32,000 bases of DNA, taken from NCBI RefSeq assembly GCF_000013905.1, contig NC_007969.1, forward strand, positions 1,590,001 through 1,622,000. The letters run 5' to 3'. The notes under the pieces are model-generated. The model had not been told where the DNA came from, made no database searches, and worked only from the letters and a program-made list of their open reading frames with translations. Of the stretch, positions 1 through 32,000 are shown piece by piece; position 1 is the first letter of the stretch; the number at the start of each line of letters is the position of its first letter. Source of the DNA: Psychrobacter cryohalolentis K5 (GTDB taxonomy: Bacteria; Pseudomonadota; Gammaproteobacteria; Pseudomonadales; Moraxellaceae). The position numbers and the translations under genes were made by a program.

Positions 1-49
1 AAGTTTTAGAATGAGTCTTACTTCATTAGAAATTGACGAGTTAAGGCGA

Positions 50-1552
50 TCAATAGGCGACAAATAAATCCATAAATTCGTTTACTGGTGTTTGCTCTAA
101 CCGCTGTTGGTCGCTACACAATGCAAAAATCTCTGTACAGCGACTGTCGATAAACCGCGTGGCAAGACTGGCACGGAACTTTGCCTCCAATATCGGCAAA
201 CCCTCAGTACGGCGGCGTTTATGACCGATAGGGTATTCAATCGCTACCTTATCGGTACTACTGCCATCTTTAAAGAATACCTGTATCGCATTGGCAATCG
301 AGCGCTTGCTTGGATCATGATAGTCTTTTGAATAACCGGCATCTTCTTCAACGACCATCTTATGACGCAGACCATCAATCAAAATATGATGCTCGGCATG
401 ATAATCATCTTCATAGTTTTCAGCCATCAAATCACCGGTGAGTAAAGCCACTGCGACCATATATTGCAAACAATGATCGCGATCTGCAGGATTGGCCAGC
501 GTCCCTTCCTTTGAGATGATCCGAATAGCAGACTCATGAGTCGTTAGGATGATTTTTTCAATGTCTTCCATGCGGTCATCAATACGTGGATGCAAGATAA
601 CGGCCGCCTCACAAGCCGTTTGCGCATGGAACTCGGCAGGGAAGCTTATCTTAAATAAGATATTCTCCATCACATAGCTGCCAAACTCGCGCTGGAAGGT
701 AAAGCACCGCTCGTTTTCAGGCTTAAGCGCCAAATCCTTATTAGTATGGCTAAACAGCACATCATAAAAGCCCCATTGCGGCGCTGTCAATGCAGATGGA
801 ATGCCCATCTCGCCGCGGCGCGTGATATCGACCAAACGTACGGCTCGACTGGTCGCATCCCCTGCAGCCCATGATTTGCGACTACCAGCATTGGGTGCAT
901 GACGATAGGTACGTAGCGCTTGACCATCGACGATAGCTTGAGAGATGGCAGCCATGATACGCTCATGTGGCAGTTTATAAAGTTTGGCAACGACAGCGGT
1001 CGATGCCAACTTCACTAAAAATACATGATCAAGACCCACACGATTAAAGGAGTTGTCTAATGCCAACACCCCTTGAATCTCATGTGCCATAATCATAGCT
1101 TCTAGTACGTCTTTCATAATAAGAGGTGCATGCCCCTGACTGACGTTTTGCTGGCTGATATAATCCGCCACTGCCAAAATCGCCCCTAAATTGTCAGAGG
1201 GGTGACCCCATTCGGCAGCGAGCCATGTATCATTGTAATCAAGCCAGCGCACGATACAGCCAATGTCAAAGGCAGCTTTAATAGGGTCTAGTCGATAGGA
1301 GGTGCCGGGGACACGCGCGCCATTAGGAGTAATTTGATCGGCGCAATCAGGACCTAAATGCTTGGTACATTCAGGGAAACGTAATGCCAGTAGTCCGCAG
1401 CCAAGCGTATCCATCAGGCAGTAGCGAGCAGTATTCCAAGCATCAGCGCTATTGGGTGAGTCGTTATCTATAGAGTAATTGAGTACATAATCGGCGATTT
1501 TTTCAATCTCGCTATCATACTCCGGTCGTACATTGCTTTCCACAGTAGACAT
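50..1552 (-). CDS. prpD: 2-methylcitrate dehydratase (MmgE/PrpD family)
   Basis: 500 aa. The N-terminus (NVRPEYDSEI..IADYVLNY, CLMDTLGCG, RVPGT, DPIKAAFDIGCIVRWLDYNDTWLAAEWGHPSDNLG) is near-colinear with E. coli PrpD as I remember it. GGAAGAGG Shine-Dalgarno lies upstream of the ATG at 1552. Sits in a prp locus. Confidence 0.9.
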   Translation of the reverse strand: MSTVESNVRPEYDSEIEKIADYVLNYSIDNDSPNSADAWNTARYCLMDTLGCGLLALRFPECTKHLGPDCADQITPNGARVPGTSYRLDPIKAAFDIGCIVRWLDYNDTWLAAEWGHPSDNLGAILAVADYISQQNVSQGHAPLIMKDVLEAMIMAHEIQGVLALDNSFNRVGLDHVFLVKLASTAVVAKLYKLPHERIMAAISQAIVDGQALRTYRHAPNAGSRKSWAAGDATSRAVRLVDITRRGEMGIPSALTAPQWGFYDVLFSHTNKDLALKPENERCFTFQREFGSYVMENILFKISFPAEFHAQTACEAAVILHPRIDDRMEDIEKIILTTHESAIRIISKEGTLANPADRDHCLQYMVAVALLTGDLMAENYEDDYHAEHHILIDGLRHKMVVEEDAGYSKDYHDPSKRSIANAIQVFFKDGSSTDKVAIEYPIGHKRRRTEGLPILEAKFRASLATRFIDSRCTEIFALCSDQQRLEQTPVNEFMDLFVAY

Positions 1553-1693
1553 AATCGTTACCTCTTCCTTGAGTCAGATATATAAGTGACTTATCAATCC
1601 TATTACGAATCAATAAACCTGCTATCAAAAATAGCATACTCACAATCTAACCACAGTGAAGTAGTGTAAGACCTGCCTTGATTGGAAAAATCT

Positions 1694-2290
1694 TTAGACC
1701 ATCAAATACAGTAAACCAATAATAAATAACACTGCTAATATCAATAGCAAAAAGCTAAGAATACTGCTTGTCGTACCTGAGCTTTCTCTTTTTACTTTGA
1801 CCTTTTTAATAATAGGTAGCACCATGATGACATGCTCAATACCGTCTTCAAGATAATGCTCGCCTTCAGGGATAAACCCAAGAGATTGGTAAAAGTTTAA
1901 TAGATAAGTCTGGGCTGAGATGATGATAGGTTTTTTACCGTATTTTTTACGGCAATATTTGATAGCTTCTAGCATCATTTGACGGGCGACACCATCACCG
2001 CGATGTGCTGCTAAAACCAGCACTCTACCAATCGATGGGATAGGACCTGATGGGGTTACGGCAGATTTTTTGGTATTAAAAACAGGCGGAATAATGCGGC
2101 AATAGCCAATCAGCTGCTCGTTTTGGTGCGCGACCAGATGTAAGCAATCAAAATCGACCTCATCCATGTCTTGATAAGGGCAATTTTGCTCAACCACAAA
2201 CACTTGCGAGCGCGCTTTTAAAATATGATACAGATCAACGGAGGTTAATTCATCAAAGGTTTTTATCGAAATTTCACAAGTCATAATCAC
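1694..2290 (-). CDS. ElaA-like GNAT N-acetyltransferase with a C-terminal transmembrane tail
   Basis: 198 aa. It has an ElaA-type N-terminus (F.ELT..DLY.ILK.R..VFVVEQNCPY.D.D) and a GNAT acetyl-CoA loop (RVLVLAAHRGDGVARQMM). A basic patch (KKVKVKR) precedes a hydrophobic C-terminal helix (ILSFLLLILAVLFIIGLLYLMV). Confidence 0.75.
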   Translation of the reverse strand: MIMTCEISIKTFDELTSVDLYHILKARSQVFVVEQNCPYQDMDEVDFDCLHLVAHQNEQLIGYCRIIPPVFNTKKSAVTPSGPIPSIGRVLVLAAHRGDGVARQMMLEAIKYCRKKYGKKPIIISAQTYLLNFYQSLGFIPEGEHYLEDGIEHVIMVLPIIKKVKVKRESSGTTSSILSFLLLILAVLFIIGLLYLMV

Positions 2291-2367
2291 ATAGCTTCTA
2301 ACGATTTAAAGGATAATCAAAAATAGGATGCAGCAAAGAGTGAGCATTATAACGATTTCATACCGCA

Positions 2368-4221
2368 TTAACTATTCAAGGTTTGACTGATTTTATCTAA
2401 GTTCAGGCTATCTGACATGGCACTGAATATTTCAAAATACTTGCCGCCTTTATGGTAAAGCTCTTCATGAGTGCCGGTCTCGACCACGCGCCCGTCTTCT
2501 ATCACTACTAAGTCATCGGCATCAATGATTTGGGCAATATTGTGCGACACCATAATCACAGTACGGTCTTTCTTAATAAGATCTAAGCTTTTTTTGACCT
2601 GTTGACTGGCAATAGCGTCTAGGCTGGCCGTTGGTTCATCCAAAAACACAATAGGCGGATCCTTTAAGAACATCCTTGCTAGCGCAATACGTTGCTGCTG
2701 TCCACCTGATAGGGATTTTGCGGTACTCTCATAGCCTTTGGATAACGACATGATTTGCTCATGAATAGAGGCTTTTTTTGCTGCAATCACAATATCATCG
2801 TCACTAGCATTCATATCACCATAACGGATATTGTCGCCAATCGTACCTGAGAAAATATGATTGCTTTGTAGTACCAACCCGATATTTTGGCGAAGTTCAT
2901 GAGTATCGCAGTCAGCTAAGTCATACCCATCGAGACAGATACTGCCAGCATCAGGTGCATAAAACTTTACCAATAGGCTAATAATCGTACTCTTTCCTGC
3001 ACCGGAGAGGCCCACCAGTGCAGTAATACGATTGGGTTTGATGGTAAAGCTGACATCTTTTAGCGCTTGTGTGCCATTGGGATAAGTAAAATAAACGTTT
3101 TTAAGTTCGATGAGACCTTTTAAATCTTTACTGCTTCTGCCAGTGATGTTCTCAACTTGGCTTTCATCTTCTAAAATCTCAAAAAATCCTTCGGCATAGG
3201 TCAGCGCATTGTTGATTTGATCATAAATACGATGTAACTGTCGGATAGGAGCGGCGACGTTTTGGAATAGCATGACATGGAATAAAATCATCCCGATGGT
3301 CATTTGACCCTTTAATACAAAATAGGCGGTCAGTAAAATAATCACCACTACGCCGATTTGCTCAATAAAGGTCTTTACTGCATCATAAATAAAACCAATG
3401 CTACGAATACGCAGCTGATTGTCGGTCATCTCTTTTTGAATCTGTAAATGCTTCTCCGCCTCGATAGACTCGCGGACAAACGATTTTACGACACTGATAG
3501 AATTAATCAGCGAGATAACCATCCCGCTTTTGGCTTCTCTAAAGCCGCGCATCTGCCGGCGAAAACCTTGTAACCGCCGCGCTTGTCTTTGACTAATAAA
3601 AAAGTAAATCGGGATGATAATCAGACCAACCAAGCCTATCCAAAAATTGGTCGAAAACATAATAATCAGTGAAACGATGGCACTGGCAAACAGAGGTAGC
3701 ATATCGATAAAGAAGTTTTGCACCAAGCTTGTAAGACTACTAACGCCATAATCAATACGGGTTTGTAATTTACCGCTGTCGTTTTCGCTACTGGTATAAA
3801 ATGCCATACGATAGGTTAAGATGCGATCAATGATTTTTTGCGACAAATCACGTGAGAGATTGATACGAATTTTTTCACCAAAGAAGCGCTGTCCAAAAGA
3901 GATGAATATCGACAATATCTCTTTGGTTAAGAGTACCGCACTGATAATGGTCAGCATGCGCACGCCAGCTTCCCATGGATCGGCAAGGGTAGCGATTTCG
4001 GTCAAGGTATCAACGGCATAGCGCAACACAAAGGCATTAACTTGCGCGGTAAAGGAGCCAAGCACTGTTAATATCAAAGTGGCAATAATCAGTAAACGGT
4101 AAGGTTTTGCAAATACAGCAAGCTTTTTTAGGATATCCCACAACAGCGCCCGCCGTTCTTTTTTCTCGACCGGCGGTTTCTTGTCTAACTGTACGCGGCG
4201 TGGTTGGGGAGACGTTGGCAT
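2368..4221 (-). CDS. ABC transporter, fused permease/ATP-binding protein (type I exporter half-transporter)
   Basis: 617 aa. The N-terminal half has about six hydrophobic helices. Walker A is GLSGAGKST, the ABC signature is LSGGQQQR, Walker B is IVFLDEPT, and the H-loop is SHN. The ATG at 4221 lies only 32 nt after the stop of the upstream ORF and has no obvious SD. Confidence 0.9.
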   Translation of the reverse strand: MPTSPQPRRVQLDKKPPVEKKERRALLWDILKKLAVFAKPYRLLIIATLILTVLGSFTAQVNAFVLRYAVDTLTEIATLADPWEAGVRMLTIISAVLLTKEILSIFISFGQRFFGEKIRINLSRDLSQKIIDRILTYRMAFYTSSENDSGKLQTRIDYGVSSLTSLVQNFFIDMLPLFASAIVSLIIMFSTNFWIGLVGLIIIPIYFFISQRQARRLQGFRRQMRGFREAKSGMVISLINSISVVKSFVRESIEAEKHLQIQKEMTDNQLRIRSIGFIYDAVKTFIEQIGVVVIILLTAYFVLKGQMTIGMILFHVMLFQNVAAPIRQLHRIYDQINNALTYAEGFFEILEDESQVENITGRSSKDLKGLIELKNVYFTYPNGTQALKDVSFTIKPNRITALVGLSGAGKSTIISLLVKFYAPDAGSICLDGYDLADCDTHELRQNIGLVLQSNHIFSGTIGDNIRYGDMNASDDDIVIAAKKASIHEQIMSLSKGYESTAKSLSGGQQQRIALARMFLKDPPIVFLDEPTASLDAIASQQVKKSLDLIKKDRTVIMVSHNIAQIIDADDLVVIEDGRVVETGTHEELYHKGGKYFEIFSAMSDSLNLDKISQTLNS

Positions 4222-4253
4222 ATGTCAGTTTTATAATTTTATTTCAAATTTTT

Positions 4254-5018
4254 CTAAATTTCAGGATAATCGTCCAAAGGACTTGGACAAAGGGTTACGG
4301 TATCGTCTTCGAAGTGTATTGCTATCTTCCTTGCTATTAGCCTCATGCGATGGAAACAAATAATTGCTTCAATTAAAGTTACATCATCTGGATGAGCTTC
4401 ATGAGTCAGTGTATTCCTTCTATTTGAAATATCCTCATATGCTTTTACCCATTCTTCGGGTATAGGTTCTACACCAAGTTTATTCCAATTATTCACTCTG
4501 TTTCTTACGCCCATTCTCTCATGCTTATTTTGCTCACGTTCAAGAATTCCCGCAAGTAGCTTGTCTGAACCCCTATTAAGAATGTCTTTTAAAGAAACTT
4601 TCTCATCTAAAAAATTTTCCTTATTTTTATCTAATAATTTTTTATACAAGTCGAATTCATATGCTTCAAGAAGGCAGAAGTTGTATAGAATTATTTGAGT
4701 ACCTACTATATGTTCAATAGGTGTAAATTCTATCTCATGACCAAATTTTACACCGCCATGTTCTGAAATATCAGAGGATTCAGGTTCTCTAAAGATCAAA
4801 GAAATAGTTACACTTAATTCATTTGATAAATCATGTACTAACGGTAATAGTTTTTCATCTAAGTCTGGTCTATTAGCTGCAGTAGACAAACAAGGAGAGG
4901 TAGACCATGCTTCTTTATCCCAATTCATCATTTTTTTTGCTGAAATTGCTAAATCTGATGTTCTTACTGCCGAAAGTGTAAACAAATTCATCCGTTCAAT
5001 GACTTCATTAAATAACAT
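4254..5018 (-). CDS. Hypothetical protein with a C-terminal HEPN-type RNxxxH motif (candidate RNase, toxin or abortive-infection effector)
   Basis: 254-aa ORF with no competing ORF. R-R-N-T-L-T-H is encoded at 4401-4421, in a predicted helical C-terminal third. The gene is markedly AT-rich: hand counts on five 60-nt lines give 25-37% G+C, against 38-48% in sampled lines of the neighbouring genes. I recognise no family for the N-terminal 190 aa. Confidence 0.6.
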   Translation of the reverse strand: MLFNEVIERMNLFTLSAVRTSDLAISAKKMMNWDKEAWSTSPCLSTAANRPDLDEKLLPLVHDLSNELSVTISLIFREPESSDISEHGGVKFGHEIEFTPIEHIVGTQIILYNFCLLEAYEFDLYKKLLDKNKENFLDEKVSLKDILNRGSDKLLAGILEREQNKHERMGVRNRVNNWNKLGVEPIPEEWVKAYEDISNRRNTLTHEAHPDDVTLIEAIICFHRMRLIARKIAIHFEDDTVTLCPSPLDDYPEI

Positions 5019-5063
5019 ATGAGTTTAGCCTTTATTTTATTAATCTAGCTATTTGGGCTTCAA

Positions 5064-5072
5064 ATTATATCA
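5064..5072 (-). promoter_or_regulatory. Candidate extended -10 promoter (TGATATAAT) for the HEPN-motif ORF
   Basis: The minus strand reads TGaTATAAT, a perfect -10 with the TG extension. It lies about 46 nt upstream of the ATG at 5018 and directly after the prpF stop. No good -35 is present, and extended -10 promoters do not need one. Confidence 0.35.
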
Positions 5073-5091
5073 GAGAAAAATATCATCAAAA

Positions 5092-6333
5092 TTAAAACGC
5101 ATCTGCTGGCACAAACACTTCACCTATCATGATACGACGTGCTGAGCGACTCATCGAGACTTTTTTGGCTTGCCAGCGTCCATCGATCAGTTCGGTTTTT
5201 CCGCCGACGAGCAAGGTGCCAGAGGGATGACCAAAACGAACTTCACCTAACTCGCTACCGCCTGCTGCTTCATTAACCAATGTCCCTTGCGTCGTCGCTG
5301 CCGCAGCAATAGCAACCGCGGCCGTACCCATCATCGCATGATGCAATTGACCCATACTCATCGCCCGTACGACCAAATCAATATCATTGGCATCAACGGC
5401 TTTGCCACTTGAGGCGCTGTAACTTTGCGCAGGAGCTACCCATGCGATTTTTGGAATGTGCTGGCTGGTCTGTGCTTCAGAAACGTCTTTAAATAATCCC
5501 ATCGCCACACCGCCTGTGGCACGGATTTTCTCAAGCTTGGCAAGTAGCTCACCATCGCTATTGATGTCGCCTTGCAGCTCAGTACCGGTAAAGCCTAAAT
5601 CTTCTGCTTTCATAAAAATAGTTGGAATACCGGCACTGATAAAGGTTGCTTTGACACTATCAATATTTAGACCACAGCCTGAGACATCGAAGTCATCGAT
5701 TAGATTGTTTGTCGGGAACATGTCACTAGATGAATCAACTGGATCGATGAACTCAATTTTGACTTCAGCGGCTGGGAAGGTCACACCGTCTAATTCAAAG
5801 TCACCGGTTTCTTGCACTTGTACCTTGCCTTGCTCATCTTGATACACAGGCACGTGAGCGATAATGGTTTTACTGATATTCTCTTGCCAAATATGCACTT
5901 CACAGATGCCAGTATTCGCACTATTGGCGATCTTATCAGCATCGATCAGACCCATATTAATCGCACAAGCGCCAACTGAAGCGGTTAAGTTGCCACAGTT
6001 ACCCGCCCAATCAATCATAGGCTTGGCAATATTGACCTGTCCAAACAAATAGTTGACATCGTGGTCTGCTTTATCAGATTCAGACAATATTACTGTCTTA
6101 GAGGTGCTAGAGCTGCCATTGCCTAAACCGTCGATTTGCTTACCATAAGGATCTGGGCTACCGATGACACGTAGCAAAAATTGATCACGTGATTCACCAG
6201 CGACTTGGCAGCGCTCAGGTAAATCAGATAATTTAAAAAACGTGCCTTTGGAGGTACCGCCGCGCATATAGGTAGCAGGAACGGATAGTTGGGGGGCGAA
6301 AGAGGGTTTTGATTTAGAATTGGTTTGGGCCAC
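5092..6333 (-). CDS. prpF: 2-methylaconitate cis-trans isomerase PrpF
   Basis: 413 aa. Carries the PrpF hallmark VPATYMRGGTSKGTFF near the N-terminus. Partnered with an acnD-type aconitase in a prp locus. GTG start with AAAGGA upstream. Confidence 0.9.
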   Translation of the reverse strand: MAQTNSKSKPSFAPQLSVPATYMRGGTSKGTFFKLSDLPERCQVAGESRDQFLLRVIGSPDPYGKQIDGLGNGSSSTSKTVILSESDKADHDVNYLFGQVNIAKPMIDWAGNCGNLTASVGACAINMGLIDADKIANSANTGICEVHIWQENISKTIIAHVPVYQDEQGKVQVQETGDFELDGVTFPAAEVKIEFIDPVDSSSDMFPTNNLIDDFDVSGCGLNIDSVKATFISAGIPTIFMKAEDLGFTGTELQGDINSDGELLAKLEKIRATGGVAMGLFKDVSEAQTSQHIPKIAWVAPAQSYSASSGKAVDANDIDLVVRAMSMGQLHHAMMGTAAVAIAAAATTQGTLVNEAAGGSELGEVRFGHPSGTLLVGGKTELIDGRWQAKKVSMSRSARRIMIGEVFVPADAF

Positions 6334-6413
6334 TGTATTAAGTCCTTTTTCTATTGTTATAAGATTGGGTATGGTGCCATCAGCAAGTAAACACGAACGA
6401 CTAAGAGCGCTCG

Positions 6414-6674
6414 TTAATAATGATAGCGAGAAGAGATAATCGTCAGATAGTTATCATCGACGGCATATACCAACCGATTGGCATCATCGATGCGTCTTGA
6501 CCAAAATCCGGATAGATTTTCTTTTAGGGGTTCAGGTTTACCAATGCCTTCAAACGGATTACGCTTACATTCGGTGATGAGTTTGTTAACACGTTTGAGT
6601 GTTTTTTTGTCTTGTGTTTGCCAGTACAGATAGTCTTTCCACGCAGCATCTGTCCATGCTAGTTGCTCACTCAT
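6414..6674 (-). CDS. yoeB: Type II toxin YoeB/Txe (ribosome-dependent mRNA interferase)
   Basis: From the ATG at 6674 (MSEQLAWTDAAWKDYLYWQTQDKK...PFEGIGKPEPLKENLSGFWSRRID..RLVYAV...RYHY) it is colinear with E. coli YoeB, including the C-terminal RYHY. The track start at 6713 is a TTG overlapping the antitoxin stop. I prefer the internal ATG. Confidence 0.9.
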   Translation of the reverse strand: MSEQLAWTDAAWKDYLYWQTQDKKTLKRVNKLITECKRNPFEGIGKPEPLKENLSGFWSRRIDDANRLVYAVDDNYLTIISSRYHY

Positions 6675-6709
6675 TATTAGACCCTTTGCATTGATTAAAG
6701 CCTTTGAGT

Positions 6710-7036
6710 TCAAGCATTCTCAACGTCGCCATTCGTATGCTCATTGTCATCGCTGCTACCATCACTTTTATCACTGCCTTCTGCGGTATCAATTAGCTCA
6801 CGCGTAACAGTCTTGCCAGCTTTATATTGGGCAATAGATTCCGCTAAGTGCGCCGCATTGGCAGGAGATCTTAATAGATAGACGGTTTCCATCAGGCTAT
6901 TGTAATAATCAAGCGACATGACAACCGCATCATCAGCGTCACGACGGGTCACGATAGTGGCGTTGGCATCATCGTTTACCGTATCTAGGACGGACTTTAA
7001 GTGCTTTCTGGCTTCTGAAAAACTAATGACTCTCAC
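6710..7036 (-). CDS. yefM: Type II antitoxin YefM/Phd family with an acidic C-terminal extension
   Basis: VRVISFSEARKHL...VVMSLDYYNSLMETVYLLRSPANAAHL is colinear with E. coli YefM (MRTISYSEAR...). I place the start at GTG 7036 because GGAG (7043-7046) lies 6 nt upstream. The alternative ATG at 7048 has no SD and lies 5 nt from the operator. The C-terminus carries about 25 extra acidic residues. Confidence 0.85.
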   Translation of the reverse strand: MRVISFSEARKHLKSVLDTVNDDANATIVTRRDADDAVVMSLDYYNSLMETVYLLRSPANAAHLAESIAQYKAGKTVTRELIDTAEGSDKSDGSSDDNEHTNGDVENA

Positions 7037-7052
7037 GACATACTCCATAACT

Positions 7053-7098
7053 TGTACAATATATAGTACATATTACGCCATTAATTAAGTAAACTCAA
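7053..7098 (-). promoter_or_regulatory. yefM-yoeB promoter (-35 TTGAGT, 17 nt spacer, -10 TAATAT) with a paired TGTACA/AGTACA operator
   Basis: On the minus strand, the -35 is at 7093-7098 and the -10 at 7070-7075. GTAC cores sit at 7054-7057 and 7066-7069, 12 bp centre to centre, overlapping the -10 and predicted start site. This matches the remembered E. coli yefM-yoeB operator built from TGTACA core palindromes. Confidence 0.55.
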
Positions 7099-7155
7099 TA
7101 TTTAGCTACTATCTAATACTTAGGTATAAGTAAGAAGGCTCAGTGTGTAGAATGC

Positions 7156-7202
7156 AAAAGCAAATAAAAGCCGATGTCATATAAGGTTATACAACATCGG
7201 CT
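7156..7202 (-). terminator. Rho-independent terminator downstream of acnD
   Basis: A 9-bp stem, AGCCGATGT (7169-7177) with ACATCGGCT (7194-7202), begins 27 nt after the acnD stop. On the minus strand TTTATTTGCTTTT follows it. Confidence 0.55.
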
Positions 7203-7228
7203 CTTTGATTATTTCACACTCATGACAC

Positions 7229-9886
7229 TTACGCGATATCTAACGTGCCATCGATAAACTCTTTGGCAAAGCGCTGTAGCATCCCGCCTGCGTTATACAT
7301 TTTAACCTCATCAGCGGTATCTAAACGGCAAATGATAGGGGTTTCAGTCGTGCTACCATCAGCACGGTTAATCACCAGCGTCATCATGCCGCCAGCAGAA
7401 ACTTCGCCTGTGACATCAAAGACTTCCGTACCATCTATATTTAGGGTGTTCCGAGTCGTACCTTTTTCAAACTGCAAAGGTAGTGCGCCCATACCAACCA
7501 AGTTTTGACGATGAATACGTTCAAAATCTTCAGCGACCACCACCTCAACGCCTGCTAAACGTACACCTTTGGCAGCCCAGTCACGGCTTGAGCCTTGACC
7601 ATAGCCGTCACCTGCGATAATGATCAGCGGCTGCTCACGGTTCATATAGGTTTCGATTGCTTCCCACATACGCATAACTTGACCTTGTGGCTCAACCCTA
7701 GCAAGCGAACCTTGTATTACTTCACCTTTTTCATCACGTACCATTTCATTCAACAGCTTAGGGTTAGCAAATGTCGCACGCTGCGCAGTTAGATGGTCAC
7801 CGCGATGGGTCGCATAAGAGTTATAGTCCTCGCTTGGCAGACCCATGGTATCAAGGTACTCGCCAGCTGCTGAGTCGCCCAAAATCGCATTAGACGGTGA
7901 TAAATGGTCAGTGGTAATATTGTCACCTAATACCGCTAATGGACGCATACCTTTTAGCTTATTCATCGCTGCCATTTTGCCTTCCCAATAGGGTGGACGA
8001 CGAATATAAGTGGTCTGATCACGCCAGTTATATAGTGGACTGAGCGCTTTACCCGTATCTTTTTTGGCTTCATCAAACATCGGGATATACACGGCATTGA
8101 ACTGCTCAGGCTTCACGGCAGCAGCGACAATAGCATCGACTTCGTCATCATCAAACCAGATGTCTTTTAGATAAACGTCATTGCCATGTTGGTCTTTACC
8201 CAATGAGTCTTTTTCAATATCAAAGCGAATGTTACCGGCGATAGCATAAGCGATGACCAGTGGCGGTGATGCTAAGAACGCTTGCTTGGCATATGGGTGG
8301 ATACGACCATCAAAGTTACGGTTACCCGATAATACCGCAGTGGTGAACAGATCGTTATCGATGATTTCTTTTTCGATATCAGGATCAAGCGCGCCACTCA
8401 TACCATTACAAGTGGTACAAGCAAAGCCAACCACGTCAAAGCCGATTTCTTGTAGCTCAGGCATCAGACCCGCTTCTTCTAGGTACATTTTTACGGTTTT
8501 TGAACCGGGTGCTAATGACGATTTTACCCAAGGCTTACGCAATAAGCCCTTCTTATTAGCATTACGGGCGACAAGACCAGCAGCAACCATGTTGCGAGGA
8601 TTAGACGTATTGGTACAGCTGGTAATCGCGGCGATAATCACCGCGCCATCTGGCATTAGACCATCTTTTGGCTCTGGTAATTTATCACCCTCACCGTGAG
8701 CAATTCCTTTCGCAACCAAGTCTGTGGTTGAAACACGCGCATGCGGACGTGAAGGGCCTGCCATATTACGGACAACAGCGGACAAATCAAACTCAAGCAC
8801 ACGCGCGTATTCGGCTTTTTCCATACCATCAGCCCATAAACCGGTTTGCTTGGCATATTGCTCGACCAATTTGATTTGCGCTTCACTACGACCGGTTAAT
8901 CGTAAATAATCGATGGTTTGCTCATCAATATAGAACATCGCCGCGGTTGCACCATATTCTGGGGTCATGTTTGAGATAGATGCACGGTCACCAACGCTCA
9001 GTTGGCGCGCACCTTCACCGAAGAATTCAATATAAGTAGATACCACGCCTGCATCACGTAAGAATTCAGTCATAGCGAGTACCAAATCGGTACCAGTAAT
9101 GCCTCTTTGCAATTTACCAGTTAGCTTGACGCCAACGTAATCAGGGAGACGCATATAAGACGGGTTACCAAGCATGACGCTTTCCGCTTCAAGCCCGCCA
9201 ACACCAATTGAGATAACGCCTAAAGCATCAACCATCGGGGTATGGCTATCAGTACCAACCAAAGTATCGGCAAATGCCACTTGTTCACCGGCTTTATTTT
9301 GTACCACTTGCACAACCGGCGACATTTTTTCTAAGTTGATTTGGTGCATGATGCCGTTACCGGGCGGTACGACGTTGACGTTATCAAAGGCATACTGACA
9401 CCAGTTGATAAAGTGAAAACGGTCATCGTTACGGCGCTCTTCGATAGCACGGTTTTTCTCAAATGCATTTTCTTCAAAGCCTGCATGCTCAACAGCCAAT
9501 GAATGGTCAACAATCAATTGTGTTGGAACGATTGGATTCACTTTTGATGGGTCACCGCCTTGCTCAGCGATGGCGTCACGTAAACCGGCCAAATCAACAA
9601 ACGCGGTCTGACCTAGGATGTCATGACAAACGACGCGGGCAGGGTACCACGGAAAATCTAAATCTTGCTTGCCTTCGATATGTTGCTTGAGCGCTGCGGT
9701 TAAATCTTCTGGTGGGCAGCGGCGTACCAAGTTTTCACACAATACTTTTGAGCAGAACGGTAGCTTGTCATACGCGCCAGCTTCGATATTTTCGATGGCT
9801 TCACGGGTATCAAAGTAATATAAATCTGTGCCAGGTAATGGCTTTTTAAAGGGTTCATTCATCGGTTGTACAAGGGCGTTGTCCAT
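7229..9886 (-). CDS. acnD: Fe-S-dependent 2-methylcitrate dehydratase AcnD (aconitase A family)
   Basis: 885 aa. The N-terminus KKPLPGTDLYYFDTREA is AcnD-like. Aconitase Fe-S ligand regions are present (ITSCTNTSNP, FACTTCNG). Lies between prpC and prpF. AAGGTG SD before the ATG at 9886. Confidence 0.9.
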   Translation of the reverse strand: MDNALVQPMNEPFKKPLPGTDLYYFDTREAIENIEAGAYDKLPFCSKVLCENLVRRCPPEDLTAALKQHIEGKQDLDFPWYPARVVCHDILGQTAFVDLAGLRDAIAEQGGDPSKVNPIVPTQLIVDHSLAVEHAGFEENAFEKNRAIEERRNDDRFHFINWCQYAFDNVNVVPPGNGIMHQINLEKMSPVVQVVQNKAGEQVAFADTLVGTDSHTPMVDALGVISIGVGGLEAESVMLGNPSYMRLPDYVGVKLTGKLQRGITGTDLVLAMTEFLRDAGVVSTYIEFFGEGARQLSVGDRASISNMTPEYGATAAMFYIDEQTIDYLRLTGRSEAQIKLVEQYAKQTGLWADGMEKAEYARVLEFDLSAVVRNMAGPSRPHARVSTTDLVAKGIAHGEGDKLPEPKDGLMPDGAVIIAAITSCTNTSNPRNMVAAGLVARNANKKGLLRKPWVKSSLAPGSKTVKMYLEEAGLMPELQEIGFDVVGFACTTCNGMSGALDPDIEKEIIDNDLFTTAVLSGNRNFDGRIHPYAKQAFLASPPLVIAYAIAGNIRFDIEKDSLGKDQHGNDVYLKDIWFDDDEVDAIVAAAVKPEQFNAVYIPMFDEAKKDTGKALSPLYNWRDQTTYIRRPPYWEGKMAAMNKLKGMRPLAVLGDNITTDHLSPSNAILGDSAAGEYLDTMGLPSEDYNSYATHRGDHLTAQRATFANPKLLNEMVRDEKGEVIQGSLARVEPQGQVMRMWEAIETYMNREQPLIIIAGDGYGQGSSRDWAAKGVRLAGVEVVVAEDFERIHRQNLVGMGALPLQFEKGTTRNTLNIDGTEVFDVTGEVSAGGMMTLVINRADGSTTETPIICRLDTADEVKMYNAGGMLQRFAKEFIDGTLDIA

Positions 9887-10067
9887 AAGTCACCTTTAGC
9901 TGTTGGGTGGTTTAAATTCAAAAAATAGTCATTCTTTTAGCAAAATCATCAGTGAAATGAGACGTTAGAAGAGGGCTTTGCTAAAAAAATATGCTTAAAA
10001 AGACAGTGAGGTTATTAAGAAAAGGTTTAACTGCTAAATTGTTGTATATGTCTAGCGGTTAAGCCGG

Positions 10068-10097
10068 CTATCTCGCATAAGTATTTATGCGAGATAG
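10068..10097 (-). other. Perfect 12-bp stem / 6-nt loop hairpin in the prpC-acnD spacer
   Basis: CTATCTCGCATA-agtatt-TATGCGAGATAG, 15 nt after the prpC stop. No U-tract follows on the transcribed strand, so it is not a canonical terminator. Confidence 0.4.
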
Positions 10098-10111
10098 TAA
10101 ATACATATGGA

Positions 10112-11239
10112 TTAACGCGCGCTCATCTCTGGTACTGGGCGCAGCTCTTCGCCAGTATATTCCGCACTTGGGCGAATGATACGGTTGTTCGCACGTTGCT
10201 CAAACACGTGTGCTGCCCAGCCTGTTAGACGCGAGCAAACAAAGATTGGCGTAAACAGTTTGGTTGGAATGCCCATAAAGTGATAGGCAGACGCATGGAA
10301 AAAGTCAGCATTACAGAAGAGTTTTTTCTCGCGCCACATCACTTCTTCACAGCGTACTGATACTGGGTATAGCACTTCATCACCAACATCTGCTGCCAGT
10401 TTTTCAGCCCAACCTTTAATTACAACATTACGTGGATCTGATTCGCTATAGATAGCATGACCAAAGCCCATAATCTTATCTTTACGCGCCAGCATTGCCA
10501 TCATCTCAGACTCTGCTTGATCAGGAGAGGTGAATCCTTCAATCATATCCATCGCCGCTTCATTGGCGCCGCCATGTAAATGACCGCGTAATGAGCCAAT
10601 CGCGCCAGTGATACAAGAATGAATGTCAGACAGGGTAGACGCACAGACGCGAGCGGTAAAGGTTGAGGCGTTAAACTCATGCTCAGCATAAAGAATCAGT
10701 GATACGTTCATTACCTTAGTATGTAGCTCGTTTGGTTTTTCACCTTTTAGCAGATGTAAGAAATGACCGCCAATGGTATCGTCATCAGTTTCAGTTTCGA
10801 TACGCACGTTGTCGTGGGTAAAGCGATACCAGTAATTGATGATTGATGGGAAAACCGCCAGCATACGGTCGGTTTTATCGTTCTCTTGTGAGAAGTCAGT
10901 TTCCATCTCAAGGTTACCAAGCATCGAGCAACCGGTACGTAATACGTCCATCGGATGGGCGTCCGCAGGAATACGCTCAAGCACATCTTTTAATGCTTGT
11001 GGTAAGCCACGTAAACCTTTCAATTTAGTTTGATAAGCATCAAGCTCACTTTGGGTAGGTAAGTTGCCGTATAGCAACATATAAGCCACTTCCTCAAAGA
11101 TGCACTTGTCAGCCAGCTCTGATACGTCATAACCGCGATAAGTCAGACCTGAGCCTGATTTGCCAACGGTAGACAAAGCGGTCTTACCTGCTACTTGACC
11201 ACGTAAACCTGCGCCCGAAAGTTCTTTTTGTGCTGCCAT
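10112..11239 (-). CDS. prpC: 2-methylcitrate synthase
   Basis: Citrate-synthase signature MGFGHAIYSESDPR is present, and the gene follows prpB. I place the start at ATG 11239 (MAAQKELSG), which has AAGGAA 7 nt upstream. The track start at 11293 adds 18 aa without an SD. Confidence 0.9.
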   Translation of the reverse strand: MAAQKELSGAGLRGQVAGKTALSTVGKSGSGLTYRGYDVSELADKCIFEEVAYMLLYGNLPTQSELDAYQTKLKGLRGLPQALKDVLERIPADAHPMDVLRTGCSMLGNLEMETDFSQENDKTDRMLAVFPSIINYWYRFTHDNVRIETETDDDTIGGHFLHLLKGEKPNELHTKVMNVSLILYAEHEFNASTFTARVCASTLSDIHSCITGAIGSLRGHLHGGANEAAMDMIEGFTSPDQAESEMMAMLARKDKIMGFGHAIYSESDPRNVVIKGWAEKLAADVGDEVLYPVSVRCEEVMWREKKLFCNADFFHASAYHFMGIPTKLFTPIFVCSRLTGWAAHVFEQRANNRIIRPSAEYTGEELRPVPEMSAR

Positions 11240-11354
11240 GATAAATTCCTTTTGTTGGTAGCTTGTGTTGGATAAAAGATAAAGATGCTGCAAATATCAA
11301 ATACTGCGTTGACATCCTCATTGATAGGAAAACCAACGCTTTTAACCGCTAAGA

Positions 11355-12245
11355 CTACTTATTATCAGCAAACAGTTTGTCTAGCGTTTGTTCAAACTCA
11401 TGATAGTTTAAGAAGTCATACAGCTCCATACGGGTTTGCATGGTGTCGACAACTTTGTCTTGCGTGCCATCATCAAGCAGATGCTGATATACGTTTAATG
11501 CCGCTTTGTTCATCGCACGGAAGGCTGATAATGGATAAAGCACCATATCAACACCTACCGCATATAACTGCTCGGTGGTATATAGATCGGTCTGACCAAA
11601 TTCGGTCATATTAGCTAGGACTGGAATATCAAGCACATCGGTAAACTTACGGTACATCTCAATATCCGTTAGTGCTTCGGCAAAAATCATATCAGCACCA
11701 GCTTCTTGAAAAGCAACCGCGCGCTCAACCGCTGCATCAAGACCTTCGACAGATAGGGCGTCGGTACGTGCCATCACCACAAAATCTTTGTCCGTCTTGG
11801 CATCAAGTGCCGCTTTTAGGCGATCAACCATTTCTGAGATACTAACAATTTCTTTATTTGGACGATGACCACAACGCTTTTGCGCCACTTGGTCTTCGAT
11901 ATGAACCGCCGCCACACCGGCTTTTTCCATTTTACGAATGGTTTGAGCAATATTAAATGCACCACCAAAACCGGTGTCAATATCAACCAATAATGGCGTA
12001 TCAACCGCATCGGTAATACGGCGCGCATCTTCTAAGACGTTATCAAGGCTAGTCATACCCAAATCTGGCAAGCCAAATGAGGCATTGGCCACGCCAGCAC
12101 CAGAGAGATATAAGGCTTGATGACCAACTTGAGTTGCCATCATTGCTGTATAAGCGTTAATTGCGCCAGCAATCTGTAGCGGTTGATTATTATCATTTTT
12201 TTGTTTCATTGCACTGCGAAAGCGAGCGCCAGCTGATAGGGTCAT
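11355..12245 (-). CDS. prpB: 2-methylisocitrate lyase
   Basis: 296 aa. Carries the isocitrate-lyase/PEP-mutase signature KRCGH ([14 protein letters not shown]). First gene of the prp block. AAGGA SD. Confidence 0.92.
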
Positions 12246-12309
12246 GTCGTGGTCCTTACGTGGAGGGAAGATCTTGTCGTTATCATTCGCGATTCAATCG
12301 TTGTGCTTG

Positions 12310-12337
12310 ATTATAACCAATTATTCAGGACTGCAAA
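12310..12337 (-). promoter_or_regulatory. Candidate sigma-70 promoter for prpB (-35 TTTGCA, 16 nt spacer, -10 TATAAT)
   Basis: On the minus strand, TATAAT is at 12310-12315 and TTTGCA at 12332-12337, about 65 nt upstream of the prpB ATG. It lies downstream of the terminator of the preceding gene. Confidence 0.4.
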
Positions 12338-12534
12338 GCGGGATTTTCATTCAACTGTTAATATAAATTAAATTAACAAATTAAAAATATTAATACTATT
12401 TAATTAATGGATAGTGCTATCCAATAATTAGAGGTTTGTATCCATTAGTATTCATAACGTATCAAACGCTGCATTTCTCCTAATTAAATATTTACATCTG
12501 GTTACAATTATATCTATAAGCGTTTTATCGTTGT

Positions 12535-12573
12535 CTACAAAAAAGCCCTCTTAGTCTTGCTAAAAGGGCTTTT
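12535..12573 (-). terminator. Rho-independent terminator after the NRAMP-like gene
   Basis: Stem AAAAGCCCT (12541-12549) pairs with AGGGCTTTT (12565-12573). The minus-strand transcript ends AGGGCTTTTTTG. It lies about 45 nt after the stop at 12618. Confidence 0.65.
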
Positions 12574-12617
12574 ACTCTATCAAGTCTATTATTAGCTAGA
12601 TTGGCTAACCTTTATTT

Positions 12618-13904
12618 TTAACCAATAATACCTGCAAGGCTAGCTAGGAATAACAAGGTAAAGCCACCTAAGAATACAAGCCCTGCAATCGAATAGGCGT
12701 TCATACCGGCTGATAGCTTTTTATGGTTTTTCACGAGCGAATAGTTTAACCAACCAAAGATAGGCGCGGATATAAAGGCGGATATCATCGCAAACTTCAG
12801 CATAGCGCCTAATTGTCCGGCAAAGAAGCTGATAATCAAAAGACCGCCACCGATAGCATAGGTGGTCCAAAAGGCGATTTGCTTTTTATTAATCTCGTCT
12901 TCACCTTTTAGTAAGCGCCAGCATTCGGCGTTGGCACGTCCATAGCCATCCGCACAGGTAATAGTGGTGCCAAACATACACATAAAGGCGACAAAGGCGA
13001 CCAGTAGTCTTGACCATTCACCGATAGTGGCGGTATACATATTGATAAGCTGATCAATATAAGCGACACCTGCGGTTTGAATCTCTTGACCTGAGCCGTA
13101 TTGTACGAAAACGCCCAACGCTAAAAAGAACAAGGCTAAAATAGCGGAAACTAAGAAACCGACATTAAAATCCAGTAAGCCCTGACGGTGAGTGGTATTG
13201 TCCGCTTTTCTCTTGGCTGATGTCCACATCGAGGTGATGGCAGCGAACTCAAGTGGTGCTGGCATCCAACCCATAAGAGCCACAATAAACCCTAAAGTCG
13301 CCAAGTTCCAAGGAGAGGCAGGGACAAAATCCGCCACCATAACCGTCGGCTTACCAGCAGCAATCATCACCGCTAACACGGTTGCAGATACGAGCGCAAT
13401 CATAATCCACTTGGTCACGCCGTCAAGCAATTTATAATGACCAGCAATCAGAAAAAACCAACATACAGCAACGATAATGACAGCTAAGGCAATACTTGAT
13501 AGTCCTACAGATGCGGGAAGCATAAAGCCCAATATCACTGCCGCAAGCAATGTCACAGCCCCCGTACTAATCACCGCCGATAAAATAGATAGGATAAAAT
13601 AAATCCAGAGATAAGCTTTTGAGCGTTTGGCATAGCCTGCGATTAAGCTCTCGCCAGTGTCGTAGACATAATCGGTGGCAAAGCGGAAGAACGGATACTT
13701 AAAGACGTTGGCTAATATAATCATAATCGCCAGCTGCCAGCCATATAACGCGCCAGCCTGTGTCGATGAAATCAGATGCGAGCCGCCAATAGCAGCAGTC
13801 GCCATCAGAATACCGGGACCAAAGATTCGCCAGCTAAAGCCTTCTTGCTGCGCGGAGAGAGTATCGCCTGTGGCGCTTGGGTTATTGAGTGGTTGTGTGG
13901 TCAT
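12618..13904 (-). CDS. NRAMP-superfamily membrane transporter with a non-canonical TM1/TM6 motif
   Basis: About 11 hydrophobic helices. GPGILMATAAIGGSHLISSTQAGALYGWQL resembles the NRAMP TM1 region, but GGSH replaces the DPGN metal-site motif. The TM6 region reads GWMPAPLEF rather than the usual MPH. Start moved to ATG 13904 (GAGG 5 nt upstream). The track start at 13940 is a GTG without an SD. Confidence 0.7.
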   Translation of the reverse strand: MTTQPLNNPSATGDTLSAQQEGFSWRIFGPGILMATAAIGGSHLISSTQAGALYGWQLAIMIILANVFKYPFFRFATDYVYDTGESLIAGYAKRSKAYLWIYFILSILSAVISTGAVTLLAAVILGFMLPASVGLSSIALAVIIVAVCWFFLIAGHYKLLDGVTKWIMIALVSATVLAVMIAAGKPTVMVADFVPASPWNLATLGFIVALMGWMPAPLEFAAITSMWTSAKRKADNTTHRQGLLDFNVGFLVSAILALFFLALGVFVQYGSGQEIQTAGVAYIDQLINMYTATIGEWSRLLVAFVAFMCMFGTTITCADGYGRANAECWRLLKGEDEINKKQIAFWTTYAIGGGLLIISFFAGQLGAMLKFAMISAFISAPIFGWLNYSLVKNHKKLSAGMNAYSIAGLVFLGGFTLLFLASLAGIIG

Positions 13905-14211
13905 GCTTACCTCGAAATGGTTAAAACGGCAAATCATCACTTACCTGTGTCAGTTTGCCAATGATCATGAGCGCATCGCTTAATACTATTCATTAGTACT
14001 GTTTACGAGTACTGTTTCTTAAAACGATTTGTCTTGTATCGACTTTAGCACACCAATCCGGTTTAGTAGAATGATTATTCATATAATTATTACTTATTTT
14101 TTGCATAGCCATTCCTGATAGTTAGCATAATTAAATGTAAATATCAAGATTTATCAATGGCTATTTTTTCGGGCTTCTTTATACCACAATTATGACTCAA
14201 TATCTGATAAT

Positions 14212-15237
14212 TTAGCGCTGAGATTCAAATTTTTGCCGGCGGTAAGTAATGCCGCGCTGCTCATAGACATGATAAGTCGCACGCAATAAGTCAGGAATAT
14301 GAGGATGCACAAAATCCTTAAGTGTATGCAGATAAATAGGTGAGGTGACGTTTTCGTGAATGAGACGCTGATAGCTGATCTGCTCCGTACGCACCGTTTT
14401 TAAGCTGGCAGGGACTAAGGTGATGCCTTCGCCCGCCGCTACTAACCCGAGTGCCACTTGCAAGTCACTAACGGTGGTGGTCATAAATGGAGAGATGCCG
14501 TACTGTGCAAATAAATATAGTAAAGGCTCTGTTATCTGCTCAACAGTAGAGGCTTGATGATGGCTCGTATTATTTTTCTTATTCTGCCCCAAGGTTTTAG
14601 GAGTCCCTGTGCTTGATACCGTTTCTGGCATTGTAGATACAGGCAAGTGGGTTTGATGATAGAGAATCAGGCGGTTATTGGCCAAATCGATCAAGCGTTG
14701 CTCGCGCACATTGGCAAGCGGATGGGCTTTGGGGAGGGCAACGACATAGCGCTCGTGGCGTAACAGTATTTGCTGTATCCATGGGTCTTGATGGGCAAAG
14801 CGTCCAAAACCAATATCGATATCACCAGATTTGAGCGCATCCATTTGCTGATAGGAGCTAATGTCCTTTAGGTTGACGTCAATCTCAGGATTGGACTGCT
14901 TCAGTCTGGCAATAATCTCAGGTAGCAACCCATACAGTATAGAGGGTACAAAACCGATATTTAATGCGCTGCTAGGGGCAGATAAGCGCTGGGTCATACC
15001 AACAACCGTATCGACTTCTGTCAGTATGGTACTGATTTTATCGTAAAAGAACGTGCCAGCTTCTGTTAAATGTAGCGGTCTATGATAACGATCAACCAAC
15101 ATCACGCCCATGTCTATCTCAAGTTGCTTCAGTAAACGGCTTAAACTGGGCTGTGACAGTCCGATTTTGGTAGCGGCTGCACTAAAGCTCCGAAGCTCGG
15201 CAACGGCAATAAACGCATTGAGCTGCTTTAAATCCAT
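14212..15237 (-). CDS. LysR-family transcriptional regulator
   Basis: N-terminal wHTH (LNAFIAVAELRSFSAAATKIGLSQPSLSRLLKQLE) and a LysR substrate-binding domain (LVAAGEGITLVP). At 341 aa it is longer than typical because of a low-complexity insertion at about residues 198-233. Confidence 0.9.
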   Translation of the reverse strand: MDLKQLNAFIAVAELRSFSAAATKIGLSQPSLSRLLKQLEIDMGVMLVDRYHRPLHLTEAGTFFYDKISTILTEVDTVVGMTQRLSAPSSALNIGFVPSILYGLLPEIIARLKQSNPEIDVNLKDISSYQQMDALKSGDIDIGFGRFAHQDPWIQQILLRHERYVVALPKAHPLANVREQRLIDLANNRLILYHQTHLPVSTMPETVSSTGTPKTLGQNKKNNTSHHQASTVEQITEPLLYLFAQYGISPFMTTTVSDLQVALGLVAAGEGITLVPASLKTVRTEQISYQRLIHENVTSPIYLHTLKDFVHPHIPDLLRATYHVYEQRGITYRRQKFESQR

Positions 15238-15325
15238 GTTTTATGCTCATTTATCTGTAATATCATGTCGATTGATGAAGCGGATACTACTGTATTTTAT
15301 ATCAATAATAGCAAAACTATAAAAT

Positions 15326-15340
15326 TATGCTTGAAGCATA
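15326..15340. promoter_or_regulatory. 15-bp palindrome TATGCTT-G-AAGCATA (contains a T-N11-A pattern) in the LysR divergent region
   Basis: A perfect 7+1+7 dyad between the LysR start (15237) and the divergent ORF start (15463). TTGACA follows at 15345-15350. Assigning it to the LysR protein is inference. Confidence 0.3.
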
Positions 15341-15462
15341 TGAGTTGACACTCTATATTGTTTATTAACGATAGCGTTACACTTTAGCAAACTAAAAAAC
15401 TTTTCCCTTCATTCTAGCAGTCATCTACGGTTTCGTGGCATAAACTGGTTTGGTATCACTTC

Positions 15463-16500
15463 ATGAGCGACAAAAAAGACAAGCAAAGCGCCGATTTAGA
15501 GGCAAACTTAGCAAAAATCGCTAATACGAAGCCACGACTGCGTAATCGTAAACATAATATCTATGAGCGTTATATCACTCGTGTTGAAAGCGCAGAGACT
15601 ATTGAAAGTACTATCGAAAATACAGAAAATGAGCTCAAGCCAACTGTCACCACTGATGCTTATGATGAGACTGATGTTGGTCTTAGTGCAAGTCTACTGG
15701 ACAGTTCTGTTCAGCCGCACATATTACAACCGCTTAAAAACGCTGACAAGCTGTCATCCTATGAGCCACTAAGTGCAGCAGAACTAGAGTTATTTGGCAG
15801 CCAAGAGCAAGATAATGTGGAAAATACAGCAGGGTTACAGATATCTGATAACGCGAGCACATCGGTAAGCTTGGACTTCTCTGATGAAGATGAGAAGGTT
15901 ATACACCCTTTAATGACAACTGAGGCGACTGATAACGCAGCTTCTACAGTTAAAGATGAAGATACTGAGGTAAATGATAGCGCTTATATTGATGAACCTA
16001 TCAGCACTGCACCTTTAACAACTTTGCCCATCAAAAAATCGAAAAAAAAGAAAGCGGTAAAATCAATACAAAAGCAGAAGAGTAGTAAAAAGCCGCTCAT
16101 TATCGGTATGGTGCTTGGCTCACTCATGATTTCTGGTGCTGTATTCACGTTAATTGCGACTGGTTTCTTGTCTGCCGGCACTACGTCTACAGCGTTAAAT
16201 GAAGCTGGCACGCCTATTAATGAAAGCGCGACTCAGACAAGCCCGGTCACCAAACAAACAGCTACTGACACTGAAATGAACACCACTGAGAAAAATGTTG
16301 TGGTAGAGGCTAATACGCCACCTGCTGTCATTGAAGTGCCCAGTGACTCTGACCCTGCCAAATCATCAAACCCCAAGCCTGAAACGAACGCGATGAATAA
16401 TGAGGCAGCTGCTAGTACGTCAACATCAAAGCCTGCCATCACATACGAAGATTTTAGAGAAGAGTCACAAAACACGCTATATCGTGAAACCAATGATTAG
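15463..16500 (+). CDS. Hypothetical bitopic membrane protein (acidic disordered N-domain, Lys-rich patch, one TM helix, Thr/Ser/Pro/Asn-rich C-domain)
   Basis: 345-aa ORF. KKSKKKKAVKSIQKQKSSKK is followed by a hydrophobic helix (PLIIGMVLGSLMISGAVFTLIATGFL). I recognise no family and see no clear SD. Opposite-strand ORFs are short. Confidence 0.55.
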   Translation: MSDKKDKQSADLEANLAKIANTKPRLRNRKHNIYERYITRVESAETIESTIENTENELKPTVTTDAYDETDVGLSASLLDSSVQPHILQPLKNADKLSSYEPLSAAELELFGSQEQDNVENTAGLQISDNASTSVSLDFSDEDEKVIHPLMTTEATDNAASTVKDEDTEVNDSAYIDEPISTAPLTTLPIKKSKKKKAVKSIQKQKSSKKPLIIGMVLGSLMISGAVFTLIATGFLSAGTTSTALNEAGTPINESATQTSPVTKQTATDTEMNTTEKNVVVEANTPPAVIEVPSDSDPAKSSNPKPETNAMNNEAAASTSTSKPAITYEDFREESQNTLYRETND

Positions 16501-16519
16501 CGTCATAAAAACTCTTGTC

Positions 16520-16879
16520 TCAAATAACTTTCTTGCTTTTCTTTAGGCTCTTTTTTAACCAATGGTCAAATATGAACGGACCAAAGGGTAAGAACGAGCC
16601 AAGCACGCCGGCAGGGATCGCCCATATAGGCATTTTTATCTTGACGGCTGTGCCCATGAGTACAACAATATAGGCGATGAATAAGCCGCCGTGAGCCATA
16701 CCGATATACTTTACCCCTTCTGGAATGTCCATCATGTACTTTAGTGGCATAGCGATGCAGAGCAACAGTAAAAACGAGGTTCCTTCTAAATAACCTATCG
16801 TCGTAAGCGTTTTTAATGCTGTATTTTGTTCTGTTGTAAGATTAGAGGCGGTTTCAAACATTGGCTGAGCCTGTGGCAC
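16520..16879 (-). CDS. Small integral membrane protein, DUF3817-like
   Basis: 119 aa with 3-4 TM helices. The pattern L..IGYLEG.SFLLLL.IAMPLKY......G....G.AHGGLFI.Y matches DUF3817 as I remember it. GTG start with AAGGAAA upstream. Confidence 0.6.
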   Translation of the reverse strand: MPQAQPMFETASNLTTEQNTALKTLTTIGYLEGTSFLLLLCIAMPLKYMMDIPEGVKYIGMAHGGLFIAYIVVLMGTAVKIKMPIWAIPAGVLGSFLPFGPFIFDHWLKKSLKKSKKVI

Positions 16880-17036
16880 TGTATTTTCCTTTTGTCATCG
16901 ACATATAAGGCATGGTCGTTTAACGAGGTAAGCAATAATAGCAGCCGTAGGTTGCTATTATTATCTTTAGTAAAAAAACCAATAGAACGGTCAATATATG
17001 TGCAAATAAAACAGATTAAGTTAAAAAGCTTGCTAG

Positions 17037-17999
17037 CTAAGCATCAAGGGCAGGGGGCTTACTTTCAAATTCCGCAAGCATCTTAGTAATGAGCTGATCT
17101 TTTTGCTGCCAAACTTGCTCGACCCAATCAAACATTTCTGCTTTTATCGCCTCATCAGTCTCATAGCCGCCATTTTGAACACTGGCAAATAAGTCATCAG
17201 GCATCTTAATATGTCTGACATCGACGCCCAAACGCTTGATATTGCCTTTCCATAAGTCGCCATATGTCGGCACACCATCAGGATAGACGATGGTCATATC
17301 TAAAATACCATCGATGTCTTCGCCAAGCGCACTAATCGCTAGCGACAAACCGCCCGCTCTTGGTTTAAGCAAATGTGTATAGGGCGACTGCTGCTTATCC
17401 CGTTTTACGGTGGTAAAACGTGTGCCTTCTAGATAATTTAACAGTGTAAAAGGCTTGTCTTTCAGCAATGCACAAGCGCGTTTTGCTTCTTCGATATCTT
17501 TGCCTTTTAAGGCAGGATTTTTCGCAATCGCCTCTTTAGAATGTCGACGCATCATTGGAAAATCGAGAAAATAGAAAGCTTGACCAATAACTGGAATATA
17601 TATCAGCTCAAACTTAGTAAAAAATCGCGTCAATGGTAAACGCTTTTCACTAATATATTGCACGATACTGGTATCAACCCATGATTGGTGATTGCTTACC
17701 AGTAAATACTTGCCCTTGGTATGGATATCGTCAGGTAGGCTGATACGCCAGTCTTTATTCGGCAGAATGTTATCGATCATCGCGTTATTGCTGTTAATCC
17801 AATAATTGGTCACATCAATGACCGCTTTATCAGCAATCGCTGCACCAGTAACAGCTTTGGCTGCACCCATAATCCATACAGGGGGACCTGCCAACATACT
17901 ATTAAAAGTAATAACGCCTGTTGCTGTGGTCAGCGAAGCGATTTTGCCAAGTTTAGGATTGCGTTCATGTAGTTTTTGAACGAATGATTTGAATCGCAT
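17037..17999 (-). CDS. Acyltransferase (PlsC/LPLAT superfamily, YihG-like)
   Basis: 320 aa. Carries the HX4D catalytic motif (NHQSWVDT), an N-terminal hydrophobic segment and an EGTR block (LEGTRFT). Confidence 0.8.
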   Translation of the reverse strand: MRFKSFVQKLHERNPKLGKIASLTTATGVITFNSMLAGPPVWIMGAAKAVTGAAIADKAVIDVTNYWINSNNAMIDNILPNKDWRISLPDDIHTKGKYLLVSNHQSWVDTSIVQYISEKRLPLTRFFTKFELIYIPVIGQAFYFLDFPMMRRHSKEAIAKNPALKGKDIEEAKRACALLKDKPFTLLNYLEGTRFTTVKRDKQQSPYTHLLKPRAGGLSLAISALGEDIDGILDMTIVYPDGVPTYGDLWKGNIKRLGVDVRHIKMPDDLFASVQNGGYETDEAIKAEMFDWVEQVWQQKDQLITKMLAEFESKPPALDA

Positions 18000-18255
18000 G
18001 TTAAATCCTCTTAACCTTACATATTATAAGTGGTTAGTAACGTAGTGGCATAATACTAGCAGAAATCGATAGGCGTGTTTACGTAATTGGTTTGGCGTTA
18101 CATTTCACCGTTAGTCGTGGATATACCTAGTAGCTAATAGACATCAATCGTATTTGATTTATTTTTATATCAAACTAGGTTTATAATGTACCGTTAATAT
18201 TTAGAGGGTTTACAGTCGATGATCGACACGAACACTCTTGAGCTCACGACAAGCC

Positions 18256-18297
18256 AAAAACAATAAAAAATCCAGTGCTAAATAATTAACACTGGAT
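18256..18297 (-). terminator. Rho-independent terminator after the acidic repeat protein gene
   Basis: Stem ATCCAGTG (18270-18277) pairs with CACTGGAT (18290-18297) across a 12-nt loop. On the minus strand TTTTTTATTGTTTTT follows. Confidence 0.65.
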
Positions 18298-18341
18298 CAA
18301 TAAGACCAATCAATCAAAGTACCAATTACTCAAAGTACCAA

Positions 18342-19004
18342 TTAGCCTTGTAGCTGGTCAATCATACCTTGGTATTTGTCTTTTTTCTCAGCAATCTTAC
18401 TACGCTCTTCTTCTGCATTGTCTACCGATTCTTCAGAGTCTGCCACTTTCTTATCAAAAGCTTCTAACTCGGCAGTTTTGGCATCCAAAAGTCTGTTAAG
18501 CATAATAGCAACCGCTTTTTCAGAAACGTCAAGCGTCATATTAGAAGCTTCAGACGTAAAATCCTCTTTAAGCTTAGCAGCCCATTGATAGATATTAGCT
18601 ATCGTCGCACTATGCTTGTCCTCATGCTTGTCTTCATTTTCAGAATCAGACTTATCCTCTTCGTCAGATTTCGCTTCTTTTTTGTCAGAAATAAAGTCAT
18701 CTTTGAGCTTAGAAGCCCATTGATAGATGTTCGCTATCGTCGTACTGTGCTTATCTTCTTTGGCAGAATTGTCATCTTGATCGTCTTTATTGGACTCATC
18801 ATCCTTGCCAGACTTAGTTTCTTCATCAACCTCATAGTCTTTGTCAGCATTGTAATCTTCAAAATCACCGTCTTCATAAACGACAGTATCACCTTTTACT
18901 ACTTCTACGCCTGTTACCGCATCATTTGAAGGCGTTGTCGCTGCGCTCTCAAGAGACTCTAAGGCATTTTTAATGTTATCGTTATTAGTAGACTTGTCAG
19001 ACAT
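18342..19004 (-). CDS. Highly acidic hypothetical protein with two internal repeats and a coiled-coil-like C-terminus
   Basis: 220 aa and rich in D/E/K. EDKHSTTIANIYQWASKLKDDF (18693-18758) and EDKHSATIANIYQWAAKLKEDF (18558-18623) repeat with a 45-aa period. The gene has its own terminator. I recognise no family. Confidence 0.7.
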   Translation of the reverse strand: MSDKSTNNDNIKNALESLESAATTPSNDAVTGVEVVKGDTVVYEDGDFEDYNADKDYEVDEETKSGKDDESNKDDQDDNSAKEDKHSTTIANIYQWASKLKDDFISDKKEAKSDEEDKSDSENEDKHEDKHSATIANIYQWAAKLKEDFTSEASNMTLDVSEKAVAIMLNRLLDAKTAELEAFDKKVADSEESVDNAEEERSKIAEKKDKYQGMIDQLQG

Positions 19005-19130
19005 GATTTATGATCCTTTTAATGGCATTAAGTGAAATATATTTACCGCCAATATTATGCCAGTACAATTTTTTATTCAGTATCTTAATGTAAATTACAT
19101 GTTTCAATTTGCTAAAAAGACGGCTACGCC

Positions 19131-19538
19131 TTAAACAACTTCCATTTCTAATAGTGTTGTAGATGACGCTTCTAACTGATCATATTTTATCACCACATTA
19201 TTACCTTCAAGACTGGTATCAAGCTCAACATGGTAAGTAGCAAGCGTGACACTTGTATCATCCAAGCATTGACCGGTGGCAAGGTTAAATCTCTGTTTAT
19301 AAATAGGTGAGGCCACATACAGTACCGCTTCATCAGTGCCAGCATCGTTGGTCACGGTAGTGCCTCCAATTAACCCTCTAGATAATACATTGGCCTGACT
19401 AAACGGGTCATAGTTATCAAGCGCGAACAGCTTAGCGTCCTTAGTGCGAAAGATAGCCACTTGTTTACCCTCTATCAGTGCGCAAACACCAGTCTCAGGG
19501 AGTATGTCTTCTAATCTGCAAACGGTATACTGGTTCAT
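19131..19538 (-). CDS. nirD: Nitrite reductase [NAD(P)H] small subunit
   Basis: EDILPETGVCALIEGKQVAIFR...DPFSQANVLSRGLIG...VASPIYKQRFNLATGQC is colinear with E. coli NirD. It lies directly downstream of nirB. About 25 aa longer than E. coli NirD. Confidence 0.85.
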   Translation of the reverse strand: MNQYTVCRLEDILPETGVCALIEGKQVAIFRTKDAKLFALDNYDPFSQANVLSRGLIGGTTVTNDAGTDEAVLYVASPIYKQRFNLATGQCLDDTSVTLATYHVELDTSLEGNNVVIKYDQLEASSTTLLEMEVV

Positions 19539-19583
19539 TGGGTGATCCTTATTCGTATATGATCGGAAAGTGTTAGACGTTGA

Positions 19584-22211
19584 TTAAGCCAGCTCAGTCA
19601 CTAAGATTTTAGCTTTTTCACTATCGGTCGCAGGGCGGATCTGCTCGCGCTCGGTGACAAAAACCACATTGTCATCCCCTTGCTCACTATTGACGAAGTG
19701 ACGGAAACGTTTGAGCTTTTCGCTATCGGTTATAGTTGCTTTCCACTCACACACATAGTTGTCGATCAGCAGTTGCATCTGCGCCTCTAGCTCATCAGCG
19801 ATGCCTAAACTGTCTTCAATAATGACCGCTTGTAGATATTCCAATCCGCCATCTAAGCTCTCACGCCATTTTGAGGTACGCTGGAGTTTATCTGCTGTTT
19901 TGATATAAAACATGATAATACGGTCGATGTATTTGATGACCGTGTCGCTATCAAGGTCGGTGGCAAACAACTCACCATGACGCGGGGTCATACCACCATT
20001 ACCACAGACAAATAAATTCCAACCATTCTCAGTGGCGATAATGCCAAAGTCCTTGCTTTGTGCCTCTGCACACTCGCGTGTACATCCGGACACGCCCATC
20101 TTTATCTTATGCGGTGAACGTACTCCTTTATAACGATCCTCTAAGGTGAGTGCCAAGCCGACACTGTCATCGACACCGTAGCGACACCAGTTGTTACCCA
20201 CGCACGATTTAACAGTACGCAACGACTTACCATAAGCGTGACCAGTCTCAAAGCCAGCTTGCACCAATTGTGTCCAGATATCAGGCAATTGGTCTAAACG
20301 TGCCCCAAATAGATCCACGCGTTGCCCACCTGTGATTTTGGTATACAAATTAAACTCTTTGGCGACTTGTCCGAGGATGATCAGCTTATCGGCGGTGATT
20401 TCACCACCCGGCACACGAGGTACGACAGAATAGGTGCCGTCTTTTTGGATGTTGCCCAGATAATAGTCATTGCTATCTTGCAACGGTGTCAGTTCAGGCT
20501 TGAGCACATAATCATTCCAGCATGAGGCCAAGATGGAGGCGACCGTAGGTTTGCAAATCTCACAGCCATGACCGTTACCATGCTCATCCAACAGAGCATC
20601 AAAGGTTCTAATACCATGGACACGAATCAAGCTATAGAGCTCTTGACGGGTATAGGCAAAGTGCTCACATAAGTCGTTATTGACCTCAAACCCAAGGGTC
20701 GTTAACTGGTAGCTTAAAGTGTCTTTCACCATAGGCGCACAGCCACCACATCCTGTACCTGCACTAGTACAAGACTTCACTTCGGCAATGGAGTACGCAC
20801 CGTTTTCAACCGCCGCGCAAATAGCCCCTTTGGTGACGTTGTAGCATGAGCAAATCGTTGCACTATCTGGTAAATTTTCTATACCCATTTTCGGTTTTTC
20901 AACGTTGGGTAGTATGAGGCTTTCAGGGTGGGCAGGTAGGTCGATGTCGTTGAGATATAGCTGTAATAGATTATTATAGTCTTCGGTATCACCGACCAAC
21001 ACCGCGCCAAGCAAGCGTTTGTTATCAGGCGTTGTGACCAATTTCTTATAAATGCCCTCAGCAGGGTTCTGGTACAAATAGCTCAAGCTGTCCGCGCTGT
21101 TGCCATGGGCGTCGCCAATACTACCAACATCGACGCCCATCAGTTTGAGCTTGGTGCTCATATCAGCGCCCGTAAAGGTTTGCGACTGATCTCCTGTGAT
21201 TTGTGCCGCGCAAATACTCGCCATGCTGTAGCCTGGTGCTACTAAGCCAAATATCTTGTTATCCCACACCGCGCATTCGCCAATAGCGTAGACATGCGCA
21301 GCATTGGTGCGGCATTGTTCGTCAATTAAAATACCACCTCGTGCACCTATCTCAATACCGCACTCAGGATTGTTTTTGATAATGCCATCTTGCGGACGAA
21401 TACCTGCACTAAAGACGATCATATCGGTGTCAAGCGAGGTATCATCGGTGAATTGCATGGTCAGCTGGCACGGATTCTCATTAAAGGTGCTCAGGTTTTT
21501 ATGTATGGCGTCGCTATTATCAATAATGGCTTGGGTATTCTTACCAGTTAATACTTTGACGCCAAGCGCCTCAATTTTTCGTTTTAAAATATCGCCGCCA
21601 GCCGCATCAAGCTGTACGCCCATCAATTGCGGAGCAAACTCTACCACATAAGTCTCTAGTCCTAAGGTGACCAGTGCTTTTGCTGCTTCAAGCCCGAGTA
21701 GTCCTCCGCCCACAACTACGCCTCTTTTTACTTTTGGTTGCTCAGCGATGGCAAGAATGTCATCCAAATCAGCAATGGTGCGATATACATGACAGTGTGC
21801 ATGCTCACGCCCTGGAATCGGCGGTACAAATGGATAGGAGCCTGTCGCCAGCACCAGCTCACCATATTCAATCCGCTCGCCAGCTTCAGTGATGATGTAT
21901 TGATTGGTGGTGTCAATATCTACAATACGCTGGTTCAGATGCAATTGAATCTGGGCAGATGCATAGGCGCTTAAATCAACCAAGTTGAGCTTACTAACAT
22001 CTTTATGTTCAAAGTAGCTCGATAAATATACCCGATCGTAAGCGGGACGGTCTTCTTCAGCAAACACATGAATCTCAAACTGCTCATGTAACCCTTTTTC
22101 TATGGCTCGCTCAACGAAATGGTGCCCGACCATACCGTTACCAATCACCACCAACTTAGCTTTACCTGCCTTACTCACTATAGTGCTACTCATGTAATTA
22201 TCCTTAGTCAT
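19584..22211 (-). CDS. nirB: Nitrite reductase [NAD(P)H] large subunit (siroheme/[4Fe-4S]/FAD)
   Basis: FAD and NAD Rossmann motifs (VVIGNGMVGHH, VVVGGGLLGLEAA, YAIGECA). A BFD-like 2Fe-2S region (CSCYNVTKG...GTGCGGC). Siroheme/Fe-S cysteines (CVGNNWCRYG, SGCTRECAEA). The likely true start is the internal ATG at 22193, which has AAGGA 7 nt upstream. The first ATG at 22211 has no SD. Confidence 0.92.
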   Translation of the reverse strand: MTKDNYMSSTIVSKAGKAKLVVIGNGMVGHHFVERAIEKGLHEQFEIHVFAEEDRPAYDRVYLSSYFEHKDVSKLNLVDLSAYASAQIQLHLNQRIVDIDTTNQYIITEAGERIEYGELVLATGSYPFVPPIPGREHAHCHVYRTIADLDDILAIAEQPKVKRGVVVGGGLLGLEAAKALVTLGLETYVVEFAPQLMGVQLDAAGGDILKRKIEALGVKVLTGKNTQAIIDNSDAIHKNLSTFNENPCQLTMQFTDDTSLDTDMIVFSAGIRPQDGIIKNNPECGIEIGARGGILIDEQCRTNAAHVYAIGECAVWDNKIFGLVAPGYSMASICAAQITGDQSQTFTGADMSTKLKLMGVDVGSIGDAHGNSADSLSYLYQNPAEGIYKKLVTTPDNKRLLGAVLVGDTEDYNNLLQLYLNDIDLPAHPESLILPNVEKPKMGIENLPDSATICSCYNVTKGAICAAVENGAYSIAEVKSCTSAGTGCGGCAPMVKDTLSYQLTTLGFEVNNDLCEHFAYTRQELYSLIRVHGIRTFDALLDEHGNGHGCEICKPTVASILASCWNDYVLKPELTPLQDSNDYYLGNIQKDGTYSVVPRVPGGEITADKLIILGQVAKEFNLYTKITGGQRVDLFGARLDQLPDIWTQLVQAGFETGHAYGKSLRTVKSCVGNNWCRYGVDDSVGLALTLEDRYKGVRSPHKIKMGVSGCTRECAEAQSKDFGIIATENGWNLFVCGNGGMTPRHGELFATDLDSDTVIKYIDRIIMFYIKTADKLQRTSKWRESLDGGLEYLQAVIIEDSLGIADELEAQMQLLIDNYVCEWKATITDSEKLKRFRHFVNSEQGDDNVVFVTEREQIRPATDSEKAKILVTELA

Positions 22212-22360
22212 GGGTTTGTCTAAATAGTGCTTACAGTAATTACATCTTCAATAACTGTGCCAAGCACCGTTATATAGCGCCATATCTTTAAGCGAGAGTC
22301 TCATCACTACAGACGAAAAACCTGACGATGACAGTGTATTTCCTAGGCAGCGTGGTATGT

Positions 22361-22423
22361 GTGAGGATATAAATAGCAATGATAAATAAAAAAGTCTTTT
22401 CTCATTAAAAGTGAGGATATAAA
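22361..22423. repeat. Two exact copies of GTGAGGATATAAA, 50 bp apart, in the nirB/nas control region
   Basis: Copies at 22361-22373 and 22411-22423. Function unknown. Confidence 0.5.
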
Positions 22424-22429
22424 AAATGG

Positions 22430-22460
22430 ATGCACCAAAATAGATAAAACCATGCACCAA
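22430..22460 (+). promoter_or_regulatory. Two direct ATGCACCAA repeats (NtrC-type TGCACCA half-sites), 22 bp apart: candidate upstream activator sequence
   Basis: Copies at 22430-22438 and 22452-22460, about 185-210 bp upstream of the sigma-54 promoter. Only half-sites match the remembered TGCACC-N5-GGTGCA dyad, so this is weak. Confidence 0.3.
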
Positions 22461-22639
22461 TTTGATTGTATTTATGGCAGTCAGGGTTTTTCATTCATCT
22501 CGATAAAATTAGCGTTTCTATATGGCTATTAAATTATGAATGACCTTGTAATAGTTGCTTGGAAGTCAGCTATAGCAAAGCATGAACGCTTTTATCAAAG
22601 CCGAGGTTTTATCTGTATAACGAAGCTGATAGCGGCAGC

Positions 22640-22655
22640 TGGCACAGCCATTGCA
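22640..22655 (+). promoter_or_regulatory. Sigma-54 (RpoN) -24/-12 promoter for the nas operon
   Basis: TGGCAC-AGCCA-TTGCA matches TGGCAC-N5-TTGCW exactly, with correct GG/GC spacing. It lies about 97 nt upstream of the transporter ATG at 22753 (AAGGAA SD). Confidence 0.6.
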
Positions 22656-22752
22656 TCCCCTTAAATGCTCTAACTGGTCAGTTCGTTCAACATAACGTGT
22701 TCTTACGGCTTTCCATGTTAGCCCTGAATTTTACTATTTAAGGAAACCGCTT

Positions 22753-24264
22753 ATGTCGTCATCGCCATCACCGAGCCCTGCTGCACCAAATAAAAACAAG
22801 CTCAATATTCTCTCTTTTACTGGTAAAAACCAGATACTCCATCTTGGATGGATGGCTTTTTTTCTGACCTTTTTTGTATGGTTTAACCACGCACCATTCT
22901 TATCTGCCATCGGTGAGACTTTGAGTTTGACCAAGGACCAAGTCAAAACCTTATTGATACTAAACGTCGCTTTGACTATTCCAGCTCGAGTCATTATTGG
23001 CATGTTGACCGATCGTTTTGGTCCGCGCCTCGTCTATACCGCCATTTTGGCTATTGGAGCGATTCCCTGTTTTACCTTTGCCTTTGCGCAAGATTACAAC
23101 ACGCTGGCATTGTCCCGTTTTTTCTTGGGCTTTGTGGGTGCAGGGTTTGTGGTGGGTATTCGTCTCATGAGTGATTGGTTCCCTGCAAGTGAGCTGGGTA
23201 CTGCTGAAGGTATTTATGGCGGTTGGGGAAATTTTGGTTCTGCTGCTGCTGCGCTGCTGTTACCGACAGTGGCTATTATCGCCGCGGCTATAGTTGGTGG
23301 CAATGAGGGCTGGCGTTATGCAACAGCCACCTCAGGGGTGGTGATGATGCTCTATAGTGTGATTTTTTATAAGATGGTGCGTGATACGCCTAAGGGTGCG
23401 ACATATTTTAAACCCAAAAAGTCTGGTGCCATGATGGTGACTTCAGCAGGTGACTTTTGGCTGATGATGGCGTTTAAACTGCCAATGTATTTGGCGTTAG
23501 CGCTTTTGGGATGGAAGCTATCACCCGCTGGCGTCAGCTTACTCAGTCAGGCAAGTGTCAATATCGTCTACATCGGATTGGTTATTTTATATATTTATGA
23601 GTTTGTGAGTAGTTATCGCTTTAATAAAGAGGTATTTACGACTCCTGTGCCAAAAGCGCATCAATATGATTTTAAGCAAGTCGGTATCTTAAATATTTTA
23701 TACTTTGCGACCTTTGGCTCAGAGCTTGCCGTAGTGTCTATGTTGCCGCTTTTCTATCAAGAGACATTTAATCTATCAATTGTGATGGCAGGGGTTTTGG
23801 CATCTAGCTATGCGTTTATGAACTTGATGTCGCGACCGGGCGGCGGCTGGCTCAGCGATAAGTTTGGTCGCAAAATAACGCTGCTGATTTTGACCGCAGG
23901 TTTGGCTGTTGGTTATCTATTAATGGGCATCGTGGATTCAACATGGCCAATTGCCTTGGCATTATTCATCACGATGTTTTGCTCTTTCTTTGTACAAGCG
24001 GGTGAAGGTGCTGTGTTTGCGGTTATTCCACTGATCAAGCGTAGCATGACCGGACAATTTGCTGGCATGACCGGCGCTTATGGAAATGTTGGCTCGGTTG
24101 TTTATTTAACTGTATTGAGTCTGGTCTCTTATCAAGTATTCTTCATGGTAATCGCCGCGACTGCTGTCGTTGGCTTCTTTGCACTGTTCTTTTTAAAAGA
24201 ACCTGAAGGCGTTATCATCGAAGAGATGCCTGATGGCAGCTTTGCCCAAATTAAAGTGAGCTAA
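22753..24264 (+). CDS. Nitrate/nitrite transporter (MFS, NNP/NarK family)
   Basis: 503 aa with about 12 TM helices. Both NNP signature glycine motifs are present (YGGWGNFGSAAA and TGAYGNVGSVVY). First gene of the nas operon. Confidence 0.9.
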   Translation: MSSSPSPSPAAPNKNKLNILSFTGKNQILHLGWMAFFLTFFVWFNHAPFLSAIGETLSLTKDQVKTLLILNVALTIPARVIIGMLTDRFGPRLVYTAILAIGAIPCFTFAFAQDYNTLALSRFFLGFVGAGFVVGIRLMSDWFPASELGTAEGIYGGWGNFGSAAAALLLPTVAIIAAAIVGGNEGWRYATATSGVVMMLYSVIFYKMVRDTPKGATYFKPKKSGAMMVTSAGDFWLMMAFKLPMYLALALLGWKLSPAGVSLLSQASVNIVYIGLVILYIYEFVSSYRFNKEVFTTPVPKAHQYDFKQVGILNILYFATFGSELAVVSMLPLFYQETFNLSIVMAGVLASSYAFMNLMSRPGGGWLSDKFGRKITLLILTAGLAVGYLLMGIVDSTWPIALALFITMFCSFFVQAGEGAVFAVIPLIKRSMTGQFAGMTGAYGNVGSVVYLTVLSLVSYQVFFMVIAATAVVGFFALFFLKEPEGVIIEEMPDGSFAQIKVS

Positions 24265-24266
24265 GC

Positions 24267-26369
24267 ATGAAAAAGGGCAGCACACAAGACTTTAAGACCA
24301 CTGACAAAACCAGTCGCCATAGTGCGGATAATGCACTGTGGCAGCTTGATTTTCATAGCATGCAAGGGCGCAAGTCTGAAAATCAAGACAGCTTGCTGAT
24401 AACAACCTGCTTGCCGTATGGACAGTTTACAGCAACCATCAACGGCGGTGTTCAGTGTCCTCACGCGCCTTTATTGGTTTTAATGGCTGATGGTGTCAGT
24501 GCCTGTCAGTTCCCCAAACAAGCCAGCCAATTGGTGGTCAATACTGTCACGCACCATCTTACCTTAGCACTTAAAAACGGGGCACTTAAAAATGAAGCAA
24601 TTGAAGAGATGGTATTGGCAGAGAACCAATCGCAATCAGCAAACATAGACTTTGATGACAATCAAGTTGCCATTTTGATTCGTGAGGCGGTCAATAAAGC
24701 CAATGACGCCCTCTATTTCCCGCAAGTCTATGAGCGCGTGCCACCACTATTATCCACCTTATCAGGTCTACTATGTATCGGCGACCGTATCCATCTGTTT
24801 CATACAGGCGACTCGCGTATTTACCGTGTCGGTTTAGAGAGTATAAAAGTGCTCAGTAAAGACCACCGTATTCACCATGGGCAAGATAAAGGCGCGCTAT
24901 CTGCCGCTATTGGCGCGGATACGATGGTCGAGCTCCAGCAGTCAGTATTTACCTTGCATCAAAATGAATGCTTAGCACTGATGACAGATGGCGTCTATGA
25001 GTCTATTGCAGCGTCCGAGCTCCAGTTTGAGCTATGTTCAGCAGTAAAGGCGCTGTGTCAGCCGAGTCAAACGATAGATACGACGGATAACAGCTCGAAT
25101 GACGGGGCAGTGAATAGTCTTAGCATCAGCCAAAGCATATGCGAGCAGGCGTTTAACGAGGGCAGTCATGACAATTTAAGTATGGTGATACTCGGTATGA
25201 ATGCGCAAGCGCTCCATAAGAAAAAGACAGCCAATAGCGCTCATACTAAGAACAATAGTAATAATAAAAATGCTAGCCTGCATGATCCGATGCCTCACGA
25301 CATCCATCGGTATCAGTTATTAACGGGCTTAGAAGTTGGGGCACGGATTGATGGTTTTATCGTCAAGCATATTATAGCCCGTACTGCTCGTAGCGAAGTA
25401 TATCTAGTAGAGGATGAAAACCATCATCTATTTGCACTAAAGTCACCAAGCCTTAATGCTATTACCGATGGTCATTATCTGCGCGAATTTTTAAAGGAGC
25501 GTAAAATCGGTCTAAGCTTATCTAAGCATAGACGGGCGGGCGAGCCTGCCTATAATCAAGCAGATCCTAATAACCTATCTAGCGACAGCAGCCTTACAGG
25601 CATCAGCAGTATAAAACCCTATCTAGACGCAAGCTCAGCGCTTAGTGCTTCAGGGTTGCTACGCTATTACCCCATACCAGCCAGCAGTGCATATCTATAC
25701 CATCTCACAGAATATATTGAAGGCGAAAGCCTAAGAGATTTTATGGATCGTCATGCGCCTTGTGATGTGTGGCAGACCTATGATTTGTTAACCAAAATAG
25801 GCATGGCGGTTCGGGTGATGCATCGAAACTATCTATTGCATCAAGATATCAAGCCGGAAAACATCCTATTGACCACATCAGGCGCGGTCAAATTGATAGA
25901 TTTTGGTTCAGCCAGCTCTTCCATACTTAAAGACAGTACGCGACCACCGAACGGTGATTTGCACTATGCTGCACCAGAATATTACACCGATGCACCAAAA
26001 GGTGTGCATTCTGATTTATTTTCCATAGCGGTGATTGGCTATGAGCTGCTAACAGGTGAGCTGCCATTTAGCTCGCAAGCGTTGATGCATTCACATCAAG
26101 CAAATCATACCTTAACCCTACCTACTCAATTATTACGTCAGTACCGTGTACCTGCTGCCAGCCAGCAAGCGCTAATGCGTGCGCTGCTTGCTAATACCCA
26201 AGCTCGCTATCAAGCAATTGGTGAGTTCTTACAAGATTTTAACCCTGAGAATCATAATTATATTAGCGACCCTGAGCCGCTCATCATACGCAACCCATTA
26301 CTGGTATGGCATAGCATTTGCTTTATTCAGTTTGTGCTCATTTTTTCGCTGTTGGCTTATTTCTTATAA
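24267..26369 (+). CDS. Bifunctional PP2C-type Ser/Thr phosphatase / Hanks-type Ser/Thr kinase with a C-terminal membrane anchor
   Basis: PPM motifs: GRKSENQDS, LMADGVSA, HTGDSRIYRV, LSKDH, LMTDGVYE, HDNLSMVILG. Kinase motifs: FALK, catalytic loop HQDIKPEN (25839-25862), DFG (25899-25907), AAPE. The C-terminal helix is LLVWHSICFIQFVLIFSLLAYFL. The ATG lies 2 nt after the transporter stop. Confidence 0.85.
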   Translation: MKKGSTQDFKTTDKTSRHSADNALWQLDFHSMQGRKSENQDSLLITTCLPYGQFTATINGGVQCPHAPLLVLMADGVSACQFPKQASQLVVNTVTHHLTLALKNGALKNEAIEEMVLAENQSQSANIDFDDNQVAILIREAVNKANDALYFPQVYERVPPLLSTLSGLLCIGDRIHLFHTGDSRIYRVGLESIKVLSKDHRIHHGQDKGALSAAIGADTMVELQQSVFTLHQNECLALMTDGVYESIAASELQFELCSAVKALCQPSQTIDTTDNSSNDGAVNSLSISQSICEQAFNEGSHDNLSMVILGMNAQALHKKKTANSAHTKNNSNNKNASLHDPMPHDIHRYQLLTGLEVGARIDGFIVKHIIARTARSEVYLVEDENHHLFALKSPSLNAITDGHYLREFLKERKIGLSLSKHRRAGEPAYNQADPNNLSSDSSLTGISSIKPYLDASSALSASGLLRYYPIPASSAYLYHLTEYIEGESLRDFMDRHAPCDVWQTYDLLTKIGMAVRVMHRNYLLHQDIKPENILLTTSGAVKLIDFGSASSSILKDSTRPPNGDLHYAAPEYYTDAPKGVHSDLFSIAVIGYELLTGELPFSSQALMHSHQANHTLTLPTQLLRQYRVPAASQQALMRALLANTQARYQAIGEFLQDFNPENHNYISDPEPLIIRNPLLVWHSICFIQFVLIFSLLAYFL

Positions 26370-26449
26370 GTGCAGGCTTTAAGCACAAAAGATACTCTGA
26401 CACGCCATTTAATTAATGCTGCGCGTTGCGGCTAAGGGATTTTTTGCTC

Positions 26450-27880
26450 ATGTCATCAGATAGATCAAAATTAACAATACAGACAACGTCTTATGCTCAT
26501 TCAAATGCGGGTATTGTCATTATTGGTGCTGGCATGGCAGGCAGCCGTTTTGCCATTGAGCTGGCACGTGCCCAGCAGCAAAGTAAGTCGCCAAATAACC
26601 AAAGACCATTACCGATTACCCTTATCAGCAAAGAGCCAGAGGTTGGCTACAACCGCATTATGCTATCACCAGTGCTGGCAGGAGATAGCGCCTTTGATGA
26701 TACTTATTTATACCAGCAATCAGATTATGAACAGTTGGGTATTGTTGTCTTAGCAGGGATTGCAGTTACCGCTGTGGACACCAAACAACAGTCTATTAAT
26801 CTTGATAATGGACAGACGATGGTGTATGCCAAGCTGGTTATCGCTACAGGTTCGAGCGCTCGAGTCATCCCTTTTCCCAATCATGATGCGACAGGTGTGC
26901 ATGTGTTCCGAGAAGTAGCCGATGTAAATGCTTTAATTGAATATGCGCGCCAAGGGAAAAAAGGTCTAGTAATTGGTGGCGGGGTGCTAGGGCTAGAGGC
27001 CGCCTGCGCGTTGGCTTCTCAAGGGGCAGATATGACGGTCATTCATGTAGACAGCTATGTTCTTAACAGGCAGCTTGATTTACCTGCTGCCCAGCTACTG
27101 CAAGCTGAGCTGGCTCGTCGGGGCGTAGGTGTGGAGGTCTCTGCTATTACTGATTGTATTGCGGTCAATGACCAGCATGAGGTGAAAGGCTTATCATTGA
27201 AGGATGGACGTACCTTGCCGGCAGATTTTATCGTGATGGCAGTCGGGGTGATGCCCAATATAGCACTGGCGAGAGACAGCGGTCTTGAAGTCAATCGCGG
27301 CATCATTGTGGATGATTGCATGCACACGAGTTGTCCGCATGTCTACGCAGTTGGCGAATGCGTAGAGTTGGATGGTGAGCTATTCGGTATGGTCGCACCT
27401 GTTAATCAGCAAGTGGATACCTTAGTCTCTGTGCTAAAAGACACTCGACTATCGGGCGACAGCTTAGGCTCTAAAGAGAACTGGCAGCCTTTTCGCAGTA
27501 CACCGCTGTCATTAAAGCTAAAAGTATCTGGCATCAGTGCCTTTTCAGCAGGGCAAGTCGACTTTGATGACGAGGAAGCGGCGGCTATCGAAACCATTAC
27601 TTATCAGCAAACCAGTATAAATCACTATCACTGCCTCTATCTTAGAAACAATAAACTGATCGGCGCTGTACTCTACGGTGAGGTCAATGAGGGCAGTTTC
27701 TATAGCCAGCTGATCAACAGCAATAGTGATATCGCGCCTATAAAAGCGGATTTAATATTTGGCGAGGCTTACTGTGATTTGGAGAAGGTAACGACAGATA
27801 GTGAGGCTAACGGAGACATGGATAACGATAGCGATCTGGATTTATTAAGCGCAGCAGACCTAGTAGGAGCGGCGTCATGA
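26450..27880 (+). CDS. FAD/NAD(P)H-dependent oxidoreductase, probable electron-transfer subunit of the assimilatory nitrate reductase
   Basis: Paralogous to the NirB N-terminal flavin module (VIIGAGMAGSRFA, LVIGGGVLGLEAA, YAVGECV) but lacks the siroheme domain. It has an acidic C-terminal tail. Its stop overlaps the nasA start (ATGA at 27877-27880). I prefer ATG 26450 to the TTG at 26426. Confidence 0.85.
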   Translation: MSSDRSKLTIQTTSYAHSNAGIVIIGAGMAGSRFAIELARAQQQSKSPNNQRPLPITLISKEPEVGYNRIMLSPVLAGDSAFDDTYLYQQSDYEQLGIVVLAGIAVTAVDTKQQSINLDNGQTMVYAKLVIATGSSARVIPFPNHDATGVHVFREVADVNALIEYARQGKKGLVIGGGVLGLEAACALASQGADMTVIHVDSYVLNRQLDLPAAQLLQAELARRGVGVEVSAITDCIAVNDQHEVKGLSLKDGRTLPADFIVMAVGVMPNIALARDSGLEVNRGIIVDDCMHTSCPHVYAVGECVELDGELFGMVAPVNQQVDTLVSVLKDTRLSGDSLGSKENWQPFRSTPLSLKLKVSGISAFSAGQVDFDDEEAAAIETITYQQTSINHYHCLYLRNNKLIGAVLYGEVNEGSFYSQLINSNSDIAPIKADLIFGEAYCDLEKVTTDSEANGDMDNDSDLDLLSAADLVGAAS

Positions 27881-30800
27881 GTGAAGTGATCTTGAGTAAT
27901 AAACCGAATGCTAGTCAAGAATTAGAAAGTGGTATACTTCGATCTAATAACAAATCTGATGACATATTCAATCCTTCAAAAACGGCTCTTATTGCCACTT
28001 ATACTGAAGAAACGACGTCCATCATACGTACCACTTGCCCTTATTGCGGTGTCGGTTGCGGGGTGCTCGCGAGCATCGATGAGGTAGGTGCAGTCAGTGT
28101 GGCAGGCGACCCTGACCATCCGGCAAATTTTGGTAAGTTATGCTCAAAAGGCAGTGCATTGGCGCAAACCTTAGGCAGTGAGCGCCGCTTAACTGAGCCT
28201 TACTATCAAAACAAGCAAGCGGTAATGCAAGAACATCGACCCACGCAATTAGGTACTGATTTTAACGCTATCGACATATCTGATGAGCCACTTATAAAAC
28301 CTACCGATTGGAATAACGTCTTAGATGATATTGCCACGCGCTTAAACGACACGATCGCCAAGCATGGTCGCGACAGTATTATGTTTTATGTCTCAGGACA
28401 GCTACTCACTGAGGATTATTACGTCGCCAATAAGTTTATCAAAGGCTTTATCGGTAATAATAATATCGATTCCAACTCACGCCTATGTATGTCTTCCGCA
28501 GTAGCAGGGCATAAACGTGCCTTTGGCGCTGATTTGGTGCCTGGTAATTACGAGGATTTAGAGTCCTGCGATTTATTAGTGCTGGTTGGCTCAAACATGG
28601 CATGGTGCCATCCGATCTTATTTGGGCGTTTTTTGGCCGCCAAAAAAGCCAATCCCAATAAAAAGCTTATTGTCATTGACCCACGTCGTACCGATTCCTG
28701 TGAGTTCGCCGATTTGCACTTACCAATAGCCGCCGGCACCGATACGCATTTATACAATGGTTTATTACATTATCTTAGCGAACACGGCTGTGCTGATACA
28801 GGTTATATCGAGCATGGTCATGGTGTTGATGATGCTTTAGCGGCAGCCAACGTCTGGAGCATTGAAAAAGTTGCTCAAGCTTGCCAAGTCAGTATCGACA
28901 GTATCCTTGAATTTTATCAGCTAGTCGCCGCTCATGATGAAACAGTGACTGCCTTTAGTATGGGTGTCAACCAGTCAAAGAGTGGCACTGACAAGGTGAA
29001 TGCCATTATCAACACCCATCTGCTTACGGGACGAGTGGGCAAACCAGGTGCCAGTCCTTTTTCACTCACTGGTCAGCCAAATGCCATGGGTGGCCGTGAA
29101 GTCGGGGCGCTGGCTAATTTGCTGGCGGCACATTTAGACTTGAGTAATAGCATCCATCGTCAACTGGTGGCTGACTTTTGGCAGGCACCGCAGTCTATTG
29201 CGCCAGAGGTGGGCATCCAAGCTTGTGATGCTGCCGATGCTATCTTAGATGGGCGTATCAAAGCCATTTGGATTATGGCAACCAATCCAGTCGTGAGCTT
29301 ACCTGAAGCGGATAAATTTCGCCGCGCATTAGCGGCTTGTGACTTGGTCATTGTCTCTGACTGCTCGGTAGACAGCGATACGGTTAAGTGCGCAGACATT
29401 GTATTGCCAGCTCAAGGTTGGGGTGAAAAATCAGGCACAGTCACCAATTCTGAGCGGCGAATCTCAAGACAGCGGGCGTTGAAGCCTGCATTAGGACTCG
29501 CTAAGCCTGACTGGTGGATACTGTCTCAAGTGGCTACTCGCATGGGGCTAGCTGGGTTTGATTACCAGCATCCTAGCGAGATATTCAATGAGCATGTGGC
29601 ATTGACCGCTTATAAAAACGATCCTAGCCAAGTGCCCTCTATTAGCAATCAACCACGCTATCTCAATTTGGCTAAAGACCTATCAATGCCAGTACTAAGC
29701 CGCGCTGACTACGAGGTGATGACTCCCTTTCAATGGGGCGGTGCGCGTATTACACCCACTCAAGTAAAACTCATTGCTATTACGCCTTCAGATAGTGCTA
29801 GCCTGCCTAATTTTCATCACTTCCATCAACATCAACGTCGGCAGAACTCGAATAAGAGCGATGTTAAGAATAGAGATAAGCGGCATAACACTGACTTCAA
29901 CCCATTGACCGTGAATCTACGCCTGATTACGGGCAGACTACGAGATCAGTGGCATACCATGACACGCACAGGACTGGCGCCACAGCTCAATCAACATGAA
30001 TCTGTGCCGACGCTGACTATCCATCCTAATGAAGCCAAACAACTCGGTGTTGAAAAGGGCGACTATGTGCAGCTACATCCTCGCTATGAGCAGATCCTGC
30101 CGAATAGTGAGGCGACAACTATTGATACGAATAATGTTAGTAAAAATGCCGATACAGATAATGAGAATATAGAGCAAACGGTTTTAGCGCAAATCGCCAT
30201 CAGCGATAGTATGCGTGTTGGTGATGCCTTTATGCCCATGCACTGGAGTAATGCCTTTGCTAGCTTTGCACGGGTAGGGACACTCATTCCGACTGTGGTC
30301 GATCCATATTCAGGGCAGCCTGAGCTAAAAAACTCAGCGATTCGCATGAGCGCCGTGCCTATGCAGACACTTGGCAAGATTATGGTGCATCCTGATTTGC
30401 AGGACACCATATTAGTGCACTTGCGTGCGATGACTGCTCATTTTAAGAAGGAAGCAATAGCGGGTGAGTCGCAAACAGCGTCTACAAACTTTGAGTTAAA
30501 TGGTGCGGGTTCGTCTCTCTCACTACCAGCGCTGACATGGAGTATCAGCAGGCAAGCCAATAGTGTGCTCATTACTCTTGCCAGCCCAGCCGAGCGCACA
30601 GCTAGGCAGTTGCTTGACCCTAAATTTTGGCAGCAGTTTATCGATGACTATCAAAAGTCTGTATCAGACAAGTGGTTGACTGGCAATGCCGACGATACTC
30701 TGACGGTTAATAGCGCTTTCACCTTGAGTAAACCAGAGAAGCAACTACGCTTTATCTCGACTCAGTCAGAGGTGAGGAACAAAGCATTAAATCATATATT

Positions 30801-31161
30801 GCCAAGTGATTCAGACTCTGCCGTACCTAGTGATCAGCTGCTATTAGCTATTTATTTTGCACCAAAATTGATGTATTTGCCTAGTACACATTGGCTTGAC
30901 AGCTGCTTTGCCAGTACCGCTGCCATACCAGTACAGCAGCGCTATAAATGGTTGCTGGCAGGTCGTCCAGCTACTGGCTATATCGATCCAGGTCCGTTGG
31001 TGTGCTCTTGTATGGCAGTCGGAGAAAACATCATCATCAATGCAATCGCCAAGCAGCAGTGCCATAGCGCACAATCAGTGGGCAAAGCGTGCCGTGCTGG
31101 TACCAATTGCGGCTCATGCGTGAGTCAAATCAATGCACTTATTGAGGAGCATGCGTCATAG
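27877..31161 (+). CDS. nasA: Assimilatory nitrate reductase catalytic subunit (Mo-bisMGD, N-terminal [4Fe-4S], C-terminal BFD-like [2Fe-2S])
   Basis: N-terminal CPYCGVGCGV...KLCSKG cluster, a long MopB-type domain, and C-terminal CSCMAVG...CRAGTNCGSC. At 1094 aa it is unusually long because of low-complexity inserts. Confidence 0.92.
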   Translation: MSEVILSNKPNASQELESGILRSNNKSDDIFNPSKTALIATYTEETTSIIRTTCPYCGVGCGVLASIDEVGAVSVAGDPDHPANFGKLCSKGSALAQTLGSERRLTEPYYQNKQAVMQEHRPTQLGTDFNAIDISDEPLIKPTDWNNVLDDIATRLNDTIAKHGRDSIMFYVSGQLLTEDYYVANKFIKGFIGNNNIDSNSRLCMSSAVAGHKRAFGADLVPGNYEDLESCDLLVLVGSNMAWCHPILFGRFLAAKKANPNKKLIVIDPRRTDSCEFADLHLPIAAGTDTHLYNGLLHYLSEHGCADTGYIEHGHGVDDALAAANVWSIEKVAQACQVSIDSILEFYQLVAAHDETVTAFSMGVNQSKSGTDKVNAIINTHLLTGRVGKPGASPFSLTGQPNAMGGREVGALANLLAAHLDLSNSIHRQLVADFWQAPQSIAPEVGIQACDAADAILDGRIKAIWIMATNPVVSLPEADKFRRALAACDLVIVSDCSVDSDTVKCADIVLPAQGWGEKSGTVTNSERRISRQRALKPALGLAKPDWWILSQVATRMGLAGFDYQHPSEIFNEHVALTAYKNDPSQVPSISNQPRYLNLAKDLSMPVLSRADYEVMTPFQWGGARITPTQVKLIAITPSDSASLPNFHHFHQHQRRQNSNKSDVKNRDKRHNTDFNPLTVNLRLITGRLRDQWHTMTRTGLAPQLNQHESVPTLTIHPNEAKQLGVEKGDYVQLHPRYEQILPNSEATTIDTNNVSKNADTDNENIEQTVLAQIAISDSMRVGDAFMPMHWSNAFASFARVGTLIPTVVDPYSGQPELKNSAIRMSAVPMQTLGKIMVHPDLQDTILVHLRAMTAHFKKEAIAGESQTASTNFELNGAGSSLSLPALTWSISRQANSVLITLASPAERTARQLLDPKFWQQFIDDYQKSVSDKWLTGNADDTLTVNSAFTLSKPEKQLRFISTQSEVRNKALNHILPSDSDSAVPSDQLLLAIYFAPKLMYLPSTHWLDSCFASTAAIPVQQRYKWLLAGRPATGYIDPGPLVCSCMAVGENIIINAIAKQQCHSAQSVGKACRAGTNCGSCVSQINALIEEHAS

Positions 31162-31259
31162 CTGTCTTATAACCGCCTTATGAAATACAACCAATTGATC
31201 AATATGGCATAGGGCTTGCACCGTATATTGCACTAACAGCATCATTAGGAGTCACCGTC

Positions 31260-32000
31260 ATGACGGATTCATCTGCCTTTATCGCAACACTACCTCCAAA
31301 CGATTTATCTAATAAAAAGTGTGTCGTCAATGCGCTAAACACGCCATTAAACAGAGCAGCTGCAAAAGTAGGCATTGTGCATTTAGTCGGTGCAGGCTCT
31401 GGTGATCCTGAGCTGCTCACACTAAAAGCTTTGCGAATCATGCAGCGCGCTGATGTGGTGCTTTACGATAGCCTAGTCTCAGAGGATATATTGGATATGT
31501 GCGAACCAACAGCGGAAAAGATATTTGTTGGTAAACGCCGAGCCAATCATGCGCTGCCGCAAGAAGGCATCAATGAGCTGTTGGTCAAGCACGCGCTGGC
31601 AGGTAAAACAGTTGTAAGACTCAAAGGCGGCGACCCTTTTATCTTTGGGCGCGGCGGAGAGGAGCTTCAAGAAGTGGTGCGCCATGGTATCTTTTTTGAA
31701 TCTATCCCTGGCATTACTGCCGCCAGTGCCGCTGCTAGTAGTGCAGGTATTCCATTGACGCATCGCGACCATGCGCAGGCAGTGAAGTTTGTAACGGCAT
31801 ATAAGAAATCAGGAGCGCCAAATAATAACTATGACGAGCATTTAGATAGCACCCAAACGGTTGTTTTTTATATGGGATTGCATCAGCTAGATGAATTGAC
31901 TGAAGGGTTGATAGCAGCGGGACGAGATAGCGCGACGCCTTTTGCGGTGATTAGCCATGCCAGCTTGCCCACGCAGCAACTGCTCATCGGCACGCTTGGT
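31260..32000 (+). CDS. cobA: Uroporphyrinogen-III C-methyltransferase (siroheme biosynthesis), 3-prime end beyond the window
   Basis: Absent from the ORF track because it has no stop in the window. Read by hand from ATG 31260 (TAGGAG SD 8 nt upstream): MTDSSAF...VHLVGAGSGDPELLTLKALRIMQRADVVLYDSLV...VRLKGGDPFIFGRGGEE...IPGITAA. The frame is open for 247 codons to position 32000. Confidence 0.88.
   Translation, partial: MTDSSAFIATLPPNDLSNKKCVVNALNTPLNRAAAKVGIVHLVGAGSGDPELLTLKALRIMQRADVVLYDSLVSEDILDMCEPTAEKIFVGKRRANHALPQEGINELLVKHALAGKTVVRLKGGDPFIFGRGGEELQEVVRHGIFFESIPGITAASAAASSAGIPLTHRDHAQAVKFVTAYKKSGAPNNNYDEHLDSTQTVVFYMGLHQLDELTEGLIAAGRDSATPFAVISHASLPTQQLLIGTLG

What the first reader, a model, noticed from the sequence alone, without database searches (positions are those of the whole stretch)
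4254..5018. Low-GC orphan gene with a HEPN RNxxxH motif wedged into the propionate operon
The ORF is the clearest compositional outlier in the window. Hand counts give about 25-37% G+C, against about 38-48% in neighbouring genes. It sits between prpF and the rest of the locus.

Its C-terminal third encodes R-R-N-T-L-T-H (4401-4421). That is the R-N-x-x-x-H form of the Rx4-6H catalytic motif of HEPN RNases, found in Abi proteins, type II toxins, Cas13/Csm6 and RiboL-PSP. I recognise nothing in the N-terminal 190 aa.

There is no adjacent MNT-type antitoxin or other obvious partner. It could be a single-gene abortive-infection or RNase effector with a novel sensor domain. A short motif alone is weak evidence.
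Basis: partly seen in the sequence, partly recalled or inferred. Interest (0 to 1): 0.7.

Follow-up and report, generated by a model that had tools for sequence, protein, structure and literature searches.

The report
New standalone HEPN-like RNase gene
A low-GC gene wedged into a Psychrobacter propionate operon belongs to a small, unannotated family that looks like a new branch of the HEPN RNase superfamily and moves between strains, so it is probably a toxin or anti-phage gene, though its activity is untested.

Summary
ORF 4254-5018 (-) encodes 254 aa. It has the lowest GC in the window (33.7%; GC3 23.5%, z = -4.9) and carries R-R-N-T-L-T-H at 4401-4421.

It is not an orphan. About 45 clusters at 50% identity exist, in Psychrobacter, Moraxella, an Acinetobacter plasmid, Leptospira and a Thermotogota MAG. 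R201 is invariant and N202 and H206 are at least 90% conserved down to about 20% identity. E118 and R174 are also invariant.

A confident AlphaFold model (pLDDT 87) puts the motif at the end of a helix, before a loop and a final helix, as in HEPN domains. The only recurring family hits are HEPN families, all below curated cut-offs. Fold searches were inconclusive.

The gene is under purifying selection (dN/dS about 0.09). It also looks horizontally exchanged: dS is 0.08 against 1.2-2.2 for the flanking genes. It sits in different operon spacers in different strains. Distant relatives lie beside toxin-antitoxin (TA) modules and defence genes (TIR, OLD/Gabija-like, LmuA-like).

Best reading: a new standalone HEPN family, probably an RNase toxin or abortive-infection effector. 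Function is untested.

The parts
4254..5018 (-). CDS of the 254-aa HEPN-like protein (ATG 5018-5016, stop 4256-4254)
   Evidence: ORF listing and sequence. Homologues 97-19% identical. dN/dS about 0.09 against the 88%-identical copy in L024.
4401..4421 (-). R200-R201-N202-T-L-T-H206, the predicted catalytic Rx4H motif with a polar N after the R
   Evidence: R201 is invariant; N202 and H206 are conserved in at least 90% of 31-32 diverse homologues. The motif lies at the C-terminal end of model helix 188-206.
4926..5012 (-). N-terminal long helix (residues 3-31, pLDDT 96-97), a candidate HEPN helix 1; carries the conserved D22-L23-A24
   Evidence: AF2 model from alignment A3; conservation. Assignment as helix 1 is inference, because no coordinates were available.
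4719..4925 (-). Residues 32-100: mostly non-helical, lower-confidence segment with conserved P42 and S65
   Evidence: pLDDT 58-81.
4626..4718 (-). Long helix, residues 101-131, with the LLExYE motif. The invariant E118 (4665-4667) is a candidate for the conserved acidic residue of HEPN helix 2
   Evidence: E118 invariant, L117 and E121 at least 90% conserved. Helix. Start of the RiboL-PSP-HEPN sub-threshold matches in relatives.
4458..4625 (-). Residues 132-187: helical insert between the acidic-residue helix and the motif helix. Carries Y166 and the invariant R174 (4497-4499). Variable in the family
   Evidence: Absent from the 198-aa Acinetobacter plasmid homologue and shortened in P0035 and P0039-P0044. 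HEPN domains typically carry variable inserts between helices 2 and 3 (PMC3710099).
4401..4457 (-). Helix, residues 188-206 (candidate HEPN helix 3), ending in the RNxxxH motif
4314..4376 (-). Helix, residues 215-235 (candidate HEPN helix 4), after an 8-residue loop
5019..5091 (-). 73-nt AT-rich spacer between the prpF stop and the ORF start. It holds promoter-like hexamers (TTGAAG-18-TAAAAT, 5063-5034), a count not above chance
   Evidence: No terminator-like site was found between prpF, the ORF and the ABC gene.
4222..4253 (-). 32-nt spacer to the ABC exporter start. In the 88%-identical copies the ORF stop overlaps the ABC start
4220..5060 (.). Block that is 93-100% identical to Psychrobacter proteolyticus L001, while the flanks are 72-88% identical: the recently exchanged unit
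   Evidence: Sliding identity plot. dS is 0.08 for the ORF against 1.17-2.2 for acnD, prpF and ABC.

Best explanation
The ORF encodes a standalone member of a previously unmodelled family of the HEPN (Rx4-6H) superfamily. Its nearest relatives, below threshold, are in the RiboL-PSP-HEPN / Abi2-Swt1 clade.

**Likely mechanism (inferred).** Like other HEPN enzymes, it would dimerise so that R201, N202 and H206, helped by E118 and possibly R174, form a metal-independent RNase site. That site would cut RNA and leave 2',3'-cyclic phosphate ends. The variable 132-187 insert and the 32-100 segment may hold the enzyme inactive until a trigger arrives, such as phage infection or stress. Activation would give growth arrest or abortive infection.

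**Nature of the gene.** It is a horizontally exchanged accessory cargo gene lodged in an intergenic spacer of the prp operon. It is not a step of propionate catabolism.

**Shown:**
- It is a real gene under purifying selection.
- The motif is conserved.
- The motif sits at a helix end in the model.
- Only HEPN families give weak hits.
- Its position varies between strains.
- It was recently exchanged.
- Distant relatives have defence or TA neighbours.

**Inferred:**
- The four-helix HEPN packing.
- Dimerisation.
- RNase activity.
- Toxicity.
- A phage trigger.
For: **Motif and residues.** R201 is invariant. N202 and H206 are at least 90% conserved, and E118 and R174 are invariant, in homologues down to about 19-25% identity.

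**Model.** The AF2 model has pLDDT 86.9 and pTM 0.84. It is all-helical, with the motif at the end of helix 188-206, then a loop, then helix 215-235. This matches the HEPN description in PMC3710099: motif at the end of helix 3, polar residue after the R, acidic residue in helix 2, variable insert between helices 2 and 3. The insert is indeed missing or shortened in some relatives.

**Family hits.**
- Pfam hits among 32 relatives are dominated by HEPN families: RiboL-PSP-HEPN in 4 members, Swt1 in 3, Apea in 2, Cthe2314 in 1 and HepT in 1.
- The RiboL-PSP-HEPN hits reach E = 1.8e-5 and 5.3e-5 and span about 130 residues.
- The best NCBIfam hit is HepT_toxin, E = 2.6e-4.
- PADLOC gives weak CARF_HEPN hits.
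- IMG names one member YutE/DUF86.

**Selection.** dN/dS is about 0.09.

**Mobility.**
- Against L001, the ORF has dS 0.08 while its flanks have 1.2-2.2, and there is a sharp 97-100% identity block.
- The gene lies after prpF here and in L001 and L023-26.
- It lies between acnD and prpF in L017 and L029.
- It lies after acnD, with no prpF, in Moraxella.
- A frameshifted copy lies between sbcD and sbcC in L020.
- It is rare: 5 loci among 185,579 species genomes.

**Neighbours of distant members.**
- Two TIR genes.
- An OLD/GajA/AriA-like ATPase-TOPRIM, plus RhuM and YhcG.
- An LmuA/DUF4297-like NTPase.
- TA pairs.
Against: **Sequence searches.** The window protein gives no hit in Pfam, NCBIfam, PADLOC or PDB sequences, even at E <= 10. 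Every HEPN hit among relatives is below the curated gathering score, for example 25.1 against 28.4 bits. Neither the family consensus nor the insert-less members hit HEPN models.

**Context.** No homologue was found in phage or viral collections, or on plasmids for the window protein itself. In the window, the neighbourhood is metabolic, not a defence island.

**Regulation and function.** There is no antitoxin or partner, so how a constitutive toxin would be tolerated is unexplained. There are no functional data.
Confidence: 0.55

Rival explanations
1. The protein is a functional accessory or regulator of the propionate (2-methylcitrate) operon. It could be a HEPN-derived regulator or RNA-processing factor, analogous to MtlR in mannitol operons, transcribed with prp genes and acting on the operon mRNA or on AcnD/PrpF.
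For: Moraxellaceae copies recur next to acnD or prpF in three arrangements across two genera. No terminator-like site separates prpF, the ORF and the ABC gene. In the 88%-identical copies the stop overlaps the ABC start. In Moraxella osloensis it occupies the slot where prpF normally follows acnD. MtlR is a precedent for a HEPN protein embedded in a catabolic operon (PMC3710099).
Against: - The gene is rare: 5 loci in 185,579 species genomes.
- L017 has an empty prpF-ABC junction, and the window has none between acnD and prpF.
- A 70%-identical copy sits between sbcD and sbcC and is frameshifted.
- More distant relatives are never in prp loci.
- Its low GC and a dS over tenfold lower than the flanks indicate foreign cargo.
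- An intact catalytic R-N-H argues for an enzyme, not a degenerate regulator.
Confidence: 0.12
2. It is the toxin of an addiction-type module whose antitoxin was not recognised, such as a small RNA, a tiny ORF, or autoinhibition by its own insert. Its main effect would be selfish stabilisation of the DNA it sits in, rather than phage defence.
For: HEPN toxins are common in TA systems, for example HepT-MNT (one search hit; PMC3710099). Relatives sit among TA pairs: PhdYefM, RelE/ParE-NadS, HigB-ImmA, Gp49-HTH and DUF4160/DUF2442. A frameshifted copy fits toxin decay. P0014 loci share a conserved downstream 152-aa ORF.
Against: No partner gene is conserved across the family. There are no repeats, tandem arrays or Rfam RNAs near the window gene. 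The spacers are only 73 and 32 nt. The yefM-yoeB pair nearby is a complete module of its own and is absent from L017 and L029.
Confidence: 0.15
3. It is not a HEPN enzyme. It would be a helical protein of another, unknown fold and function, in which the conserved R-N-x-x-x-H serves another role such as ligand or nucleic-acid binding. The weak HEPN hits would then be motif-driven false positives.
For: There is no supra-threshold HEPN match for any member. Foldseek gave no significant fold match despite many HEPN structures in the PDB. Several weak hits cover only about 20-50 residues around the motif.
Against: The best hits span about 115-135 residues, not just the motif. They remain significant after correcting for about 45 sequences scanned: 1.8e-5, 5.3e-5 and 2.6e-4. 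HEPN families are the only ones to recur, apart from Kbp-5 in two members. The motif position, the polar residue after the R, the upstream invariant acidic residue and the variable insert all match the published HEPN definition. The top weak Foldseek hits include HepT, AF0298, SO_3166 and Csm6.
Confidence: 0.12

Closest known systems
RiboL-PSP-HEPN (Pfam PF18735; Abi2/Swt1 clade of HEPN, Anantharaman et al. 2013, PMC3710099)
   Same: Best database match for relatives: P0022 25.1 bits, P0046 23.6 bits, P0057 19.0 and P0026 15.4, with the matches covering profile positions between 23 and 189 of 191. These align to the stretch equivalent to window residues ~100-240. It has the conserved R-polar-x3-H motif and is bacterial and sporadic.
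   Different: All scores are below the 28.4-bit gathering cut-off, and the window protein scores nothing. There is no fusion to an endoribonuclease L-PSP domain and no ParB operon. There is an extra conserved ~100-residue N-terminal part.
AbiD/AbiF (Abi_2) single-gene abortive-infection HEPN proteins of Lactococcus
   Same: A standalone HEPN-type protein without a partner gene. It is low-GC accessory cargo in the same HEPN clade as RiboL-PSP-HEPN according to PMC3710099. This is the functional model I favour.
   Different: There was no Abi_2 or PADLOC Abi model hit. A phage-resistance phenotype is untested. No copy was found in the phage or viral collections; the one plasmid copy found is a distant Acinetobacter family member, not an Abi_2 gene.
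HepT toxins of HepT-MNT (type VII) toxin-antitoxin systems (DUF86/YutE)
   Same: A small helical HEPN RNase toxin. There are weak hits to HepT models: NCBIfam NF047751 at E = 2.6e-4 and Pfam PF01934 at E = 0.067. IMG labels P0033 as YutE. The top (non-significant) Foldseek hit is HepT 7ae6.
   Different: No adjacent MNT nucleotidyltransferase was found in any locus examined. The protein is about twice the size, with an N-terminal extension and a large insert. The motif is RNxLTH, without the HepT-type RX4HXY tyrosine.
MtlR (HEPN-family regulator embedded in mannitol operons)
   Same: A HEPN-type protein sitting inside a catabolic operon (PMC3710099).
   Different: MtlR often loses the catalytic motif and is a stable operon component. 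This gene keeps the motif, is rare, changes position and is horizontally exchanged.
Integron-cassette HEPN (PDB 3jrt)
   Same: A single-gene mobile HEPN cargo in Gammaproteobacteria (PMC3710099).
   Different: No attC-like inverted repeat or integron context was found. Homology between copies starts at the ATG and ends inside the ORF.

Membership tests
HEPN superfamily | Conserved Rx4-6H motif with a polar residue (N/D/H) right after the R | tested here: met
   R201-N202-T-L-T-H206. R201 is invariant; N202 and H206 are at least 90% conserved in 31-32 homologues down to about 19% identity.
HEPN superfamily | [quoted passage not shown] | tested here: met
   AF2 model (pLDDT 86.9): helix 188-206 ends in the motif, then loop 207-214, then helix 215-235. 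Definition from PMC3710099.
HEPN superfamily | Second conserved acidic residue in an upstream helix (helix 2), near the motif | tested here: inconclusive
   E118 is invariant in helix 101-131. It is not in the typical Ex3[KR] form, and its 3D proximity could not be checked because no coordinates were available.
HEPN superfamily | Variable insert between helices 2 and 3 | tested here: met
   Residues 132-187 are absent from the Acinetobacter plasmid homologue and shortened in P0035 and P0039-44.
HEPN superfamily | Four-helix up-down bundle superposable on solved HEPN structures | tested here: inconclusive
HEPN superfamily | Significant profile match to a curated HEPN model | tested here: not met
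   The window protein has 0 hits at E <= 10. Relatives reach E = 1.8e-5 (25.1 bits) but stay below the gathering scores.
HEPN superfamily | Metal-independent RNase activity that depends on the R and H | not testable with these tools
   Needs biochemistry.
RiboL-PSP-HEPN (PF18735) | Score at or above the Pfam gathering cut-off (28.4 bits); fusion to L-PSP or an operon with ParB | tested here: not met
   The best relative scores 25.1 bits and the window protein scores none. No L-PSP or ParB was seen in any locus.
HepT-MNT type VII TA | Adjacent MNT nucleotidyltransferase antitoxin | tested here: not met
   Neighbours are prpF and an ABC exporter. No nucleotidyltransferase was found in the 12 arrangements examined in about 20 loci.
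Known anti-phage systems (PADLOC-DB 2.0) | Match to a defence-system protein model | tested here: not met
   No hit for the window protein at E <= 10. Only weak CARF_HEPN hits (E = 0.003) for two relatives.
Abortive-infection gene | Phage-resistance phenotype with death or arrest of the infected cell | not testable with these tools
   There is only guilt by association: TIR, OLD/GajA-like and LmuA-like neighbours of distant relatives.
prp (2-methylcitrate) operon component | Regular presence and fixed position in prp operons | tested here: not met
   The pattern scan found relatives in only 5 loci among 185,579 species genomes; how many prp operons lack the gene was not counted. The position varies. 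One copy lies in sbcDC, and distant relatives lie elsewhere.

The most novel reading that the evidence does not exclude
This would be a mobile single-gene HEPN toxin family that specialises in colonising intergenic spacers inside conserved operons (prp, sbcDC). There it spreads between species by recombination in the conserved flanks. It would be co-transcribed with the host operon, coupling a self-contained sensor-RNase to the cell's metabolic state, with no partner protein.
Probability: 0.15. Interest if true: 0.65.

Novelty: new variant of a known kind. Interest (0 to 1): 0.42.

Why it matters
If confirmed, this adds a new partner-less family to the HEPN RNase superfamily. No Pfam, NCBIfam or PADLOC model tested here detects it, so annotation based on those libraries would leave it unnamed. 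It also shows defence- or toxin-type cargo hiding inside a housekeeping catabolic operon rather than in a defence island, with a clear signature of recent horizontal exchange. That matters for defence-system discovery methods that rely on island context. The family is small, the kind is well known, and the function is untested, so the value is moderate.

Tried and rejected
**Direct searches with the window protein.** Pfam, NCBIfam, PADLOC and PDB-sequence searches found nothing at E <= 10.

**Profile and manipulated queries.**
- The A3 profile against PDB sequences gave only chance-level hits.
- PHROGs on 31 members gave nothing meaningful.
- The family consensus, an insert-deleted construct and the insert-less members against Pfam gave no HEPN hit.
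- A second word-indexed homology search with the A3 profile added only P0057, whose N-terminal extension looks like a miscalled start.

**Fold searches.**
- Foldseek against PDB with both models, and against BFVD, found nothing significant.

**Phage, plasmid and viral collections.**
- tblastn of the window protein against phages and plasmids gave no match.
- P0022 against plasmids gave none.
- The viral-contig scan gave none.

**Searches for a cassette or a partner.**
- There were no credible flanking direct or inverted repeats.
- There was no Rfam family.
- DNA homology between copies starts at the ATG.
- Neighbours of relatives tested with the family HMM are not paralogues.

**Other.**
- I considered and rejected yefM-yoeB as the partner. 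It is a complete module and is absent where the ORF sits in L017 and L029.
- I considered and rejected the ABC exporter and GNAT as partners. prpF separates them from the ORF in L017 and L029, and they are absent in Moraxella.

Full report
**Observation**

The window has a 254-codon ORF at 4254-5018 on the minus strand.

Composition was measured three ways:
- GC is 0.337, against a mean of 0.446 (sd 0.027) for the other 21 ORFs of the window.
- GC3 is 0.235, against 0.429 (z = -4.9).
- Only 0.7% of 765-nt windows are as AT-rich, and the window's minimum lies inside the ORF.

Pfam scans give the minus-strand gene order: prpB, prpC, acnD, yefM, yoeB, prpF, this ORF, an ABC exporter, a GNAT acetyltransferase, prpD.

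**The gene is real, and it is not an orphan**

The word-indexed search found 12 clusters, 63-97% identical over the full-length members, mostly Psychrobacter. The exhaustive profile search of 1.84 billion representatives found 45 proteins at E <= 1e-3, most of them 240-275 aa.

Named sources include Psychrobacter, Moraxella osloensis/Enhydrobacter, Leptospira and a Thermotogota MAG. A 198-aa member lies on an Acinetobacter plasmid.

Against the 88%-identical copy, dN is 0.062 and dS is 0.67, so dN/dS is about 0.09. The protein is under purifying selection.

**Is it HEPN?**

*Direct searches.* The window protein found nothing in Pfam, NCBIfam, PADLOC or PDB sequences, even at E <= 10.

*Conservation.* In alignments of 31-32 homologues down to about 19% identity:
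- The invariant columns are E118, R174 and R201.
- P42, L117, E121, Y166, N202 and H206 are at least 90% conserved in both alignments (S65 in the 31-sequence one only), giving the consensus S-x-R-R-N-x-L-T-H-E.

*Model.* An AlphaFold2 model built on that alignment is confident (pLDDT 86.9, pTM 0.84) and all-helical. Its helices are 3-31, 101-131, a helical segment 133-181, 188-206 and 215-235.

*Published HEPN definition (PMC3710099).*
- The Rx4-6H motif lies at the end of helix 3, entering the loop to helix 4.
- The residue after the R is polar.
- A second conserved acidic residue lies in helix 2.
- A variable insert lies between helices 2 and 3.

*How this protein compares.*
- The motif ends helix 188-206.
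- N follows R.
- E118 is invariant in the preceding long helix.
- The 132-187 segment is missing from the Acinetobacter homologue and shortened in one subgroup.

*Family scans of relatives.* HEPN models dominate the weak hits; the only other model hit by more than one member is Kbp-5 (2 members).
- RiboL-PSP-HEPN in four members of alignment A2, plus P0057 (E = 1.8e-5, 5.3e-5, 1.4e-3 and 0.017), over about 115-135 residues.
- Swt1-like, Apea-like, Cthe2314-like and HepT-like HEPN.
- NCBIfam HepT_toxin at E = 2.6e-4.
- PADLOC CARF_HEPN at E = 0.003.
- IMG labels one member YutE/DUF86.

I therefore rate HEPN-superfamily membership as likely, about 0.85, on sequence evidence. The fold test is inconclusive, and the family is new at the level of curated models. 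The high pTM suggests the protein is modelled as one compact fold. That last point is inference, because I could not inspect coordinates.

**Genomic behaviour**

The gene's position differs between lineages.

| Loci | Identity to window protein | Position |
|---|---|---|
| Window, P. proteolyticus L001/L002, L023-L026 | 88-98% | Between prpF and the ABC exporter |
| L017, L029 | 63-66% | Between acnD and prpF, the spacer where the window has yefM-yoeB; their prpF-ABC spacer is empty |
| Moraxella osloensis / Enhydrobacter | 50% | Directly after acnD, no prpF nearby, then convergent serS |
| Psychrobacter sp. FDAARGOS_221 (L020) | 70% | Between sbcD and sbcC; frameshifted at residue 188/189, just before the catalytic helix |

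- DNA homology between copies at different sites starts at the ATG and ends inside the ORF. No flanking repeats were found.
- Against L001, the ORF has dS = 0.08, while acnD, prpF and the ABC gene have dS = 1.37, 1.17 and 2.2.
- A sliding plot shows a 97-100% identity block coinciding with the ORF, inside flanks of 72-88%.
- The ORF has lower GC than its locus in 10 of 11 contexts.
- Only 5 loci turned up among 185,579 species-representative genomes.

Together these show a rare accessory gene that is exchanged horizontally and lands in spacers within operons. The most likely route is recombination in the conserved flanking genes, which is inference.

**Context of distant relatives**

None is in a prp locus.
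- One follows two TIR-domain genes (phmmer E = 1e-45 to AbTIR).
- One neighbours an OLD/GajA/AriA-like ATPase-TOPRIM protein, with RhuM and YhcG genes.
- One neighbours a 1311-aa protein with an LmuA/DUF4297-like N-terminus.
- Others sit among PhdYefM, DUF4160/DUF2442, Gp49-HTH, RelE/ParE-NadS and HigB-ImmA modules.

No partner gene is conserved across the family. No copies were found in phage or viral collections. On plasmids, the window protein itself found none, and the only plasmid copy is the Acinetobacter one above.

**Mechanism**

The best-supported reading is a partner-less HEPN RNase acting as a toxin or abortive-infection-type effector. By analogy with characterised HEPN enzymes (established knowledge, summarised in PMC3710099):
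- It would dimerise to build a composite, metal-independent active site.
- That site would use R201, N202 and H206, helped by E118.
- It would cleave RNA, leaving 2',3'-cyclic phosphate ends.
- The variable insert and the 32-100 segment are candidates for autoinhibition or trigger sensing.

All of this is inferred, and no activity was tested. No terminator-like site separates prpF, the ORF and the ABC gene. In some strains the stop overlaps the ABC start. The gene may therefore be transcribed with the operon, and how a toxin is tolerated there is unexplained.

**Rivals**
- A prp-operon accessory or MtlR-like regulator. This is supported only by the recurrent prp location. Rarity, variable position, the sbcDC copy and the exchange signature argue against it.
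- A toxin with an unrecognised antitoxin.
- A non-HEPN helical protein.

**Verdict**

The gene is best filed as a new family-level variant within the HEPN superfamily, nearest to the RiboL-PSP-HEPN / Abi2-Swt1 clade. It behaves as mobile cargo embedded in a metabolic operon. Interest is moderate: the kind is well known, but the family is unmodelled, standalone, and hidden outside defence islands.

Noticed in passing
window 6414-7048 (-), with hairpin 7166-7205: A complete yefM-yoeB (Phd/YefM antitoxin, YoeB toxin) pair sits between acnD and prpF, just after an 18-bp-stem terminator-like hairpin that follows acnD. In L017 and L029 the same spacer holds the HEPN-like gene instead, so this spacer is a hot spot for selfish cargo.
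   Followed up: partly
window 1694-4221 (-): An ABC exporter (617 aa) and a GNAT acetyltransferase with a hydrophobic C-terminal tail lie between prpF and prpD. They are conserved there in the Psychrobacter prp loci examined that extend that far (L017, L023, L024, L029). Their role in propionate catabolism is unclear.
   Followed up: partly
window 50-12245 (-): The prp locus encodes both routes for 2-methylcitrate dehydration: AcnD/PrpF and a PrpD (MmgE/PrpD) homologue.
   Followed up: no
L004/L005 5091-10780: In Moraxella osloensis/Enhydrobacter the order is prpB-prpC-acnD, then the HEPN-like gene, then convergent serS. No prpF is next to acnD. Whether prpF lies elsewhere in the genome was not checked.
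   Followed up: no
L020 10001-10764: In Psychrobacter sp. FDAARGOS_221, a 70%-identical copy lies between sbcD and sbcC. It is split by a frameshift at residue 188/189, immediately before the catalytic helix.
   Followed up: yes
L006 1131-1589, L007 1821-2279, L008 906-1364: The Thermotogota-type family member P0014 is always followed by the same 152-aa ORF of unknown function. This could be a lineage-specific partner. It has no PADLOC hit.
   Followed up: partly
L023 3193-3846 and 8207-8608: One Psychrobacter MAG has a DUF2059 gene inserted between prpB and prpC. It keeps yefM, but no intact yoeB was called.
   Followed up: no
window 18342-19004 (-): A highly acidic 220-aa ORF (GC 0.395) contains an internal duplicated segment (HSTTIANIYQWASKLKDDF / HSATIANIYQWAAKLKEDF). 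Function unknown.
   Followed up: no
window 12251-12750: This is the second-lowest GC stretch in the window (0.334). It covers the spacer upstream of prpB and the 3' end of an Nramp-like transporter gene, with a divergently placed LysR-type regulator further on (14212-15237).
   Followed up: no

Follow-up and report, generated by a model that had tools for sequence, protein, structure and literature searches.

The window analysed here is a 32,000-nt stretch of the Psychrobacter cryohalolentis K5 genome (NC_007969.1, positions 1,590,001 to 1,622,000), and all positions below are counted within it. On its forward strand, narK (22753..24264) encodes a 503-aa NNP/NarK-family MFS nitrate/nitrite transporter identical to ABE75101.1, with a Pfam MFS_1 match and a TIGR00886 score of 329.8 bits (cut-off 311.7). 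The next gene on this strand is a PP2C phosphatase/Hanks kinase fusion (24267..26369). It precedes a nasB-like gene (26426..27880, +) for the FAD/NAD(P)H electron-transfer subunit of the assimilatory nitrate reductase, recognised by Pyr_redox_2 and Rubredoxin_C matches and by similarity to the NirB N-terminus, and nasA (27877..31161, +), identified by profile matches as a molybdopterin assimilatory nitrate reductase with a C-terminal BFD [2Fe-2S] domain. The nasB-like and nasA genes overlap by 4 nt, and the true start of the former may be the ATG at 26451. A partial reading frame with an approximate start (31260..32000, +), whose translation contains VGAGSGDPELLTLKA, is presumably a cobA/cysG-like uroporphyrin-III methyltransferase gene (siroheme synthesis), an assignment made by motif. 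The assimilatory nitrite reductase genes nirB (19584-22211; NF011565, 1277 bits) and nirD (19131-19538; TIGR02378, 98.8 bits) are divergent, on the reverse strand.

A sigma-54-type -24/-12 promoter, TGGCACAGCCATTGCA (22640..22655, +), precedes the narK start codon by 98 nt and is the sole perfect TGGCAC-N5-TTGCW match in the window (TGGCAC-N5-TTGCA). This element was absent from an earlier note on the same DNA, made from the sequence alone. A second sigma-54-like element with one mismatch (22247..22262, -) faces the divergent nirBD genes in the intergenic region that they share with narK. Among the matches listed, similar elements precede the transporter gene by no more than 450 nt in 26 of 79 related loci, and an in-gene control on the same set of loci gave 0 of 79. 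No ANTAR, NIT or NMT1 proteins were found among the window ORFs, in line with the earlier statement that the window has no NasR or NasS/NasT regulator. The leader of the narK operon (roughly 100 nt) does not fold better than shuffled sequences (z = -0.69), contains no terminator-like site in a terminator scan and has no match in an Rfam search. The report of no terminator-type leader upstream of the operon was thus correct, and a leader-based mechanism for the narK operon was rejected. A terminator-like hairpin does occur inside the kinase/phosphatase gene (24316-24342); the total of such sites equals chance expectation.

The kinase/phosphatase gene encodes a tail-anchored protein of 700 aa (ABE75102.1, UniProt Q1QB51) that is exactly WP_011513654.1, named "bifunctional protein-serine/threonine kinase/phosphatase" by RefSeq. 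Its ATG at 24267 is separated by 2 nt from the narK stop codon (24262-24264), and the start codon is secure because there is no further Met ahead of the first conserved strand (residue 24). The hydropathy profile has a single hydrophobic segment, at about residues 677-700, and the AlphaFold2 model places a helix at 677-699, the C-terminal end of the protein. This transmembrane (TM) helix follows a juxtamembrane motif, P-L-x-E/x-R-N-P-x-x-F/V-W-Q/H (26277..26366, + for motif and helix). Both are kept in about 90 family representatives, and P677 and W681 of the motif are invariant or nearly so in family alignments. The two catalytic domains are joined by a disordered Asn/Lys/Ser-rich linker (residues 315-347, 25209..25307, +; pLDDT <50), which is longer than in proteins from other genera. 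The reading frame, profile matches and hydropathy all agree with the description of a 700-aa PP2C/Hanks kinase fusion with a C-terminal TM helix given in the earlier note. The coordinates likewise confirm its start 2 nt after the stop of a NarK-type transporter gene and its position ahead of the nitrate reductase genes, as nasB and nasA lie downstream.

The PP2C (PPM) phosphatase domain spans residues about 24-312 (24336..25202, +) and matches PP2C_2 (PF13672) over residues 67-251 with 45.5 bits (cut-off 24). Its motifs are RKSENQD (35-41), ADGVS (74-78), GDSR (181-184), TDG (240-242) and DN (302-303). The PPM motifs had been called complete, and this holds: all four metal-binding aspartates (D41, D75, D241 and D302) are present and conserved, and G76, G181, D182 and N303 are, like them, invariant or nearly so in the family. 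The DGxGG of PPM phosphatases is replaced here by a family-specific D-G-V-S-S-S. The core of the domain is modelled with pLDDT >90, and Foldseek matches its fold to PppA, tPphA (2j82, 2y09) and HAB1.

The Hanks-type Ser/Thr kinase domain occupies residues about 350-660 (25314..26246, +), as identified by a PF00069 match, by matches to StkP and PknB among PDB sequences and by Foldseek. Its motifs are IARTARSEV (370-378), K392, E411, HQD (525-527), N532, DFG (545-547) and APE (569-571). Across about 60-90 divergent representatives, K392, the alphaC glutamate E411, H525, D527, N532, D545, G547 and APE are invariant or nearly so, and departures from a canonical kinase are confined to the Gly loop and the Arg of HRD. 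The kinase core has pLDDT >90 in the AlphaFold2 model, N-lobe included, and its bilobal fold aligns with PknB over about 305 columns with a TM-score of up to 0.84 (normalised to PknB).

Three features had led the earlier note to call this kinase atypical, and all three are real. The first is the nucleotide-binding loop. The sequence at the GxGxxG position in the beta1-beta2 turn, IARTARSEV (25374..25400, +), has no Gly, and strands 364-372 and 376-382 of the model border it. The family consensus at this site is L-H-x-S-x-R-S-x-V-Y-L, with R in 87 of 90 sequences and S in 85 of 90; R375 is invariant in one family alignment, and R375-S376 is a family signature. The second is the catalytic loop, which reads HQD, a non-RD variant, at exactly 25839-25847 (+). 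The middle residue of HxD across 90 family sequences is Q in 45, R in 34 and G, C or L in the remainder. The third is a long Ser-rich insert, placed earlier at about residues 415-470: 14 of the 71 residues within 405-475 are Ser, and the stretch from helix alphaC to strand beta4 (residues 423-459, 25533..25643, +) is predicted to be disordered (pLDDT <50). Relatives in other genera are about 570-600 aa long and do not have this insert. The loop is found family-wide, and HQD alternates with HRD within the family. Judged by sequence comparison, these two are family traits and not decay, and the Ser-rich insert is the only one of the three that is Psychrobacter-specific. The window protein thus carries all family features (PP2C, kinase, R-S loop, P-L-x-E-R-N-P-x-x-F-W-Q and terminal TM helix) and is an ordinary, already annotated member of the PA1782-like family.

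Both catalytic domains are likely to be competent, as predicted from sequence and models. An inactive pseudokinase, limited to scaffolding or to regulating the fused PP2C domain, would fit with the absence of all three nucleotide-loop glycines, with the change of HRD to HQD and with Pfam and PDB sequence matches that lie mainly in the C-lobe, from about residue 460 (the Pkinase match covers residues 460-613 with 108.5 bits against a cut-off of 31.7, and profile positions 56-209 of 263 only). None of the losses that define a pseudokinase (VAIK Lys, HRD Asp or DFG Asp) is seen, however, as K392, D527 and D545 are present and conserved along with the other catalytic residues. The replacement of the glycine loop by R375-S376 is itself conserved, which argues for function rather than decay, and the model shows the whole kinase fold at high confidence, superposable on PknB. 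We consider it most improbable that the kinase domain is inactive or that the gene is a passenger without a nitrogen role. A defence-system reading was rejected on the scores of two NCBIfam models (MADS6, 88 bits against a cut-off of 460; PglW, 41 bits against 990).

Two pattern-limited genome scans yielded at least 101 loci, which are a sample and not a census. The first scan used a generic catalytic-loop pattern, and about 60 of the 80 loci that it listed were unrelated kinases and were removed by a motif check. Among the matches listed, a nitrate/nitrite transporter gene lies directly upstream on the same strand in 82 of the 90 loci with upstream sequence. The upstream partner is a NarK-type MFS transporter in 51 of the 90 listed loci, a Pseudomonas NasA-type MFS transporter in 2 and an FNT channel in 27; at a further 2 of the 90, a cyanase gene is directly upstream and the FNT gene lies ahead of it. 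Transporter linkage is retained in 73 of 81 clusters after de-duplication at 90% identity, and the gap between transporter and kinase genes has a median of 62 nt (≤10 nt in 13 of 77), both among the matches listed. The linkage of the fusion to nitrate/nitrite transporter genes is thus strongly conserved in this sample. Transporter-kinase pairs are present in Rhodopseudomonas palustris, Sulfurimonas aquatica and Azospirillum, and they stand alone in Rhodopseudomonas palustris and Azospirillum. The synteny spans Alpha-, Beta- and Gammaproteobacteria and Campylobacterota, which argues against a passenger gene. The FNT-linked kinases group as a single clade that branches from among the NarK-linked ones, and this suggests partner-specific co-evolution. 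Two alphaproteobacterial loci have amt and glnA as neighbours instead of a nitrate/nitrite transporter gene, and a few family members (L107, L144 and L156) have no nearby nitrogen gene. NasS (NMT1_2) and NasT (ANTAR) share a gene cluster with the kinase at two Pseudomonas loci and in Microbulbifer, so the mutual exclusivity with nasS/nasT that had been proposed fails.

The gene linkage could also be read as pointing to the reductases NasB/NasA or NirBD as targets, as in the phosphorylation of plant nitrate reductase. In the window the gene has narK before it and nasB/nasA after it, in what looks like a single operon, and the order transporter, kinase, nirB recurs in several loci (L007-L009, L014, L015 and L137). 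Such a target is nevertheless very unlikely in our view, given that a nitrate or nitrite reductase gene is present in only 24 of the 53 listed loci that have flanks of ≥4 kb on each side, compared with a transporter gene directly upstream in about 91%. Stand-alone FNT-kinase pairs also occur, and soluble reductases need no membrane-anchored enzyme. The constant partner of the kinase gene is the transporter, not the reductase. The proposed linkage to nitrate-assimilation genes is supported, and the transporter can be NarK-type or the unrelated FNT.

The architecture of the protein, the conservation of its catalytic residues, its membrane anchoring, the operon layout and the gene linkage were established computationally; beyond these, we infer that the kinase/phosphatase acts on, or through, the co-encoded transporter. 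That two unrelated transporter superfamilies with shared substrates have this linkage points to transport as the step concerned, and the module may switch nitrate/nitrite uptake on and off. Under nitrogen limitation, the sigma-54 promoter would give one transcript of narK, the kinase/phosphatase gene, nasB, nasA and probably cobA. The C-terminal helix and juxtamembrane motif would keep both catalytic domains at the cytoplasmic face of the inner membrane beside the transporter, where the kinase may phosphorylate a cytoplasmic Ser/Thr of the transporter or of a transporter-bound protein and the PP2C domain would reverse this. The outcome would be a fast post-translational switch of uptake, answering an intracellular nitrogen-status or substrate signal. 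The substrate and the signal of this switch, and whether phosphorylation raises or lowers uptake, are likewise inferred. Our reading of the gene as a tail-anchored kinase/PP2C in a conserved two-gene module with the transporter, forming a phosphorylation switch of uptake, is accordingly tentative, and our confidence in it stops a little short of even. That the Arg-Ser-loop kinase/phosphatase of this widespread module directly gates NNP-type MFS or FNT uptake by reversible phosphorylation is possible, and we hold it with some doubt.

Several observations bear on the phosphorylation switch. The loop that in other kinases binds the ATP phosphates is glycine-free here, so any ATP-dependent kinase activity is putative, a point against such a switch. 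A comparison of partner sequences found no phospho-acceptor motif common to the NarK and FNT partners. A central loop, TPKGSTYFKPK..EVTS, is conserved among NarK partners; its TPKGSTYF portion is shared by NarK paralogues with no kinase gene next to them, and Pseudomonas NasA does not have it. The FNT partners have other conserved termini, MSYLxPxEF... and THVRTxP. No functional study of any family member was found in a full-text literature search (PA1782, PP_2091, nas clusters, FNT + kinase).

Adjacency to the transporter is equally compatible with the transporter being a co-sensor rather than the substrate, and the gene linkage would be identical. The kinase/phosphatase would then read transporter occupancy, flux or a nitrogen metabolite and phosphorylate a soluble regulator that sets nas expression (a transcription factor, an antiterminator, NtrC or a PII-type protein), which in Psychrobacter would replace nitrate-specific control by NasR or NasS/NasT. 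This would agree with the lack of NasR and NasS/NasT genes and of a terminator-type leader in the window. The protein has no periplasmic domain, so an external signal would need to pass through the transporter. The two family members beside amt and glnA suggest a general nitrogen-status role, and the PP2C domain resembles tPphA, a cyanobacterial phosphatase acting on PII. However, the coexistence of NasS/NasT with the kinase in Pseudomonas and Microbulbifer argues against a simple replacement, and no candidate regulator gene is conserved beside the module in the loci and named genomes examined. In addition, the phospho-acceptor Ser49 of cyanobacterial PII is not known to be conserved in proteobacterial PII proteins, which are regulated by uridylylation. 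On balance, we regard a co-sensing transporter as rather unlikely.

Nitrate assimilation is presently explained by NtrBC/sigma-54 together with NasR or NasS/NasT antitermination. If the phosphorylation switch of uptake is real, bacterial nitrate assimilation would gain a post-translational level of control, parallel to the regulation of plant NRT2.1, which belongs to the same NNP family as NarK and is controlled by phosphorylation and a PP2C phosphatase. If the transporter is gated directly, the module would be a bacterial counterpart of NRT2.1 control and could be the missing mechanism by which ammonium rapidly shuts off nitrate uptake in heterotrophic bacteria. Few Gram-negative Hanks-type kinases have a known substrate, and gene linkage here names a candidate, the adjoining transporter. 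Members of the family are common among Proteobacteria of marine and soil habitats and among Campylobacterota, groups relevant to nitrogen cycling. The Arg-Ser substitute for the glycine-rich loop is of independent interest for kinase enzymology.

Among known systems, the window kinase is matched best, in both sequence and structure, by StkP, PknB, PknA and Stk1. The Gram-positive PknB/StkP and PstP/PhpP systems use the same two folds, a single-helix membrane anchor and a kinase paired with an antagonist phosphatase. They consist of separate kinase and phosphatase proteins with extracellular PASTA sensors, whereas the window protein is one chain that ends with the TM helix and has no external domain and no canonical glycine loop. 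It contains no PASTA repeats and scores 115.6 bits against the PASTA-kinase model NF033483 (cut-off 450), and is therefore not a PASTA kinase. Plant NRT2.1 and NRT1.1 and yeast Ynt1 offer a functional analogy, in that a nitrate transporter is set by a kinase and a phosphatase: NRT1.1 and NRT2.1 are reportedly controlled via CIPK23 and a PP2C that dephosphorylates NRT2.1, and Ynt1 via Npr1. The eukaryotic enzymes are not orthologous to the window protein; they are separate soluble kinases and phosphatases under calcium or peptide signalling, and the bacterial case is proposed from gene linkage. The fold of the window PP2C domain is also that of cyanobacterial PphA/tPphA, but PphA works on PII Ser49 as a free-standing soluble phosphatase, with no fused kinase and no membrane anchor. 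The PII/PphA system provides quick adjustment of nitrate uptake to nitrogen status (PMC6603209).

The closest precedent for the gene linkage is in Pseudomonas, where PA1782 of P. aeruginosa and ppkB (PputUW4_03641) of Pseudomonas sp. UW4 encode predicted Ser/Thr kinases directly downstream of nasA. The P. putida gene lies between nasA (PP_2092) and cobA (PP_2090). The UW4 genome paper of 2013 recorded that a kinase gene follows nasA and made the comparison with transporter phosphorylation in plants and yeast (PMC3596284), so neither the Pseudomonas linkage nor the transporter-phosphorylation idea is new. A narT-protein kinase pair is described in P. pseudoalcaligenes (PMC5333837). PA1782 is given as a predicted kinase only (PMC11197903, PMC8560001), which matches the mention in the earlier note of a Ser/Thr-kinase gene without an assigned role in the P. 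aeruginosa nas cluster. The PA1782-like proteins of Pseudomonas share the architecture of the window protein (PP2C, kinase, C-terminal helix and P-x-x-V/F-W-Q motif) at about 23% identity. They have HRD, a length of about 590 aa and no Ser-rich insert, in contrast to the HQD and insert of the window protein, and they gave no exact R-S loop match in the motif scan. The Pseudomonas kinases follow a shorter NasA-type MFS transporter and coexist with NasS/NasT. At the P. fluorescens and P. brenneri loci (L014 and L015), which we take from gene order to encode PA1782 orthologues, the kinase gene follows the transporter gene within the nas cluster.

The ORF at 24267-26369 (+) encodes 700 residues, and its product is identical to the Psychrobacter cryohalolentis K5 protein ABE75102.1 / WP_011513654.1 / UniProt Q1QB51, named "bifunctional protein-serine/threonine kinase/phosphatase" in RefSeq. 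Its start codon is secure because there is no alternative Met ahead of the first conserved strand (residue 24). As the narK stop codon occupies 24262-24264 and the ATG is at 24267, the gene begins 2 nt after the NarK-family MFS transporter gene (22753-24264; product identical to ABE75101.1). Pfam matches above cut-off cover a PP2C_2 domain (residues 67-251) and a Pkinase domain (residues 460-613). The PP2C motifs are RKSENQD (35-41), ADGVS (74-78), GDSR (181-184), TDG (240-242) and DN (302-303), and the kinase motifs are IARTARSEV (370-378), K392, E411, HQD (525-527; nt 25839-25847), N532, DFG (545-547) and APE (569-571). The sole hydrophobic segment (residues ~677-700) forms the C-terminal end. 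Downstream lie genes for a NirB-N-terminal-like flavoprotein (26426-27880) and a molybdopterin nitrate reductase with a BFD domain (27877-31161), then a partial cobA-like gene; nirB and nirD are divergent. The architecture, the 2-nt spacing, HQD in place of HRD, the glycine-free loop and the position ahead of the nitrate reductase genes are all as described in the earlier note, made from the sequence alone. A terminator scan also placed a hairpin ~50 nt into the ORF (24316-24342 (+); 11-bp stem, six G-C pairs, T-poor tail), and the regional total of such sites equals the shuffled expectation.

An exhaustive HMMER search of 1.84 billion cluster representatives returned 222 proteins at E < 1e-30. 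About 90 of the best 150 matches share the architecture of the window protein at 540-650 aa, with the motif P-L-x-E-R-N-P-x-x-F-W-Q followed by a terminal transmembrane helix. The 120 closest database clusters are Psychrobacter throughout (58-93% identity); a profile search also found Neptuniibacter, Marinobacterium, Amphritea, Azoarcus, Uliginosibacterium, Azospirillum, Rhodopseudomonas palustris, Magnetovibrio, Methylomarinovum, Arcobacter and Sulfurimonas members, all generically named. In alignments of 61-90 family proteins, the invariant or nearly invariant PP2C positions (G34, N39, D41, D75, G76, G181, D182, R184, D241, G242, D302 and N303) are metal ligands and neighbouring residues; their kinase counterparts are K392, E411, H525, D527, N532, D545, G547, A569, P570 and E571. 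Family-wide, L-H-x-S-x-R-S-x-V-Y-L stands in place of the glycine-rich loop (R375 in 87/90 sequences, S376 in 85/90), and the middle HxD residue is Q in 45/90, R in 34/90 and occasionally G, C or L. On these counts, neither the glycine-free loop nor the non-RD state is a sign of decay; both are family characters, conserved or polymorphic. Of the traits for which the kinase had been called atypical, only the Ser-rich insert is peculiar; it and the long interdomain linker occur only in Psychrobacter (other members are ~570-600 aa). The window protein retains all catalytic residues of both domains, and we regard an inactive or unrelated protein as very improbable.

An AlphaFold2 model built from a 65-sequence alignment had a mean pLDDT of 79, exceeding 90 in the cores of both domains. 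Residues 1-21, 51-65, 269-283, 315-347 (linker) and 423-459 are disordered, the last being the Ser-rich insert noticed earlier, between alphaC and beta4. T373-A374-R375 forms the beta1-beta2 turn, the usual site of the glycine loop, and 677-699 is the terminal helix. Foldseek against the PDB matched the kinase domain to PknB, PknA and Stk1 (target-normalised TM-score up to 0.84 over ~305 columns), including the N-lobe missed by sequence profiles, and the PP2C domain to PppA, tPphA and HAB1. With a pTM of 0.51, the model leaves the relative arrangement of the two domains undefined. The terminal helix and the conserved juxtamembrane motif are predicted to tether the enzyme to the cytoplasmic face of the membrane, with no external domain.

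A GTDB scan of one genome per species recovered at least 21 family loci amid many unrelated kinases, in genera including Sedimenticola, Pseudomaricurvus, Limnobacter, Methyloprofundus, Colwellia, Microbulbifer, Porticoccus, Thalassolituus, Marinobacter, Pseudomonas, Ramlibacter and Methylomonas, and in alphaproteobacterial MAGs. A metagenome scan with the family-specific pattern [FV]HxGDSR[IV]Y[RHL] yielded at least 80 more, on contigs without taxonomy; the 101 loci are a sample from two pattern-limited scans, not a census. For the 90 loci with upstream sequence, the same-strand gene directly upstream was classed by tblastn against references with Pfam-confirmed domains. It was a NarK-type MFS gene in 51, a Pseudomonas NasA-type MFS gene in two, a formate/nitrite transporter family (FNT) gene in 27, part of an FNT-cyanase-kinase order in two and something else in eight. 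After clustering of the kinases at 90% identity, the 81 clusters comprised 45, 2, 24, 2 and 8, respectively. The gap between transporter and kinase genes had a median of 62 nt (10 nt or less in 13/77). The eight exceptions comprise two alphaproteobacterial loci with a divergent ammonium transporter gene, amt (one also with glnA directly downstream), two with a divergent MFS gene, one with a truncated gene and three orphans among unrelated genes. The FNT-linked kinases made up a single clade nested among NarK-linked ones in a neighbour-joining tree, where the Pseudomonas and amt-linked members formed another group.

Of the 53 loci flanked by at least 4 kb on each side, only 24 had a nitrate or nitrite reductase gene. 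Among named genomes examined separately, R. palustris and Azospirillum have an FNT-kinase pair with no reductase gene nearby, and Sulfurimonas aquatica has FNT-cyanase-kinase. Family-wide, the linkage is with the transporter gene, not with a reductase gene. The earlier note had proposed phosphorylation of the transporter or the reductase; reductase genes do follow the kinase gene here, but their presence at fewer than half of the well-flanked loci makes them a quite improbable target.

The enzyme is constantly paired with a nitrate/nitrite transporter, which belongs to one or other of two unrelated superfamilies. On the most economical reading, the enzyme is a self-contained kinase/phosphatase switch acting on, or through, the adjoining transporter. 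We infer its substrate, sign of effect and input signal. Direct post-translational control of nitrate/nitrite uptake would be our tentative choice, at a little under an even chance. We looked for a phospho-acceptor motif common to NarK-type and FNT partners and identified none. A signalling role in which the transporter serves as co-sensor and the substrate is a soluble regulator is rather unlikely, although far from negligible. Plant NRT2.1 is controlled by a kinase and a PP2C, and this system is among those mechanistically closest to the proposed switch, as is cyanobacterial PII with PphA (PMC6603209). PknB/PstP-type pairs are likewise among the closest and share the folds of the window protein, but there kinase and phosphatase are separate proteins and PASTA sensors are present.

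Judging by gene order, Pseudomonas PA1782 and 'ppkB' are presumably members of the window gene's family. The window gene is a Psychrobacter member of an uncharacterised family that is already known and annotated. The core hypothesis is not new: the genome paper of Pseudomonas sp. UW4 placed ppkB after nasA and drew the parallel with plants and yeast (PMC3596284). For P. pseudoalcaligenes, a narT-protein kinase pair is listed (PMC5333837). PA1782 is to date described as a predicted kinase only (PMC11197903, PMC8560001), and a full-text literature search found no functional study of family members. The earlier sequence observation stands, and its interpretation is supported in part. What we add is that the family-wide linkage goes to the transporter rather than the reductase and reaches FNT channels, that amt and glnA adjoin in two alphaproteobacterial loci, that the "degenerate" loop is a conserved Arg-Ser signature and that mutual exclusivity with NasS/NasT is refuted. 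This gives a good lead, one that can be tested directly, on the post-translational regulation of nitrate uptake in bacteria, and no surprise for the window itself.

The earlier note had called for a test of that exclusivity and had seen no NasR or NasS/NasT regulator in the window, where indeed no protein has an ANTAR, NIT or NMT1 domain. Elsewhere, P. fluorescens, P. brenneri and Microbulbifer have NasS and NasT genes just 5' of the transporter-kinase pair, and 5/53 well-flanked loci have a NasS or NasT match. The operon leader has no terminator-like site, Rfam family or unusual folding energy, in line with the earlier reading. A perfect sigma-54 element (TGGCACAGCCATTGCA, 22640-22655 (+)) lies 98 nt before narK, and a one-mismatch copy (22247-22262 (-)) faces nirBD. 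Such elements occur within 450 nt upstream of the transporter gene at 26/79 related loci, NarK- and FNT-linked alike, and at 0/79 in an equal-length in-gene control. Putative NtrC/sigma-54 control of the narK operon by nitrogen limitation fits this pattern, and such control is described for nas operons (PMC10783516). Both -24/-12 elements fall in the divergent nirBD/narK intergenic region (22212-22752), which also has possible NtrC half-sites (TGCACCAAAA..., ATGCACCAAT) around 22430-22470. A third, one-mismatch element (TGGCATAGGGCTTGCA, 31205-31220) lies just past the nasA stop, upstream of the cobA-like gene.

Several related loci have further features. In L026 (7383-11371) and L032 (7655-12841), both alphaproteobacterial MAGs, the family gene adjoins a divergent amt with no nitrate/nitrite transporter preceding, and in L032 it is immediately 5' of the glutamine synthetase gene; this hints at a tie to nitrogen assimilation more generally. 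FNT, cyanase (CynS) and kinase/phosphatase genes recur as a trio in this order or as FNT, kinase, CynS (L017 8674-11701, L129 and L162 4607-7722, the last from Sulfurimonas aquatica; also L111 and L143), where the FNT partner may carry cyanate besides nitrite. In many NarK-linked metagenomic loci (L094, L099-L103, L121, L127, L135, L146, L149, L152 and L158), the opposite strand carries a second, shorter NasA-like MFS gene (~420-440 aa) that lies ~1.8-2.0 kb upstream of the kinase gene, and in L088 a NasA-like MFS gene adjoins an NnrS gene.

Besides these genes, the window contains those of the methylcitrate cycle, a YoeB/YefM pair, a gene for a LysR regulator and others that are unrelated; the YoeB toxin and YefM antitoxin genes (6414-7048 (-)) are inserted in the methylcitrate-cycle (prp) cluster, with prpF and acnD on either side. 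Immediately 3' of nirD, a very acidic, low-complexity ORF of 220 aa (18342-19004 (-)) contains an internal duplication (two copies of DKHSxTIANIYQWAxKLKxDFxS), had no Pfam or NCBIfam match and may be co-transcribed with nirBD. Residues 1-16 of NarK (22753-22800) form a Ser/Pro-rich N-terminal extension in Psychrobacter (MSSSPSPSPAAPNKNK), not conserved among NarK partners of other genera, which is a possible candidate for a lineage-specific phospho-acceptor region.
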